From positions 48,536 through 112,535 of the forward strand of contig NW_014040345.1 in assembly GCF_001186125.1 (NCBI RefSeq): 64,000 bases of DNA, in the 5' to 3' direction. The stretch is from Sphaeroforma arctica JP610. Taxonomy: Eukaryota. Numbering within the stretch: the stretch's first letter is position 1; every line of letters begins with the position of its first letter. This document shows positions 1 through 64,000 of the stretch, one piece after another. The position numbers and the translations under genes were made by a program. The notes under the pieces are model-generated. The model saw only the letters and a program-made list of their open reading frames with translations, was not told the origin of the DNA and made no database searches.

Positions 1-2
1 TA

Positions 3-2374
3 ATTTCCATCGAAGTTTACACCGACGCGAGCAAGCCGTCCGACGCTGTGTTCCAGATCTCGGCGTATACAAGTGAGTCGGAGCAGGTGCTGTTTGCCCT
101 GGATGGCTGTGACGCCGACAGGCTGCCAGCCATTGAGCTGCGCTCGTTTGACACAGAACCCAAGCTCATTGCGGCCTTCCTGGCGTACATCCACGAAGCT
201 CGCATCAACGTCATTACCGGGTGCAACACGTTTGGCTTTGATTGGGAATATATACTCGGAAGGTGTGCCCAGTTTGGCGTGTCGACTATGGGGTCCTCGT
301 TAAATGGGGTCAGCCAGTCTTCGACGGCCAGTGTCCGGTGGTCATCGTCAGGCGCCGGTGTGGTGGACATCCAGTACCTCAAGATGCCGGGCATAATGTG
401 AACATTTTCAAGGACATGTTCAAGCGCTCGTCGTACAAGCTGGACAGCGTTGCGGCCGACTTTGTGGGTGACCACAAGGACCCCATCACCGTGTCGGACA
501 TCTTTGATGGCTACGAGACAAGCCTCGACACCAAGAGCACCCTGTACACGGATGTGGGACTGTACTGTGTGAAAGATTCGGCCCTTGTACATGTGCTGGC
601 CCACAAGGTCACAGCCCTCATCTACCTGGTGGAGCTGTCGCGCGAGTGCAGCGTGTCCATAGACACCATCCGCATTGCCGGGCAGCAGCATCGCGTGTTT
701 TCAAATATGTACCAGACATTTGCGCCCCGGGGAATTATCCTCAACTACCCTAAGGCCATGCATGTTTCGGGTCGGGACACGCTGGGTGAGTGCCAACGAT
801 CATAAGGAAAATGTGCTGGCCGAGAAAATCAAGATGGCCAAGCGCAAGATTGTCGACGATCGACGATCTGGACTTTGCGTACGAGCCTGAAGAGTTTGAC
901 GAGAACGAACTGGTGGCCGCCAAGTACGAGGGCGCCTGTGTGCTGGAGCCTGTGCCGGGCCTTTATTACAACGTGCTGCAGTACGACTTTGACTCGTTAT
1001 ACCCCAGTGTACTCATGGCCTACAACATCTGCTACAGCACGTACCTGAGCACCGAGCCGCCTCCAAACATGGTCCCGCAGATGTACCACACTGTCAAGTG
1101 GACGTCCAAGGGCGGCGATGAGAACATCCACCACTTCCTCAAGGAGCCGGAGGGCATTGTCCCCAAGCTGCTGCGCGACCTGCTGGGCGTTCGCAAAGCC
1201 GTGAAGAAGATCCTCAAGTCGACTGAGCTGTACACGGTGCAATACAACGTGCTCGACAAGCGGCAGCAGGCGCTCAAAGTGTGCGCCAACTCGATCTACG
1301 GGGTGCTTGGAGTCCAGAAGCACGGCATGCTGCCGCTCAACGAGGGGGCCAGCAGCTGCACGGCGCTTGGCCGAATGTCCCTGGGTATTGCCGTGGCCAA
1401 GTTTGAGGAGCTGGGGGCCACGGTCGTGTACGGTGACACGGACTCGTGCTATGTGACGTTCAACGGTATTGCGGCCGATAACTTTCCGGCGCTCTGGGCT
1501 CCCGCAACGGCCACTGAGAAGGCACTGGAGGCGTGCTTCCCATAAACCCTAAAAACGAGACCATTATATTTTCAAAACGAAGACCTACGTGGCCAACAAA
1601 GTGCTTGTTGAGAAGACGCCATCGGGGGTGACGGAGCTTGTTGCAGTCCCGCCGGAAAGAGATCTCATGGTCAAGGGGCTGACGAAGCGGACCACCGCGC
1701 TTGTGATGAGGGACATCTTTATGAATATGGTTATCAAAATATTCAAAAAGGTGCCCTACACAAGCCTGGTTGAGGACCTGGCGGGGCAGATCCGCCATAT
1801 CTCCCATAACACGATGCGCATCCCACCCCTGTCGTTCTGTAAGAGTGTCCAGGTCAAGGACGCCAAGCACTACAAGATCAGGCCACTCTCCGAGAACCCC
1901 GTGCTGCTGACCAAGCGGCTGCGTGATCTCGATCTACCCGAGTCGACTACGGAGGAGTGCGAGGCTTACAAGCGTACGTGCCTGCCGGGACACATCCTGG
2001 CGAGTGTCAAGATGATGGAGCGGGGGCAACAGATCAGAGCTGGTGACCGTATCGCAGTTCTTGTAGTCCGTGGGGCTCCCAAGCAGCGCCAGCAGGACCG
2101 GATTGTGGACCTTGACTATTTCCAGGAGTCCAGAAAAAATCCCGAGCTGCCACAGTTTTCAATTGACACGGACTACTACATCAATTCCATTGTCAACCCG
2201 CTGGCCGACATCTTTTCCACTGTGTACAAGGTGGACAAGGCCATGGTCAAGGAGGTGTCTATCAAGCGGGGCACATGTCCAACACTACACAAGACTCCGG
2301 AGGACAAGGCGAACGCCGTAGTGGGCAAGGACGGGCGGACCAGAGTGCTGACCCAGTCGACGCTCCAGTTTTAG
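3..2374 (+). pseudogene. polB: Family B DNA polymerase (viral PolB), frameshifted, 5' end outside window
   Basis: ExoII GCNTFGFDWEYI (48..401), SYKLDSVA and ExoIII YCVKDS (242..805). Motif A YDFDSLYPS, motif B KVCANSIYG, motif C YGDTDS (790..1545). C-terminal VKGL...DTDYYINSIVNPL (1589..2374). At least 4 frame breaks, no introns. Confidence 0.95.
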
Positions 2375-2439
2375 GATGTTGTATTTTTATTTTTACAATA
2401 AACATTTTTAATTCTATTTTCTTTTTTTATAGATATTTT

Positions 2440-3294
2440 CTAGAACTCCGTACCCACCAGCCCGTTCTTGGGCGTGTATGGTCGAAGCAGCGCAAATTGA
2501 AGTCGAAGCAGCGCAAATTGAAATTCGTCGGGTACGTTAGTAGCTGCAAAACGTGCCTCCTCAATGTGGCGGGCATCTACCGGCAAAACAAAGGACTCAT
2601 CCTCCATGTTGTGCAGCATGCACAGCTGCGACCTAGCTAGCACAATGCGCTGGATGTGTACACGACGCTTGAGACTAGTGCGGACGAAGAACTTTGAAAC
2701 GTTGTATTTTGTCGCTTTGCTCAGGCTACTTTCAGCAATTGCTGTTTCAATGAGACTGCAGCTGGCTAGGTAGAAGGACTGCAGAAACTCATCCATTTCC
2801 TTGACTATATAGAGTTGGTCGGCAAACAAATACACCACCGTGGCGACTCTGGAGGGCTCGATCGACGCAAGTTTGGCGATCTTTCGGATATAGCCATTTG
2901 CCACAGCTTGGCGACTACCCTTGATGTTCGCGGCGCGTTGCAACTCGCGCAGGGGCACGACCTCAGCATAGTTTGGTTGCAGGCTGACTAGTAGCATAGA
3001 CATGATATCTCGTTTGTGGGGCTGTGGTATTTCTAATCTCTGGTATAAAGTGTAGTCGAAGGCCGGGACAGGTGTGGCCTGGCGGACAATGAGCTCTCTC
3101 TGGCGACTCAAGGTTGACTCGTTGAACATGTCTATAAAGTGTCTGGAAAAGTAACTTGGCTCTAGTTTCGTCATCAGGTATTTATTGACAATGCGTGCAA
3201 CTAGTTCTCGTTCGCGGACACTACTGACCAGCGAGTAGCTGGTAATGTGGCTGAACTGCGCACGGAACGTATCGGGAAAGGGGAGTTGCGACAT
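2440..3294 (-). CDS. Hypothetical viral protein (284 aa), open frame with a 21-bp in-frame duplication at 2481-2522
   Basis: ATG preceded by A-rich TAAATAAATA like neighbouring viral genes; fills the space between AT-rich spacers; no recognised domain. Confidence 0.65.
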   Translation of the reverse strand: MSQLPFPDTFRAQFSHITSYSLVSSVRERELVARIVNKYLMTKLEPSYFSRHFIDMFNESTLSRQRELIVRQATPVPAFDYTLYQRLEIPQPHKRDIMSMLLVSLQPNYAEVVPLRELQRAANIKGSRQAVANGYIRKIAKLASIEPSRVATVVYLFADQLYIVKEMDEFLQSFYLASCSLIETAIAESSLSKATKYNVSKFFVRTSLKRRVHIQRIVLARSQLCMLHNMEDESFVLPVDARHIEEARFAATNVPDEFQFALLRLQFALLRPYTPKNGLVGTEF

Positions 3295-3349
3295 TATTTA
3301 TTTATTAAAATCATCGTATGCAAAGTCAAACACTAATGAAAAAGGAAAA

Positions 3350-5401
3350 TCAGTTTTTCGCGTCTACCGGCATATTGTCCGTCTTATCATCCAGTATCGC
3401 GTCGAGCGAGTTCTTCTGGGCCATGTGCTCAAAGAAGCCCGAGGCACACCCATCATGCACATAGTACTCCTGCGACTCAAGGCTTGCTGTGTACAGGCGG
3501 TACTTGACAAACTCGTTGCCGACCAGAATGTCATTCATGATGGTGGTCTCAATGATGCGCTCCTTCGTCACGTCGCCCCGGACGTACAGGTTCACCGCTA
3601 TGTGCTTGGCGTGGTCAATGACTGGGATCGCCATCTTAACCACGTAGCGCTCGTCCTCAAAGCGAAGCCGAAGTGGACTGGTCATGTTGAACGTCTCAAA
3701 GAAGGTGCGTATGCGTTTCCAGCTCACATGTGTCACAACCCGCTCCAAAATGGGTACCTGGTTGGCGTAGTGGATAAACTAGTGGGAGCTCAGGACCAGT
3801 GCGCACACAAAGGCCTTCTTGGACATGATCATGGTTAGCAGGGGGCCCGCCCGTGGACGGATTAGTTCCCAGGCCTCCAGCCACTTCTGGTTCATGGACG
3901 AGTTGGCGCTGCCATTTATGAGCACCGACATCACATTGCCCATCCCCATGCCGGACTTGTACGAGTGCGCGCGACTTGCATACGTGGCATCCAGCATCAG
4001 CATAATGGCCATATCCTTTAGGGTTTTACGTTGTTACCCGCCATAATGTCCTCGGCCCACATGTTGACCCTCTTGGACCTTGCTGTGACCACATCAGAGA
4101 GCTGGATGAACTTGAAGAGGCTGATGCAAAACTCAATGTCTTCCCCCAGCAGCTGTGCGGCCTGTGTGATGAGCTTGGGGCGCGGGGGCCCGTCCGTGTC
4201 TTTGCCACGGTTACACAGCTCCTCACTGGCCGGGCGGAGATCTAGTGTTGGAGGCCAGCATGTTGCACAGCATTGCATCGCGATTTAGGTACGGGATAAT
4301 GGCCTGCTTGGTGTTGTGTAGCATGATGATCCTGTTCTTGGTGCGCGTGAGCCCCACATGGTGGGTATTGGGCACCTTGAGCGGATCGGCGTCGCCTAAA
4401 CCCTAAAACCCCTAAAATCGGTCCTCGTCCTCGTCGTCCTCGTTGCGGACTGTCATGTCGTCGGACGGCACGTCAATGGGAAACTTAAAGTCTGGTGACC
4501 GCACCAGGTAGCTGATAAAGGTGGAGATGGGCGAGGGCCGGGGGCTGTTGTGCTTGAACGAATGGGCTGTGTGTCGGTCACTGCCGTTGTAGACGCAGCG
4601 CAGCTGCAATGGTTAGCTTGAGGTCCCTGTAGAGGTCCTGCTCGGGGTACGTGGCGTCGCCGTACACAACGTACTCGGGCAACTTGGTGTTGCCAGTCCC
4701 GGTTATAACGTTGGGGCTCTGGGTACTGGTGTTGATGAACTTGCACACGCCGTCTGGGACCCGAAATCTCGTTGAGAGCATGAGGTGGGTCCAGGGCTCG
4801 TTAAAGTACAGCTCGGGCTGGCAAAAGTACGTGTCTGAGGCCCCAGTTGATGGTCTGCAGCGAGTCGCCCACCAGAACCTTCTGGGTGTGCCCGGTCTGG
4901 CCACCGGCAACGGAGCGTAGGGCGTAAAAGTACAGGGGGGAGAGGTCCTGGGCCTCGTCAACAATGACCACGTCGTAGTGGATGTCGAGGGGGTCCTCAA
5001 TAGCCACCATGAGCTGGAGGTCAGTGACAACCGAATACAGCGAGTGGAAGATATGGACGTCCACCGCAAGCCGCCGCCGCCCTCTTGCGCGTGTCCGTTT
5101 TGAGCCACGATGAGTAGGCTAGAATGAGGATCCTTTTTCCTATGGCCTCGCGACTGAGGCGGTCAACGATGGCCAGCATGGTGAAGGTCTTGCCCGCACC
5201 GGCACAGGCCATGAGGGTGACTTTGTCGCCGCGGGCAACGGCATCTATGGCCATCTGCTGCTCGGCGGTCGGGGCTCGGAGGCCGTGTCCGTGGGGTGTG
5301 GGTTGGTGGGAGGGTGCGGGTGTGCGTGTGAGGTTGGGTCGGGGGGCAAGTGTGATGGGTGTGTTATCCACGGGCATGACTGGTTGAGTAGCAATCAACA
5401 T
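3350..5401 (-). pseudogene. SF1 (UvrD/REP-like) helicase, multiply frameshifted
   Basis: Walker A ACAGAGKT, ILAYS, FHS, Walker B IVDEAQD, motif III VGDSLQTI, LSTRFR. Motif VI-like HHVGLTRTKN read at ~4335-4375. Downstream fragments (4018..4278, 3779..4012, 3350..3748) are inferred to be its C-terminal extension. Confidence 0.85.
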
Positions 5402-5536
5402 GGTTGTGTGCTGTAGCTGTGTGTTGTTTGTAATGTAGATGTGCACATGTAAACTGAATTGTGGGCCTTGCAAACACGCATGTATATTGAAAATTCAATT
5501 ATTCATTTTATTTTTATATTTTTGAATGCTCATAGA

Positions 5537-6920
5537 CTAGGACTGGCTGATCGACCCTTGGACGATTTTTGGTTTGTTTTGGAGTTTCTCGTCCAGCAGC
5601 CCATGGTAGTATACCTCGTAGTTCCCGCGCTGCATATCCGCATACGTCACCTTGGCCACATACTCTGTGTTGGGCTTGGTCTTGTCTGGGCGCAGCTTGA
5701 CAAACTCAAACTGCCCAGCCTCGTACCTATACTCGGCAATGCAGTCCTTCGTAAACCGCGCGTGGAACGGCACCCGCTTGTCTTCAAATGGCACCAGGCC
5801 ATCGCGGGTCCCAACTATCAGCACAGAGTGCTTCTCCCTATCGGGCAGCGCCTCCACTGGCCTCACCCGAAAGTCTATAGACTGCAGCTTCTGTGGCTTG
5901 AACTTGATCACCCCGCCGGCGTACACGCTCGCCAGCTTGAAGCACACCCCGTCGTGCACTGCGAGGTCCAGCCCCCCAAACAGCTCCCTGTACATGCCCC
6001 CTGGGTATGTCTGGATGATCTGCAGCCTGTACTTGTCCACGGCCACGGTACCGTCGGGACCCAGCATCGTCTGCAGCATTGCGCGGCGGGCCGCAAAGGG
6101 CTTCTCAATCCACACCTCATTGTGCACCATCACCAGGTCCAGCACGTGCACAACGTCTCCACACACCTCGCAGTCCAGCACCGTGGCCCTGCTAGGCCTA
6201 CGAACCGCTGTGACGCCTCGCCAATGGGCACCACCTCGCCCGTGATGTACACCAAGTACGCGAGGTCACCACACCACCAGCAGGGCGCGCGACCCGTCGT
6301 ACTTGTACATGACCACTGAGTCGGGGGCAATGGGGGTTGTTGGCAACAGCGTGCCCGCCTGTGCGATGGGGAAAGTCAGCTTGCCCATGATGCGCATCGC
6401 CAACAGCTCACCGTAGATGGTCTGTGACCACACACGGTCCGGGATCAGCACCTCGCGTACAAACGTATTGACGCTGGGCACAAACTCGTCGTCCTGGAAC
6501 CCAAACTCGGACATTGCAACGCCGCCCTCGAGCTCAATCTCTATCATGTACATCTTGAACCCCGCCGTCATGGTATCCACAAACTCGACGGTGTACGTCG
6601 CCGGCCCCGCGGACAGCTTGACACCTGAAAAATTGGTGGTGGTCTTGATGCGACTCACACCGACAAGTTCATCCTCTCCAACTGATTCACTGGGGGTCTT
6701 TGATGAGACGTAGTACGCCCAGTGGGCAAACCTAAACAGCGCAAGTGTGCGCTTGCACTCCCAGACTGTGTTGTTGTCGTCAAACGACGTCACTGAGCGC
6801 AGCCCATCTTTAGAACCATTGTGCATCGTCTGCGTGAGCCGCTTCTCGTACACGGGTGGCCCATTGAGATGGCGCATGCGATACATGCACACGGGCCTCA
6901 ATCTCAATTTTCTCGGACAT
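5537..6920 (-). pseudogene. mRNA capping enzyme: TTM-type RNA triphosphatase + guanylyltransferase, frameshifted
   Basis: Start MSEKIEIEAR (6920; ExExR) and YMIEIELE (triphosphate-tunnel motifs). GTase motifs I KYDG, III LDCE, IIIa VLDL, IV HDGVCF, V KFKP..SIDF and VI RPDK..PN spread over three frames. Confidence 0.88.
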
Positions 6921-7009
6921 GGCGGTTGCGTTAATCTTTTTTTGTTGTTGCATTTGTATATACATATATACGTGTATACAAATGATAGCTTTTCGTTTTT
7001 TTTCTTCTT

Positions 7010-7710
7010 CTATACAAGCGTGGTCTCAAGGTTGTTGGTACTGTATCCACACTGCACGGTAAACGACAGGGGGTACGCGGTGTTGTACTCGGCCACCGTC
7101 ATGGGCTTGTGGGCTGCCTGTCCTGGCGTATGACCCCAGAAGAAAGGGAAGAATACATAGAACGGGAATATGGTAATGTGCGAAAATATGCTGTACAGTA
7201 CATGGTCAAACATTAGCGGCCCAGTCCTCTCAAATGGATGAGCCGTAGGGCACCCCCAGAAGAACATAGGTTGCAGCTTCAGCAGCGTGTAGGTGATCAG
7301 GTTGCCGCGCGAGCTCCCAATCACACTATTTGCGAGCCCCCGGGCATTCTCCTTCTCTTGTCCTACAAAAGGCCTGTGCGGTTGCACGCTGTAATGATGG
7401 ACCCAAAGTCCTTGCCCAGATCCACCATGTCGCTGTCAATGTAGATGCCGCCATACTTGTACAAGATCTCAAGCCGCGCAACGTCTGCCTTACCACAGTA
7501 CTGTGGTTCAGCGTCAAATACTGCACTGTTCTCCGTTAGCACACTGCGGATATTGTTGTTGTCCCAGAGCATGTACTCGAACCCGTTTGCCGCACACCAG
7601 GTCCTAAACGTCGCCATCCACCCAAGCACAGCTGCTGGTGCCTCTTTTCCATGTTGCACACGGGCATTTTGTGCCAGCCCGTTGATGCGGTCCACAAGGT
7701 CCGAATGCAT
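7010..7710 (-). pseudogene. GT32 / DXD-motif glycosyltransferase, one frameshift near 7370
   Basis: ADVARLEILYKYGGIYIDSD signature (7363..7710), continuing into LANSVIGS in 7010..7387. Confidence 0.85.
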
Positions 7711-7751
7711 TTTTTTTTTGTGATTTATTGAATGTTCTATTTTATTTTATT

Positions 7752-8481
7752 TTAAAATGAGTACCGTTTATTCTTCTTATTATCCATGACCATAAAGGCT
7801 ACTACACCCAATACGACCAACACAGCAACTCCAACACCCCCAATAAGAAGCCAGTTTGTCTCTGGCTCCTCTTCTTCCTCCACTGAGGCAACTGCAATTG
7901 CTTCCACCACTTCGCCACTGACACCCTCGTCGTCCTCCTCCTCCTCAACAACCTCTTCCTCTACTACCTCTTCTGTTGCAACCGTGTTGTTGGCGATAAA
8001 GGCGTTCAGACCACTTCCACTGGTCACAATCCTGAACCGGAATTTGTCCACAACGACACCACCCGTAATATCGTCTGGTACAAACGTCTGGTTAGAATCC
8101 TTGGTCGCAAATTTCACGCCGTCGTCCGTCTTTATTCGGACGACGGACTCATTTGTATCACTGGACACTGGGGTCACTGTGAAGACGGTTTTCGTTGAGC
8201 TATCCGATGACACAACCACAATCCCCTGCTGAAAGTATATATACCCACCGTTGATACTCATGGTGTACTTGTTGGGCTTGTCACTGACAGGGTCGAACCG
8301 TATGTCGACTCCATTGGTACCGTACCCCAGACGACCCCAGACGCTGGGGTGTTGCCGAGAGTGAACTGACGTTCATGGCACCCTTGTTCAGCTGTAGATC
8401 GATGCGGCCCACGGCTTTATCCAACACGCTGAGTTGCTTCTCAAGACCCGTGTTGAGTAGGGCATAGTCTATCGTGCTCAT
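7752..8481 (-). pseudogene. Membrane protein with acidic stalk and C-terminal TM helix; probably one gene split into 8281..8481 and 7752..8261
   Basis: E/V-rich acidic tract, hydrophobic WLLIGGVGVAVLVVLGVVAFMVM, basic tail. The fusion of the two ORFs is inferred. Confidence 0.55.
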
Positions 8482-8606
8482 GACGGTTTACACACAGATG
8501 GTTTATATAGACTTGGAAAAAATGGGTTTTTTATTAAATAGATTAAAAATTCGAACAGACCTTGCAAGTTTTTGTTTTTTTTCTTCAAGTTCTAAACGGC
8601 TAATGT

Positions 8607-8822
8607 ATGAATAAAATGAACAAAAAATCCGCAAAGCGTAGCACCAAGGTCATCCAAAGGGAGATTGATGACCGCGTAATCGAGATCCAGGCGCCAACGT
8701 CCTCCATCAACTGGTCACTCGTGTTTGCACTCGCTGTCCTGGGGCTCTCTTCGATCCTCGCCATGGTTGCGTATACCAGGCGAATCCCAAATATCAACAG
8801 TCAAAAATCACGCCCATCGTAA
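8607..8822 (+). CDS. Small single-TM hypothetical viral protein (71 aa)
   Basis: ATG after AT-rich spacer; one hydrophobic segment WSLVFALAVLGLSSILAMVAY. Confidence 0.45.
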   Translation: MNKMNKKSAKRSTKVIQREIDDRVIEIQAPTSSINWSLVFALAVLGLSSILAMVAYTRRIPNINSQKSRPS

Positions 8823-10247
8823 AAGCTCGACGTTATGTTTTGGATTATACCTCATGTAGTGAGATTCCCAGAAAGAGTGAGACCCAAGCTTAAAAGACGA
8901 CGGGTACGGCTTGGCCCTGTAGTAAAACAGCCGATTCCTCCAGTTGTTGCCGTAAACATTGCGATCTCCAACGAGGGCCATGAATGGAGTCGCAGTGACA
9001 ATATTGAAGATTTCGATGAACAGTTTTTTAGATGGCACAAAGCTAAAGAACTCATCGTAGAGTCGATCGCGTTCGGATACTGGGTCCGTACCCATCGTGA
9101 TGATGGCATTCATAGATTTGCGCACCTCTGGTGTCACATTCGTATACTGCTGCCCACACAGAAGTATAAAGATCGAGTAGTGGCGAGAGTTGTTGAATAC
9201 TGCCGATAGCTTGTTAAGCTGCGAGCGGTAGCCACTAATATCGTCCATTACCATGGCCATGTTGCTGCGGGTGTGTAACTCACCACCAATATGATTTTCC
9301 CGCTTAACAACATTATACTGCTTCTGGGTATTTGCGACGCTCTGGATGGTTTCGGCCGTCACCTCATCTGTCACATAGTGGAACGCTTCTGGGATGATGG
9401 GGGCCCAATCGTTAGATACAGCGGACTTATTCCCGGTAAACAGCACTGTAGAGTCAAACATGCCCCGCTTTTCATACAGCAGCGACTTTAAATTGTCGAG
9501 TTGTGGGTCACCGTGTCGTCGGCGAAGCAGTAAAGGCCGTCTATAGACACCTCCACCCCGACATACGGCTCCGCAGCAGAGATGTTCTTAGTCACACGAA
9601 CATATCCACCAATGCCACTGTCTGGTGCACGGGCATACTGAATAGTGCCGTCCGAACACGTTTTACAGGCATAGCCGTCGTGGTAGCTGAGAACGGTGGA
9701 TGTTGTGGACTCTCATGGTTGCGTGATTGATACGACAATGAATAAACGTTGTCGTCAGCACATCAAACGTTGAAGGATCAAGTCGGCTGTAGGCACGACA
9801 GTTGGATACCCTTCATACAACCCGTAGGTAGGTACATCGAGGTGTGAGAAGTACACTTTCCGCTGTGCACACGACAATCGACTCGGTTTTGACATTGTAG
9901 AGCACGAGCTTGTGGTCCCCCGTAACCACATATGGATCACTGTCAGCCTGGTGGATCGTGTACATCTGATCGATACCGCGGACCTTGTTGAGGACCCGGC
10001 GTGGGCGGATGTCAGGACACAGGAGCAGGTCCCCAACAACCACCTTGTCAATCCGTTGAAGAACCCCTGAGCACATCTTGACGAGAGTGTCGGGCGCCAT
10101 GCACTTACCAAGGCCACTGCGCCCACATACGAGGACCTTGGACCCGTCCATGGACTCTTCGTCACCCCGTTTCCAGGGACTAATACTGTCGGGATTCCAT
10201 TCTTTGAGATGAAGTTTGTCCAGTGTTGTATCGGTGGTTTTGGACAT
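8808..10247 (-). pseudogene. A32-like virion packaging ATPase interrupted by an intein
   Basis: N-extein KLHLKEWNPDSISP...VLVCGRSGLGK. C-extein S-T-I then (frameshift) KSLLYEKRGMFD. Walker B MVMDD, A32 motif NSRHYSIFILLCGQ, C-terminal LFYYRAK..FKLGSHSFW. Confidence 0.92.
9500..10103 (-). mobile_element. Mini-intein (Hint domain) in the Walker A of the A32 ATPase, internally degraded
   Basis: Block A CMAPDTLVKM begins right after GK (10103). Block B YVVTGDHKLVL. Blocks F/G YVGVEV..DGLYCFADDTVTHN end at 9500, followed by Ser+1. 604 nt, internal frameshift/stop, no LAGLIDADG seen. Confidence 0.92.
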
Positions 10248-10360
10248 CGTGTGTGTATGTGTGTCTTTTTGTTTCTGTTCCACCTCGACTATAACGTATG
10301 TTACACACCTAAACTTGGTTTTTTATATATTTTGCTTTTGAATATAATAAACTGTCAACT

Positions 10361-11041
10361 ATGGGGGGTAATATATCAAAGAGTTTTCGCGAGCAGACAA
10401 TGACCATGGTGAGCGATGTGTTTGTGTCCGCATCTACAGACATATCGAACCAGACAAGCAGCAACAACATCTCCCTGCAGACTATAATCTTTAATGGCAC
10501 GTATGGCGGCAACTTTACCTCGTCACAGACGTCAGACATTACCTCCAAGACGGTGCAGGTGGTTGTCAACAGCACGTCGAACGAGGTCACGAGCGCCATA
10601 GAGAACATGCTGATTGACTGGTTCGAGCAGAATCTGGATCAAACCCAGGATGGACTGACAACGTCCAAGAACAAGTCGGAAGTCGTGGACATTGTGAGGC
10701 AGTCCGTCCACTCCAACATTGACGCCGTCTTCAAGACCAGGGTCGACAACACACTAAAGTCTACCAACTCGTCCACACAGTCTTACAGTTTTGTGGGTAA
10801 GGTGGAGGGCGACTGCCAAATGGACCAGACGTCAATCATTGACTCCTTGTCTGAGCAGTTTGCCACGACACTTGTGCAGAATGTGCTGGACTTGCTGGGG
10901 GTCATCACAACCGACAAGGAGTCCACCCTGAACACGTCCCAGGAGAACACCGGCTCGTTTAGCACAACCATGCTTATCATGCTGGCCATTATTGCGGTTG
11001 CGATCCTGGCCATTGTCATTATATTTAAATTCAAGAAATAG
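10361..11041 (+). CDS. Myristoylated membrane protein (poxvirus L1R/F9L-like NCLDV family), intact 226 aa
   Basis: MGGNISKS N-myristoylation motif, S/T/N/Q-rich body, C-terminal TM (MLIMLAIIAVAILAIVIIF) plus KFKK; adjacent to A32. Confidence 0.75.
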   Translation: MGGNISKSFREQTMTMVSDVFVSASTDISNQTSSNNISLQTIIFNGTYGGNFTSSQTSDITSKTVQVVVNSTSNEVTSAIENMLIDWFEQNLDQTQDGLTTSKNKSEVVDIVRQSVHSNIDAVFKTRVDNTLKSTNSSTQSYSFVGKVEGDCQMDQTSIIDSLSEQFATTLVQNVLDLLGVITTDKESTLNTSQENTGSFSTTMLIMLAIIAVAILAIVIIFKFKK

Positions 11042-12648
11042 CTATTGTTTCATATAGATGTTGACGGTTTTCTGCACGTCTTGCATCATAGCCATAAGGC
11101 GTTTGTTCACATTATATATGTATCCAATCTGATCTGCGAGGTCAACATGAACGACCTGGAGGTCTGGGGTTGATTGCGATTTGGGTTGTGGGGTTGATTG
11201 CGATTTGGGTTGTGGGGTTGATTGCGATTTGGGTTGTGGGGTTGATTGCGATTTGGGTTGTGGGGTTGATTGCGATTTGGGTTGTGGGGTTGATTGCGAT
11301 TTGGGTTGTGGGGTTGGGGTGCTTTGTGATCCGACCTTGTCTGAACCTGATGTCTCACATTCATTACTCTTGCACCCCATGACGTTTGTCCCCCACATCC
11401 ATTCTGTCCATGTTTTTGGACGCTGCTCCCCAATAGTGACTGCGTGGAATAGTATGGTCTTGGTACGTAACGTAGTTAGAGGTATACTAGTGCTGGTGGT
11501 TTTGGCCTTCTTCGTCAGGGCGGAAATCTTTGCCCACAGCTCATGTAGACTCTCGTCGGCACGACTGGCTTTCAGGGCGTTCTTGATATCCCCCCTCTGC
11601 CCCATAATGAGTTCACACACATCCTTTGGAATCTCCTTGTGGTCCTTGAGATATGTCAACAGCTCATTTGCCTCATCGACCAACTCGCTACTCGTGGGTC
11701 TCTTGAGTGCCTTAATCACCTCTTGTGTACTTAATATAGAAGAAGGGAGAACTGAACTCTTCTTATCAGCCCTGTGCCGCTTTCTGTGCATTGTGACACT
11801 CTCAGCGCGGTCCCAGAGCTCAAGAGTTGTCCTGTCCATTTTCAGAATTTTTAGGTCGTTAATAATTTGGGCAATATCCTTCAGCGCCGTCTTCCTCTGG
11901 TTGTATGAACTGTCTGCATTTGTAATATCTCTAGCATCGTTGCGTAGCCTATTGTAGAACGCTTCAATCTGTGGATTCCCAACAGGCTCCGGGATATCCA
12001 TTTGTCCGTACGTCTTTAGATGGGCTTCCTCTGCTGTCGCACCACGCCATACCGGTTGAACCATGGTAATTTGTCCTTCTCAGCCTTCATCTTGGTAATC
12101 CACTATTCCAGAATACGCTGATCATTGTGAAATACCCGTTTAAAATAGCGGACTTCCGTTGTGTTCCCGCTAGGTTGTATGCGCTGGTTTGGTATATTAA
12201 CCAGGGACCATGCTTCGTGCAGGGTATCTGGAGCCTCATTGTCTCTCAACATCTTTAAGATGTGGGGCTTCTGGTTGTTCACATATGTTGCTATAGGTTA
12301 AGGTATCGACTCCATGCTGTCAAGGTACATTTTCAGCAGGCTGGCCCGATTAACAAGGTCCTGGAGAGAATACTCTAAATATTTTGCAATTGCCAGCGAC
12401 ATGTAAAATAATATCTTGTCTACAAGTTCGTTGTACGTCGCAGAGGTCTTCGCCCCATCGGAATCGTTCAGCTTTGCAAACAGCGATTCCCAATTCTTGA
12501 TCACCCGGGGGTCGTATTTGATCTTTTTGAGATCCGCGATAATGTCCTCCACCTTGGTGACCACCTCTTGTATTTGGTCAACTGGCAAAGACGCAACATA
12601 TGTGCTAATATCACGTGGTGCGTCTGACAAAATGATTTTTTTACTCAT
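11042..12648 (-). pseudogene. Orphan viral gene, tandem paralog A (disrupted)
   Basis: 12298..12648 + 11042..12064 align by eye to paralog B (MSKKIILSDAP/MSKNISLSDAP; PEPVGNPQIEAFYNR; DKKSSVLP). In-frame TAA after ESIP. Confidence 0.7.
11167..11310. repeat. 24-bp coding tandem repeat x6 (PQPKSQST on - strand)
   Basis: GGGTTGATTGCGATTTGGGTTGTG repeated six times. Confidence 0.95.
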
Positions 12649-12662
12649 TTTTTATTTATAGA

Positions 12663-14126
12663 TTAAAAAAAACTATGAATCTCTATGATCATGTCGTGTG
12701 CGTTGTTAATCCGAGCTGTGAGGTCGGAGAGGTCAGAAAGGTCGGCATGAATGGCCTGGAGGTCGTTATGGATGCCCTGGGTGTCTACTTGCGCGTTCTG
12801 TTCGGAGACCATGTTGCTGTCTGATGTGAATTCGTCTGGGCTTGATACCTCATACTCATCACTATTGTACACTGGGGGATTTGCATCCCATATCTTTTCT
12901 TTCCATGTTTGTGGCCGCTGCTCTTGAAAATTGACTGCGTGGTACAGTATGGTCTTGGCACGTAACAGTTTTTTTGGCCTACTAGTGCTGGTGGTGTTGG
13001 CTCTCTTCGTCATTGCGGTAATCTTTGCCCACAGCTCCTGCAGACTCGGGTCGGCTCGACTGGCATACAGGACGTCCTTGATATCCTCCCTCTGCACCAG
13101 AATGAGTTCATACACATCCTTTGGAATCTCGTAGTGTCCCTTGAGATATTTAAATAGCTCGCTTGCCTCTTCGAGCAACTCACTACTCGTGGGCCTCTCG
13201 AGAGCCTTAATCGCCTGTTGTGTACTGTATATCGCAAAGGGGAGCACTGAACTCTTCTTATCAACAGTGCACCGCTTTGTTGCCTTCGTTATACTCGCAG
13301 CGCGTTTCCACAGCTCAATAGTTATTGAGTCCAATTGCAGAGTCCTTAGGTCTTGGATAATTTTTGCAATATCCTTTATTGCCGACTTCCTCTGGTTGTA
13401 TGAATTGTCTGCATTGTAATATCTCTGGTGTCGTTGCGTACCCTATTGTAGAACGCTTCAATCTGTGGATTCCCAACAGGCTCCGGGTTGTTCAGTGTCT
13501 CGTACGTTTTCCTGTAGACGTTCTCCACCTTCGCCCCACTCCGAAATATATATCTGTTTATCCATGTCTCATTGTCCTTCTCGGCCTTCATCTTGGCAAT
13601 CCACTGTTCTAGGATCTGCTGATCATTTTCAAATACCCGTTTAAAATGGCGGGTTTCAGTCGTGTCCACACCAGGTTGTACGAGGTATCTAGGAATATCA
13701 ATCCGCGACCAGACGTCGCGCAAAACTGGTGGAACCGATGCGGGGCATGTTGTGATTCACATATATTGCTATAGGTTCAGGTATCGACTCCAGCGTGTCA
13801 AAGTACCTTTTCAGCAGGCTGGCCTGATTGACAAGGTCCTGAAGGGAATAATTTACCTGTTTCGCAATTTCTAGCGATGTGTAAAATAGTATCCTGTCTA
13901 CTTGTTTGTTGTATGCTGTGGAGGTATTAGTTCCATTGGAATCGTTCAGCTTCGCAAGCAGCGATTTCCAGTTCGTGATCACCCCGGAGCTGTATTTGAT
14001 CCTTTTGAGATCCGCGATAATGTCCTCCACCTTGGCGACCACCTCTCGCGATTGGTCGACTGGCAAAGACGCAACAGATGTACCAATAACACCTGGTGCA
14101 TCTGACAAACTGATATTTTTACTCAT
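12663..14126 (-). pseudogene. Orphan viral gene, tandem paralog B (disrupted)
   Basis: Fragments 13698..14126, 13376..13723 and 12663..13334 are collinear with paralog A. Confidence 0.7.
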
Positions 14127-14172
14127 TATTTTTAATTTTATTTTTATTCAGTCGTAAAAAATATATAAATCG

Positions 14173-15080
14173 CTATTTTAGTTTCTGCAGCAGCCGGAGA
14201 CTCATCAGCCGAAACCTTCGCGGGTACACCCGGTGCGTCATGGTGTTGCATCTATACAAGACGGCCTGCCCCTCGGCCGTCCCACCTACCACCAACCACC
14301 GCATCCCCGCTGGGATCTTGCTCGTACCTTCCAGTAGACTATCCCATCGCGCCAACTCAGCACAACGGGGCAGGAACTGGCCATAGAGGGGCACGAGGGT
14401 ACTGTCTGCCGCGCTAGGAGCCGCCGGGCCCATCATGACCAGGGCCTTCGCGAGATAGTCCTCGGGATCTACGGGCGTAAGGACCGTGGCCGAGCTCAGG
14501 ACCACAACCGGGGCACAGCCAAACATGTCTTTCGTGTAGTGGTCCATGCCCCTGGGTAGCTGGGTCTCGTCTGTGTACATCTGCTGCAGGAACTTGTTGT
14601 AGCGGCACACGACAAAGCGACAACCACCGGCCTTTACCGTCCCCCCGGTGACAACGTAGCACATGTTGGCCCACTGGTCCTTTGCAATCCCGTACGTGAG
14701 ATGCAACGCAGATGGTCTCAGGGGCGCGTCAATCTCGTTTGACAGCGCATAGTATAAGAAGGGGACAGTGTTCGGAGCCATGCGCAACCACGACACGGTC
14801 CCGGCAGTGGGGGGGGGGGGGGGGTGGTGGCGGCAGAGTCTCGTGTGCACAGTAACCGTGGTCGCTCGGTGCGCCCAGTGGGGGCAGGGTACTGGAGCCG
14901 CCCCCGTGTGGCTCGGGGGTTTTTAAAAGAAGCTCAGTGCCAGAGTCGTTGTCCCACTCCATGACCTCCGTGGCATGCTCTAGGGGTGGCATGGGGTTCA
15001 GCAGTGGCAGGGGTTTTAGGGTTTAGGTCATGGAGCTCGAGTTCTACGTCGAGGTTAAGATCAGTATTCAAGTCAAACAT
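14173..15080 (-). pseudogene. Hypothetical viral gene, frameshifted
   Basis: ATG at 15080 (MFDLNTDL) continuing through 14729..14992 and 14173..14850; breaks include a poly-G run near 14810; no domain recognised. Confidence 0.5.
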
Positions 15081-15124
15081 TGTAAAAATGATTTGTAGTC
15101 TCACGCGCAATGACCATATATATC

Positions 15125-15212
15125 CACCTGGGCACCAACGCCCACTGAGCATGAAGTGACACCTGGGCACCAACGCCCACTGAGCATGAAGTGACACCTG
15201 GGCACCAACGCC
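15125..15212. repeat. 35-bp tandem repeat x2.5
   Basis: CACCTGGGCACCAACGCCCACTGAGCATGAAGTGA units start at 15125, 15160 and 15195. Confidence 0.95.
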
Positions 15213-15506
15213 GTATGTGCGTCATCGCACCGACGGTCACATTAACCGCGATTATTGTTTCACAGTAACACCGTGCTCCGATTCCGTATACCCAGTGACG
15301 TTTCGTACTTTGATGCACGTAATCTCTGTGAGAATCCAGGCCTAGAAATCCTCGTACAGCGAAACGCTGCTTTTGCAGACTTTTCACCCGCCGTTGACAA
15401 GTCGGGGGTCAGCATTATCACCTGCAGACTGAAACTACTTCGTGAATCGCATCCCCAAACGGCGTCTTGATCGAGTCGGGGAACTCGCCGCCGCTTGGCC
15501 TGATCT

Positions 15507-16062
15507 TGTTGCGCTCGTACTCTAAAGCAGTACGTATACTAAAAACGTACTCTTAATAGTACAAGGAACTTAAGTTTCCCAAATGGTTTTAAATGGTTTT
15601 ATTAATTAATACCTTTTCCATTTTACATATCAGATATTTGGACAAAGCCATTACAAGGCCCCAGTAAAATACCAAACATAAGGGTTGGTCTAGTTCTAAT
15701 AATAGAACTATGTTTACTTTCCAACTTTATTTATATCTGAATACTTCGGTAGCGAGATGGCTCAACCGAATATAGGTTTCTAGGGACTATTAGCGTAACC
15801 TAGTTGATTCTCCGATCAGCCAACCAGATGTGCCAGTCTGATGAAGGCTAAGTCGGTAATTCTTGATAAGTGGCAAGTTATTGGTTAAGACAATAACTAA
15901 GGACATCAAGAGTAAAAATAATTTCTAATAGAGCGACAACGAAACACTAAATAAAATTCCTTCGGTACTGAGAAGATTATATATAGGCAATGTCTCAGCC
16001 TCACAATCCGTTTATTTACTTTTATATTTTCACGATACTTAGAATTTACCTAAGGTATTAAT
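15507..16062 (+). repeat. 5' LTR (truncated, with internal deletions)
   Basis: Matches ~22703-23413 (e.g. GGAACTTAAGTTTCC, CCGATCAGCCAACCAGATGTGCCAGTCTGATGAAGGCTAAG, CACGATACTTAGAATTTACCTA) with substitutions and several indels. Confidence 0.88.
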
Positions 16063-16162
16063 TACTTAAACTACTTAAGCGTAAAGGTAGATTAACTACC
16101 ACAAAAATTTTCTTGTCCAAGCTAGTCCTTAAGAGACAAGCTAGTAGTCATAAATTAAGATT

Positions 16163-18367
16163 ATGACCAAGAAAGACAATAATCCTTCTAAGGAGCATAA
16201 AGCTGAAAAGAAGAAGATGGAGAGAGAAGCCGCCAACGCTACCGCAGCTACTGCTGCCGCAGAGGCAACCGCTGCCGAATCTGACAATAATAGTCAAAAG
16301 GACAATGCTTCAGATAAGGATGTAGCCACTCCGATTAAGGAGACTACTCCCACTGACAGAGCCCGAGGGCCAACTATTGTCTCAACTTCAAAGCTTGCAT
16401 TTACGAAGCCAAGAAGTCAGACAAGGGACACGTCACAAGACGCCCCAACCTATTCTTCTGACGAAACTCAGAATGGAAAGTCCCCAATTATAGGGGACAA
16501 GGACAAATCTCAGAAGGAACCTATTATGGAACCAGAAGAGGAGGCAAGCTCAAGTGGCAAACCCGAATTCACGTCCGAGACTACTAAGCCAATGCACATA
16601 AGTAAGTTAATTACTGAAAACGCTGATCTTAAGAATCAGTTAGCTACCATTATGAAAGACTTGACTGTCGAACATGTAAATCAATTATATAGATCAGGAA
16701 AACATGCACAGCACTTACGCGAGCATGTTTCCCCGGGCATTACTGAAGCCCTACAGAAGTGGACAGAACGTCGACAGGCAATTACGCCCGAAGAACGTAA
16801 AGACTCGAGCGCTACACCTGTGGCATATGAGCCAGATGTGCTCATCGTATCTATACCTTACGAGGTATTACCACCAGAAATTCAGGCTAATTACTCACCT
16901 GTTCTGACACCCGGCTGTGAGTCACCCGTCCTTGAGGGTATTATAGACCCAGAGGCAGGTAGAAATACTCCGCCACTTTTACCCAATTGGGATGACAATC
17001 GTCGGAAACTAGTTAAGACTGTGTATGTTATCCAGACGCATGAATCACCTAATATTATAATATCAACCACTATCCGAGGAACAGAACACCAAAAGGCCTC
17101 GACCATGGACTTTACAAGGGGTAATAAACACCCCCGTAAACGTGTTAACGAAATCGAATTTAATCGCTTCGATCGCACAGCACTACATCAACCCGCAGAG
17201 GATTTTCACTCTGACGAGGTGACCGAACTTAACAAATCGGTCGACGATTATACCATTAAAATGGAAATCGCCCACGATGCGCATCATGCTGATGATGTAG
17301 CATACTTTGCGAATATGACTGCGATTAAGCAAAAGCGCATTGATCAGTTACTTCAGGCCCAACGTGGACAAGACCACAGAGACAACCAGAAGTACAAGGG
17401 ACAGATCAGTCGACTTAAGTCGAATTGGGATGCCAACAGTAAGCAGGTCAAGTTTATAAAAAACCATGACCTCGACACGCTAACCCGTACGCTTAATGCG
17501 TTTACGGTCATGCTAGAGACGAATGATATCGCTCCCCAGCAATGGATCTCTACTTTAATGCAGACGTTTGACCCTACAGGTACAAGTTATTCGATCATAC
17601 AGCGACAACAACATGAGCTAGACACTTGTCGTGACTGGCCAGCTGTGTGTTGGTTGGTTACATCCTTGTTAAGTAAGGACATGCGTAGCCCAGGACTGAG
17701 TTCAATTTTAACTGAACCAGTTGAGAACACGCCCATTCAAAGTTATATTCTGAAGCTAGATGCTGACCTGAAACATTCAGATATAGCGAAGGACAAGGCA
17801 CAGCGATGGTACGAGTTCCTGGCTATGCCCGTGTTCTGTAAGAACATAGGGAATAACAACCGTGAGAGCCTGTACACCGAGTTGCGACGTAAACACGCGA
17901 CTGAGGCTCGAGACAGGGGACATGGAACAAAGTTTCATCTATCCCGACTTACGTGGGAACAGTTTTATGACACTGTATCCACCCTTTTCCCTGCACACCG
18001 AGTAACATCGAAGGGAAAAGTGGCTGTTAAGAAGCCGCGGGAGTACACCGATCAAGGATACGTATCCAGGCAGACCTCAAACGAGAAACACCAACATACA
18101 CGTGCTCGCGACCCCACTCTATCCACGGGACCCAATAAACGGGCACGCGCGGAGGCAAAGGACAAGGAACCTCCATTTAAAGAGATTAAGAAATGTTCCG
18201 ACGCACAGCGTGGGTATGACAGGTACCAATTGACCCATAACAGTTATTGGAATGGCAGGCATGCATCCGCCTGTACACACTTTCCTATTAAGTGCGACAA
18301 GTGTGAGAAGACCAATGGCTATCACACTAAGTCTTGTGACAAAAAGCCCAACATTAAGTTGGAGTGA
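16163..18367 (+). CDS. gag: Gag-like protein (734 aa)
   Basis: Long ORF after the 5' LTR; C-terminal Zn-knuckle-like CDKCEKTNGYHTKSC; directly upstream of the protease. Confidence 0.8.
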   Translation: MTKKDNNPSKEHKAEKKKMEREAANATAATAAAEATAAESDNNSQKDNASDKDVATPIKETTPTDRARGPTIVSTSKLAFTKPRSQTRDTSQDAPTYSSDETQNGKSPIIGDKDKSQKEPIMEPEEEASSSGKPEFTSETTKPMHISKLITENADLKNQLATIMKDLTVEHVNQLYRSGKHAQHLREHVSPGITEALQKWTERRQAITPEERKDSSATPVAYEPDVLIVSIPYEVLPPEIQANYSPVLTPGCESPVLEGIIDPEAGRNTPPLLPNWDDNRRKLVKTVYVIQTHESPNIIISTTIRGTEHQKASTMDFTRGNKHPRKRVNEIEFNRFDRTALHQPAEDFHSDEVTELNKSVDDYTIKMEIAHDAHHADDVAYFANMTAIKQKRIDQLLQAQRGQDHRDNQKYKGQISRLKSNWDANSKQVKFIKNHDLDTLTRTLNAFTVMLETNDIAPQQWISTLMQTFDPTGTSYSIIQRQQHELDTCRDWPAVCWLVTSLLSKDMRSPGLSSILTEPVENTPIQSYILKLDADLKHSDIAKDKAQRWYEFLAMPVFCKNIGNNNRESLYTELRRKHATEARDRGHGTKFHLSRLTWEQFYDTVSTLFPAHRVTSKGKVAVKKPREYTDQGYVSRQTSNEKHQHTRARDPTLSTGPNKRARAEAKDKEPPFKEIKKCSDAQRGYDRYQLTHNSYWNGRHASACTHFPIKCDKCEKTNGYHTKSCDKKPNIKLE

Positions 18368-21300
18368 AGGTACTACCAGGTACAATCGTTACACAGACAA
18401 TACAACGACTCTTCAGATGAGCGTGAAATAATCCCTGTATATCGCAATGGAAATAAAATCCTTGCGTTGATTGATCCTGGTTCAGAAATTTCATGTATAT
18501 CCGATCGCTTTGTATTAATGAAAGATATCGAAAGGGGAAAACAAACAACTCACCTCATTTTAGCTTATGATAAAACTGCTAAGTGTGATACCATGGCCAC
18601 AGATATTAAAATCTGCCTGGCCGATGATAGGAATATCACTACCCAAGCTGTGACAGTTAAGATGTCACAGGAGTACAACATTATAGTCGGAATGAGCGAT
18701 TTACTCACTCTAGGTATAACCGGAACGGGTCTACCAAATAACATAGATCCATTAAAGGATCAATCGGACGATAACTGTCTGAATCCATATAAGCCCCCGT
18801 CAGACACAGTCAAGGCATTAATACCTGACTTTGCGAACAAAATTATGGATCTGATTCTAATTAATAAGAAGATAAAGATCACAGATTGGGCAAAATTCCG
18901 CTTTAACGACAGATATGTCAGCCTTGACTTGACCAAGGTAGTCTTTACACAGTTAAAGTGTCCCTCAAGGAACTATGTATTCTGGAGACACGAGGCTGTG
19001 GTAAAAGAACAAGTTGAGAAATGGCTAGCAGATGGAGTGATAGAAATTAACTATCAACAGACGCGAGTTAACTTGGCGCTGCTAGCCGTAGACCAACATA
19101 ACTCTGACGGATCGTTTAAGAAAGTCAGAGTATATTTAGATATAAGTCCAATAAATAAATTGTTGCCGACTCATAGCTTTGACTTACCTCGTATTAACGA
19201 GCTACTGCGAAGGATGGAAGGTGCTACAGTATTTACAACTATAGACCTTACACAAGAATACCATCAAATGCAGGTATATGAACCACATCGTAAATACTTT
19301 AGTTTTACGTGGAAAGGTAAACAATACCGGTTCAGAGGTGCACCTTTCAGGTTACACTCTGTACCAGCATTCTTCCAACAAGTAATGGAAGAAATGTTTA
19401 CAGACATGCCTAACGTGCAAGTCTATATAGATGACATAGTCATCGTTTCTAAGACTAAGGGCGAACATGCCGAATTAGTCAGACGAGTCCTTAAGAGACT
19501 CAACGAGCAAAACCTCAAGATTAACGAGAAGAAATGCCACTTCGCAATGAGCGAAATACAGCTCTTAGACTACCATATATCTGGGGAAGGTATTAAAATC
19601 GACCCCGGTAAGGTAGCACACCTGTTAGATTGGCAAACACCAACTACAGGAAGAGATGTTAACAGCATGTGTGGGTTTGTAAACTTCTTTTCAGATGGAG
19701 TACCACACTTGGCTGAATACCTTAAACCTTTTGGACACTTAAGATGTCATAAAGGCAAACTAGGAGACTTGTGGACTAAAGAGTGTGATGACGCGTTTAA
19801 AGCGCTCAAACACGCAGTCCAACAACAGTTGTACAAGGACCAGTCGATGGCGTGCCGTTTGAAATAGCAACAGACGCCTCCGACTTAGACTTAGGAGAAG
19901 TATTATATCAGGTTATAGATGACAAACCTAGATATATACAATTCTTTAGTCGAGCAATGAATGTTTCACAGTTGAAATATCCAACTGTTAAAAAAGATCT
20001 ATTAGCCATAGTGGCAGCTCTGACACACTTCCGAGATTACTTAAACGGAACAGCATTTACGCTGATGTGTTATCAGAAATCTCTTCATTATATGAAAGAG
20101 ATGAACCCCGACTCACAATTACTGAGTCGCTGGCATGATACAATATCAAAATTTCATTTTGATATAAAACATCTGACAGGAATACATAATCATTTACCGG
20201 ATATGTTATCACGCTTTGTACCGGACTTTAATAAATCCGTACGTGAGTTACTAGCCACTGACTGGAAGTGTAATCCCAGGTGGTTTGAACTGGCTCAAAA
20301 GATATTTGGGCCACATACCATAGATATGTTTGCTGCACATCATAATGCACAACAATCGAATTACAGGACTTTAAATCATCCTTTGGGAGACGCTTTCAAA
20401 TAGACCTCTCCGAACACAATGCGTGGGCTAATCCACCATGGCAGTTAATTGCCCAGCAATTAAATTATGTTCATATACATAAAGCTGCCATCACGTTGTG
20501 TAGCCCATTACGGAGTAAAGATCCATGGCTCAATAAGTTAACAAGCATGATACAATGCGAGCCAATATATTTAGATAGGGAAGTAGATACCTTCCTATAT
20601 CAGGGTACCCGAGCCTTCCAGAAGACGCCTTGGAGACATACTATAATATGTCGTATAGGTCCCATTGGTACAACCAAATGGACCCCTTCTGAGACCTTCC
20701 TTAACAAGGTCAAAGAATCAGAGATTCCACTCTCTACCCAATTGAACGTTACGCAGTTCAAAGGCAACACAGCACTTGAAATCTGTGCACAAGAAATACA
20801 ATCTACTAATGACACTACTGTTAAGAAGCGTCAGTCTCTAGCTAGGACTCTGTTTAATAATATAAAGTCCAAGCCTGAGGTCTTTCAAACCTTATTTCCA
20901 AAGGGATTAATGAAAGACAATCCTGAAGCGTATACACATACAATGCGACTATTTAATAAGTCTGGTGTATCTAACGCACATGAGCGCACTTATGACACTC
21001 ATGCGAAAGAAGAACAGGAGTCTGGAAACACTACAGACTTAGAGACCACGCAAGTGGATTCTCATCACCCTACCTTTATTCTGGAGGAGCAGAAAGATGA
21101 AAACATTCTTGCCTGGCTGACGAAAAACCATAGGCTGAAGCACCAGAACGTAGTAGACGCACTTAAAGATGCTAAGCGAAATGGGATCGCGCACCCTAAG
21201 CTGGCAACTTTAGTTGACAGAGTATATCAGTCATGTACAGACTGTGATCTCAATCAAATCAAGCGCTATGGGTTCGCACCGCTTAAGAGTGTGACGGAAG

Positions 21301-22532
21301 ATGTTCCATGGCGCAGGGTCACCATTGATCTGGCTGACCTGCCCACGTCCGAGCACACAGGCGACCGTTACGTATGCCACTTTTTTGATGTGGCGTCACG
21401 GTTTAACTTGCTCTATCCATTAAAGGATAAGAATACGCAGACCGTGGCCGAATTATGTTGCCAAGTCTTTGCTGACCACGGGTGGCCAGGTATTATGTGC
21501 ACTGATAACGGTAGTGAGTTCTGCGATGACGTAATGGAATTGCTAGTACTCGTACCAGGCATATGCCATAAGAGAGGTGTGCCATATAAGCCGCAAACGC
21601 AAGGCGCGAATGAAACGCGCCATAGAAGACTTAAGTTCTTCTTGCGTACTACATTAACGGATGATGCAGATGATTAGTCATATCACCTTAACTGTATACA
21701 AACACAGATGAACGAGTGTGCTGATCCGGTTACAGGAACTACACCCGCTCACTATTTTCGTGGCAGATATAGTGAGTTACAAATCCCTTTTAACAAGGAC
21801 GAACATGATCACCATGAGTTACCATGGTTAGAGAAGGTACAACGTATTTATAACGTTGTATATCCTTGCTTGCGAGAATTACGCAATATAGCCCTATTAA
21901 AAAGGCAAAAGCGTTGGAACACTACCAAGAAGATACCAGAGTATCAGGTTGGTGACAGAGTTAAAATCCGTCAACGCAATTCCGATGCTACTGTATTAAC
22001 ATCTAAATGGATAGGTCCATATATAATCTCGGTAGCAGACACTAAAAGTGAAACGTACGAGGTAAATAACCCCGATGGTTCTAGTGCGCTTAATATGGGC
22101 ACAAGTCGTATCCCGACTACAGAGATTATACTCGCAAGAAGACATGACTCTAATGCCCCTCTTGATCGTTCTGAATTTAAAGACATTATATGGAGAACGG
22201 ATAAGGGAGGCTATACATACTATCGTAAATGCTTTATAGACGGTACAATAGCTGAGTTGACTTCAGATGCTTTCGATAATCAAGAGTATTTAAAAGCCTT
22301 TAATCGAAAATGGCGTAAATGCCTGCATAAGTCACAAGCTGAAAAAGATAGCATGTTTCCATCGTCTGAAGGCACAGAAGTTAAAACTTATCCGCCTACA
22401 TCATTTATCCCGAGCTTTCATGCTCATCCTTCATATGTGCTTAAGACATTGAAGCGTAAGAAACATCTAGTCGACCACCACGGACCTACCGGACCTAAGC
22501 CCAAAACTCACAGGGTAACCGAGAACGCTTAA
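18368..22532 (+). pseudogene. pol: Pol: protease, RT, RNase H, N6-adenine MTase, integrase
   Basis: PR ALIDPGSEISCI; RT FTTIDL and YIDD (19424-19435); RH IATDASD...DMLSR. INT HRLKH...CTDC, VTIDL, TDNGSEF, PQTQGANE, KWIGPY. Frameshifts near 19840 and 20400, in-frame TAG at 21675. Confidence 0.93.
20257..20660 (+). other. Dam-like (DIRS-type) DNA N6-adenine methyltransferase domain within pol
   Basis: DWKCNPRWF...FGPHTIDMFA (SAM-binding motif, 20320-20334)...DAFK, then after a 1-nt frameshift IDLSEHNAWANPPWQLI (catalytic NPPW 20430-20441)...ITLCSP....PWLNKL. Confidence 0.85.
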
Positions 22533-22668
22533 CTTCTCCGCTTGAGAAACATTAACTATATGTTAAGCTACTTAATGTTTCGACCCGTTTTTCCTTTCTC
22601 GCTTTTTGACCCATAATCAGCTTGAGTGAGCAACTTGCTTCTCATGGGTCTTAAAGCTGGGTGGGAGC

Positions 22669-23439
22669 TGTGTATTAAGCCGGGCTTCCACATTAGACTC
22701 TATGTTATAAACGTACTCTTAAGCAGTCCGTAAATTATAAACGTACTATTAATAGTACGAGGAACTTAAGTTTCCTAATATGGTTTTTAATGGTTTTATT
22801 AATTAATACCTTTTCCATTTTACATATCAGATATTTTAACGAGGCCATTAAAAGGCATCAGTAAAATACCAAACATAAAGAGTTGGTTTAGTTCTATTAA
22901 TAGAACTTTATTTACTTTCCAACTTTATTTATATCTGAATACTTCGTTAGCGAGATGGCTCAACCGAATATAGGTTTCTAGGGACTAATAACGTTACCTA
23001 GTTGATCCTCCGATCAGCCAACCAGATGTGCCAGTCTGATGAAGGCTAAGTCGGTAATTCTTCATAAGTGGCATGTTATTGGTTAAGGCAATAACTAAGG
23101 ACATCAAGAGTATTTTTATTTTTTTATTTATTTTTCTAAAGATAGGATTTTATGAGTTTCTCGGATTCGCCCCAATGAAAAATACCATGGTTTCTAATAG
23201 AGCGACAACGAAACACTAAATAAAATCCTTTCGGCGGAAACAGTACTGAGAGGATTATATATAGGCAATGTCTCAGCTTCACAATCCCTCAGAGTATTGC
23301 TGTTTTCACGAGGCATACCTAACTTTACTAAAAGTCTCATTTCGTTTATTTACTTTGATATTTTCACGATACTTAGAATTTACCTACGCGTTTATTTATT
23401 CTAAGGCGTTAATATCGCCTTGAGAAACCGAATCTTACA
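22669..23439 (+). repeat. 3' LTR
   Basis: Starts TG(TG)TA right after the PPT-like tract and ends ...TTACA; homologous to the 5' LTR. Exact ends inferred. Confidence 0.85.
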
Positions 23440-24630
23440 CTATTCTCGACGGAAATATCTATGGCACTAAGAATACAGTTTGGGACGAATGCATCAGGAA
23501 CATACTTATTTTTCGAGATGGTGAATTTGTTTATAATTCAACCATTCTTAACTATCAGTACGACCAAGAGAAAGCACAAACGCTTACCTCGTGCGGATCC
23601 CTTCACAAACCCGGAATACCCGCGCTTGTCAGAAGTAGAAGAAATTGCAACTTGGTTACAGGATTCATGGTATGCCGGGCTAGCCAGTGCAGATCCGACA
23701 ATCATTGTTTTATTTGATAATAATGATGATGATATTGATGAAGAGGATGATATAGAGGTATAATGTTCTATTTTAGCTTGTTTAGTTTTAATGAGCTTAT
23801 TTGAACTGATAAACATCTTGAATATTAAAAAAACATTAAAGTTATTCACACCCTACCTATACAGATTGATGACATTGACGGTATATTGGGTGAACTGATC
23901 GGAGACAATAACACATCTAACAGTGGAAGCACAAATGATAATGGTATCGACAATGATAATGACAATGTAATTTTTTTCTAAGTGTGAGTACTGGTGTGGC
24001 TAATACTGATGTGACTGGAGTTCAAAATACTTCAATTAACTCTCCATATCTGGGCATTGCGATGGTACATAGTGATCCAACTTCAGATAATACTCCAACT
24101 CCAGTTTTCTCACCTTACCTATACAGATTGATGACATTGACGGTATATTGGGTGAACTGATCGGAGACAATAACACATCTAACAGTGAAAGCATAAATGA
24201 TAATGGTATCGACAATGACAATGACAATGTAATTTTTTTTCTAAGTATAAGTACTGGTGTGGCTAGTACTGGTGTGACTGGAGTTCAAAGTACTCCAACT
24301 AACTCTGCATATCTGGGCAATACGATGGAACATAGTGGTCCAACTTCAGATAATACTCCCAACTCCAGTTGTCTCTGCTGCAAACAGTGTTGTAAAGTAG
24401 ACCTAACACAGTACCCGAACGCGTCGAAAGAACGGGGCGGGAACCATTGGAAGATGGGCTAGCACAAGGAATGTTTTTATTATTTTTTTACCTTATCACA
24501 AACACTACGCGCTCTAGCTGCACGCATACGCTACTTGCTAGTTATATTGAGGTTTGAATACGTGTTACCAGGAAGCCTTAATAATGACCCTATTGAAATG
24601 AGCTTTCGCATAGCTCGAGCAATGAGCTAG
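23440..24630 (+). mobile_element. P-element/THAP9-like transposase relic
   Basis: LFSTEISMAL...TYLFFEMVNLF...DPF...RL....TWL (23440-23670) and SQTLRAL..IRYLL...FEYVLPGSLNNDPIEMSFRIARAMS (~24495-24630) resemble the C-terminal catalytic region of P-type transposases. Confidence 0.55.
23854..24370. repeat. Tandem duplication of ~263 bp
   Basis: TACCTATACAGATTGATGACATTGACGGTATATTGGGTGAACTGATCGGAGAC starts at ~23854 and ~24116. Confidence 0.9.
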
Positions 24631-25728
24631 ACATATGCGCATATGTAAGCGCCAAAAATCTTGCTATTCCGATCCATGTATCAGTTTTACTGCATCACCA
24701 ACAATCACATCGACTGCAACAAAAGATGCTGCGTCAGTTCAATCAGTCGACTTGCGCAAGCAGAGTAGATTTACGTGTCATCAAAACGATTATTCTTCAG
24801 CGCATCAAATCGTGTCGCATGCTGATGCCGCTTAAAGAATTGTGCAACGGTTGTGGCTCAAAACAACAGAAGAGAATTATCGTGCCAATGTTAAACACTT
24901 TACAATATTGCCTGCAATAATATGTCGTTGTTGCTCAATCGACAGTGTGCAGCTACTGTTAACATCAAGAAGGGTCGTCCTACAACATTACGTGGAGCAG
25001 AAGGCTTCAGGAAAATGGATAACCGAGAAGTGTAGGAATGTGTTACGAAGTGTTCATGCCCCATTGGGGAGCAGCTTAGAAGTACTACAGAAGCGATGTT
25101 TGTTGTTAACGCAAATACAAGCGGTACAGCTAGGCTCGGTGCTTGCATTGAAGATTGACGATGCAAAAAAATAAATGCAACTTGATCTTACCTAAGGGTC
25201 GAAAGTAGATGCGGTTGAACGCATCGGAAGGACTCTCCTGAATCCTATTGCCGGTCAAGAACATGACGCACTATTGTCATCATTGAGGGAGGCATGAATA
25301 CTAGGCAAGACGCCTACCTTGATCATCTTCATATCTTAGGTAAGCTGAATTGATCTCATATATTGAATAGAAAAAAATAGTAGAAGCGGTGTGTTTTTTA
25401 TTATTAATTTGTTGAATAAAACTAAATTTGCTTCACACCAATACTTGTCATGCCTTTTGAGGATGTTGGCTTATTCAATTTTCAGAAGGCTATGAAAATT
25501 AGAATATGAACTGTAAAACCATCAAGGATCCTTGTGTATTCGATTCCATGACACTTCCGCTGCTGATGAGGTGAATAGGATTTCTCGGCAGTACAACTAT
25601 TAAAAATTACAGGCGCAGGTGATACTATCGGCGATCTGTTCTCTCTTTTAACAATTTTCTGGTGTGTAAAAATCCTGTTACAATATTTTGTATGAGATCA
25701 TATATCTACCTAATAACATATGAAAGTC

Positions 25729-26345
25729 AGTCGTAGAATCGTATCTTCACTATGAAGCGCTTGACGGACAGCCAACCACCGGGCACTCAAAACATGTACG
25801 CTTAAGGAGTACGGACGCACACATCTTTTACCACTTGAAGTGTTTGGGTTTTAGGATTAGCCGAGGTCATCTATTCACCTATACAGGCTAGTGTATGTGA
25901 TTGTCAGGCAGTTATAACTTCTCCATGAACAATGCCCAATCGATCGAAAACTGCCTTCAACAATGTTTTAAGGTTTTTATTGATCCGTGTAATATAGATA
26001 CACGTCCGTCGTAGAATCGTATCTTAATTTGAAGTGCTTGGCGGACGGTCAAACTCAGGGCACTCAGAATATATTTGCTTGAGTGGTACGTACGCAGACA
26101 TCCACTACAACTTGAAGTGGTTTATGAGGATATCTATACATCTACACGCTAGTGTGATTGTCAGGCAGCTGTGACTACTATATGGACAAAGCCCAATCAA
26201 CAGGACAAAACCTTCAGCAATGCTTTAGAGATTTCATAATTTGGTGTCACATAAATGAACGTCCGTCGTAAATTGACAGTATAACCTTCAATATTAAGCG
26301 GCTGGTGGCCAAACCCGGGGCATTCAAAACATTCTTAAGGCTATG
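25729..26345. repeat. Diverged ~260-280 bp tandem units (2 plus a partial third)
   Basis: GTCGTAGAATCGTATCTT...GGGCACTCA...GTGATTGTCAGGCAG recurs at ~25730 and ~26008, and more weakly at ~26265. Confidence 0.65.
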
Positions 26346-27599
26346 GGTGCACAAATTAACTTTACCACTCTATTGTGTAAGAGTGAGGTACAGATTGTTT
26401 ACCTGAATTGTGTGAAGTTTCAGGTGCTGTCATACACTTTGTTTGTGCCGGTGCCCGTTATCGCTTATGTAAAAGACTTTTCCAAGTCGAAATACGCGCG
26501 GGATAGGCCTTTCGATAACAAGTAGGACAATCAGCACATGTCAAACAACCCCTCAAGCAACATGTTGTAGCCTTGAATTAAACAATATAAAATCGAAAAT
26601 GTTGTTATGATCGTTTCCAGAAAAATTAAATTGAGAAAAGCGTGAATGAAGATGGTAAGTGTAGTAGATAGAAAAAGTTGTTGAAGCCTAAAGTCTAAGT
26701 TAGACAGTTCCATTGAATCTAACTGAACATCAACGTGCGTTAAAACGAATAAGAATATCACAGTATACCAAACTGATACACGCGTTCCCAATAACGCACG
26801 AATGTACTCGATCAAAAGGTATCGGTGTGCATACTGGTCGAGATGACGATTACTCAGAGCTAGGCAACTTGCTCAGGGGTCTAAAATTTGACTATGATAC
26901 ATGCTTCATCCATTGTCCTGGACGGCATCATTTTTGATATTACAATGACGGTTGTGTATGACTTGTGCAATACCTATTTGCACGATCTCCCGGTGATTAA
27001 ATATGTTACTAAAGTTGGTTTGAAAATGGAAAGAGTGTGATGCCAGTCTATCAATGTGACTTTACAAATATATACCAGATGGCAGTTCGCAACTTACACT
27101 CTACTGACCTAGGGTTGCACATACTGGAAAACACAGCAAACAATGCCGAAGACACTATATCAAAATTCTCATTGGAGAAAGATCAACTAAAATACCGTTC
27201 TCAATACTATATCCAAGCACTATACATAGTTAACAAAAGCCTTTCAGATGTTATTTGGGACCCACTACAGTAGCGGTGTGATATTATTAGTGTCAGTGTG
27301 ATCTGAACTGTGCGCGGGACAACATGTACTGAACTTCTGAACCACATAGGTATATTCTATCTTTACCTTCCGGGATTTTTTTTTTGCAACGGGCATCGGA
27401 AATAGATTCGAGTTCAATTCCTTTCGTGGTGTATTGGATATCGTATCGTGTCGTCTTTGTCTACTTTAGAGATAAAACCATAGATTTTGAAATAACAAAA
27501 TGACTATAAGTTGCAGTAAATTTTATACCGTTTCGTCCACTGAGGTATGGTGATTCTCCCTGTTGTCCAGCGGCTTACCTGTAGACCCCAGTGACAGGA

Positions 27600-28110
27600 T
27601 AATTTGGCTTTAATAGCTATAGCGTAAAAACTTTTGTACTTTGCGCTCCTCTGGATGGTAACTGGCGATCTGTCGCATTTGAGTTTTCAGAACTCTAGTA
27701 GTACATTCCAACGTCTGGTCTGCAGTCGAATGCGTGAATACAGCTTTGTCCAGAAGCTAGTTTAAGACATCGAGATTTGAAGTTATCTAACCCTTGCGTT
27801 GTATGAGTCTCTGCTATAGACTCAATTCTCTTCTGTATCAAAGTTGCTACATTTGTTCCTGCTAGAACCGATGATATCATAGCCCCCAAGAAGTCAAAAG
27901 CCCTATAACCCTATAACCCTAAATCCGCCATCACATTCAAGTTCGCTTTGCTTCCACTTCACATCTGAAGCAATCTACCTGATAGAACCATGGTTTGTGT
28001 TCCAACTCCAAATAGGTTTAAGGAGATCAGTTCCCGATTCGCAACTTACAAGCACACTTGAAACATCAGCCGCTGGTTGATTCCATAGGTCTTTAGTTTT
28101 TCGAAAGCAT
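27600..28110 (-). mobile_element. Possible Ty1/Copia RT relic
   Basis: Fragmentary LKTYGINQ, MADLG, FDFLG, AFDCRPDV and QKFLRY in the order expected for Copia RT (LYGLKQ, DLG, FLG, TRPDI, KRVLRY); very degraded. Confidence 0.4.
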
Positions 28111-30899
28111 TTCATTATTCAAGCACCTGTGCGAGTGGGTCTGAGTTTTCAGGGTCCTTGATTATGGAGGTGATTTGTACAGCTTTCAGAATCGAGATCA
28201 GAAATCCCCCAGACTTCCCCCCCCCCAATTCTTGAATTAGATAGGTGTCTGCACTGTCACATCGCTTTGTATGACCTTGGACTGCTCGTATTTGGTATGA
28301 CTATCATTGTAATATCCGTGTGTTTTCTGTATTATATTTCGCGGTAAGCGCAGATTATTACCTCGATAGCGGTGCATTGAGATCAAGTTTTTAAATCTCC
28401 ATTGTACTCGGTGTACAACCTGATGAAATTTTATTGACGGAAGCTAAAGCATTGTAAATGCATCTGTTTTTGATATTTACTCACAGATTTAGGATGGAAA
28501 TCAATCTACATCAGCTAGTGACATATGGGTGCATATATAGTCTGTGAATACATTTAAGGTACTTGTTAAAAGGAAGCATATAATTGTGGTTTTCGAGCGG
28601 AAGTGGCATGGTCTATGATTCCATGTCATATGTGTTGAAAATAAATAAATGCGTTCTACATCCGATCTAAAAAGTTTCGAAAAGGTCTTGTCCAAACAGA
28701 TGAAGAAACGATGTCGATGTACACAACAAGTCCAAGTAAAGTCGCTGTACATACTAAACCCCAGATTCGGCTACTATAGGTCATTCCGGAATAACGTCAC
28801 ATTATGATCGAAGTTGCTCATCGCGAATGTTGTAGCAATGAAAAAAAAAAGGTGAAAATTTTGAACAACGCGCACAGAGACAGAGTGGTTATGTACAAAT
28901 AATACGCGCATATGCATGGCGTTCAATTCGTAGTTGATACCAGTCAAGAATCTAAGCCTTAGCCCATGCCATGCCTTGCTTCAACCACATGCTTGGTGAT
29001 CTCGTTGACCATTTCTGCGCATAATTGGTAGACCAAGCAGCCGATAAAACAGACAGTCCATTTATAAAAAGTGGCGATTCCAAGTGAAAACATCTTTGTT
29101 GAATTCTTACTTTTGGGGGGGGGGGGGGGGGGTTGTTGTTGCGAATTGGGCTCTTTTTTGTTGGTTTTGAATATATTTTGGTGTGCCTAATTCTATATCG
29201 CAGAGTCTTACTAGCATATATTTGGGACTACCGATGGCCTATTTGTGCGCAATGCTTGTGTAAATTTCGTTTTACATGACTTTTTGTTTGGCTACGCCTC
29301 GACTTATGTGTCGGGTTGAACATTTTTTGGTTTCAAATTGGCGTGGGCTGCTCTTGGCTACGTTATGAGTTGGCCTTGGCTACGCCTTCACTATGCCGTG
29401 GTCTTATACTCGCTTCGCCGTGGATTGGCGATGGATACGCCGTGAGTTTAGTACAGCATGTAGGCTTNNNNNNNNNNNNNNNNNNNNGCAAGGCGCGTAT
29501 CCATTCATATTTGAAAACTCAAGTGTGATAGCACCTAAACAAATATAATAGGTACACAAATACAGACACGTGATTTTATTGTAGGGAATACGGAGTGGAA
29601 CACCTATGCAACCTTCTCTACAAACATGTCTTGGTTGTATTATGTATAGTATTTTTTACGTGTATACGTTGAAAGTTTTTATTCACCATCCAGCCATATA
29701 CATATTTTTCAATAAGACCTATGCATGCAAACAGACGAGCGATCTGACTTAGAAATGAATTGAATGGCGAACCTACTTAACAATAATTCTATGGTTGCTG
29801 CTTGTATTCTAACTAAATGGTAAATTTCGAAGAATCCAACGATTACATATACTCAATGGGTCAGGACCTGAAAACATAGATTCAAGCGTATGAAAACCTG
29901 TGCATCGTGCAACTGACACAAAATCTAAAGAAGACCCCTAAGTATAGCGTATTTGACAGCCCCGATATGTTGGTATATCAAAAAAATAGTTGGTCCTTCT
30001 TCCTACTTCGCTCTTGGATCATTTGCAGCAGAATTAACGATTGTTTTGGCACCGCCTTTTGAGTATGAGCAGTAAGATTTGTAAAGCCAGTCATCAATTG
30101 GCGGCAACGAAATCAAATTCGAGATTTTTTTATAGCTAAAAAGTCACGTCAACAGGGACAAAATCTTGGGACAGGGTCGAATGAATCAAATTTGGTATTT
30201 GGCCAAAGCTTATTTTAACACTTGGAACGTCTTGAGCTAGTATCTGCGAGCAATTGTTGTTTATAAACCATCCTCGGCCGTCTGGAGTAGGTGCTAAACC
30301 ACGATTATGACATGATTTAAGCTTAGGATAAGCTTCTAAAGTTAATATGAACTATATATTATGAAGTGTCTATTACCATTCTAGAAACCTATGGTACCAT
30401 AGCATCCATCTATTACGTGTGACCATGTCCGGGAATGGTGTTTTTATCATTAGGTGACCATTGCATTTAGAATTTTTGTTTTGGTTGAAGATCGGTTAGT
30501 TGTGGGTTCATGCCAAAGGTCACTTACGAGCAATCATTGGCATGGGCGATGCGCAACGTGTGATAATGCGTGTATACAGTGTAAGTGTGACTGTGGTGGT
30601 GTTGTTGCTGGTAGATTGACGCGAGAACATCAGCGAGAGCCGAGGGTTATAGGTGAGGTAGAGCGAGCATCTTCGAGTCGTGCATCGGCCAAAAGATCGC
30701 TAGTGGATATTACGGAGAATATACGTACATTGAAAACTCCTACTCATCGTTCCAACACCTAATCTAAATGACACACTCACTCGGAAAGTAGTGCAATAGT
30801 AACATGAATACAACAGACAATAGTCGTATTAATACGATATCGGATGCGCCGCGTGCGTTTGGATGGCGTAGAAATTAAAGGTAGGCGTTACCTAGTGTG

Positions 30900-31500
30900 G
30901 AAATACCTTCCAAAAATAAAAAGCTGTCAACAGCACATATTCATGATTGGGGATGTATGAGTCAATTCGCGTCTAAAACATTTAACCGCTTGTCCACGAT
31001 CGTATACCCAGCGGTTCCCAGATCACTTATGTAGGAAGAAACCCCTAAATACACCTGTTGTAATAAGGTCAGATAACTCTAAAGTAATAGAAACTGCTGT
31101 AGAAGTATACGACAAAGCTCCAAAGAACTCGCTGAAGATATGCACACCATGGGCAATCTTAGTCAAGGGACCATCTCAGACGAAGATAGATGTTAAGAAG
31201 CGGAATAACGATATAACTTTGTCTGGTACGCCGAAAACGTAGCCTATGATGACTTCAAAGTATTAAATGACTAAGGGGAAAGGACTGAGAGTTGTTAAGC
31301 ACAGTAGGGCCAGGTTCTGTGTGTCAGACCTAGAAACTGCCATCAAATTCATTCTATTTGACGACAATATAAGTCTAATATCGTGGGGAGTAAAGATGTT
31401 AGGGATAGGCCCAGATGAAACGATTGTGTATTGACCAGAAGGAATGCCGGTGCAGATGATGCAGAAAGACTATACAACTGTTTTTGTTGATAAAGTAGGC
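30900..31500 (+). mobile_element. Possible pogo/Tc5-like transposase relic
   Basis: Only weak fragments (GCMSQFASK, LVKGP, KFILFDD, PEGMPVQMMQKD) across broken frames. Confidence 0.25.
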
Positions 31501-32943
31501 TAAATAGGTCTCTAAATTTTTGAAGATGCTCTTGGCAATAACCAACAACAGCTGAAGAGAGGGAATCTATTTCAAGCGAAGATTCAGGAGAAGTTTTAGA
31601 GCGCGATTTAATGAGAGATAACATAGTAGAGGGCAATATTCGACAGGATTACAGACTTGAACCAGAAGAAGGTACCGGTGAAATAAATGACCATGATTTC
31701 GAGTTGAAAATGGGATCTGAATATTTGCCGCTGAATTTCAAGTTAATCTTGGGTTTGATCTAGACTATAATAAAGGTGTGACAGCAGAAGAGCTCGTAGG
31801 GTACGGCCCCGGTGATCCAGATGATGAATCGACTCGACTGTCCCTGGTGAATGTTTTGAAACAATCCAAACTGTACATCATCTAAGGTCCACGCAACTAT
31901 AACCGAGAAACGCGGAGAGAAGGCGTTACACCGGTGCAAGACATCGGGCTGATATGCTTGCTACTGCTAAAAGATCTGCGAATACTTTGATATCTTCACA
32001 TGCTGTTTTATCAAGATGCAGCCGGAATTCATGCTCATCCAGGTGAAGTTAATGTATCCAGATTGCTATTCTTTCCTTGGAGAAATGAAAATAAAGAAAA
32101 GTGCGGAGTCTACACGCAAAAGAGATATCGCGAAAGAAAATAAGGAGAGATTAGCAGAAGCAGAAGCAATAGGTAGAGGCGAGGCTTATGATTCTCCCGC
32201 TGGGAAGAATGCCCGTAAAATGACAGTATTATGAACACGTTACAGGAAGATGTAGCGATGAAACAGCAGTCGGTTATTACAGTACTGGAAGCTAAATATG
32301 CAATAGACGATGGTAGTCGCCTCGACGACTTTCCTGACAATGATAGGATCAAATCGAAGCAATCTTACTGCAAACTAAGGCGAGAAAACATTTATTAGGA
32401 GCAGGCTGTAATTGGATCATCCACTGAATGTGAATTCAATGAACTTTGACCATCTGATGACCAGTGTTGCGTCACGTACCACTAATACGAGTTATACAAG
32501 TATATATTTTATTGTACGACTAAGGTACTGTGTTCAAGTACGTCCAGAGCCTTAGCATAGACTAATACATACATTTAGTGAGCAGTTATCATGTTTTACG
32601 TCACCCAACGTGGATTCAATGAGCTTTCAATGGCCATCGGGTGACAAATTTTGCGCCACGGGCCACTAATACGTGATATACAGGTCTATGCTTCATTGTA
32701 CGACTAAATTGTTATGTTTAAAGGAGTACTTCTAGAGTCGTAAAACAGTCTAATACGTACATTTGGCGAGCGGCTATCGTGTTTTGCATGTTCTGTAGCG
32801 CCTAACTTCCCAGTCTGAAATCCTTGCTACGGTTATGGTTCCAACAGATGAATTGGTCCCATTGTACCTGCTTAATTCGTCTAGCATGATAAAATAGATG
32901 GATAAAACATAAAAAGCGTTTATTTTTTCACTATTAATATAGG

Positions 32944-32983
<40 letters not shown>

Positions 32984-33638
32984 GTTTACGGCAATTGTCT
33001 TTTTTCCTCGATCAATAAGAAATCGATCACTTGCAATTCAGTACCCCTTACTGACATACTCATCTCGATATTACTATTCCACAGCCAAAATGAATAGCTG
33101 CAAGTGTTAGTAGTGCCCCGCAAGGTGACCTCGACTGAGAGGATCCTAAATATTGTAGATATCTATGTCGGTGTCCTTCAGTTTGATTTTACTTTCATAT
33201 GCTGAATTTGAGCTAGAAGGTACATGGATATATAGATATACAAAGGTACATAGATATATACAGGTATTTGTTAATGATGCGTATCGTGCTATATGTATCC
33301 GTATATATGATCCATATGTCCCTTTACCTATCTGGAGCGCAGCATGAATGTTGTGTGTGATGATCATTTTAACGCTCTGGTTGCAGTTACTGCAAATTGA
33401 TTATCGATGAGCCACATTTTTTTTTCAACAACAGTATTCGATATATTGCAGTTGAAAGTCTACACTACACTACTTTGGGTAATGTGCTTACAATCGCTTT
33501 GACTGACTTTATATATGCCTTGATTCAGACGTTAGCAATTGGTATAAATCTCTTCTGGAGAGCTCATAACCATGACCGATGGCGGGAATTCGCACGAGCT
33601 CGACGAGTACATCGCTACTTTTACGGAGTGGCTGTAAA

Positions 33639-36600
33639 CTAGAACAAATACATGCTGGTGATGTCCTTGGCGCCAAAAGGGTCCAGGCAGTTCGGACACT
33701 TCCTTTGACGAGACTCGTACCGATCCTGCAGAAGAATGAGCAAGTAAACATTAAATAATAATAAAAACTACGGATACGATAGTTAAAACCGATTCAAAGT
33801 GCGAGAAATCAATGGCGATCATGTCACGTTTCACTCAACGCATGACCATCACGAGTGCCGTTCAATAAACATTACCAATCCAATATTCATGCGACTTGTG
33901 CTTGCAGACTGCGATGAGTATGCATTTTGAACGGGAAGACTCGTGAGTCGTCGATACCGATATTGATACGCAAGAAGTGATTAAAAAACAACCAAAAATG
34001 TAGAAACAGATAGTTTTACCTGGGGAGATGCAGCCACAAAGGTGAGAGACGAAATTTATAATCAAATACTTTCATTCAAGTACAAAACCCTAAAACATCT
34101 GACCGTAGCAGAAAGCCATGCAACAAACTGATTGTTGAAATAGTACTACAATACATAAATCAAACCCGATATCAGACGGGTACTCGCGATACGAATCGAA
34201 AAGTCACTATTTCCCTAAAACGCTAAAATCGATTCCAATAACAACAATATTTTAAAGTACGGGGAAGATAAAGCAACGACAACTGTGTCATAAAAGACTC
34301 GATAAGCAAAAGATAGTGGCTAAGCGTAGCAGGAACAAAGGGTCTACTTACCGTGATACAAACATTGCAGAACACATGTTGGCACTTGGTTAGCATGGTG
34401 TTCTTTTTCCTCCTCTTGCAAAGTGTGCACATAACCAACTCCTGCAGATAAGAAGTACATCATTGCATTAGTTCTAAGGGCAAAAAAGAGGTTGCGCTGT
34501 AGTCGTTGATACGTCGCGGTGACCAACGGGCAATAACATACCATATTTTATAATACAAATATCAATCCAAATGCCCTCATCAATAGCCAACGACTCTACC
34601 AGAATTTGACACACAGCTCAGGGGAGAGTTCAGGAATCCTTGTACAAGCACAAATTGTATGTTCGTTTGCACAAAAGAAGAAGCAATCTGACACATCCTC
34701 CGCAGAAAGAACACCAACGCCACACCCGATCTTCACACAGCCCGCAACAGAAATTCCTAGGCTTCAAGTGGCGGCAAATGCGTGTGCCTGTTTTCCAGAC
34801 TGCAAGTGCCTGTTCTACGCCCACTGAGTCAATGTTGGACATCAGAGTACCACGTTGCCCATCATACTGAATAATCTCACCTACTCAAACCAGCCTTTAC
34901 AGACAACTCAGACGAGTGACTACATATCACGTGACACTGATTAAATGACATTCCGTGGAAAGGTTGTTAACTACGTCACAACTATATATGCAGTGGAATG
35001 CCACGGCCGATGGACCTTGTGGAGATGAGGGCAGTGTGATACGTGTTCTACACATACCTTCAAAGACTTAATCTCTTCCTCGAGGACATCTCTTTCGCTA
35101 ACTTCATCGGATTCTCCATTTGGTCCGGTTCGATTTAACTGCTTCTCCAGCTTATTCTTTTTCTCCTACACAATGCCAGTACAAAGTTTTAATAAACAGG
35201 ACTCAAGGAATGGCTCAAAAACTGTTAAACGTTTTCACGGTATGCATAGTCATACAAATTCCAGAGATATGCGATTCAAAGACAAAATAAAAATCAACAC
35301 TGGAAGTACTGCATAAGCACCAAAATCTCGTGCATCGACCCTTGAAGGATTGAGTCATGGGAAAAGAGCAAAAGTTGCTCAAGACCACGTGCCGGCGTGT
35401 CGTGTCAGGACATCCTTTCAACGCAAGTCACAGGCACAGGCCTATACATTGGCGTGTCAGGACATCCTTTCAACGCAAATCACAAGCGCAGGCCTATAAA
35501 CCCTAAATCAACGCAGGTCACAGGTGCAGGCCTATACATTCCGCACGCAAATGAACTGTAAACCAAATCAAAGCGAAAGTAGCGACGTAGACTTGGTTGT
35601 CCATTGCGTTGTACGCTACAACGTCATTGCGAACATACCTGGAGGCGGTTCTTTTGATGCTCGATGGTCTGTATTTCCTCATTCTTGGTCTGAACGAGTT
35701 TATCTAATTCGTCGGCGCGTGCTTTCTCCTGCAACAAGAGGGACGTGAAGGCAGACACCAAATTAGTATAAGAACTTAAATCAATTGATAACACAACAAA
35801 GCATCCAGCATGAGTATAAGTGTGATTCCCTTTGCGCTTACTTACATAGTCACACACAGGGATGCCACTAGCCCCTACAAGATGCAAAATTATATATGTA
35901 AAGGTAGAGGTACTCTTTAATCTGTGCACACAACACCTACCTGGGCGAGGAGCAGCTTGACTTCGCACTCCGCTTGCAGCGCCTCAACGGACTTCTTCTT
36001 GTGGATGTCCAGGGCCTGTTGTTTGGTCCACGAGTCCTTCTCTAATATTGTTATTTGGTCTTTCATGCTCTGCAGAGGGTTACGAATTGGATATTGTTGG
36101 CTTTCGTGTTCTACAGTAATATGACAATCACACACTCGACCTTGACACTTTGAATGCAACCACTACGCAATATACATATTCCAGCTAAAAAATTCCTACA
36201 TACATACATACAATAAATATAAAAACGGTAATTGCTGGGGCACTACGCACGTAGTCATACCTTGATTCGTTCCTCGAGTGCGCTGACTAATGCGTGCGAC
36301 GTGTCCACGGTGTGTTTGAGTTGGAGAGCCTTGTTGTCGGCTTCGCTCTTCGCTTCGTTCAGTAACTTGACACTCTGCCGACGAAAAGAAATCCAAAACC
36401 GATAAAAATCAGGATCAATTGGAGAGGAATGAATGAAACAGCCTGTTGACGTGGGTATAAAAATTTCAATAAATACTGACAACAAATCGCAGGAGGAAAA
36501 GAAGCCAAAAATTTCGGGCGTGCTGGACTTTGCCTTACCACATCTGTTAACGTCTGTGCATGAGAGCGCCAAGATGCAAACAAGTACAGCGTTTTGAGTA

Positions 36601-39600
36601 TAGGCAACTGGTCAGTTTATGTTTTTTTTAACAACTCAACATTCAAATAAATATGAACGGTGTACTACAATCATTCAACACTTCTACTCACACTTCTCGG
36701 ATATTATGACATGTATAGATATAAACACAAGCTACAGCTAATAGCATTAACAATGAATGTAATGTATTATCCAGGGTCCATACATCCCATCCCCATAACA
36801 AAGAGCATCGCATGAAGAGTTATTGGGAATGGCTTACCGCTTCCGTTTTGTTCATTGACGATAGCAACACTACGTTGTTGTCTTCCAGATTGGTGATTTG
36901 TTCGAGTAATCGTACATTGTGTTCTTGCACTTCATAATAGGATTTGCTGATAGATTCCATTTCGTTCATGAAAATAGTTATTTCTTCATCCTGTGCGTAG
37001 ATACGAAAGAAAATATGAGTGAATATGTACAGTATGTAAATGGTTTTAAGTAAAGCCATATGAGAGTTGTGCTTAATTGCTAGAAAAAATACACTTAGAA
37101 CTACATGATGTCGTATAAATTATATATATACACATGAACATACACATACAAATACATAATATGAACATTCACATAAAACTACATTATGTCGTATAAATTA
37201 TATACATTTACATGAACATACACTTAGAGCTACATGATATATGTATAAATCAAATATATACATGAACATACACAGAAATACATATTGTACGTACTTAAAA
37301 TTCATTAGACTTCACATATCCAAATATAGGCAGGTGTCAATCGGGTTGGGAGCCTTAGGTGTTCTGAATGGGAACAGCTGAGTTTTCACTTCCTACCAAC
37401 AAAACACAAAGTGATGGCCAATGATCACGTGCATCGCAGTTTTACTATGTGTAGATAGATTTCCTGGTAACTCTCTTTGAAACGAGCCTCTGAGGACCAA
37501 CCACTTCTAGTCGCATATAATATATACACAATGTTTGATGTAGCGTAGCTATACCCAAGTCGTACTGCTGATTGAAAGTGAGTGAGTGAGTGAGCACGCC
37601 TATTGCCTTGTGGGCACCTTTAATGCATTTGCAGAGGGTTGAGTCACGGTACCTTGTCCTGGATGGTCTGTTTGAGGGCCTTTTCGGTGGCCTTGTCGAG
37701 TTTGCCTGAGCCCCTGTCCCTCTCCTCCTCCTTACATTTGTACAGTCGTTTCTTGAGATCATTGACCTGGTCTATTAATTTGCGCTCGGCCACCAGAGCG
37801 TCGCGCGTGCTGTCCTTGAGTTTAGATGTCGACTTATAGACAGTCAACAACGTGTTTACTTCGTTTACCTACAGTACACGGCAGAGTACACCAGAGCACA
37901 GATGACATGAGAAAAATACAAGCACACGTGGCGAGAATAAGCACATGCATTGTTAGAACAAAGCAATGAACACATGTTATGAGAAAGAGACAAATGACAG
38001 ATATCATGAGACATTTCACAGCTGTCTGGCGAAGACTGTTGGCAGATGATAGCAATACATGATCAACAGTACATACGCATACGTTGGCCCACGGGTACAA
38101 AGTGGACTATTGTCCGAGGATAGCAATACATGACCAACAGTACATACGCATACGTTAGCCCACGGGTCCACATGGAAATAGACTATTGTCAGAGGATAGC
38201 AATACATGATCAACAGTACATACGTACACGTAGTCCCTTGGGTACACATGGAAATGGACAATTGCCCGAGGATAGCAATACATGAACAACAGTACATCGC
38301 ACACGTTGGCTCACGGGTACACATGGAAATGGACTATTGTCAGAGGATAGCAATACATGACCAACAGTACATACGCATACGTTAGCCCACGGGTCCACAT
38401 GGAAATAGACTATTGTCAGAGGATAGCAAAACATGAACAACAGTACACACGCATATGTTGGCCCACGGGTACACATGGAAATGGACCATTGTTTGTACAA
38501 CACATATGATACCTGCGCCGACAAAATGAAACAGCACACCCAAGTGCACCCATCTACACACCAGTAATCCGTACACATGCGGAGACATGCACATATATGC
38601 CCATGCGCAAGTATACATTCGGGTAGTGCTGACACTAGCGGCAATAAATGCAATAAAACAGTCATTAATCCAGATATCCATTGACATATCTATATATTTG
38701 AGCATATTTTTCATTATAAAACCAACAAAAATCTAGTCAAAACATCATATGAGTATACAAACGAGTTTGGACTAACACACCAATGCAAACATGATAATTA
38801 TTCAGAATGAGCGTAGAGATATATAAGTGACACTACACATACCTAGAGTTAGGTTTCTACAATATAAATACGCTTGATATTTTAGACAACAAATATACGC
38901 AGACGCCGAGGAACTCACAAGCATAAATCCACCAATGGGAGACCATTGGAGTGCTGGTACGCATGTAGATGTACCTTGTTCTTTTCTATTCGCAACTGCT
39001 CCTGCAGCTTCTCTATCTCTCGCGATGATGCGCTGGCGCTGCCACTGGCACGCGATTGGTCTTTACTATTACTATTTGTGGTGCTGGTGGGTTTGCTGAG
39101 TTTGTCTTCTAATTCGGCATTCTTCTTCTCTTTGCTTTCACGCGTCTTTTGTAAGTCGCTCATCATTATGTTGGTGGCAGACTGCACGTCCAGTACAAAC
39201 ACTTGTTAGTCAGAAAATATGGTATGCAAGTGTACACAAACATGGGATAAACCATACATATTACACGAGATTGCAATATACAGAAAACAGGGTATTGAAA
39301 TATACAGAAAATATGGGATGAAATATACAGATAACATCTGACAAAATACACTGATAATATTTGCTAAAATAAACAGATAACATTTGATGAAATATACAGA
39401 CAACATGTGATAAATAAAATTCAGATAACATAGTGATGGAAAATACAGAAAACATGTACTGGAAAATACAGATAACATGGGATTAAAAACAAAGACAATA
39501 AGGGATGAAGTATACAGATAACATGGGATTAAATATTAAAAAAGGGATGAAGTATACAGATCTTATACTAACGCGTGGCGTGTAATCATGCCGTACATTA

Positions 39601-42600
39601 GAACGTATGTCTTTAGTGAACATTAACTGGTCTGAATGGCAAATCTTCGCAGCGAAAAGATTTATTTTCATATCCCCTGACAATAACAGACTGTGCTACG
39701 CAGCATCCGGTTGGGCATGGCATTGGGGTGTCGCATTGGCGCTCGCTCCTGATTACACGGTTGTACATATTTGTCACGTAGGCCACCCACGCCTTGTTGC
39801 CGCCAACGCGCGGGCGGAAAGTTGTTTTTAACAACACAAGAGTTATTAAATACAGTCGGAACCAACATAAAGCTACCTGCAAGCCCTTCACAACGGACAC
39901 ACACAAACAAATACTCAAGATATAAATTCCCGACAAATGTACGCGATGCATAAATGCGAATGCAGATGACTGCTTGTACGCATTTGCTATGCAGGTTGGC
40001 GCTTACTCACCTGCATGCTCTTGATCAGGTCTGTGGTGGCTGTCTTGGTGAATTCGGCCTGCTTGGTGTGTGTCAGCTGTTCGCAATTCCTCCTGAACTT
40101 GTCGCGTTCCTGGCGGCACAGAGCCATCTCTTGCTCGTGCTGGAGTATTTCCTTTGCATGTTTCTCACGCAAGTCCATCAACGCAACCTGCCACAGGAGA
40201 ACCAACACAAACCACCATGAGAAACTAATAATGCACGGCCCATGAGAAACTAACAATACAGAAAACAGGCGAACCATTACAAACAACCATGAGAAACTAA
40301 TAATACACAAAACAGGCGAACCATTACAAACAACCATGAGAAACTAATAATACACAAAACAGGCGAACCTATACAAACAACCATGAGAAACTAATAATAC
40401 ACAAAACAGGCGAACCATTACAAACAACCATGAGAAACTAATAATACACAAAAACAGGAGAACCTATACAAACAACCATGAGAAACTAATAATACACAAA
40501 AACAGGAGAACCTATACAAACAACCATGAGAAACTAATAATACACAAATCTAGAGCACCAATACAAACCACCATGGGAAACTAACAATACACAAAACAGG
40601 AGAACCACCACAAAAAATAATAATACACAGACCATGAGAAACTAATGATACACAAATCTGGAGCACCAACACAAACCACCATGAGAAACAAATGACGTAA
40701 CACAAAACAGGAGAAAATCCACAAACCACCATGAGAAACCAATTACGTATCATGGGTCAGGTTTGTTTGTGTGTGCGTGAGTTCTACGGGGCGAAGAAAT
40801 TTAATTTAATTTTTAAGACCAAGACTCATGATCCTTGAAATACCATATCAGCAACAGCAAATAATGCAACACAACATGAGAATCACCCTCTCTCACACAT
40901 TATATACGCAGATCCACACACCTCGCCCATTTCAAAGTCGGTGCGTCGGTTGGTGGTCATCTGCTGCACTTCGGTCTGGGCGCGCTCGTATGTGCGCGTG
41001 AGATCGGTTAGCTGCTTGGACACCGCCGCCAACTGCGCCAGCACCACGCGATACCTGGGACTGCCCGTGATCTGCTTCTCCGGTACTTTCACCACCCGCA
41101 GCCTGTCCAATTCCGTCATGATTTTGGACCGTTCTGTCCTCAGTTGTTCTATCTCGGCTAGGCGTTTGGCACTCTCTTGCAGAGCGTCTGTGTATTTCTG
41201 CTGCATTTCGTCGGAGGCGAGAGTAGCAGTGTCGCTGCCCGTCTTCGTGTCTGTGTGGCGCAAGTAAAACCACAGATAAGCTGAATACAGCGAGTACAAG
41301 TGTATCAAGTCATCGACAGGGATAGTTATGGAGGGCAAGGATTCACACCCACACACATGAATATTACTCAAATAAAACATACCATACTGAGTTAATGATA
41401 CCGAACAGACTTATCCCCAATACGCAAAGCAGAGAGGGCACGTGTACCTCGAAAAAGAAAGTGACAGCCCCTACAAAGAACATCTAATAACACTTGTCAA
41501 TGCAACCATATGCTTGCGTAAGCGATATCACACGCTGCTGAGAGCGGACAGCTATCATCCACACGCATATAAACTGCCTAGGATGCGTATTTGATAGTCC
41601 GCGAGTGTGTCTCCCTATCTTGCAACGTGTTCGTCTGGTGTAAACCATAAACCATTACCACAACACTCTTCTGCTGCTGTGCATCACTCTGTAATGACGC
41701 TTCAGCTGTCCTTTTGTCATGCTACTAGTTAACCGATGCCGTATTGTGCTGCTGTTCATAGGTATGATCTTACCGTGGACTGTATTAATATGCTGTGTCC
41801 ATTATGGCTGTCTTTTGTTCTTGTTGTTATTTTGCGTGTGAGGTGTAGTCGTACTGCGCAACTACCACACAAACACACGCAACCATGCTGTGCTATAGTG
41901 CGTTGAGGGGCCTATTGATTCGAAACCCAATACACAGAGTATCGTGCCTTGTCGCACAGAGCCACTACTGTGGTGTGCAATGGAGACCACGTGCTTGCCG
42001 AGACGCCATGTTGCGGCACCAGTCGCTACATAACTCGCCCGCCCAGACATTTGAGATGGCCTACTGACCGCATGTCTATAACACCATGTCCGCAAGTGCC
42101 TCGTCACATGTGCAGGCAGCTGTAGTGTGTTGTCTGTGCGCTTTGGTTGGCACTGTCGGGCGTGGTGTGCCATTGCCTTCCCTTGTGTTGCACGGTGTCA
42201 TGTAGACGGCTAGTTGCGGCCTTCCCGCAGTGTGTCTTGGGGTACTTCTTTGCCCACCGCATTTCTCTTTTGTCGTGGGATTTCTTTTATTTGTTGTATT
42301 GTTTTGTCCAATGTGTTTCCATGTTATGTGTATGTTGCGCGATGTAATGTGTTGATGTCGATGTTGTATTGTGGTGTGTTGATTTGTGTTCTCTGGTACG
42401 TATGACGCATAGTCTTGACCACAGAAATTCGATACTGCACAGCTCCGTTGAATGACAATCATTCGTTTTAGGGTTTTGGGTTAAAACCCTAAAACGGCCG
42501 AAATCCACACAACACGAATATACACACTTGAAATACTGACAGCGAGAATATACTGCGCCATGAAGCCCAGCTATTGAGATCACAATGTAATGCACATATA

Positions 42601-45600
42601 GTCCGCATCAGTCGAATGCGCAACACACGAGTACATACTTTCGGGAGCCTTGTAAATAGAAACACACGCAAGCAATTAAAACACGCTGTCCCCGCGCACA
42701 CGTTTCTGTACACACACATACACACAAGAATATTGGCACGTGTTTGCTACACACGCACACGCGTACCTTTGGTGTCGACATCGGCGTTGTCGTGCTTGAT
42801 TGCGCGTGCATCGGCGTCGTGCTTGGCCTGCGTGTCGCGTTCCCTGCCTCTGGCGTCGGCGTCATCCTTGATCTGCTGCGTGAGCTTCCTGACCTGTCGG
42901 TACAGCGTCTCCTTCTCGTCCAGCAGAGTGTCTATGCGCTGCTCATACCCTTCCTTGCCGTTTTCGGCGGCCGTGGTGACCTCTCTGACGCGGTGCAGCT
43001 CTTCTATGGCGTGGCGTGTCTTGGCCTCAAACGCGTTGACTTGCTCGCGCAGTGTGCGGTTGTGGGTGTGTAGTTGTTCGTTGTCTTTGCGGATGGTATC
43101 GAATGCCTCAGCGTCTTCAAATTGTTCCCGTAGCAGCTCGTACAGCTTGTAGTTGGCCAGCGACTGCTCCTCTATCTGTGTGATGATCTGCGCCACAAGG
43201 TCACGACTCGCGGTGCATTTACCTGCAAGGAACGACACAGAGGTAGGATATACTAGTCAACAACAGCGCAGAGGAAGTACACACATGCACAACCAGTGCG
43301 ACGCATACATCACAAATCTATGCAGATCTATGCAGGGACTAGCATAGGGTGTGCGAGCTATATATATACGCACATGTATCGCTTGGTAACTCCGCAGTAA
43401 TGCAGCTGTTGTATATGGCGTACAGTGAATAAGTATTCATCTGCACTGGAAACGACGCAGCAAAGCTGCCATGCCATATATATAAATAACAACATAACCC
43501 CAAATACCAGTGTACCACGAAGCACCCTAGAAAAAAAAAGTATACATCTGTATACATATAGCTTCACGCAAGTACACATATACGTCCATATATGTTTAAA
43601 AACCATGCACGACAACACACAATGTATGCACCAATCTATTTCCTAACACCATATGATCTTTGTTGTACTCTTTCGTGTGCTGGACGGCCTGCTAGTCGTC
43701 ACCGTAAACACTAACAGCGCCCTCATGCACACACAGAACTATCAGCACCCGACTGCAGACGCAGGTGTTAGTAGCTGCCCGTGCCGTGTATTCCCGTCTA
43801 CAGTCTTTCGCTGGGGTGTTCTACGCATGCGATGTTTGCTGCCTATATCCGTCGTTTGCCCCTCGTTCGCTGCGTGTGACTCCCCGTGTTCACTATTTTC
43901 ACTATATATAGCCCGTGATGTATCCTGTACTTTGCGCCACCCAATTTTTAACAGCAGTATATGCTGCGCATCAACATATCCAATCCCCCCCGGGCGGAGT
44001 CTGCATCACCTATGGACGACATCTCTGCGGTCAGGGTTCACCTCTCGTGCGTGCCCTGCTACGTTCACTCGGTGTGCTGTCTGTGCTGCCGTATGCCTGA
44101 GTGCCCATACGCATCTGTCGCATACTTTCATGACAATGCTTCTATTGCCATACTCAGTTTTAACCCTAAACCCTAATCGATCTCCGTTCTTTGAGCCCCA
44201 CACAGTCACAGATGCCTCTTTCAGACTACTGCGTCAGCCTTTGCGTACGACAATACACACCAACTCTCGGGATGTCCCACACGTAAGTAGTATGTCACCT
44301 CGGGGTGGCGTATGCGCCGTTGTTGTCTCATTACTATGCCAACATCGGCTAGAGATGTGCCCAAGACCGTTGCGTGCTGCTCTTCTCGGCCAAGCTAACA
44401 CAGTCAGGTGAATGCGACACACACCGCTGTGTGCATTTGTTGCCAGTATCGCTCACTCCGCCTTGTGAAGTAGTGTGCAGTAGTTTCTCATCCGCCGTGT
44501 TGTGTGTATATGTGCATGTCATCGGAATGTATAATAGGTTCCGTGTCCCGCTGGTTGCATTCGATGTTCTTTCGCACATTGTGGAGACGTGTCATTACTC
44601 CTTAGACGTAGAAGCTGTCAGTGCAAGCTCTTATACCAACAAGCACCGATGAAACACCGAATACTATATATATATATATATAACACATTGGTTAGCTACA
44701 CGAATCCATACACATTCCAAACACCATTGACGGCAACACTATTATGCAGCAAAACTATACCAACAACAACACGCGCTCATACACTGAATACAGGTACCAT
44801 CGCATCTGACATAGACCACTCGCTTACCAAGCAACACGTCCTCTCGCATATTGTCTGTGCCTTCATGCAGCTTGAGCTCGCCAATGTACTTGCTGACGGC
44901 GTTGGAATACTTGTCTGGCTCCAGGTCTTCAGGCGTGGCCTTAGGATTGATTTTTGCGTATTGCGCTAACAGGTCCATGCTCAAGGATTCCCAGTGGCCT
45001 TCAATCACCCCCACGGCGTGTTCTAAACGGTTCACCTGTGGGTGAAATAAATCCATCCGATTCAAGTACCAACATGATCAGCACTCTACTAAACACTTAC
45101 ATCGTATTTGTAACCACATGTAATGGCCGAGGCGAATTAATTGAGAACTTCGTATTGAGTATTCGTTATAGTCGCCCCTCGTCAGCAGATGATTCATTGG
45201 ATATAGTTAAACGTAAACACACAGAGTGAGCCACCAACCAACCAAATCGATGCGAACACACGGTTCGTATACTGGTGCACTTGACTGATTGTCCACAAGC
45301 GCATTTACGACTAGTGCTGCGGCAGCCCACTGCAATTCACGGTGTATCGCCTGTTCACCTATATGCGAAACTCAGAAGATTCGGAGCGAGTGTATAAAAC
45401 TGATCACGTGAATAAAACTGATCACATGCAGTGTAAAAAACCGAACTACATATAGTTATTGTAAAAGCCGGATTGTACCAATGCTGTATAGCTGAATTCA
45501 TCGATGGTATCATCCTATCATTGCGGCAACGTAAAGCAAGTCAAACTATTGCACCGCCATCACACACGAAGGTTGAATCAACTACCTTCTTGACCTGCAT

Positions 45601-46020
45601 CTTGTACCGTGTCTCCGCTGCCTGTAACTCAGTTTTCTGGAATCCGATCTTTAATACCAGTTGCTTTTTCTTGTGTGTGCCGATGTCTATGCCCGCCCAT
45701 TCTTCTGGTTCCTCTGGGGTGGCGTCCTGGGGCATATCTTCCAGTCCAGTCACCGACCTACTACTCAGCTTGACTCTGTCTTCGCGCTTAACACCAGGTG
45801 CACCACTTTCACTTTTAACCTCGTGATTTACATCTCTCTTTTCTGCCGTGTTTGTGCTGGTTGAATTCTTTGCGTTCTTCTTCGATGCTGTAGGTGAGCT
45901 ACGCTTAGGAGAATTAGAACTACCACTCTGCGACATCATCAACGCGCGTTTGGAGGGGGGCATGTGCGAGAAGTCCGACCTCTCCCGCTTGCGAGGTGGA
46001 TCGCTCCCGGTACCCTCCAT
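33639..46020 (-). CDS. BRE1: BRE1 (RNF20/40-like) histone H2B E3 ubiquitin ligase, multi-exon
   Basis: Probable first exon 46020-45586 (MEGTGSDPPRKR). Coiled-coil exons near 45035-44780, 43222-42767, 41250-40922, 40188-40010, 39191-38974, 37833-37651, 36990-36838, 36375-36260, 36070-35940, 35729-35638 and 35166-35058 (approximate). RING exon 34441-34352 (CTLCKRRKKNTMLTKCQHVFCNVCI). Last exon 33725-33639 (RYESRQRKCPNCLDPFGAKDI, stop). GT-AG introns. Confidence 0.92.
38040..38490. repeat. Intronic minisatellite (~75-80 bp unit)
   Basis: Recurring GGATAGCAATACATGA.CAACAGTACATACGCATACGTT.GCCCACGGGT.CACATGGAAAT.GACTATTGTC. Confidence 0.9.
40195..40740. repeat. Intronic minisatellite (~50 bp unit) abutting a BRE1 splice acceptor
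   Basis: ACAAACAACCATGAGAAACTAATAATACACAAAACAGG repeated about 10 times. Confidence 0.9.
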
Positions 46021-47727
46021 AGCCAGTGCAGAGAACAACGCCACTCACTGCTATTGATGGCATGTACCTTGTATAGTTATGGTGGCGCCGTATTGTGTAG
46101 ATTCACATAATAATAACTGTCGGCGATGATGGCTTTCCCGTTGCACCTGACTGGAGTCTATTTTAGTTTTATTTATTTATTACTAGCCGAACCCTGAGCT
46201 CCCGTGAGTCCTGCGTCAAGAAGGGTGTGCTTGGTCTTGCGAAGGCTATTGCACCGCCGGAGACTGTCGGCGAGGTTTGCGATGTTTGCGGACGGCAAGT
46301 CTATTCCACACTGTATAGGGCGTTTATAGGCTGGCTCCTGATATGTGGTAGGCCGGTGGTATATAAACTCTCTGGGTTGTCGGCAAGGAAAACAGAGAGT
46401 ACGTAAATGGAGTCACTTGGCTTCCCATGGCTATGTTTTGCCTGAAAGAATAGATTTACGCCTTTTCGAAAAAACGTAATATTCATCAGCAGTTCGGTAT
46501 GTACTGAGGGCACCGGTTGAACTTCTTCGAGACCCCAAAGTTGTGACCTCCTTAAATTCCCGGCACTTATATTTCGGATTCAGATTTTATGTACTACTTT
46601 GGAGTACGTTTTCGCTTTCAGCGCTTTTTTTAAATAGTAGACCGGTACGATATGAATCGTGTAAATCATGAAAACGTATAGCAAAGAATATATTTTAGCA
46701 TTTTCAGTTTCTGTAGGTATTGCGACTGTGACGAATATTGTTTTACCCGCCACAGTCCACAGCTCTGCGCGGTTTTTTATATCACTGTCGTGTCAATTTT
46801 GGAATTCAGGGCAAAACCAACTATACCAAAAATTGGACCCCATGGCCCTAAATTTGTAGTGGATTGTATATAGATGTACTCTGCTGGTCCGTGATTTTCG
46901 GTCGAGTATTCTAAGTGCACTCCCGAAGTATCGTAGAAATGGTCCAGATATTGAAATGGGTGCAATTGTCTTTTTTGAATCTTTGGGTTTCTGCGGTGGC
47001 TAGTGGATCTTGATTGGCGAGCGCAGTCTAGCACTTTTCCCTGGACACAGCTTGAGCTGGACAGATGTGTGAACCGAATAGCGACCGATAATGCACACGT
47101 AATCTGAATATGCCAATAGCCTCCAGAAAGCGTCAACGCACTCTTACACATATCCATTACTTATAAATACAAATAGTTAACCGGTGTTGATTAATGCAGC
47201 AGACCGGAAACCCCTACCACGCGGAGAGTCGAGTTCACAATACTCCCATGGTACGTGCATCATTTCATACTGTCAGTGTTAGTGATACCTTATTTGCGTA
47301 TGTTCGTCCCTGTGTGATTATAGTGACAACTTCACTCATGTCTATATTACATGAAAAACAATTTTACCCCGACATAATTGACGTCAGGGCAACAAATGGG
47401 GTCATTGTAAATGGAACGGTTATTTATAGATACCGCCATTCTGGACTTAAGTACAGTTGTATTCAATTCTACCTCAGAATGACGTCGACGCCACAGCTTG
47501 CAACCCCACAGGGCGAATTATTATTTGCACAGCTCACCTGAATAGTATTGTAGGGCGTTCTTTATTGGCATGAACAATTACCACAACAGCAAGATTATTT
47601 AAAACTAACGATAAATGAATATACACACAGTCACACATGTAGACACAAACACACACACGCGCGCGCACACCATATATATATATATATATTTATACTTATA
47701 TATATATATACATACATACATATACAT

Positions 47728-47775
<48 letters not shown>

Positions 47776-48402
47776 TATTATTATATATATATATATATNN
47801 NNNNNNNNNNNNNNNNNNATATATATATAGTGACGAACGCAACTAGTTTGGCAACGAGTTTGAAATACGCATGTGAATGTATTTGCGGAGATCAGTTTGT
47901 TGTAGTCATATTGTGAAAGGCTGTGATTGTCGTACTGTACGTTGTATTTCGACAAACTGTCGTTAAAGTATTTCCCTTTGTAAAGTCAAGTACGCTGGCG
48001 TTTTTGCCGGCCATTGATACTTTTGGGTTCTCATATATTTCATGTACTGTTTCCAATTATTTATGCATGTCTAACTTCAAGTTCAATTGTTTACATTCGG
48101 GATTATACATACCCATATATTTATCATAGTTTATACTATATTTGGAGAGATTTATAACGTGCTAAGCTTTACGTATTCGAGGAACGTAAGTGTATCTATG
48201 TGCGTAGATTATTATTCTGTATCGCGAGCAGTGATAGCTGTCATAGTTGTGCTGATCGTTGCACTGTTTAAGCTGTAAAAATATTGTCAAGTACTATTGC
48301 GTGCTTTAGACAACACTTTCCAAGTACAAACAACATGCTCGTGTGCCAGGAATTTCAACAGGGTGCTTGCACTGACCTTTGTTTCGTTTATGTGTAATAC
48401 AG

Positions 48403-49417
48403 AGTCTTAAATAAGCTCACAGTAGACAACAAGGACAGACTTATCGACCAATTGCTGGAAGTCGGCCTCTTTAACATTGAAATCCTACAAGGCTTGGTAC
48501 ATCTGGTGAGTGGCTTGCCAACCGCATTTGCGATTCCGTTTGCCGCGTACTCGAGCACAAAGTATTGCCTCACTCGCATTTACTATTGCCTTTCCCATTC
48601 AATCGAGTGCGTCCTACCTGCAGGCGTGCGTATTTGTATATTTGCACACGCTGTACTGGCCCCTGACTTGTGCACGGATTCTCTATTTGTCAGTCGCGGG
48701 TGCTGTTGGGGTACTAACAGGCCTTGTGAATGGTGCATCCATTGTTGTCACAGATCTTTGCCAAAGCATGCGACGAACCACACTTCAGTCCGCTTTATGC
48801 GGACATTTGCGTCGAGCTCGCGAAGAAGGTTCCCAACTTCGATGTTTCCGATAGATCCGGGCCGGTATGTCATGAGCTATTATAACGCAATGTGGGTTTA
48901 CCATTTCTCGAACCATTATCATCTGAGGCGATATGAATAATTTACCTTTTTGTATGGGATAATCCCACTTCTCGACCCTTGTTCATCTTTATTTTCCCAA
49001 GGACCAGTACACGTGGCTTTCAAAAACCACTTACACACCACATACCCCTGATATACGCCACAGACCTTCAAGCGATTGATTGTGAAGCGATGCGAGGAGA
49101 AGTTCTCGCGGCGGGCGGGCAATCTGAGTGAATTCGCAAAGAAAAAGGCCAATGGCGCACTCAGCGCTCAGGATGAGGAACGCCTGTTCTTGGTCAAGCG
49201 CAAGATGCTGGGCAACATCAAGTTCATTGGCGAACTGGGCAAGCAGCGTATGATCTCAGAGAAAATCTTACATCAGTGCATCACGCAGCTCTTGGCCAAG
49301 GTACTGTATGTGTGTCTACACATGCACACTTACACCATGTAGGTGTACTAAACACACTCACACGCACGCACACACACACACACATATANNNNNNNNNNNN
49401 NNNNNNNNACACGCACG

Positions 49418-49487
<70 letters not shown>

Positions 49488-51580
49488 CACACACACATAT
49501 ATATATATATATACTAGTCGACACACAGCACATGATTTAGGTGACTTGTGCACGATCTGAACAAAATTTGGAATAACTTAAATATATATGCCTATGACCA
49601 TTAGTCAACGTAGTCACACGCACTCTGCTTGCCTTGCTCAAGTGTCCTGTGTTGTCCATTTATGTCTGCCTTGTACTTGTGTTTGATCATTTTAGGGGCT
49701 ATGAATCTCCGGCTGTGATCAATTTTAGAGTCGTCACGCATTCAATAAATCTCGTCGCTTATGCGCACCTATGTTATTCATACCTACAGATGCAGCCACC
49801 AAACATCGACATCGATGATGTGGAGTGTTTGTGCAAATTGTTCGAGACAGTGGGGCTGATGCTGGACCATGAGAAGGCGGGCGAGTACATGGACACGTAC
49901 TTCAAGATCATTCAAGACCTCTCCATGCAGAAGGGTCTCCCCGCACGCATCACGTATGTCAGTTATGCTACGCGGTGGTCTTTTATATATCTGTGCTATC
50001 CGTTCGTGTTGCTTATCACCCGCGGGGTATAAACCCTGTGATGTGATATTTTATATATAGAGGTTGTTGGATTCTGTTCTGAAAAATGTGGAAAAATGAA
50101 CTTGAAATCCACTACACCGTGGGTGTACAACAATTTGACTCTGTGAAAGTGCGGCTAGACTAATGGGTATGGACCTTTGGTGAGCCTTGGGTAAAGCGAT
50201 TTCTACTGGACAGTGTCGTTACAGACAGTAGTGTATTTTCCTACCGAGCCTTGTTCAACCCCTGCGAGCGCGGGGTGGTCATGTTCATATCATAGTGGTT
50301 TAGATTGGGTTAAACTACATCGCATGCAGGTGCAATTTAAATCTTTATCGATATAATGTCGTTTGAGGAGTTCTTGAGCCAGCGCTTGGTTACATCAAAT
50401 AACAGGTCTCCGTGTTATGTTCACGTGGCGTCTTGGTATACATCTAGTGAGTCACACCACGTGTATGCAATCGTTCTGCCTAGTTCATCTTTGCTGTGAG
50501 GTTTATGGTCTTTTATTACCGTTCATTTCAATCTTATATGAAAATTTAGTGCTCCAGAATCTGTCTAGGTGTTAGTTGTAACTTAGAATTGCTTGTGATG
50601 TATGTATTTGCTCAACACCTGAACTTCCGCACGGGCCATCGTACTGCGCACACAGGTTCATGTTGCAGGATGTGGCGGATCTGCGCGCAAACAAATGGCA
50701 ACCCCGCAGGACCACCCAGGGCATGAAGACCATCAAGGACTTCCGCAAGCAGGTATGTCATGTACATGTGCAAATTGATGGCTGATGCAAGAAAAAAGAC
50801 CTATCACTTCTGTTTTAGAAGCGAAAGTGTGTATTCGTATGGATCAGCCCTTCCACCGGTGCGTTCTGATAAAAGTATGGGTCATCCGGTTTTCCATACA
50901 AGTACACACCTTGATGTCGTCTCATTACTAAACGCGTTTACTCATGGGTATGGGCTGGTATTGTTGTTAGCACCGTTGACCTCATACATTTAACGTTCTC
51001 TCGCTGTGCAGCACGGATGGGTGGAAACCAAGAACCCCAACAGCAAGGTTCGGTTTGAGAAAACTCCACAACATCAAAATAAGCCAGGCATGAACCAGCG
51101 CGGTGGCCATGGGGGAGGCATGTATGCGGGAGGCTTGGGAGGGGTCTATGGTGGGATGCCGCCCAACAGTCAGAACCGTCACCCCGGCAGTCAGTTCCCC
51201 AACGGACCTTTGATGTCACATAACATGAATGTGCACAACCAGAACAACAACCACGACAACGGCTCCATGTTCCGGTCCAAAGTACCGTTGCTATCCTCGC
51301 CATTAATGGAAAATGGGCAGAATCAGAGAGGCTTCAGTGGAGGCTTTATGAACCAGAACCACCAAGGTAACCATGGCAACTACAGTCAAGGTAATCATGG
51401 CAACTACTCTGGCAACGGTTATGGGGGCGGAACTCAGCATACACACGGCGCAGACGACCTGGAGCAATTGCGCAATCTGAAACTCCGGAAAGACACCGCT
51501 GCCAAGCAAGTATGGCCTATATGTATATGTATATATATATATATACACACACACACATATATATAAATACATATAAATAT

Positions 51581-51627
<47 letters not shown>

Positions 51628-54600
51628 TATATGTATATTTATATTTATATATATATATACATATATATATATATTTATACAAACAAACATGTATGCATAT
51701 GCATATAGATATGCATCTAAATGTACATATTCGTACTCGTATTCGTGTACGTATACTACATGTACATATTTGTACACGTATTCGTGTACATATACGTATA
51801 CGTATACGTATGTTTATACATTTATATTTATATTCATACTTTTATTTTTACGTATATTTAATATATATATCTATCTATATATATATGTATACATATATAT
51901 ACATATATATATATATATTTACATATATATATACATACATTTATATATATATACACACATATATATATATATACACACATATATATATATATAACGCAAA
52001 ATACGTATGTTGTTCTGGCCTATATCTCTGCATGCATGGCATGTTTTCCTGCGTGAGTCATACAGCATTTGTATCATAGACTCGATACAGCTCTGCATGA
52101 AAGCCATCACTTAATGGTTCCACAATTATCAAAACTGCGCTTCTCGTTAGCATGATGTACTATTCGGTGCTCTCACATATGCACCTTTGCGCACTCACCA
52201 CCTTACAGACGAGTTTCCGGCCGCAGAACATGCAACTGCCACAAGCCTCACAGCCCACGACACAACAGAAGAATGTGATGCGTCCAGCTATGAGTGAACA
52301 GAAAGGACTGCCCACCACCCAGGGCGCTCGCTTTGTGGCCCCAGTGAAGGTTGTGGTGCCGAAGAAGCAGAAGAGCAGGGTAAGCAGTTGTGCGTGTAAT
52401 ATTGTGTGTGTGTAGGGTATGCAGTTGTGCGTGTGTTATTGTGTGTGTGTAGGGTATGCAGTTGTGCGTGTATTATTGTGTGTGTGTAGGGTATGCAGTT
52501 GTGCGTGTATTATTGTGTGTGTAGGGTATGCAGTTGTGCGTGTATTATTGTGTGTGTGTAGGGTATGCAGTTGTGCGTGTATTATTGTGTGTGTAGGGTA
52601 TGCAGTTGTGCGTGTGTAGGGTATGCAGCTGTGCGTGTATTACTGTGTAGGGTATGCAGTTGTGCGTCTATTATTGTGTGTGGGTAGGGTATGCAGTTCT
52701 GCGTCTATTATTTTGTGTGTGTGGGGGGTGTGCATTTGTGCGTCTATTATTGTGTGTGTGGGGTGTGCAGTTGTGTGTGAATGCTGTGTGTGTTTATTGT
52801 GTGGTGTGATGATGTTGCTATTTCGCTTGTGTTTATTGATGCTTCTGGGGACGTATGTAGTGTATGGATGTTGGTTGCCATTATCTTGTTGCTTGTAAAC
52901 GTTGCCAGTTGTCTTGCACAGTGTGGTGTTTAGAATTTATGTTCTTGTGTTTAGTCTGTAGCCTATACAAAGTGAAATATTTGATCTTTGGTGCTGGCTT
53001 TGTATCTGCACAATTCATTAGTGTCTTTTATGAATTTCTCCGTGTTGTCGACAAATATATATTAGTGGTACATCAGAGTCGAGTATGGTTTGAGTATGCT
53101 TGGCTTGGCAAAACTCTCATCTCTACAATACTGACAACATATTCTGCAACATAATCTCCAAACCCTAAACCATAAAATGTCAACTTTTTAAAACCTTGCA
53201 TCTCAAACCTAAACCCTAAAACCGTAAATGCAGATTGATCTTGAGCGCGCAACGCGGCGGGTATACGAGGAGTATGTGCACAACCCAGACATGGTCGAAG
53301 CACAACAGAGTATCAAAGACATGGACTCGCCCGACTTCCTCACGGACTACGTCACCATCACACTGACCCTGGCATTTGAAGACACGGAAATCAACCAGAA
53401 CAAGGCCTTTACCATGCTCAAGGGCTTGCACGCGGCTGGTACGTGGACGGAGAGTGTGTTGTGGGTGGAGTGCACTGTACCATATGTGTGTCGCAGTGGG
53501 CCATGTGAGTGGTATAGCGTATACAGGTGGTTATCTGGTGTTTTAGCTCGAGTTTAAGGCATCATCTGGTGGCACTTGTGGCTGATTGACCTTTTATTCG
53601 CATACTATAATATGTGTGTTCTACCATATCGGCCCATTCTTATTATAATGTTGCATGGATGTGCGTTAAGCCTCCTGGTGTACACACACAACATACATGT
53701 ACGTGTCCTGTACCACGGGCATATTTCGCTAAAGCACCAACTTATTACGCTCACCCCAAGCGTATCCTGACTATACACTCATGCTGTACACCCACAACCT
53801 ACGTCTGTGACAGAGTGCATCTCGTCTGACAATGTTAGCGCTGCCTTCAAAACGGTGCTGGATTCCATCGAGGACCTGCGCTTGGATGCTCCCAAAATCG
53901 ATCGGCTCATGGCGAATCTGAGCGTGCAACTGCTGCAGGCGAATATTATGACCTTCGCGGAGTTACTAAAGATGCTGAAAGGTATTTGTTGGCTAATTAT
54001 ATTATGGCTGCTGTTTTCAGCTTGTGATTCTGTTTTTATGTGCTGCTTCTTTGTACATATATCCCGTCATGTATGTGTTTGCTGTGTGCGCAAGTTGTGT
54101 GAAAGCCTGTATAGGAGTATTTTGATATAAACTTGGTTTGCGTATGTATATTTCCAGGCGGGGTGGTACTACACATGCGCAGGGAGCAGATTTTTCTTTT
54201 GCCTTATGCGTACCATTGCTATGTTATATGCGTATTACCGATATGTATTTTTGTTGCATGATAAACGTATCATACTTATGTCAAATGCTTATCCATGTCA
54301 GGTCATATGCGTACTATTGTTATGTATTTTTATATATATCATATACGTATCATTCTTATGTCCAATGCGTATCCATGTTTGTCATATGCGTACTATTGTT
54401 ATGTATTTTTACATATATTATATACGTATCATTCTTGTCAAATGTGTATCCATGTCATGTCATACGCGCATTATTGTTATACTCGATGGCCTTCAATGTG
54501 CCAGTTGCTTCCCCACACGTTCTCTCCTCGACTGTACTTTCCCATGACTGTTGCGTTGCGTTTCCTGTTCTAATCTTCAAAGCCATACCACCCGATCATC

Positions 54601-57329
54601 CACAGACGCGTCCTGCTACGAGGTGTTCTGGTTTGCGGTGCAGATGCTCGCTAAAAAACACCCCATCCAAACCTTCGTGGCCACACCGGCTACGGAGAGT
54701 GCGACTGAAGGGGAGGATAAATCCAAATTCGTTAAACGTGAACTCGTGACGGAGCATGTGAGTGAAGCGGAGGCTCAGCAGCGTGTGCGCACGCTGATCA
54801 AGGACAGTGCACTGGATGTGAAGACCATGATGCCCAACAGCAAGTGTAAGGAGACCGACTACTTCGCCCTTCTCAAGGCAAAGGTATGGCTGCCGCAAGA
54901 GACGCACAGGTCGCATCGTGTATGTTGTGTTGCGTCTGCACGCAAACGGACAGATACCATAGCGACCATTCTACACACAGTCACCATAGCAACCATTCTG
55001 AACACTCCCGTGGGTACTGGTTGGATGCATTTTATCCTATTGTCTAAATCCCAAACCCTAGATTCTAAACCCCACAAAATCCCTCATCCCGGTGTGCCTC
55101 CTTTTCGCAGGACCTTGGATTCCTCGAACCATTGTTGGAATTCGAGACGCGATTTGCCGATGCGGCGAAGACACAGTCGCCGGATGAGCTGACGCAATGG
55201 CTCAGTAACAGCGACAACATTCCAGCGGATGTGAAGAAGTCCGACGCCTTTGTCATCACTGTGTTCTCGACATTATTGGACCACATCTGCACACAGAGCA
55301 CCTTTGTGGCGGTTCTGCCGAAGAAGGACATGCAGGGCAGGGAGTTACAACAGGTATATATGCGGCCAAAACAGTACAATGACAGCATAAGGTCAAAACA
55401 GTACAATGACAGCATAGGGCCAAAACAGTAGAGATACTTCCAGCTGATGGTCACGAATAGACACAGAGAAAGGCACATGCACATACGTAGTAGCAGTGCA
55501 TTGCGGCTGGTTGTTTGCTGTTGTACGGCTCTACGGTCATAGAAAATGCCGTTGCTCTCGCATATGATACTTATAACAAACCCTGGTACACTCAAGATTG
55601 TATATACAAGTTATGAAAAGTCTAACGCTGTATCATCTTTACCAGGGTATTGCCCTTTTCTCTAATTGACATTGTCGATGTTCCTGTACTAGAAAATATA
55701 CTTGTGATTTCCGCACTATTCTACTTGAAATGTCTGTGCGCAGGAGTTGTACTTTTGTCCTTACAATACTATTGCCTCCTACTCACACTTTCTTGATTCG
55801 CTTGTGTGTAGTTTCGAAAGTATGCGCCGGTGCTGAAACATATCGTTGAAGATTCGGAGAAGAATCAGATGCTGGGCTTATACGCTGTGCAAGTGTTCTG
55901 CTATGAGAATAAGCACAGACTGGGTGACTTCATGCAGCGATGCTTCATGTGCCTCTACCGACTGGACGTGTGCGATGGAGAAGTCTTCATGATTTGGAAA
56001 GAGGTATCGGCTGATTAATAATATATATATACGCAAGTGCATGTGTTTGTTTTTATATATAGTGGTGTGTACCATTCTATCCGATAACAGATGCGGACGT
56101 TGTTCCGATCTTGACTTATCTTTGCTGTGTATTCATATGTTCAAGTACAACGAAGCAAATACCTCACAACACACACCAGCTATTAGCGTACAATTCGCAG
56201 TTTGCATTTGGTAATGGGTTCAATGCTCGCTCTCTCTCTTGGTCTTTGGTAATGAGTTCAAAACTCTCTCTCTCTTAGTCTTCTTAGTCTTTGGTAGTTG
56301 GTTTAGTACTATTTCATCGTGGTTAATTTTTGAGACAAGCATATGACTACTGGCAGGATCAACCAGGTAGCTATCTGAGATACAATTCATGTTTACAGAA
56401 TCTACTGCAAATTCTCAGTTCCACCACTATGCGCAATTGCATAGCGGTTTCATTTAAAACTATACAATATCTCCTTGAAAACATAAATTATGTTTAGGAT
56501 TGATAGCTGGCTGCAGTGCTAACGCTTCATTTTGCTTACTTTGTGGTACGACAGGACATCAATGATCAATATGAAGGCAAGGGTAACTCGCTCTTCCAGG
56601 TCAACGCGTGGCTCAATTGGCTGGAGGTGAGTGTTTCTAGCGTCTCTTGTGTATATTCTGTATCAGAGTTGTATTATTTTCTCGTTACCTACATCATATC
56701 TGTACATCGTATTATCACAGTCGCCACGAGGCATAGACATCTACGTAAAGTCAATTCATATGAATGCTATTTAAGCAAGACAATGCATATGAATGCTATT
56801 TATGCAAGACAATGCATGTGAATGCTATCTATGCAAGACAATGCATGTGAATGCTATCTATGCAAGACAAAGTAAGACAATCAGTATGAATGCTATTTAC
56901 GCAAGACAATCCGTATGAATGCTATTTACGCAAGACAATCCGTATGAATGCTATCTATGCAAGACAATGCATGTGAATGCTATCTATGCAAGACAATGTA
57001 AGACAATCAGTATGAATGCTATTTACGCAAGACAATCCGTATGAATGCTATTTACGCAAGACAATCCGTATGAATGCTATCTATGCAAGACAATGCATGT
57101 GAATGCTATCTATGCAAGACAAAGTAAGACAATCAGTATGAATGCTATTTACGCAAGACAATCAGTATGAATGCTATTTACGCAAGACAATCCGTATGAA
57201 TGCTATCTATGCAAGTCAATACAGAATGCTATTTAATCAAGTCAATCCATATGAATGCTAACGAAATATATTGCTCATCTCTTATGGCAGGACGAAATGA
57301 ATGAATCGTCAGATGAAGAGGAGGATTAG
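48403..57329 (+). CDS. EIF4G2: eIF4G2 / DAP5 / NAT1-type translation initiation factor (MIF4G-MA3-W2), multi-exon; 5' exon(s) not resolved
   Basis: MIF4G exons VLNKLT..LLEVG (~48403), KACDEPHFSPLYA..VPNFD (~48754), KMLGNIKFIGELGK (~49064-49300), ECLCKL..LDHEKA..LPARI (~49790), FMLQDVADLRANKWQPR (~50656). MA3-like exons near 53234 and 53813. W2 end GKGNSLFQVNAWLNWLE (~56555-56627) plus DEMNESSDEEED-stop (57291-57329). These motifs fit DAP5 rather than eIF4G1. Confidence 0.9.
52378..52790. repeat. Intronic minisatellite (~33-38 bp unit) starting at a splice donor
   Basis: TAGGGTATGCAGTTGTGCGTGTATTATTGTGTGTG repeated about 10 times. Confidence 0.9.
56323..56369 (-). pseudogene. Fragment of the 18S rRNA 5' end (~47 nt) in an eIF4G2 intron
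   Basis: Reverse complement reads TACCTGGTTGATCCTGCCAGTAGTCATATGCTTGTCTCAAAAATTAA, the universal eukaryotic SSU rRNA 5' terminus. Confidence 0.92.
56757..57262. repeat. Intronic minisatellite (~29 bp unit)
   Basis: ATGAATGCTATTTACGCAAGACAATCCGT and variants, about 16 copies. Confidence 0.92.
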
Positions 57330-57474
57330 ATATTCGCGCCCACTTATTGCAGTACCCGTTTCATAGCTATGTCACTGTCAAAACCTTATTAAAGCTTAGC
57401 ACTAGTATTACCGAACCTTCAAGATGAATGCCACTTTTTCTCAATAATTTTTTTTTGAGGGGGGTGGGAGAAGG

Positions 57475-57864
57475 TATTAAGGAATGATTTGATAGAACTA
57501 TTGAGATATTAAGGGATGTTGTGCTAACACAGTATTTGAGGTATTAAAATAATACATTAACACCATTGAGGTACTAAAATATGATATGCATTAGCACTTA
57601 AGGTATTAAGAAATGTTATACGTTCACACCATTGAGATATTAAAATATGATATTCATTAACTCTATTAGTGTATTAAGGATAATATACATTAACACCATT
57701 GAGATATTAAAAAATGATATTCATATGATATTCATTAACACTATTAGTGTATTAGGGATAATATACATTAACACCATTGAGATATTAAAAAATGATATTC
57801 ATAAACACTATTAAAGTTTTAAGGAATAATATAAATTAACAACATTAAGTTTCAGCCTTGCGAT

Positions 57865-57909
<45 letters not shown>

Positions 57910-60455
57910 TGATGGAGTCATATAATCAACTGCCACCAATCCCTAGTCGGCATAGTTTATGGTTAAGACTACGACGCTATCTGATCGTCTTCGATCCTTT
58001 AACTTTCGTTCTTGATTTAACCCTTAAGGTATTAAGGAATAATATACATTAACACCATTGAGGGATTAAAAAATGATATTAATCAACACCATTAAGGTGT
58101 TCAGGATTGATATACATTCACACCATTGAGGTATTAAAAAATGATATTAATCAACACCATTAAGGTGTTCAGGATTAATATACATTCACACCATTGAGGT
58201 ATTAAAGAATGATATTCATTAACACTATTAAGGTATTGAGGAATGATATACATTCACACCATTGAGGTATTAAAAAAAGATATTCATTAACAGTATTAAT
58301 GTATTGAGGAATGATATACGTTAACACCATTGAGGGATTAAAATATGATATTCATTAACACTACTAATGTAATAAGGAATGATATTCATTAACACCATTG
58401 AGGGATTAAAAAATGATATTCATTAACACTATTAAGGTATTAAGGAATAATATACTTTAACACCATTGAGGTATTAAATAATGATATTCATTAATATTAT
58501 TGAGGTATTAAGGAATGATATACGTTCACACCATTGAGGTATTAAAAATGCTATTCATCAACACTATTAATGTATTGACGAATGATATACATTCACACCA
58601 TAGAGATATTAAAAAATGATATTCATTTAACACTATTAATGTATTGAGGAATGATATTCATTAACACCATCGAGGAATTAAAAAATGATATTCGATAACA
58701 TTACTGAGGTATCATGGAATGATGTACATTAGCACCATCGAGGTATTAAAACGTGATATCCATTAACACTATCGAGATATTAAGAAACGAAACGCATCCT
58801 GTTACACTATTGTGGTATTAAAAATTACTTTTTATTAACACTATTATGGTATCAAGGAATGTTATGTATTAATATTATTGAAATACCAGAGAATAACATG
58901 CATTAATACTATTGAGGTATTAAGAAATTATACACATTAACACTATTGAGGAATTAAGACATAGTAGGCATAATCACTATTGAGGTGTTATTAATGATAT
59001 GCATCAACACTATTGTGATATAAATGAATGGGATGCATTAGCACTATTGAAGTATCAAGAGTTGATATTCATCAACACTATTATGGGTTTAAGAAATCAT
59101 ATACATCAACACTAATATAGTATTAAGGTATGATATGCATTAACACTACCAAGATATCAAAAATGATATGCATGAACCCTATTGAATTATCATGGAATGA
59201 TAGGCATCCATAACTATTGAGTTATTAAGAAACAATAGACATTATCAGTATTGAGATATTGTTGAATGATATGCATTAACACTAATGATGTATTAAGAAA
59301 TGATATGCATTTTGAGGTTTTAAAAATTGATACGCATGAACACTATTGAGATCTCATGGAATGATAGGCATAAATAACTATTAAAGTATTAAGAAATAAT
59401 GGACATTAGCAGTATTGAGATACTATTGCATGATATGCATTAACACTGACGATGTATTATGAAGTGATATGCATTTTGAGGTTTTAAAAATTGATATGCA
59501 TGAATTGGGTTATCATGGAATGATAGGCATAAATAACTATTGAAGTATCAAGAAATATTAGACATTAGCAGTATTGAGATATTGTTGAATCATATGCATT
59601 AACACTGATGATGTATTATGAATTGATATGCATTTTAAGGTTTTAAAATTGACATGCATTAACCTTATTGGGATATCATGGAATGATGGGCATAAATAGC
59701 TATTGAGGTATTAAGAAATAATAGACATTAGCAGTATTGAGATATTATTGAATGATATGCATTAACACTATTACACGATTGGGGTTTAAAAAATGATATA
59801 CATTAACGCTGTTGAGGTATCAAGGAATGATATTCATTAACACTATTGAAGTATTAAAAATGATATGCATTAACACTAAGGACGTATAACGATGATATGC
59901 AAGAACACTACTAGGTAAATAGTAAAAAATGATACTTATCAACACTATTAAGGTATTGAAAAATGATATGCATTAACACTAAGGACGTATAACGATGATA
60001 TGCAAGAACACTACTAGGTAAATAGTAAGAAATGATGCTTATCAACACCATTAAGGTATTAAAAAATGATATGCTTTAGCACTAAGGACGTATAACGATG
60101 ATATGCAAGAACACTATTAAATAAATAGTAAGAAATGATGCTTATCAACACTATTGAAGTATTAAGAAATGATATGCATTAGCACTAAGGACGTAAAACG
60201 ATGATAAGCAAGAACACTATTAGGTACATAGTAAGAAATGATGCTTATCAACACTATTGAGGTATTAAGAAATGATATGCATTAACACTAAGGACGTATC
60301 ACAATGATATGCAAGAACACTACTAGGTAAATAGTATGAAATTATGCTTATCAACACTATTGAGGTATTAAGAAATGATATGCATGAACACTAAGGACGT
60401 ATAATGATGATATGCAAGAACACTATTAGGTAAATAGTATTAAGAAATGATATGC
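57475..60455. repeat. ~3-kb AT-rich degenerate satellite (~34 bp monomer)
   Basis: AACACTATTGAGGTATTAAGAAATGATATGCATT-like monomers; unique ~170-bp interruption at ~57850-58020. Confidence 0.92.
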
Positions 60456-61323
60456 TGACGGACTATTGATATGTTCAAGAATGGTGTTATTACGGACTTT
60501 TGAGATGTTTAGGAATGATTTTCAGTTCTTGTCAGATTATCAAGGATAGGGAGTCCGTTAACTATAAGTGTGGTCGGTTGGCCCGATGTAGTCTTGGACT
60601 ACGCACCATAGTTTCTTCACTACCGGAGTGGTTGCGGTGAACCGTTTGTGCATCCAAAAGGCAGCATTTGTGTCCGTGCTATTAGGGGGGAATTGCCAAG
60701 TATATTTGTGAAACAATATCCATTGGCCAATAGAAAGTGCTGTACTATCAACTGTAGTTATCAGGTGTGTGGTCTGCGTTGCTATCAAGCTCTCACACGT
60801 GTTGCTGGCACGTGGTGTTCATCAATTATTCACTAGTGTATTCTCCATGCACGTATTTCTAAACACCATCTACCTCGCAATCGTTATACATAGACGGAGA
60901 AGACATTTACACGGTATACATCGCATACGATGCGCAAAACTCCGCAAGACTAGATCAAACTGCTGCAATCGGTCGAGTCTTAGCCAATTATCCAGAGTGT
61001 GCGCTGCTTCCCTGCCTTGTCGCTCACCTGTCTCTACGTAGTACATGCTCCATGTACTGCTTAGTACATGTTCCATGTACTGTGTATTACATGCTTCTTG
61101 TACTGCGTAGTACATGTTCCTGAGGGCAAGGTTTGCGGGTTCGTGGTAACAAGTGCGGTTAGAATGCAAGTGTTGGTGTGATTTCAAAAAGGTGTTGTCC
61201 TCACTGACCCGCAAACAAATCGGGGCACGCCCCTGCCTTAGCCCGATATCGATATAGCATAGAGGACTAAAGGAATCAACACTTGCGCGGATGACTTGAA
61301 AGTTTCATATGCTTTCTCTCCTG

Positions 61324-61355
<32 letters not shown>

Positions 61356-61454
61356 CACCCGAGAACCGCTTATCAGCCTCCATCATTTAACACAAAACGA
61401 TTTAATTTTAACTTTTAATCCTTTTAGCTACGAGTTCGTTTGTACTGCGCTTAT

Positions 61455-62933
61455 TTATGCGTTTCCAAACATAGCCTCAATGTCTCCAATGGTCTTGCCC
61501 TTGGTCTCGGGTACAAAGAGGACGGTGTAGACGACCACCAATGCACAACACACAGCGAACGGCAAGAACGAATACTCGTCCAGGGCATCGTTCATGAGGG
61601 GGTACACCAACCCAATCACAAAGGTGAACAGCCAATTGACTACCACCACCACAGACTGACCGGCAGACGACACCTTGGTGGGCAGCAGCTCCGCAGCCAT
61701 CATCCAGGGGATGGGCCCAGGACCCACGGCGAAGAAGGCCACACCCACAAGCACAAAGATCACCGACGGCCACTGCCACTCGAAGATAAGCGCTACCACA
61801 AACATGATGTGCATGACTCCCTGACCTCCGAAACCGCCAATCAGTAGTATTTTACGACCGGCCTTTTCGATGATGGGGATGGCAGGGAAGGTCGCGACCA
61901 CATTGAACGCAGAGACCATGATGGTGGCTACTTCAGCGTTGGTCATGCCGGCGCTGGCAAAGATGGTGTTGGAGTAGAACATGACAGCATTGATACCTGA
62001 CAACTGCTGTCCAGTCATGAGCACGATGGCGATTGTCGCCTGTTTGATGTAGGATTTGGAGAACAGGATCCTGAACTGCTCAGCCAAACCAACCTCACCG
62101 TCTTCTTCTGCAGCCTTTTGGGCAGCAAGGAATTCATCCAACTCAGCCGTAGCGTCGTAGTCGACACCACGGAACTTGGTCAGGGCTACTTTTGCCTGGG
62201 TGTCTTTTCCCTTCTCAAACAAGAACTTGGGGGAATCAGGCAGGAAGAACATCACCACAATGTGGATACCCGAGAATACCACGGGAGAGCCCCACAGAAT
62301 CCACCATAAACTGGGGTTTCCAAACACCGACTGCATACCTAGAACATTGGCAACAAGAATTCCAACGGTGATAAAAAGCTGGTGGAATACACCGAATGCT
62401 CCTCGTACGTGCACTGGTGCAATGTCATTGTTGTAGATGGGTACACAGTTACAGCACAGACCAGAGGCTACTCCCAGGACGATACGCCCAGCCATCATGA
62501 CACCATAGTTTGGTGCAAAAGCCATGATGAAGCCAGCAGCAATGAATACAACATCGGTGATAAGGGATGAGAGTTTGGGTCCCAGCATCTTGACCAGGGT
62601 GCCACCGGCCAAACCACCGATCATTCCTCCGACTGCGAATAAGGACAGAATCCAACTGAACTGATCTGATGTGATGGGCGGGTCGAACGTGGCGGGTTCC
62701 CCAGGGAACAAATCTCCCGTACCATCGTACGTCATGGCAGGCGAACTATTATTAGGCATACCGATACCACAACCGAAAATGAATGACTGCAACGACATGA
62801 TAATCGCAGCGCCAAGCACCAACCCGGTCATGGGCTGCTTGGGCATGCCGGTCTCAACAGCATCATCCAAACTTATATCATTTTTCTCATCTTGTAGATT
62901 GGGATCTGATGACAAACCAACGGTAGACTCCAT
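61455..62933 (-). CDS. MFS sugar porter (GLUT/SLC2A-like), single exon, ~492 aa
   Basis: Multiple hydrophobic helices; GRIVLG, RGAFGVFHQLFIT, PDSPKFL, QQLSGINAVMFYS, GRK, GPGPIPW, PETKGKT. ATG at 62933. Confidence 0.95.
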   Translation of the reverse strand: MESTVGLSSDPNLQDEKNDISLDDAVETGMPKQPMTGLVLGAAIIMSLQSFIFGCGIGMPNNSSPAMTYDGTGDLFPGEPATFDPPITSDQFSWILSLFAVGGMIGGLAGGTLVKMLGPKLSSLITDVVFIAAGFIMAFAPNYGVMMAGRIVLGVASGLCCNCVPIYNNDIAPVHVRGAFGVFHQLFITVGILVANVLGMQSVFGNPSLWWILWGSPVVFSGIHIVVMFFLPDSPKFLFEKGKDTQAKVALTKFRGVDYDATAELDEFLAAQKAAEEDGEVGLAEQFRILFSKSYIKQATIAIVLMTGQQLSGINAVMFYSNTIFASAGMTNAEVATIMVSAFNVVATFPAIPIIEKAGRKILLIGGFGGQGVMHIMFVVALIFEWQWPSVIFVLVGVAFFAVGPGPIPWMMAAELLPTKVSSAGQSVVVVVNWLFTFVIGLVYPLMNDALDEYSFLPFAVCCALVVVYTVLFVPETKGKTIGDIEAMFGNA

Positions 62934-63683
62934 GTTGGCGAACTTGTTACAATATAAAACACAAATAGACAACTTCTGAAGTAACTTGTGGATACGTCTT
63001 CAGCTATATACGTGTGAAGGTGAACTCCATCAGAGTAGTAGAGTTACACATGATAGATATCAATATTTAGATATTTACAGAAGATTGTAAACAATTAATA
63101 ACAATTAAAAGAACAATTAGGTCCACTCAATTGGCCGTCAGGTTCAACTCCAATACATTAATACACAGCTCTAATAGTTTAGACCTAAAGTCCTAAACTG
63201 ATTCAGCAAGGTAGCTTTTTCGGCACCAAATTTTATAAAAAAGGTTCTATGTATAGGTATCTGGGTCTAGACTCTAGACTCCAGTCGCTCTAATATTTGT
63301 TTAGGTCGACGGGTCTTCGTCTTGTGACTTTCATTTTTTTTTCTTCTCAATTTTTGTTTTAAAGGGGGGTTTTTTAAAAATTAGAATCTCAGCATTTTCA
63401 TTCCATACTCAAAGAGAGAGAGAAGAGAAAAAGTTGTTTCTAACGAAGAGCTTCCGATACTCATAGGCTGAGAGATTTGCCTTATACGGTGCAATAATTT
63501 ACATTTTATCCCAAACACCAGGCAAATGGTCGACTGATCGAGTGATCGTAGCTGTCTTTTTTAGGAAGCTGCTGATATAGTGATGGGGCTGAGTCGTGAG
63601 AGTGCTGAACTGCTGCTGACTGCTAACTTTCTTTTCTGGTTTGCAGACTGTGGCCTGGGGCCCTGGGCTCACTAAACGATTTT

Positions 63684-63780
63684 TTTTAGGGTTTTAGGGT
63701 TTTTAGGGTTTAGGGTTTATCCCCAAACCCTAAACCCTAAAACCCTATAAAAAACCCCTAAACCCCTAAAACCCTAAAAC
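63684..63780. repeat. Interstitial head-to-head telomere-like array
   Basis: Four T(3-7)AGGG units, then TTTATCCCC, then about six CCCTAAA(A)-type units. Confidence 0.88.
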
Positions 63781-64000
63781 TATGTACTATGTATTTAGCT
63801 CTACTTTCACACTCTCTCTACTAAATAACATATTTAGCTATTTGGCTAAAAAGTAGAGAGTTAAGTTGTAAATAGAGGCTGTCTCTGAGTCTGGGGCCCT
63901 GGGCCCACTCGTTTGTGTAAGTTGCAATCTTGGCCTTGAATTTTATTTAGACTGTGGCCTGTGGCCCTGTGACGCTGTGCCGCAGTGTCCTGTGGCCTGT

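What the first reader, a model, noticed from the sequence alone, without database searches (positions are those of the whole stretch)
1..15506. Endogenised, decaying giant-virus genome segment in a eukaryotic chromosome
Seen: at least 15 kb of intronless, closely packed genes including PolB, A32 ATPase, capping enzyme, L1R-like protein and SF1 helicase. Most are frameshifted, and they are contiguous (no N gap before 29.4 kb) with a host-type retrotransposon and then spliced host genes. Established: this gene set marks Nucleocytoviricota. Inference: the A32 N-terminus (LKEWNPDSISP..GSKVLVCG) and the myristoylated protein look more iridovirus/marseillevirus-like (Pimascovirales) than mimivirus-like, so this may record an undescribed virus lineage infecting an animal relative.
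Basis: partly seen in the sequence, partly recalled or inferred. Interest (0 to 1): 0.85.

Follow-up and report, generated by a model that had tools for sequence, protein, structure and literature searches.

The report
Broken giant-virus relic in ichthyosporean genome
A 15-kb stretch of broken giant-virus genes, likely integrated in the chromosome of a single-celled relative of animals (probably Sphaeroforma arctica), probably matches a viral island already noted in 2017; what looks new is that its virus has no close sampled relative and that telomere-like repeats sit at four of its gene breaks.

Summary
Confirmed. Window 1-15,515 holds about 12 intronless Nucleocytoviricota-type genes (PolB, intein-split A32 ATPase, capping enzyme, L1R-like protein, SF1 helicase); 9 are broken. 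Contigs from four studies match 1-11,194 with no differing letter, at depth close to host DNA in three, so the breaks are real and a free virus is unlikely. No record bridges the neighbouring LTR element. Host: an ichthyosporean, most likely Sphaeroforma arctica. PolB falls deep inside Pimascovirales, outside Iridoviridae, PM_01 and Pithoviridae. A32 agrees once one long branch is removed; its only close relative (57%) is S. arctica SARC_04065 on another contig, a second related insertion. The core claim is in print: Gallot-Lavallee and Blanc 2017 list S. arctica DNAP and ATPase of the Irido/Marseille cluster in small islands. Added here: a 2024 ViralRecall screen missed it; that species lacks 5mC; decay is mostly by frameshift (25 of 30 called breaks); all four telomere-like AAACCCTAAA motifs in the block lie at breaks, suggesting telomeric insertion during double-strand-break repair. 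Already known, moderately interesting.

The parts
1..2374 (+). Family B DNA polymerase pseudogene, N-terminus left of the window; breaks near 396, 760, 858, 1543 and 1570
   Evidence: Pfam; frames and homologue comparison; breaks; two pieces exist as annotated proteins on the source contig
1543..1554 (+). Telomere-like insert TAAACCCTAAAA where homologues have the conserved stretch between FP and the KKRY motif; about 25 nt net missing
2440..3294 (-). 284-aa orphan ORF, no break called
   Evidence: no family hit
3350..5401 (-). SF1 (UvrD-like) helicase with a probable long C-terminal part (3350-4281, no AT-rich spacer between them); at least 6 breaks
   Evidence: Pfam; motifs; spacers; breaks
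4017..4028 (-). Telomere-like motif at a frameshift
4395..4417 (-). Telomere-like insert TTTTAGGGGTTTTAGGGTTTAGG carrying two in-frame stops just before helicase motif VI
5537..6920 (-). mRNA capping enzyme, predicted triphosphatase plus guanylyltransferase, no methyltransferase part; 3 frameshifts
   Evidence: triphosphatase part rests on recalled motifs only (searches gave nothing)
7010..7710 (-). DXD glycosyltransferase, one frameshift
   Evidence: Gly_transf_sug E 5e-11
7752..8481 (-). Acidic protein with C-terminal hydrophobic segment; frameshift at a 10-nt tandem duplication near 8324-8343
8607..8822 (+). 71-aa ORF with one hydrophobic segment, open
8808..10247 (-). A32 packaging ATPase with a mini-intein in Walker A; 3 breaks; same intein site as SARC_04065
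10361..11041 (+). L1R/F9-like myristoylated membrane protein, open (chance of escaping breaks 0.23)
11042..12648 (-). Orphan gene, copy 1 of a tandem pair (78% nt identity to copy 2), broken; 18-nt repeat array at 11165-11316
12663..14126 (-). Orphan gene, copy 2, broken at other places than copy 1
14173..15080 (-). Orphan gene, at least 2 frameshifts
15010..15027 (+). Telomere-like motif GGGGTTTTAGGGTTTAGG at a frameshift
15516..23440 (+). Ty3/gypsy-type LTR retrotransposon (gag, protease, RT, RNase H, integrase), high copy; left LTR truncated, no target-site duplication
47191..56821 (+). Spliced host eIF4G-like gene (MIF4G and MA3 pieces on separate exons)
61455..62933 (-). Host GLUT-like sugar transporter used to place the host
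63684..63778 (.). Head-to-head array of irregular T3-5AG3-4 repeats, the same unit as the four inserts in the viral block

Best explanation
The block is a broken fragment, at least 15 kb long, of a giant DNA virus that likely branches deep within Pimascovirales and was likely captured into the chromosome of an ichthyosporean (probably Sphaeroforma arctica), where it appears to be decaying as neutral DNA. Shown: viral gene set, breaks identical across four studies, depth close to host DNA, host lineage, PolB placement. Inferred: capture by end-joining during an abortive infection (no integrase or terminal repeat is seen in the block); decay mainly by small indels of double-strand-break repair and slippage (deletions, 4-10 nt tandem duplications, and short telomere-type insertions at four breaks); later arrival or rearrangement of an LTR retrotransposon at the right edge; a second capture of a related virus that left SARC_04065. 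No gene here is shown to serve the host.
For: Gene set. Reality of the breaks: contigs of 4 of 4 runs (4 studies) cover 1-11,194 with 0 other letters and 0 gaps, three of them in one 11.1-11.2 kb piece; 20 of 24 listed runs from 7 studies hold the stretch or part of it, 15 at half of its words or more (one may be the source). Depth virus versus long host contigs: X3 61 vs 55-71, X9 35 vs 36-40, X13 124 vs 121-145. A virus with broken PolB, A32, capping enzyme and helicase could not replicate. Host: MFS best non-self hit 68% CFRG6395T1 (prefix recalled as Creolimax); window proteins sit in nr/EukProt on a 112,709-nt contig, SARC_04065 has the same sources on a 112,087-nt contig. Lineage: PolB inside the Pimascovirales-labelled clade 100/99, outside Irido+PM_01 100/98 under LG+C20; AU rejects placement outside it (p 0.0075) and inside Iridoviridae 0.0005, PM_01 0.0004, Pithoviridae 0.024, PM_06 group 0.006, with a Pandoravirales row 9e-6. 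A32 joins the Pimascovirales side at 92/97 without P0122 and shares the PM_01 N-terminal signature; Foldseek top hit is Marseillevirus LCMAC102. Motif: AAACCCTAAA 17 in window vs 0.15 expected; 4 in block vs 0.02; 4 of 4 within 20 nt of a called break against 8.5% background; 6 of 18 other frameshifts at a tandem repeat against 8.4% (p 0.003).
Against: No listed record bridges virus to host across the 7.9-kb LTR element, and the left LTR is truncated without a target-site duplication, so the local join could be an assembly artefact. Contig depth is a rough measure and run X1 varies 142-679 over host DNA, so it is uninformative. In the 46-row A32 tree the pair fell outside the Pimascovirales clade beside P0122, with a long-branch warning. 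The window PolB is a long branch (1.69), references were retrieved by likeness to it, there is no named Pol delta or labelled Marseilleviridae row, one bin labelled IM_01 fell inside PM_01, and the AU groups were named after trees had been seen. The host's true telomere repeat was not found in print. One of the four motif-break matches (4395) is made of stops that the motif itself supplies. Motif density in the block (4 loci in 15 kb) is not clearly above host DNA (5 loci in 41 kb). No major capsid protein or RNA polymerase gene lies in the window. ViralRecall found no reliable hit in S. arctica (PMC11244446).
Confidence: 0.85

Rival explanations
1. The viral block is integrated, but its join to this LTR element and these host genes is an assembly chimera; the true flank lies elsewhere.
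For: The LTR family is several hundred-fold deeper than single copy; LTRs are 92% alike with large indels, the left one truncated, no target-site duplication; listed contigs stop at 15,154 and none spans the element.
Against: Bins up to the LTR start have continuous near-single-copy depth; truncation and indels also fit age and later deletion. It does not change the endogenous reading.
Confidence: 0.2
2. The block is a co-cultured or episomal virus, not chromosomal.
For: No bridging record; GC 52% against 40-45% for host DNA; ViralRecall screen negative.
Against: About 30 breaks destroy core replication and packaging genes; letter-identical in four studies and near 1:1 depth in three; host-type telomere-like repeats inside its genes, rare in free viral loci (6 in 1.6 Mb).
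Confidence: 0.04
3. The host targets foreign DNA with breaks healed by telomerase-templated insertion, an active methylation-independent way to disable viral inserts.
For: 4 of 4 motifs at breaks, one replacing part of a conserved PolB stretch; S. arctica mCG 0.03% (PMC11244446 Table S4); indel-dominated decay.
Against: The same repeat occurs at 5 host loci in the window at similar density, and none in the LTR element; only 4 of about 30 breaks carry it; passive insertion at double-strand breaks is known from mammals (PMC7215372 abstract).
Confidence: 0.1
4. The donor is not Pimascovirales but a long-branch member of another order.
For: 46-row A32 tree; Foldseek also ranks pandoravirus and medusavirus ATPases in the top six; identities to all references are 33% or less for A32.
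Against: PolB AU tests, mixture-model trees, N-terminal signature, and the 2017 Irido/Marseille placement of S. arctica DNAP and ATPase.
Confidence: 0.12

Closest known systems
Sphaeroforma NCLDV islands, Gallot-Lavallee and Blanc 2017 (PMC5294986; seen: passages, sections 3.2 and 3.3, Table 1, supplement legends; Fig. S5 is a picture and could not be read)
   Same: S. arctica DNAP and packaging ATPase, Iridoviridae/Marseilleviridae cluster, grouped in small islands amid eukaryotic genes; S. sirkka has DNAP, MCP, ATPase, VLTF3. Probably this very island (about 0.85).
   Different: In the parts read, that paper gives no extent, gene list, decay pattern, read support or family-level test.
Amoebidium appalachense GEVEs, Sarre et al. 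2024 (PMC11244446; seen: passages, section on viral insertions, Tables S4 and S5 rows)
   Same: Ichthyosporean host, intron-poor gene-dense viral islands, partial core gene sets, secondary TE insertions.
   Different: Those are Pandoravirales/Mamonoviridae-related and silenced by 5mC; this one is Pimascovirales-like (AU 9e-6 against one Pandoravirales row), heavily frameshifted, in a species reported to lack 5mC and to be ViralRecall-negative.
Pimascovirales families PM_01, Iridoviridae, PM_06, PM_07 (labels from PMC8575486 supplementary table rows)
   Same: PolB clade; A32 N-terminal signature; intein-bearing A32 is also known in Marseillevirus LCMAC101.
   Different: Outside each sampled family; identity 36% or less over the PolB alignment; capping enzyme lacks the methyltransferase part that the PM_06 enzyme carries.
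Short interstitial telomeric sequences inserted at double-strand breaks in mammals (PMC7215372, abstract only)
   Same: Short telomere-like repeats at internal sites, with loss of flanking sequence.
   Different: Here the unit is irregular T3-5AG3-4, only 1.5-3 units long, lies inside viral genes, and no empty orthologous site is available.

Membership tests
Nucleocytoviricota | Family B DNA polymerase of viral clade | tested here: met
Nucleocytoviricota | A32 packaging ATPase | tested here: met
   Pfam over cut-off; Foldseek TM about 0.8 to viral A32
Nucleocytoviricota | Double jelly-roll major capsid protein, D5 primase, VLTF3, RNA polymerase | not testable with these tools
   none in the window; no genome held; S. 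sirkka has MCP and VLTF3 in PMC5294986 Table 1
Giant endogenous viral element | Same copy level as host DNA and stable across samples | tested here: met
   (three informative runs of four)
Giant endogenous viral element | Physical junction to host DNA | tested here: inconclusive
   only contigs available; none listed spans the LTR element
Giant endogenous viral element | Pseudogenisation and compositional contrast | tested here: met
   30 called breaks; GC 0.52 vs 0.40-0.45
Pimascovirales | Marker-gene phylogeny inside the order | tested here: met
   PolB 100/99 and AU p 0.0075; A32 met only after removing P0122; two markers, not the seven-marker set
Iridoviridae, PM_01, Pithoviridae (PM_07), PM_06 | PolB nested in the family | tested here: not met
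   AU p 0.0005, 0.0004, 0.024, 0.006, 1-4 labelled rows per family
Marseilleviridae | PolB nested in the family | not tested
   no labelled row in the trees
Polinton-like virus or adintovirus | Protein-primed PolB, terminal inverted repeats, integrase | tested here: not met
   PolB is the RNA-primed PF00136/PF03104 type; no inverted repeat in the self-comparison
Interstitial telomeric insertion | Unit equals the host telomere repeat | not testable with these tools
   same unit forms a head-to-head array at 63,684-63,778; no published repeat found
Interstitial telomeric insertion | Inserted at a break relative to an empty homologue | tested here: inconclusive
   shown at protein level for PolB 1543 only

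The most novel reading that the evidence does not exclude
Sphaeroforma is the host of an undescribed family-level Pimascovirales lineage that integrated at least twice, and, lacking 5mC, it inactivates such inserts by break repair that writes telomeric repeats and small indels into viral genes: a methylation-free route to tolerating giant-virus DNA.
Probability: 0.15. Interest if true: 0.75.

Novelty: already known. Interest (0 to 1): 0.42.

Why it matters
The element itself was flagged in 2017, but it is a concrete exception to the 2024 statement that no other screened ichthyosporean has giant-virus insertions, and it shows why: heavily frameshifted islands likely escape ORF-based tools. It names a probable host for a deep Pimascovirales branch with no close sequence in the IMG/VR, JGI or 1.84-billion-protein searches run here, and two related copies (57% A32, shared intein site) imply repeated infection. 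Because the viral reading frames are recognisable, the island also records the host's mutation spectrum, including likely telomeric insertions, in a lab-cultured model species where this can be tested.

Tried and rejected
No whole genome was held, so the left end and the SARC_04065 contig could not be read; contigs of three runs begin 6 nt left of the window. No RNA holder listed. Close free-virus relatives of the A32 pair: none in viral contigs or metagenome contigs; two broader A32 alignments were too variable to scan with. Orphan ORFs: no Pfam or NCBIfam hit, none in the few virus records held. Single-sequence fold of the triphosphatase piece failed (pLDDT 33); PDB search of it gave nothing; the Atlas was unreachable for the capping piece. 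Exact look-up of retrotransposon ORFs to name the host failed (7 of 10 proteins not in the collection). No virus-like match right of 15,080 against 2,544 ORFs from 165 loci. Assembly error as cause of frameshifts: rejected. Tiny introns or programmed frameshifting at the motif: one of four sites has GT..AG ends over 14 nt, the others do not, orientation varies, and PolB has lost conserved residues there. Domestication of the open ORFs: escape probabilities 0.16-0.62. The weak TcdA_TcdB Pfam hit (below cut-off) is the generic DXD motif, not a toxin. CpG depletion: none. Earlier scan notes: nothing. Searches for telomeric scars in viral inserts or an ichthyosporean telomere repeat found nothing relevant in listings.
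Full report
Observation. Stop-to-stop ORFs and Pfam show a gene-dense, intronless block from 1 to about 15,100: PolB in four annotated pieces, an SF1 helicase, a capping enzyme, a DXD glycosyltransferase, an A32 ATPase split by a Hint mini-intein in Walker A, an L1R-like protein and five orphan genes, about 12 genes in all, separated by AT-rich spacers. GC is 0.52 through 15,515 against 0.40-0.45 to the right. The first N run is at 29,468. The capping call rests on a PDB hit at E 0.003, a tblastn hit at E 7e-6 from the capping enzyme of a PM_06 bin and recalled motifs; the L1R call on the MGxxxS start and an Atlas score of 0.93. A Ty3/gypsy element spans 15,516-23,440; its left LTR is truncated and no target-site duplication is seen. 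Spliced host genes follow from about 35.6 kb.

Are the breaks real, and is it integrated? Logan contigs of 4 of 4 runs from four studies match 1-11,194 with no other letter and no gap. Of 24 listed runs, 20 from 7 studies hold the stretch or part of it (one may be the assembly source). Mean word depth over the block is 61, 35 and 124 in X3, X9 and X13, against 55-71, 36-40 and 121-145 on long host contigs; X1 varies too much to use. A codon-model walk frameshifts and 5 stops in 13,974 coding nt; 9 of 12 genes are hit, and the tandem gene pair is broken at different places in each copy. A genome with PolB, A32, helicase and capping enzyme all broken cannot be a replicating contaminant. What is not shown is the physical join: no listed record spans the multi-copy LTR element.

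Host. The sugar transporter's best non-self hit is CFRG6395T1 at 68% (the prefix is recalled as Creolimax fragrantissima). The window's own A32, PolB pieces and transporter are in NCBI nr, UniRef and EukProt on one 112,709-nt contig. Among 1.84 billion representatives the A32 C-extein has 945 hits at E 0.001 or better but only one close relative, P0050 at 57% (next 33% or less), which is SARC_04065 of Sphaeroforma arctica on a different 112,087-nt contig. It is open, 528 aa, and has an intein at the same site with 52-53% identity in both splice regions. I infer the host is S. arctica (about 0.9) and that it holds at least two related but distinct viral inserts; very old duplication of one insert is the lesser alternative.

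Lineage. PolB was read with X at each break and aligned to 45 proteins and 80 IMG/VR loci; two loci had no usable ORF and one row was dropped for gaps, leaving 123; subsets of 38 and 21 rows were used for IQ-TREE. Family labels came from supplementary rows of PMC8575486 (13 of 19 bins looked up were in the table) plus the named Megalocytivirus polymerase. Under LG+C20 the window lies in the Pimascovirales-labelled clade (100/99), in a 100/100 group with Iridoviridae, PM_01 and two unlabelled rows, but outside Iridoviridae plus PM_01 (100/98). AU tests reject placement outside the order (p 0.0075) and inside each sampled family (p 0.0004-0.024). Caveats: long branch, references chosen by likeness, no Pol delta or Marseilleviridae label, one IM_01 bin inside PM_01, groups named after trees were seen. 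A32 with SARC_04065 forms a 100/100 long-stem pair; in 46 rows it fell outside the Pimascovirales clade beside P0122 with a long-branch warning; in 26 rows without P0122 it joined the Pimascovirales side (99 SH-aLRT; 92/97 under C20) and its N-terminus matches PM_01. The model (pLDDT 91) ranks Marseillevirus LCMAC102 and an iridovirid first in BFVD, then a pandoravirus.

Decay pattern. Frameshifts outnumber stops five to one. Six of 18 non-telomeric frameshift calls sit at a perfect 4-10 nt tandem repeat against 8.4% background (p 0.003, post hoc). AAACCCTAAA occurs 17 times in the window against 0.15 expected, four times in the block against 0.02, and 6 times in 1.6 Mb of free viral loci. All four lie within 20 nt of a called break (background 8.5%); three are frameshifts, the fourth supplies its own stops. 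In PolB the motif stands where homologues have about 45 conserved nt and the window has 20. The same irregular unit forms a head-to-head array at 63,684-63,778. I read these as short telomeric insertions made during double-strand-break repair, as described for mammals (PMC7215372, abstract), with about 0.65 confidence; the host telomere repeat is unverified. With 4 loci in 15 kb of virus, 0 in the LTR element and 5 in 41 kb of host DNA, targeting of viral DNA is not shown.

What is known. PMC5294986 (passages, sections 3.2-3.3, Table 1, supplement legends) lists S. arctica DNAP and ATPase of the Iridoviridae/Marseilleviridae cluster in small islands among eukaryotic genes; Fig. S5 could not be read, so identity with this island is inferred. 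PMC11244446 (passages, one section, table rows) reports no reliable ViralRecall hit in S. arctica, mCG of 0.03%, and that species without 5mC rarely carry large inserts. PMC12344493 and PMC11286789 (passages) repeat the methylation link and do not mention these islands in the passages seen. Four searches for Sphaeroforma or ichthyosporeans with giant-virus terms listed no closer study.

Verdict. Real, endogenous, Pimascovirales-like and dead; known since 2017 at marker level. Added value: read support, a second related insert, a family-level gap, an exception to the 2024 negative in a methylation-free host, and likely telomeric scars. Interest 0.42.

Noticed in passing
window 63684-63778: Head-to-head array of irregular TTTAGGG-type repeats; shorter copies at 34085, 35498, 42467-42493 (inverted pair) and 53160-53220, weaker ones at 27914 and 44161. 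May reveal the host telomere unit.
   Followed up: partly
P0050 (SARC_04065), another contig: Open 528-aa intein-bearing A32 annotated as a host hypothetical protein; marks a second, possibly less decayed, viral insert.
   Followed up: partly
window 15516-23440: High-copy Ty3/gypsy family (depth several hundred-fold above single copy); this copy has stops and frameshifts between pol pieces; integrase C-terminal part not characterised.
   Followed up: partly
window 5537-6920: Capping enzyme appears to end after the guanylyltransferase at a normal AT-rich spacer, without a methyltransferase part.
   Followed up: partly
window 35600-46050 (- strand): Multi-exon coiled-coil host gene that reads like Bre1/RNF20 (recalled resemblance; no Pfam confirmation).
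   Followed up: no
window 23840-24375 and 25726-26270: Two short tandem duplications (92% and 71%) in non-coding DNA right of the LTR element.
   Followed up: no
window 28840: All four runs show one extra A here relative to the window, a probable assembly homopolymer error in host DNA.
   Followed up: no
L004 (GVMAG-M-3300012936-41): Bin labelled Imitervirales IM_01 carries a PolB nested in PM_01; possibly a mis-binned contig.
   Followed up: no
L081:2492-6343: 381-kb IMG/VR contig with a long-branch, intein-bearing, split PolB, the best-scoring hit to the window's core; not a supported sister in trees.
   Followed up: partly

What the first reader, a model, noticed from the sequence alone, without database searches (positions are those of the whole stretch)
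1543..4417. Telomere-like patches sit exactly on the lesions that break viral genes
Seen: TAAACCCTAAAAAC (1543-1556) supplies the stop that truncates PolB after motif C. TTTAGGGTTTT (4017-4027) and CCTAAACCCTAAAACCCCTAAAA (4395-4417) both terminate helicase frames. GGGGTTTTAGGGTTTAGG (15010-15027) lies inside another viral gene. These AT-rich motifs are out of character in the GC-rich viral coding DNA, occur in both orientations, and recur in host introns and intergenic DNA (~34084, 35497, 44161, 53158-53228, 55050). Inference: double-strand breaks are patched with a few imprecise telomerase-added repeats before rejoining. This would be a genome-wide mutational process that helps inactivate the endogenous virus and shows it resided in the host nucleus.
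Basis: partly seen in the sequence, partly recalled or inferred. Interest (0 to 1): 0.75.

Follow-up and report, generated by a model that had tools for sequence, protein, structure and literature searches.

The report
Telomere-repeat scars riddling a fossil virus
In a single-celled relative of animals, short telomere-like DNA patches occur about every 4,000 bases, break up genes of a decayed giant virus lodged in the genome and replace lost DNA in host repeats, and are likely scars left when telomerase wrote a few repeats onto broken DNA ends before they were rejoined.

Summary
The patches are real, at the stated coordinates, and far above chance. There are 4 of at least 12 nt in 15 kb of viral DNA (0.02-0.23 expected) and 11 in 41 kb of host DNA (about 0.2 expected); contigs from two sequencing runs reproduce those checked. 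All 4 viral patches coincide with a frameshift or stop, but only 4 of 26 candidate lesions carry one, and PolB and the helicase have other breaks upstream. Density is similar in viral and host DNA, so this is host-wide decay, not antiviral targeting. Two sites show replacement directly: at 35499-35507 a 9-nt patch replaces a 23-nt piece kept by a tandem sister copy, and the PolB site has lost about 20 nt net against homologues. Two loci are G-strand-then-C-strand pairs, as expected if both broken ends were extended and then joined. Best reading: short interstitial telomeric insertions made during break repair, a process known in mammals, here unusually short, irregular (T3-5AG3-4) and dense, in an ichthyosporean. 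The weak link is that the host's true telomere repeat and telomerase template could not be checked.

The parts
1..15085 (.). Decayed endogenous NCLDV-like segment: PolB, UvrD-like helicase, glycosyltransferase, A32 packaging ATPase with a Hint/intein piece, tandem duplicated gene
   Evidence: Pfam hits; 26 candidate lesions; runs off the left end of the window
1..2374 (+). Broken viral family-B DNA polymerase; candidate lesions near 393, 761, 858 (no patch) and 1545 (patch)
   Evidence: PF03104 and PF00136
1543..1556 (-). Patch 1 (G-strand on minus); supplies the TAA and sits on a net loss of about 20 nt with frameshift
3350..5330 (-). Broken viral UvrD/AAA_19-like helicase; candidate lesions near 5071, 4845, 4607, 4243, 3781 (no patch) and 4410, 4020 (patch)
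   Evidence: AAA_19 and UvrD hits below Pfam cut-off, ResIII above it
4017..4028 (+). Patch 2 (G-strand on plus) at a frameshift with TAA in the helicase
4395..4418 (-). Patch 3, about three irregular units giving two in-frame TAG stops; frame kept on both sides
15009..15027 (+). Patch 4, at a predicted frameshift near the 5' end of an unidentified viral-like gene (14176-15085, minus)
   Evidence: gene has no family hit
15516..23380 (+). Ty3/gypsy-type LTR retrotransposon (RT, RNase H, integrase; LTRs 92% alike); carries no patch
25841..25860 (+). Degenerate patch in about 14 extra nt relative to a sister duplicate at about 26116 (weaker control, copies 72% alike)
27901..27924 (-). Host patch with variant units
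31039..31050 (-). Host patch
34084..34096 (-). Host patch
35499..35507 (-). Host patch of 9 nt replacing the 23-nt linker of a 52-nt tandem unit; best direct evidence for deletion plus patch
42464..42496 (.). Inverted pair, G-strand then C-strand, 14-nt perfect arms and 5-nt spacer
44161..44177 (-). Host patch, two units
53160..53228 (-). Two host patches 51 nt apart (possibly one duplicated), just upstream of an inferred splice acceptor
55050..55080 (-). Degenerate, doubtful patch
   Evidence: not scored
63683..63780 (.). Longest site: 36-nt G-strand array, short spacer, about 56-nt C-strand array; unit order not mirrored

Best explanation
The patches are secondary insertions that replace short lost stretches of viral and host DNA, likely written by the host's telomerase onto broken chromosome ends that were then rejoined. 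Steps: (1) a double-strand break forms and a few to tens of bases are lost (loss shown at 35499 and at the PolB site; the break itself is inferred); (2) telomerase adds one to three imprecise T3-5AG3-4 units to one 3' end, or to both (inferred); (3) end joining seals the gap, giving a one-sided patch in either orientation or a G-strand-then-C-strand pair when both ends were extended (orientation shown, cause inferred); (4) scars persist where DNA is dispensable: introns, intergenic DNA and the dead provirus (shown for this window only). The process is not aimed at the virus.
For: Enrichment over Markov and letter-permuted controls and over 872 kb of viral contigs. 4 of 4 viral patches lie on a lesion; chance about 7e-5 at 15-nt tolerance and 5e-4 at 30 nt, or about 6e-4 (15 nt) for the three true frameshifts alone, from the per-patch values. 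Sister copy at 35.4 kb: 23 nt replaced by 9 nt, with both flanks confirmed in 2 of 3 units. PolB: a profile from 93 homologues ends at column 40 before the patch and resumes at 56 after it, so 45 nt are expected where 25 nt lie; the Phe-to-Tyr span is 52 nt vs 24 residues in 38 of 49 homologues that have the motif. 2 of 2 inverted pairs run G then C. Units vary in T-run (TTTTAGGG 9, TTTAGGG 4, TTTTTAGGG 2, G4 variants 2 of 17 complete units), as stuttering telomerases give (PMC7857110, passages). Run contigs match the patch sites they cover. Precedent: ITS insertion with short deletions and head-to-head stretches in horse (PMC7215372, sections 9 and 12).
Against: The host's terminal repeat, TERT and telomerase RNA were not seen, and no paper found states them. 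The ancestral opisthokont repeat is TTAGGG (PMC3622300, passage), and TTAGGGTTAGGG occurs 0 times here, so the model needs a derived telomere. No empty allele was found, and no close intact virus, so the two helicase sites and site 15010 have no measured indel. The PolB patch can also be read in a third frame that partly resembles the conserved motif at that place. The lesion finder penalises stops, so site 4395 is a lesion by construction. 2 of 2 for orientation has a 1 in 4 chance. The runs are contigs, not raw reads, and both informative runs are flagged as possible sources.
Confidence: 0.58

Rival explanations
1. Same break-repair scars, but the repeats were copied or captured from telomeric DNA or telomeric RNA by a repair polymerase or a retroelement reverse transcriptase, not added by telomerase at the break.
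For: Fits all counts and the deletion-plus-patch anatomy. Proposed as an alternative for mammalian ITS (PMC7215372, section 12). The perfect 14-nt arms at 42464-42496 look like fold-back copying. An RT-bearing LTR element is present in the window.
Against: Templated insertions usually copy nearby or random DNA (recalled); a strong bias for one motif in 1-3 units suits a dedicated template better. The two arms at 63683-63780 are not mirror copies.
Confidence: 0.2
2. The motif is not this host's telomere repeat: it is filler written by another template-carrying enzyme, or the footprint of a mobile element with telomere-like ends.
For: Host telomere unknown; the canonical holozoan TTAGGG tandem is absent. 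Direct repeats flank the 63683 array.
Against: Strand asymmetry and unit are those of known telomeres (TTTAGGG in Chlorella, TTTTAGGG in Chlamydomonas; PMC7857110, passage). An element capped like a chromosome would collapse to C-then-G, the opposite of both pairs (inference). No fixed length or target duplication is evident among the sites.
Confidence: 0.13
3. Functional cis-element (telo-box-like) or splicing signal kept by selection.
For: The core equals the plant telo-box (PMC3022908, passages); two sites lie just upstream of inferred splice acceptors.
Against: Four copies disrupt viral coding frames; both strands are used relative to transcription; one copy replaces part of a tandem unit.
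Confidence: 0.04
4. Native viral sequence or chance. At the PolB site in particular, the patch could be a relic of the gene's own codons left between two small deletions.
For: A third frame across 1539-1565 has Pro, Ile and Glu at the spacing of the conserved motif, and the codon model routes through that frame at 2 of 3 penalties. A 10-nt partial match at 6728 lies in an intact viral frame.
Against: That frame has Pro where 46 of 49 homologues have Leu and Asn where 49 of 49 are hydrophobic; it gets no profile hit; three of its codons are rare in this virus (0.06-0.16 of synonymous use). It cannot explain the other sites or the enrichment. I put this at about 0.2 for the PolB site alone.
Confidence: 0.04
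5. Assembly or sequencing artefact.
For: The assembly has small errors elsewhere (28840, 14808).
Against: X11 record 1 matches 1-11194 with 0 differences and X12 records match 922-5030 with 0 differences; X11 and X12 records cover five host patch sites without differences at them. The same runs expose those other errors.
Confidence: 0.01

Closest known systems
Short interstitial telomeric sequences inserted at double-strand breaks in mammals (PMC7215372, abstract and sections 5, 9, 12 read; PMC2246262 and PMC8537989, search listing only)
   Same: One-step insertion of telomere-type repeats, often with a short deletion (30% of horse loci); some head-to-head stretches; telomerase inferred.
   Different: Those lists require at least 4 TTAGGG units (229 human, 142 horse loci). 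Here most patches are 1-3 irregular units at about one per 4 kb, and only one locus (63683) would pass that filter, so densities are not directly comparable. No orthologous empty sites or telomerase-RNA fragments were shown here.
Plant telo boxes (PMC3022908, passages)
   Same: Single telomere units dispersed in the genome; non-processive telomerase proposed as their origin.
   Different: Telo boxes cluster in 5' gene regions and act in expression; these patches interrupt coding frames and come with deletions.
Eimeria dispersed AAACCCT heptamer repeats (PMC7564333, one passage)
   Same: Telomere-like heptamers common outside coding sequence in a protist genome.
   Different: Described as a repeat class, not as break scars; unit regular; here the unit is irregular and tied to lesions.
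Endogenous giant viruses of ichthyosporeans (PMC5294986 and PMC11244446, passages)
   Same: NCLDV core genes in Sphaeroforma and Amoebidium genomes are on record.
   Different: Neither main text contains the word stem 'telomer'; their supplements were not examined.

Membership tests
Short ITS inserted at DNA breaks | Repeat equals the host's terminal telomere repeat | not testable with these tools
   No genome held; no record found
Short ITS inserted at DNA breaks | An empty ancestral site shows one-step insertion, often with deletion | tested here: met
   Met at 35499 by a tandem sister unit, weakly at 25841, and at protein level for PolB; not testable for the other sites
Short ITS inserted at DNA breaks | Flanked by unique sequence, at internal chromosome positions | tested here: met
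   Patches lie inside genes, introns and intergenic DNA, bridged by long run contigs where laid
Short ITS inserted at DNA breaks | Nucleotides in register with the repeat at the break | tested here: inconclusive
   Only one site has a DNA-level empty state; there 2 nt (TA) of the left flank continue the repeat
Short ITS inserted at DNA breaks | At least four repeat units (operational filter of PMC7215372) | tested here: not met
   Met only by 63683-63780; the four viral patches have 1-3 units, so they are filed as a shorter variant, not as ordinary members
TERC-ITS | Fragment of telomerase RNA beside the repeats | not testable with these tools
   Host telomerase RNA unknown
Telomere-telomere fusion relic | Head-to-head array flanked on both sides by subtelomeric repeats | tested here: inconclusive
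   63683 is head-to-head, but its flanks share only short direct repeats and no long inverted homology; the window ends 220 nt later
Telo-box cis-element | Enrichment in 5' regions of genes | tested here: not met
   By my reading of the gene layout, only 63683 lies upstream of a gene (about 750 nt from the sugar-transporter start); the rest are in coding frames, introns or decayed DNA
Endogenous Nucleocytoviricota element | NCLDV hallmark genes within a host scaffold | tested here: met
   PolB and Pox_A32 above Pfam cut-off, contiguous with host DNA; capsid gene not seen in the window; virus family not determined

The most novel reading that the evidence does not exclude
In this ichthyosporean, telomerase is a routine part of double-strand-break repair and a major mutagen: it leaves a 1-3-unit scar every few kb (tens of thousands per genome if the window is typical), accounts for about one in six frame-breaking lesions of neutral DNA, and the scars reveal a derived, irregular T3-5AG3-4 telomere not yet reported for unicellular holozoans. 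Decayed viral genes would serve as a dated record of the process.
Probability: 0.3. Interest if true: 0.72.

Novelty: new variant of a known kind. Interest (0 to 1): 0.48.

Why it matters
Textbook telomere biology holds that telomerase is kept away from internal breaks, and insertion of telomeric repeats at breaks is documented mainly as a rare event in mammals (no such insertion in about 350,000 induced junctions, PMC7215372 section 12). If this window is typical, a culturable animal relative does it often enough to measure, which makes the disputed role of telomerase in break repair directly testable. It would also predict a new telomere motif in Holozoa and add one route by which endogenous giant viruses decay, though not a targeted one.

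Tried and rejected
No whole genome is held, so no chromosome ends, TERT or genome-wide counts. Searches for a close intact virus failed: best PolB relatives 46% identical and at most 40% in 80 viral loci; PolB C-terminal part only itself or nothing; helicase C-terminal part only the window's own gene model among 1.84 billion representatives; nothing. Pfam found no family across the 4395 patch, so its indel size is unknown; the gene at 14176-15085 has no family or Atlas hit. Laying runs: pieces of a second related viral copy appeared (X11 record 2 and PolB pieces) but none shown spans a patch (143 pieces not displayed). On 25000-36000 no sister copy spans a patch and no empty allele appeared (79 pieces not displayed). 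No RNA holder was listed. The viral tandem duplicate (11320-12653 vs 12815-14131) and the two LTRs differ by several indels, none with a patch. The LTR element's 0 patches in 8.3 kb is not significant (P about 0.14). One search failed on BLAST settings and was rerun. Sites 42464, 44161, 53160, 55050 and 63683 were not checked against runs. Rejected: antiviral targeting (equal densities); splice branch-point role (both strands used); assembly artefact.
Full report
Setting. The window is eukaryotic; no whole genome is held. Bases 1-15085 are a GC3-rich, decayed NCLDV-like segment with PolB, a UvrD-like helicase, a glycosyltransferase and an A32 ATPase. A Ty3/gypsy-type LTR element follows (15516-23380), then repeat-rich host DNA with intron-rich genes and a sugar transporter. 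The transporter's best named relative is CFRG6395T1 at 68% identity, far above animal hits at 32-38%. That CFRG denotes Creolimax fragrantissima is recalled, not from a call. The host is therefore most likely an ichthyosporean; Sphaeroforma genomes are on record as holding NCLDV core genes (PMC5294986, passages). The exact species was not established.

Observation. The four viral strings are exact. With a pattern of T2-5AG3-4 units, the viral part has 4 patches of at least 12 nt against simulated means of 0.23 and 0.02, and the host part has 11 against 0.23 and 0.22; 0 of 60 simulations reached either count. The pattern was chosen after seeing the data, so I added two controls. TTTAGGGTTT occurs 17 times, while 23 letter-permuted 10-mers occur at most 4 times, that one being the same repeat in another phase. 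In 80 unrelated viral loci (871,719 bases) the rate is 0.12 per 15 kb. Site 55050 is only degenerate.

Not an artefact. One contig of run X11 matches 1-11194 with no difference, X12 contigs match 922-5030 with none, and an X11 contig covers 14796-15154 without gaps; the only differences listed there are at 14807-14808. The host patches at 25841, 27901, 31039, 34084 and 35497 lie in contigs with no differences at those sites. These are assembled contigs and both runs are flagged as possible sources, but they do expose other assembly errors (28840, 14808). X16 and X17 showed no piece over a patch among the rows displayed.

Patches and lesions. A codon-usage model that uses no homologues placed frame breaks across 13,885 coding bases, merged into 26 candidate lesions, some probably false. 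All 4 patches fall on one; the chance is about 7e-5 at 15-nt tolerance and 5e-4 at 30 nt. Site 4395 counts as a lesion only through its own two stops; the three true frameshifts alone give about 6e-4. Conversely, 22 of 26 lesions have no patch (best loose match at most 10 nt among the 25 positions printed), and PolB and the helicase each have patch-free breaks upstream of the patches. Patch density is 0.27 per kb in the virus and 0.22 per kb in the host. The patches are thus one class of neutral decay, not shown to be the inactivating hits and not aimed at the virus.

Insertion plus deletion. At 35.4 kb a 52-nt tandem unit has three copies; between copies 2 and 3 a 23-nt linker is replaced by a 9-nt patch, and each flank of the linker survives in 2 of 3 copies. 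A weaker case at 25841 has about 14 extra nt against a 72% identical sister. At PolB, a profile of 93 of 120 homologues stops at column 40 before the patch and resumes at 56, so 45 nt are expected where 25 nt lie. The Phe-to-Tyr span is 52 nt against 24 residues in 38 of the 49 homologues that carry the motif. Against this, a third frame over the patch has Pro, Ile and Glu in the spacing of the conserved motif, and the codon model uses that frame at 2 of 3 penalties. It fails at two conserved positions, gets no profile hit and uses rare codons, so I give it about 0.2 for that site. The helicase sites and site 15010 have no usable homologue. Indels between the viral tandem duplicates and between the LTRs carry no patch.

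Anatomy. Of 17 complete units, 9 are TTTTAGGG, 4 TTTAGGG, 2 TTTTTAGGG and 2 have four Gs; TTAGGGTTAGGG never occurs. Heterogeneous units are a known product of telomerase stuttering (PMC7857110, passages). Both inverted loci run G-strand then C-strand, the order expected when both broken 3' ends are extended and then ligated; with n = 2 this is weak. The arms at 63683 are not mirror copies; those at 42464 are perfect, which fold-back copying could also give.

Mechanism. Most likely (0.58) a break loses a few bases, telomerase adds 1-3 imprecise units, and end joining closes the gap. Replacement of lost DNA by a patch is shown at one site in DNA and one in protein terms; the break, the enzyme and the identity of the repeat with the host telomere are inferred. 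Capture or templated copying of telomeric DNA or RNA (0.2) and a non-telomeric filler or element footprint (0.13) remain open. A cis-element role, chance and artefact are unlikely.

Relation to known systems. This works like the short interstitial telomeric insertions of mammals, where deletions at the site are the commonest change (30%), in-register priming was seen at 31 of 40 loci and head-to-head stretches occur (PMC7215372, sections 9 and 12). It differs in unit, in length (below their four-repeat filter, section 5) and apparently in density. Plant telo boxes (PMC3022908, passages) and Eimeria heptamers (PMC7564333, one passage) are looser parallels. I found no statement of an ichthyosporean telomere repeat or of such scars in this group in searches, in passages of PMC3622300, PMC12221973, PMC11936186, PMC11286789, PMC11244446 and PMC5294986, or in the one TeloBase supplement held. 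Figure 1 of PMC7857110, the TeloBase database itself and other supplements could not be seen and may bear on this. Earlier notes of this scan report similar scars in other genomes; they are unchecked and lower the novelty without adding evidence.

Verdict. Observation confirmed; interpretation partly supported. New variant of a known kind, interest 0.48; 0.72 if the density proves genome-wide and the telomere matches.

Noticed in passing
window 63683-63780: 98-nt head-to-head irregular telomere-like array. Its left flank (63645-63680) recurs as short direct repeats at 63888 and 63949, suggesting a complex rearrangement or a repeated element around it.
   Followed up: partly
run contigs laid on window 541-860, 3531-3832, 4846-5027: A second, diverged copy of the same viral PolB and helicase genes exists elsewhere in the genome (X11 record 2, 5,296 nt); it would be the best empty-site control but could not be fetched.
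   Followed up: partly
window 8811-10250 (minus): The viral A32 ATPase region carries a Hint (intein-like) domain, Pfam Hom_end_hint above cut-off, with several frame breaks.
   Followed up: no
window 11045-14131 (minus): Tandem duplicate of an unknown viral gene, 78% alike; one copy has a 24-nt in-frame tandem repeat (11165-11316).
   Followed up: partly
window 10364-11041 (plus): Intact ORF starting MGG with a C-terminal hydrophobic stretch, resembling myristoylated membrane proteins of irido/marseille-like viruses (recalled; no Pfam hit).
   Followed up: no
window 15516-23380: LTR retrotransposon whose 3' LTR has three extra segments (about 69, 9 and 56 nt) relative to the 5' LTR, none telomere-like.
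   Followed up: partly
window 28840 and 14808: Probable assembly errors: both runs add an A at 28840 and read G at 14808 beside a G16 run, which may explain the frameshift called near 14851.
   Followed up: partly
window 3350-4290 (minus): The public gene model P0123 skips the 4017 patch and the stop at 3781, apparently as predicted introns, so annotation hides these lesions.
   Followed up: no
window 30900-32420: Decayed coding DNA that looks like a PIF1/Helitron-type element (by eye, untested), with diverged copies elsewhere in the genome.
   Followed up: no
window 34300-45100 (minus) and 48400-57330 (plus): Two intron-rich host genes that look like BRE1 and eIF4G2/DAP5 (by eye, untested); their introns hold most host patches and many tandem repeats.
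   Followed up: no

What the first reader, a model, noticed from the sequence alone, without database searches (positions are those of the whole stretch)
9500..10103. Intein inserted in the P-loop of the viral A32 packaging ATPase
Seen: GRSGLGK|CMAPDT...VTHN|ST. Removing 604 nt restores the Walker A GRSGLGKST, with canonical Cys1, His-Asn and Ser+1. The C-terminal splice junction is absent from the ORF track. Established: inteins favour P-loops, and the N-terminal part resembles VMA-type Hint domains. Inference: an endonuclease-less mini-intein at a less commonly reported NCLDV site, now fossilised in a nuclear genome. This is a possible route for inteins moving between viruses and eukaryotes.
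Basis: partly seen in the sequence, partly recalled or inferred. Interest (0 to 1): 0.78.

Follow-up and report, generated by a model that had tools for sequence, protein, structure and literature searches.

The report
Dead intein in endogenous giant-virus ATPase
A giant-virus DNA-packaging gene, likely integrated in the genome of the protist Sphaeroforma arctica, carries a real but now broken self-excising protein insert (intein) in its ATP-binding loop; related viruses often carry an insert at the same bond, so this is likely an ordinary fossil, not a route into host genes.

Summary
On the minus strand a 604-nt Hom_end-type intein (Cys1, TGDH, His-Asn, Ser+1) splits Walker A GRSGLGK|ST of an A32 ATPase. 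It is dead: at least two lesions lie in the intein, and a further frame break lies three codons into the C-extein. The same letters stand in 3 of 4 laid runs. The window is a Sphaeroforma arctica contig. The same genome holds an annotated unbroken sister, SARC_04065, with an allelic intein; the two are sisters in the intein tree and the extein tree. No endonuclease signal remains. The site is not rare: 36 of 149 A32 hits carry inteins, 17 at this bond, one from Pirum gemmata. An intein-containing A32 is already annotated in Marseillevirus LCMAC101. Inteins in endogenous viral genes, and the virus-to-eukaryote route, are published. This scan found A32 inteins before on other DNA. Verdict: real; new member of a known kind; modest interest.

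The parts
10104..10247 (-). A32 N-extein, 48 codons, from ATG to Walker A GRSGLGK
   Evidence: 51% identical (22 of 43) to SARC_04065; letter for letter the start of gene model SARC_03978
9500..10103 (-). Intein, 604 nt, Cys1 ... Val-Thr-His-Asn; broken
9864..10103 (-). N-terminal Hint region (residues 1-80), block A Cys1 and block B TGDH (residues 61-64, 9912-9923)
   Evidence: Pfam Hom_end_hint 44.2 bits; PI-SceI E 5e-4; 58% (46 of 80) to the SARC_04065 intein
9668..9863 (-). Linker where the endonuclease sits in longer relatives; holds the lesions (stop 9813-9815 in the Cys1 frame and a net frame change); no endonuclease signal
   Evidence: the exact path between frames is not resolved (frame A 101 of 1000 shuffles as good)
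9500..9667 (-). C-terminal Hint region (last 56 codons), blocks F and G ending His-Asn
   Evidence: last 36 residues 58% (21 of 36) to SARC_04065
9491..9499 (-). First three C-extein codons (Ser+1, Thr, Ile); the frame breaks right after, near 9489
8808..9488 (-). Rest of the A32 C-extein (226 codons and stop), with the AMVMDD, CGQQY and EVRKS motifs also present in SARC_04065
   Evidence: Pfam Pox_A32; 925 relatives at E<=0.001; 56% (126 of 226) to SARC_04065
9712..9856 (-). 145-nt intron implied by the NCBI gene model SARC_03978 (GTGTAC...CATGAG), which bridges the intein's lesions; no read support
   Evidence: no joint in 4 of 4 laid runs, none of them on record as RNA
1..15400 (.). Giant-virus island (left end outside the window, right end approximate): PolB in four pieces, helicase piece, glycosyltransferase, A32, tandem gene duplicate; GC 52%, dense intron-free frames
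15516..23386 (+). Decayed Ty3/gypsy-type LTR retrotransposon between the viral island and host-like DNA (LTRs about 92% alike)
   Evidence: RVT_1, RT_RNaseH, rve; repeats

Best explanation
This is a broken class 1 intein of the Hom_end/VMA type in the Walker A loop of an A32 packaging ATPase, likely inherited already endonuclease-less from a giant virus whose DNA likely integrated into the Sphaeroforma arctica genome and has decayed since. In the live virus (inferred from standard intein chemistry) the precursor was translated whole; Cys1, helped by block B Thr/His, took the N-extein as a thioester, passed it to Ser+1, and His-assisted Asn cyclisation released the intein, joining Lys to Ser and rebuilding GxxGxGKS. 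Because unspliced A32 would lack a working P-loop, the splicing core was kept by selection while the endonuclease eroded. The intein was probably present in the common ancestor of the two viruses now in this genome. After integration selection lapsed, and the gene broke in the intein and in the C-extein, as PolB did nearby. Today this copy cannot give an active ATPase or a homing enzyme.
For: Shown: junctions and catalytic residues; Hint and A32 profile hits; gap-free Walker A with intein-free A32; breaks present in 3 of 4 laid runs that cover them, from 3 studies, one of them possibly the window's source. Host: gene model SARC_03978 matches the window letter for letter on a contig of the same length as the window's C-extein protein. 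Sister: SARC_04065, 528 aa, same bond; loose ends of a second contig in two laid runs encode two of its peptides; its model has a confident Hint and ATPase and matches Prp8 and PI-SceI inteins and STIV B204. Co-descent: window and SARC_04065 are sisters in the Hint tree (100/100) and in the extein tree (100); identity is 58% in both Hint parts, 56% in the C-extein, 33% in the linker. No endonuclease signal: Pfam none; linker profile of 35 relatives no better than shuffles; hhalign probability 0.1% for the sister's linker, against 93-97% for 5 of 9 control linkers. Integration: no N gap between 1 and 29467, an LTR element and intron-rich host genes follow; PMC5294986 reports S. arctica viral genes in islands amid eukaryotic genes.
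Against: Splicing was not tested. The virus-host junction was not checked with reads. PMC11244446 reports no reliable ViralRecall hit in S. arctica. SARC_04065 was seen only as a protein; its gene model could hide breaks, as SARC_03978 does. Four of the 9 control linkers also scored low in hhalign (2-26%), so a faint remnant cannot be excluded, and the sister's linker is modelled at pLDDT under 50. Deep branches of both trees are weak (27 of 38 and 54 of 118 inner branches open).
Confidence: 0.88

Rival explanations
1. The breaks are assembly errors and the gene is an intact intein-bearing A32 of a live or reactivatable virus.
For: The first assembly era included low-depth runs, and an unbroken sister exists.
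Against: X13 and X5 span 8500-11100 in one contig with no differing letter or gap, and X16 covers 8976-10228 with no difference inside the intein or at 9489. PolB lies in four pieces across three frames, and other genes are split too.
Confidence: 0.02
2. A host spliceosomal intron (9856-9712, as in gene model SARC_03978) removes the broken linker, so the locus makes a 204-residue protein with a whole Hint domain: a re-opened, possibly domesticated self-cleaving module.
For: The model exists in NCBI; its intron removes both intein lesions; its product folds with Hint-N and Hint-C blocks at pLDDT 77-95. PMC10710043 notes intron gain in endogenous viral genes of algae.
Against: The ends are GTGTAC and GAG; a GAG acceptor is disfavoured (own knowledge). 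The cut removes the helix-plus-strand that the three shortest natural inteins keep, and the junction folds at pLDDT under 50. The neighbouring viral genes are intron-free and decaying. Gene finders often invent introns across breaks (own knowledge).
Confidence: 0.04
3. The intein reached this A32 recently by non-allelic homing from another P-loop gene (for example a viral SF2 helicase with the same GLGK|C junction), or is in transit to a host gene.
For: The first search hit was an SF2 helicase with an intein at GLGK|C; two more helicase inteins appeared; the same-bond label is scattered over the A32 tree (13 changes for 14 rows; 220 of 500 shuffles as low); P-loop to P-loop moves are published.
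Against: The nearest intein by far is the allelic one in SARC_04065 (score 381 against 189 for the next; helicase intein 153), on a long shared stem. No host-gene intein of S. arctica surfaced. No endonuclease is left to drive homing. An ancient non-allelic origin remains open.
Confidence: 0.06

Closest known systems
Intein-containing packaging ATPase of Marseillevirus LCMAC101 (UniProt A0A481YRS3; PMC6401483 Data Set, file 9 row 898)
   Same: A32 ATPase with an intein; top BFVD match to the sister's model, E 7e-28
   Different: 659 aa, from a free-virus bin of sediment; the annotation gives no site, and I did not see its sequence; the main text never mentions inteins
SARC_04065 of Sphaeroforma arctica (KNC83706.1)
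   Same: Same bond, same Cys1/TGDH/His-Asn/Ser+1, sister in both trees, no endonuclease signal
   Different: Annotated as one unbroken 528-aa protein; intein 242 aa with a longer linker; on another contig (112,087 nt); named only hypothetical / Hom-end Hint protein
PI-SceI (yeast VMA1 intein) and fungal Prp8 inteins; Pfam Hom_end_hint PF05203
   Same: Hint family, class 1 termini
   Different: PI-SceI keeps a LAGLIDADG endonuclease and sits in a cellular gene at another site; here the endonuclease is undetectable and the frame is broken
Inteins in endogenous viral DNA polymerases of Klebsormidium, Tetrabaena and Hondaea (PMC10710043, section read)
   Same: Viral intein-bearing gene on a nuclear scaffold of a eukaryote; the same proposed virus-to-host route
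   Different: Host protein is A32, not PolB; host is an ichthyosporean; this copy is a pseudogene

Membership tests
Class 1 intein | Hint domain by profile or fold | tested here: met
   Hom_end_hint 44.2 bits, cut-off 32.1; Hint-C profile E 9e-7; sister's model matches solved inteins
Class 1 intein | Cys/Ser at 1, block B TxxH, His-Asn at the end, Ser/Thr/Cys at +1 | tested here: met
   C1, T61-G-D-H64, H-N, S+1
Class 1 intein | Insert interrupts a host protein whose flanks are contiguous in intein-free homologues | tested here: met
   gap-free Walker A against intein-free A32 rows
Class 1 intein | In-frame, translatable precursor | tested here: not met
   604 nt, stops in all three frames of the linker, second break near 9489; met only by the annotated sister SARC_04065
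Class 1 intein | Protein splicing activity | not testable with these tools
   no assay
Full-length homing intein (LAGLIDADG) | Endonuclease domain between Hint halves | tested here: not met
   no Hom_end or LAGLIDADG_3 hit; no signal above shuffles; 8 of 35 related A32 proteins do hit Hom_end at E<=0.01
Minimal mini-intein | Hint core with only a short loop | tested here: not met
   201 codon-equivalents against 136, 138, 141 for the three shortest of 40 relatives
NCLDV A32 packaging ATPase | Pox_A32 profile, Walker A and B, FtsK/HerA-type fold | tested here: met
   sister's model matches STIV B204, HerA, FtsK and viral A32 models
Giant endogenous viral element | NCLDV core genes joined to host DNA on one scaffold | tested here: inconclusive
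   met in the assembly and in PMC5294986; the junction was not checked with reads
Giant endogenous viral element | Stable presence and decay | tested here: met
   20 listed runs of 7 studies hold all or part of the stretch, 5 marked as possible source; broken PolB and A32

The most novel reading that the evidence does not exclude
The host has re-opened the dead viral intein with a spliceosomal intron that cuts out exactly the broken linker, as gene model SARC_03978 has it, so that an animal relative expresses a virus-derived, self-cleaving Hint protein; with the unbroken sister SARC_04065 and the Pirum copy, ichthyosporeans would then be a place where viral inteins are domesticated.
Probability: 0.04. 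Interest if true: 0.72.

Novelty: new member of a known kind. Interest (0 to 1): 0.3.

Why it matters
Modest. It adds A32 to the intein-bearing viral genes seen inside nuclear genomes and, as far as my searches reach, a first case in ichthyosporeans. The pair in one genome, one annotated whole and one broken, is a small natural record of how an intein loses its endonuclease in the virus and then dies after integration. The survey shows two intein sites three residues apart in the A32 Walker A loop, both filled in 4 proteins. This matters in practice because A32 is a standard marker gene: inteins split its profile hits and can hide it. It does not show transfer into host genes.

Tried and rejected
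No whole genome was held. The search for related loci in viral contigs found no relative of the C-extein or of the intein. The word-indexed protein search found only the window's own C-extein among 67 candidates and one helicase among 175; the HMMER library search was needed. No RNA holder listed; X5 is only guessed RNA, so the absence of a joint says nothing on splicing. Pfam and NCBIfam gave no hit for the intein's C-terminal part; TIGR01445 scored 13.7 against a cut-off of 24.5. The reading frame through the linker could not be fixed: frame A scored best against the sister but not above shuffles (101 of 1000; 66 of 300); one stop plus one shift, or three shifts, both fit. An endonuclease remnant was sought by HMM and hhalign and not found. 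No second intein in the window. A read check of the virus-host junction was not obtained, so integration rests on the assembly and on print. The VIA comparison was not run. The scan's notes held nothing for this genome or for SARC_04065. Rejected: hedgehog-type or bacterial intein-like Hint (the insert has both splice junctions inside a conserved host protein); class 3 intein (Cys1 is present); polinton ATPase (neighbours are NCLDV-type, relatives and folds are A32).

Full report
Observation. The feature is on the minus strand. An ATG at 10247 opens 48 codons that end in Walker A GRSGLGK; Cys follows at 10103; VTHN ends at 9500; Ser-Thr-Ile follow. The insert is 604 nt. Its first 70 residues hit Pfam Hom_end_hint at 44.2 bits (cut-off 32.1) and the downstream frame hits Pox_A32 at 26.7 bits (cut-off 22.8). 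PI-SceI is the best solved sequence match, E 5e-4. The C-terminal end is missed by Pfam and NCBIfam but hits a profile made from 7 related inteins, E 9e-7. The exteins, read in order, align without a gap through the P-loop with intein-free A32 proteins.

Damage. The Cys1 frame stops at 9813-9815, and the His-Asn frame has stops at 9755-9757 and 9713-9715, so at least two lesions lie in the intein. A frameshift-aware alignment to the closest relative places a stop at 9813, a frame change near 9668 and a further frame break near 9489, three codons into the C-extein. The path through the linker is not fixed. The breaks are not assembly errors. Of 4 runs laid, X13 (possibly the window's source) and X5 span 8500-11100 with no difference, X16 covers 8976-10228 with none inside the intein or at 9489, and X19 covers only parts. 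PolB lies in four pieces, so the island as a whole is decaying.

Host and setting. NCBI gene model SARC_03978 of Sphaeroforma arctica matches the window letter for letter in two blocks and lies on a contig of 112,709 nt, the length also given for the window's C-extein protein. Bases 1 to about 15,400 have 52% GC and dense intron-free frames. A Ty3-type element (15516-23386, LTRs about 92% alike) follows, then 40% GC DNA, and host genes beyond 40 kb. The first N gap is at 29468. PMC5294986 (passages, Table 1 and section 3.3 read) reports S. arctica DNA polymerase and ATPase genes of the Iridoviridae/Marseilleviridae cluster in islands among eukaryotic genes, and never mentions inteins; its Fig. 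S5 and Dataset S1 were not visible. Against this, PMC11244446 (passages) found no reliable ViralRecall hit in S. arctica. The junction was not checked with reads.

A sister copy. The best non-self hit in 1.84 billion representatives is P0003 (E 3e-83), which is SARC_04065 of the same species, on another contig. It is annotated as one 528-aa protein with a 242-aa intein at the same bond. In two laid runs a second contig matches 9156-9214 with 11 differences, and its loose ends encode two SARC_04065 peptides. Its AlphaFold model (pLDDT 74; linker under 50) matches Prp8 and PI-SceI inteins and the STIV B204 packaging ATPase. The two copies are sisters in a Hint tree of 41 rows (100/100; P0110 left out) and in an extein tree of 121 rows (100; 29 of 149 hits dropped for lacking a recognisable Walker A, for length, or as partial). 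Identity is 46 of 80 in Hint-N, 21 of 36 in Hint-C, 126 of 226 in the C-extein and 21 of 63 in the linker. I infer that the intein was in the common ancestor of the two viruses and that its splicing core stayed under selection while they were alive. I saw SARC_04065 only as a protein, so hidden breaks are possible.

Endonuclease. Neither copy hits Hom_end or LAGLIDADG_3, whereas 8 of 35 intein-bearing A32 proteins scanned hit Hom_end at E<=0.01, among them P0029 at the same bond. A profile of 35 linkers scores both copies no better than shuffles. hhalign gives 0.1% for the sister's linker, against 93-97% for 5 of 9 controls and 2-26% for the other 4. So it is endonuclease-less, yet longer than the minimal inteins of 136-141 residues in the set.

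How common. Of 149 non-self hits (the best 150 of 925 were listed), 36 carry at least one intein, 40 in all: 17 at the window's GK|S/T bond and 23 three residues upstream; 4 proteins have both. These are 50%-identity representatives, which inflates the share, so this is not a frequency. One same-bond case is from Pirum gemmata. The same-bond label is scattered on the extein tree (13 changes for 14 rows, 220 of 500 shuffles as low), as expected of repeated gain and loss, though that tree is weakly supported.

What is known. The top viral fold match is A0A481YRS3, 'Intein-containing packaging ATPase' of Marseillevirus LCMAC101, annotated so in the supplement of PMC6401483 (file 9, row 898) but not in its main text (passages). 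PMC10710043 (passages and section 8) reports inteins in viral DNA polymerases on nuclear scaffolds, homing between unrelated P-loops, and the virus-to-eukaryote route. It does not name A32 in the main text or in the 2 readable supplements; its SI Appendix and Datasets S1 and S2 could not be read and may list it. PMC5784728 (passages and 4 supplements) lists no A32 or Sphaeroforma intein; control terms were found. PMC5871332 and PMC13768754 (passages) add none. Listings of searches showed no paper on A32 inteins by title or abstract start. Two earlier notes of this scan describe decayed A32 inteins on other DNA and call them common; I checked the commonness myself.

Mechanism. Shown: position, catalytic residues, contiguity of exteins, breaks, lack of endonuclease signal, sister relation. 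Inferred from established class 1 intein chemistry: N-S shift at Cys1 aided by block B, transfer to Ser+1, Asn cyclisation aided by the penultimate His, and rejoining of Walker A Lys to Ser, on which packaging would depend. Inferred from context: integration followed by neutral decay. Today the copy can make at most a 144-residue fragment and a separate C-extein piece without Walker A.

Rivals. Assembly error is nearly excluded. The annotated intron (9856-9712) would give a 204-residue protein with a joined Hint that folds in part. But it has GTGTAC and GAG ends, removes an element that natural mini-inteins keep, and is untested on RNA; I give it 4%. Recent non-allelic arrival or transit to a host gene has no support: the allelic sister is by far the nearest intein and no host-gene intein surfaced.

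Verdict. Real and correctly spotted; a new member of a known kind. Interest 0.3.

Noticed in passing
P0004-P0148 (hits): A second intein site three residues upstream in the same Walker A loop (e.g. GKPG|TGK) holds 23 of the 40 inteins; 4 proteins (P0005, P0007, P0046, P0148) carry inteins at both sites, separated by three extein residues.
   Followed up: partly
P0025: A 664-aa A32 with a 334-aa intein at the same GK| bond is listed only from Pirum gemmata, another ichthyosporean; its extein lies on a different branch from the Sphaeroforma pair. Integration not checked.
   Followed up: partly
P0008, P0011, P0044, P0068, P0124, P0143, P0128, P0148, P0076: Non-His penultimate residues, all at the upstream site: Arg-Asn 6, Lys-Asn 2, Ser-Asn 1 of 40 inteins.
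   Followed up: no
window 3-2371 (+): Viral family B DNA polymerase in four pieces over three frames; no intein seen in the part inside the window.
   Followed up: partly
window 11045-14147 (-): Tandem duplication of an unknown viral gene pair, 78% alike over 1343 nt; one copy has six 24-nt repeats (QSTPQPKS), the other is split.
   Followed up: no
window 10367-11041 (+): Unbroken 224-codon frame starting MGGN with a C-terminal hydrophobic stretch; no Pfam hit; resemblance to myristoylated NCLDV membrane proteins is recalled, not tested.
   Followed up: no
window 5540-7009 (-): Split frames with a YKYDG motif that recalls an mRNA capping enzyme (recalled; no Pfam hit).
   Followed up: no
window 7366-7746 (-): DXD glycosyltransferase (Gly_transf_sug, 43.7 bits) in the viral island.
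   Followed up: no
window 15516-23386 (+): Ty3/gypsy-type element with broken pol frames and LTRs about 92% alike, directly beside the viral island.
   Followed up: partly
window 49598-50029 (+) and 61458-62999 (-): Host-type genes: a MIF4G domain piece amid AT-repeat DNA, and an unbroken sugar transporter.
   Followed up: no
PMC11244446 versus this window: That paper reports no reliable giant-virus hit in S. arctica by ViralRecall, whereas this contig holds at least 15 kb of NCLDV genes and a second A32 lies on another contig.
   Followed up: partly

What the first reader, a model, noticed from the sequence alone, without database searches (positions are those of the whole stretch)
20257..20660. 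Gypsy LTR retrotransposon carrying a DIRS-type N6-adenine methyltransferase between RNase H and a DDE integrase
Seen: after RNase H, pol reads DWKCNPRWF..FGPHTIDMFA..DAFK and, across one frameshift that the ORF track splits, WANPPWQLI..ITLCSP..PWL. It then runs in frame into an HHCC/DDE integrase, and the element has direct LTRs. Established: a Dam-like MTase after RH is characteristic of DIRS tyrosine-recombinase retroelements, not of integrase-using Ty3/Gypsy elements. Inference: this is a chimeric lineage that could 6mA-mark its own cDNA or insertion site, or counter host silencing. I do not know whether it has been described.
Basis: partly seen in the sequence, partly recalled or inferred. 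Interest (0 to 1): 0.88.

Follow-up and report, generated by a model that had tools for sequence, protein, structure and literature searches.

The report
Broken gypsy retrotransposon with Dam-like methylase
This is a dead copy of a gypsy-type jumping gene that carries an adenine-methyltransferase-like domain between its RNase H and integrase; the design is real and intact in many relatives, but it was described in a 2026 preprint, likely in this same group of organisms, and what the domain methylates is still untested.

Summary
A Ty3/Gypsy-type LTR element (15516-23439) carries a Dam-like N6-adenine methyltransferase domain (20254-20720; DMFA and NPPW motifs) between RNase H and an HHCC/DDE integrase. 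It is not a nested DIRS fragment. Seventeen distinct relatives carry RT, Dam and integrase in one protein. The domain is as conserved as RT, and RT, Dam and integrase trees give the same closest kin. This copy is dead (two frameshifts, a stop in the integrase, truncated 5' LTR), but the family is abundant in its host. It is not new: bioRxiv 10.64898/2026.05.21.726589 (May 2026) describes DAM-LTR elements. The closest named relatives here are Sphaeroforma arctica and Abeoforma whisleri proteins, that paper's chromodomain-less ichthyosporean lineage. This scan has also noted such elements on other DNA (23 findings, at least 3 genomes). The mechanism is open. Self-marking with 6mA is the best guess, but the preprint's enzymes were inactive in E. 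coli. The closest solved fold of an intact relative is the RNA enzyme PCIF1, so an RNA or RNA:DNA substrate, or no catalysis, are live rivals.

The parts
15516..16052 (+). 5' LTR remnant; lacks both ends and three internal blocks present in the 3' LTR
   Evidence: 502 of 537 aligned bases identical to the 3' LTR; no target-site duplication found
16154..18367 (+). gag-like ORF, 737 aa stop to stop, Cys/His-rich end; its TGA is followed in frame by pol (natural read-through or lesion: not resolved)
   Evidence: no Pfam hit, so gag is inferred from position
18368..19867 (+). pol piece 1: aspartyl protease (weak) and reverse transcriptase (YIDD); frameshift near 19825
   Evidence: Pfam gag-asp_proteas E 0.024, RVT_1 E 1.2e-23; tblastn frame change against P0001/P0002
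19855..20154 (+). RNase H of Ty3/Gypsy type; two conserved acidic residues altered in this copy
   Evidence: Pfam RT_RNaseH E 9.1e-25; alignment
20254..20400 (+). Dam-like MTase domain, first half (DMFA at 20323-20334), ends at the frameshift near 20390
   Evidence: (56-69% identical to P0001/P0002)
20394..20720 (+). Dam-like MTase domain, second half, with the catalytic-type motif NPPW at 20430-20441
   Evidence: (67-69% identical to P0001/P0002)
20721..21128 (+). poorly conserved linker between MTase and integrase
   Evidence: 17-25% identity to relatives
21129..21677 (+). integrase: HHCC finger (21129-21245) and DDE core (about 21315-21620); in-frame TAG at 21675
   Evidence: Pfam rve E 9e-08
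21678..22532 (+). integrase C-terminal part, same frame, no chromodomain
   Evidence: 57% identical to P0001/P0002; no Chromo hit
22659..22667 (+). short purine-rich tract just before the 3' LTR (likely polypurine tract)
   Evidence: sequence; role inferred from position
22669..23439 (+). 3' LTR, TG...CA
   Evidence: sequence; end inferred from varied loose ends at 23439-23440 in family contigs; start inferred from TG behind the purine tract

Best explanation
This is a broken copy of an abundant Ty3/Gypsy LTR retrotransposon whose pol carries a DIRS-type adenine-methyltransferase domain between RNase H and integrase; in intact copies the domain is likely packaged with reverse transcriptase and would put N6-methyl marks on the element's own reverse-transcription intermediates, which the host's 6mA system would likely maintain after insertion to keep new copies transcribed. 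Shown here: the architecture, its conservation, its co-inheritance with RT and integrase, the MTase fold of an intact relative, and the decay of this copy (about 0.95). Inferred: capture from a DIRS element by an ancestor of this lineage, a likely ichthyosporean host, packaging with Pol, catalysis, and host maintenance (about 0.45; this is the preprint's model).
For: Single-protein RT-RH-Dam-INT in 21 of 165 fetched proteins, 17 after dropping cluster duplicates. Dam identity to P0001/P0002 is 56-69%, against RT 66-68% and linker 17-25%. NPP[WFY] is kept in 23 of 30 domains that cover the motif, and in 17 of 18 rows of the clade that holds the window. The window groups with P0001/P0002 in the RT (100/99), Dam (100/100) and integrase (100) trees, inside a larger clade with Abeoforma proteins. 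The model of relative P0007 has pLDDT 88-98 by blocks of ten over the domain and matches N6-adenine MTases. The preprint reports more 6mA and more expression on DAM-LTRs than on other LTRs in S. arctica and A. whisleri.
Against: The preprint's eukaryotic DAMs raised no 6mA in dam-deficient E. coli. Iyer et al. (PMC4738411) judge DIRS MTase domains likely inactive. P0001, one of the two closest intact relatives, has CPPW in place of NPPW. P0021 sits inside the clade without the domain, so it can be lost. The closest solved fold is the RNA enzyme PCIF1 (Z 10.6), ahead of T4 Dam (8.1) and E. coli Dam (8.0). The preprint's 6mA enrichment is a correlation: host AMT1 marks transcribed DNA anyway. 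No ApT or GATC bias in the element.
Confidence: 0.5

Rival explanations
1. The domain is a PCIF1-like enzyme that methylates RNA: the element's own transcript (cap-adjacent or internal adenosine) or its primer, protecting it or helping translation or packaging. The 6mA on inserted copies is then a by-product of transcription.
For: PCIF1/CAPAM is the top solved match of P0007's model in both searches (VIA-align Z 10.6, rmsd 2.7 over 129 residues; Foldseek ranks 1-2), and rRNA adenine MTases come next (Z 8.2-8.8). Iyer et al. place DIRS MTases in the PCIF1 clade. PCIF1 prefers ssRNA over hybrids over ssDNA over dsDNA (abstract of PMC9178792). This would explain the negative E. coli DNA assay.
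Against: By sequence the domain hits phage Dam (PF05869; phrog_111 DNA methyltransferase E 4.7e-14), and no PCIF1 family appeared in the Pfam scans. The fold ranking depends on what has been solved, and a shared fold shows no substrate. The model is of a relative 39-56% identical to the window's domain.
Confidence: 0.2
2. The domain is a non-catalytic nucleic-acid or cofactor binding module, kept for folding, packaging or targeting of Pol.
For: Negative heterologous assay; Iyer et al. predict inactivity; 7 of 30 domains alter the NPP motif, including P0001; the preprint says part of the prokaryotic catalytic and target-recognition regions is missing.
Against: NPP[WF] is kept in 17 of 18 rows of this clade across deep divergence, which fits selection on an active site; the matching Asn is required in PCIF1 (passage of PMC9178792).
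Confidence: 0.25
3. A DIRS fragment inserted by chance into one Gypsy copy, or two nested elements, with no functional chimera.
For: The domain straddles a frameshift and the copy is decayed. The AU test did not reject grouping the window's RT with the one DIRS RT (p 0.21).
Against: Seventeen distinct relatives have the same order in one frame; family contigs cover the domain in all 30 bins in three of four runs; the protease, Ty3-type RNase H, integrase and direct LTRs exclude DIRS; the three trees agree.
Confidence: 0.02

Closest known systems
Ichthyosporean DAM-LTR lineage (Fernandez-Moreno et al., bioRxiv 10.64898/2026.05.21.726589; whole main text read, supplements not seen)
   Same: Ty3/Gypsy organisation, DIRS-derived Dam domain, no chromodomain; closest named relatives are S. 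arctica (P0012, 73-83% identical over RT and integrase stretches) and A. whisleri proteins.
   Different: None found. This copy is broken. Whether this exact family is among their sequences could not be checked (supplements closed). Their main text does not mention PCIF1.
DIRS retrotransposons (Muszewska et al., PMC3783388, passages read)
   Same: Dam-like MT domain (PF05869) directly after RNase H; P0162 and P0163, DIRS-like by their domains, score 157 and 128 bits on the same profile.
   Different: DIRS lack protease and DDE integrase, use a tyrosine recombinase and have inverted terminal repeats; this element has a protease-like domain, an rve integrase and direct LTRs.
PCIF1/CAPAM cap adenosine N6-methyltransferase
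   Same: Closest solved fold of the intact relative's domain (Z 10.6, 19% identity); NPP-aromatic motif; same clade according to Iyer et al..
   Different: PCIF1 is a cellular enzyme with a WW domain; the match covers only the MTase core, and no WW domain was detected here.
Chromodomain-bearing DAM-LTRs (the preprint's Chlorophyta chromovirus-like clade, by architecture)
   Same: RT-RH-Dam-INT order; 6 of 25 scanned relatives have a chromodomain.
   Different: They fall outside the window's clade in the RT, Dam and integrase trees; the window has no chromodomain.

Membership tests
Ty3/Gypsy LTR retrotransposon | pol order protease-RT-RNase H-integrase | tested here: met
   the protease hit is weak in the window (E 0.024), clear in P0001 (E 1e-06)
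Ty3/Gypsy LTR retrotransposon | HHCC plus DDE integrase | tested here: met
   rve E 9e-08; HHCC and DDE residues
Ty3/Gypsy LTR retrotransposon | direct LTRs, TG...CA | tested here: met
   93.5% identical direct repeats; TG...CA on the 3' LTR only, the 5' LTR is truncated
Ty3/Gypsy LTR retrotransposon | RT of Ty3/Gypsy type | tested here: met
   best solved match of P0002 is Ty3 Gag-Pol, E 3.4e-71; RT nests among integrase-bearing elements; no named Gypsy reference was in the trees
Ty3/Gypsy LTR retrotransposon | target-site duplication and primer-binding site | tested here: inconclusive
   no duplication found, but both ends of the 5' LTR are missing in this copy
DIRS retrotransposon | no protease and no DDE integrase; inverted terminal repeats | tested here: not met
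   integrase, protease-like domain and direct LTRs are present; definition
DIRS retrotransposon | tyrosine recombinase ORF | tested here: not met
   no such Pfam hit in the five element ORFs, which fill the space between the LTRs
DIRS retrotransposon | RT groups with DIRS RTs | tested here: inconclusive
   best trees separate them (25% identity to P0162), but p-AU 0.21 with one long-branched DIRS row
Ichthyosporean DAM-LTR lineage | Dam domain in a Ty3/Gypsy pol, no chromodomain | tested here: met
Ichthyosporean DAM-LTR lineage | groups with Sphaeroforma, Abeoforma or Pirum DAM-LTRs | tested here: met
   clade with A. whisleri P0013/P0015 in the Dam and integrase trees and P0015 in the RT tree; S. 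arctica proteins are the closest named; the preprint's own sequence set was not available
Ichthyosporean DAM-LTR lineage | raised 6mA and expression on insertions | not testable with these tools
   no modification data; only contigs could be laid
Active N6-adenine methyltransferase | catalytic [DN]PP[YFW] motif (definition recalled; NPP triplet also) | tested here: met
   NPPW at 20430-20441; 23 of 30 domains
Active N6-adenine methyltransferase | class I MTase fold | tested here: met
   model of relative P0007, not of the broken window domain
Active N6-adenine methyltransferase | methyl transfer to DNA | not testable with these tools
   negative in E. coli for the preprint's representatives

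The most novel reading that the evidence does not exclude
The 'Dam' domain of DAM-LTR and DIRS elements is a PCIF1-type enzyme that methylates the element's own RNA or RNA:DNA intermediate inside the particle: a retrotransposon-encoded RNA adenosine writer rather than a DNA methylase.
Probability: 0.25. Interest if true: 0.6.

Novelty: already known. Interest (0 to 1): 0.2.

Why it matters
As a discovery it matters little: the kind of element and very likely this lineage are in a May 2026 preprint. The open question is the substrate. A mobile element that writes an activating mark on itself would be a new way to exploit host chromatin, and one that methylates its own RNA would be a new way to exploit RNA marks. 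The intact relatives found here (P0002, P0003, P0015) and the PCIF1-like fold point to the substrates worth assaying: capped RNA, RNA:DNA hybrids and ssDNA.

Tried and rejected
No whole genome is held, so intact genomic copies and a true dN/dS could not be examined. Codon positions of 32 variable places in the domain (from 40 of 48 rows shown): private to this copy 4/3/5, varying among other copies 4/5/11 for positions 1/2/3; at most a weak hint of selection. Runs: no RNA holder listed; the laid runs guessed to be RNA are contigs and show nothing on expression. Contig depth is no copy number. Viral contigs held no relative of the Dam half or of P0162; two metagenome loci had no Dam domain. Searches for DIRS references gave only P0162 and P0163, so direction of transfer was not tested. 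No sequence-level match of the MTase domain to solved structures was seen (top 60 shown). The Atlas did not place the host and did not answer for the Dam half. No ApT or GATC skew. No tRNA genes in the window. Tree rows left out: cluster duplicates, and domains covering too little of the profile; the 72-row RT tree is the quick tree, not the careful one. Papers: seven searches found no description of Dam in non-DIRS LTR elements before the 2026 preprint, apart from one loose sentence in PMC6338049 that lumps adenine and cytosine methylases of Gypsy and DIRS; most subscription journals are not in the library.

Full report
Observation. The sequence and ORF lists show an LTR element with a gag-like ORF (16154-18367), then pol in four pieces: protease-RT (18368-19867), RNase H plus the first half of the domain in question (19801-20403), its second half plus integrase (20346-21677), and the integrase tail (21678-22532). 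Pfam gives RVT_1 (E 1.2e-23), RT_RNaseH (9.1e-25), rve (9e-08) and a faint Dam hit on the first half (E 0.094, under the cut-off). The direct repeats are 502 of 537 aligned bases identical; the 3' LTR appears whole (22669-23439, TG...CA), the 5' LTR lacks both ends, and no target-site duplication was found. The copy has two frameshifts (near 19825 and 20390) and an in-frame stop in the integrase, so it cannot make Pol.

The domain is real. Read through with X at the break, it scores 145 bits on a profile of 27 other Dam domains built without the window, P0001 and P0002; the best of 500 shuffles scores 10.8. Of 25 relatives scanned, 21 hit Pfam Dam at E up to 0.001 and 18 pass the curated cut-off; P0001 and P0002, the two closest, stay just under it at 22.9 and 26.2 bits. 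An AlphaFold2 model of relative P0007 is confident over the domain and matches N6-adenine methyltransferases: PCIF1 Z 10.6 (rmsd 2.7, 129 residues), DIMT1/Erm/KsgA 8.2-8.8, T4 Dam 8.1, E. coli Dam 8.0 (Foldseek agrees).

It is part of the element, not a stray insert. Searches with the Dam-integrase ORF gave 32 Dam-positive proteins among 160. Among the 165 finally held, 21 have RT, Dam and integrase in one protein, 17 after dropping cluster duplicates. The domain is 56-69% identical to P0001/P0002, like RT (66-68%) and unlike the linker behind it (17-25%). The window groups with P0001 and P0002 in the RT, Dam and integrase trees, inside a larger chromodomain-less clade (RT 14 rows, 100/98; integrase 14 rows, 97; Dam 18 rows, 95/90, including the long-branched DIRS-like P0163). 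Chromodomain-bearing Dam elements fall elsewhere. RT-RH of P0002 matches Ty3 best among solved structures (E 3.4e-71). Against this, an AU test that forced the window's group together with the one DIRS RT was not rejected (p 0.21); one long DIRS branch is too little for that test. In the host's sequencing runs the family is abundant: 61,697 contig pieces of run X1 were laid on the element. All 30 bins across the domain are covered in three of four runs, 27 in the fourth, and contigs in all four runs differ in length from this copy at the break, so the frameshift is not shared by the whole family.

What is known. The search found Fernandez-Moreno et al., bioRxiv 10.64898/2026.05.21.726589; I read the whole main text, not the supplements, which may list this very family. 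They report Dam domains in non-DIRS LTR elements, at least four transfers from DIRS, and an ichthyosporean lineage (Pirum gemmata, Abeoforma whisleri, Sphaeroforma arctica) without chromodomains. The named relatives here are four S. arctica and two A. whisleri proteins; P0012 is 73-83% identical to the window's RT and integrase stretches, and a host gene of the window is held by EukProt, the collection that paper screened. The host is therefore likely Sphaeroforma or a close relative; this is inferred. The DIRS definition is from passages of PMC3783388. The scan's own notes list 23 similar findings in at least 3 other genomes, none by sequence likeness; they agree but add no independent support.

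Mechanism. Being part of Pol, the domain would be packaged with RT and integrase and meet the element's RNA, RNA:DNA hybrid and cDNA first (inference from LTR element biology). The preprint finds more 6mA and more expression on DAM-LTRs than on other LTRs in two ichthyosporeans and proposes that marks laid on reverse-transcription intermediates are maintained by host AMT1; but its enzymes gave no 6mA in E. coli. NPP[WF] is kept in 17 of 18 rows of this clade, which favours catalysis. Iyer et al. (PMC4738411, passages) place DIRS MTases in the PCIF1 clade and think them inactive; PCIF1 works best on ssRNA, then hybrids, ssDNA and dsDNA (PMC9178792, abstract and one passage). The preprint's main text does not mention PCIF1. 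My odds: self-marking of DNA or hybrid 0.45-0.5, inactive binder 0.25, RNA methylation 0.2, accident 0.02.

Verdict. A real, well-supported chimeric design, seen here in a dead copy, already described, probably in this lineage. Interest 0.2. The one thing worth taking forward is the substrate question.

Noticed in passing
window 1-15000: Intronless, GC-richer region that looks like an endogenous giant virus: family B DNA polymerase in pieces (Pfam E 1.2e-45; best viral-contig matches 33-40% identical, three of the top seven labelled GVMAG), a Pox_A32 ATPase (E 4.7e-06) and a helicase fragment. PMC11244446 reports no reliable ViralRecall hit in S. arctica, so if that is the host this stretch may be overlooked. 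The retroelement sits at its right edge.
   Followed up: partly
window 8808-10322 (-): The A32-like ATPase seems split: a P-loop-like stretch is followed at once by a Hint/intein domain (Hom_end_hint E 1.8e-10), then the reading frame breaks before the ATPase remainder.
   Followed up: partly
window 5537-7009 (-) and 10313-11041 (+): ORFs that by eye resemble a viral mRNA capping enzyme (KYDG motif) and a myristoylated membrane protein (starts MG); labels recalled, no Pfam or convincing PHROGs hit.
   Followed up: partly
window 11042-14147 (-): Two tandem, diverged copies of an unknown gene (82% over 300 bases); one has a 24-base repeat encoding QSTPQPKS units.
   Followed up: no
window 18365-18367: gag ends in TGA with pol following in the same frame: possible stop read-through, or a lesion of this copy.
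   Followed up: no
P0021; P0001: P0021 lies inside the Dam-bearing clade but lacks the domain (RH-to-integrase gap 107 aa against 271-449), a likely loss; P0001 has CPPW for NPPW.
   Followed up: partly
window 56700-60550, 38030-38570, 40180-40750, 52340-52780: Several minisatellite arrays (units of 29, 34/68, 37, 47, 76, 103 and about 164 bases).
   Followed up: no
window 40800-52100 and 61455-62999 (-): Host genes: intron-rich genes with TA/CA repeats in introns, and a single-exon sugar transporter (Sugar_tr E 4.7e-104) whose exact protein is held by NCBI and EukProt.
   Followed up: partly
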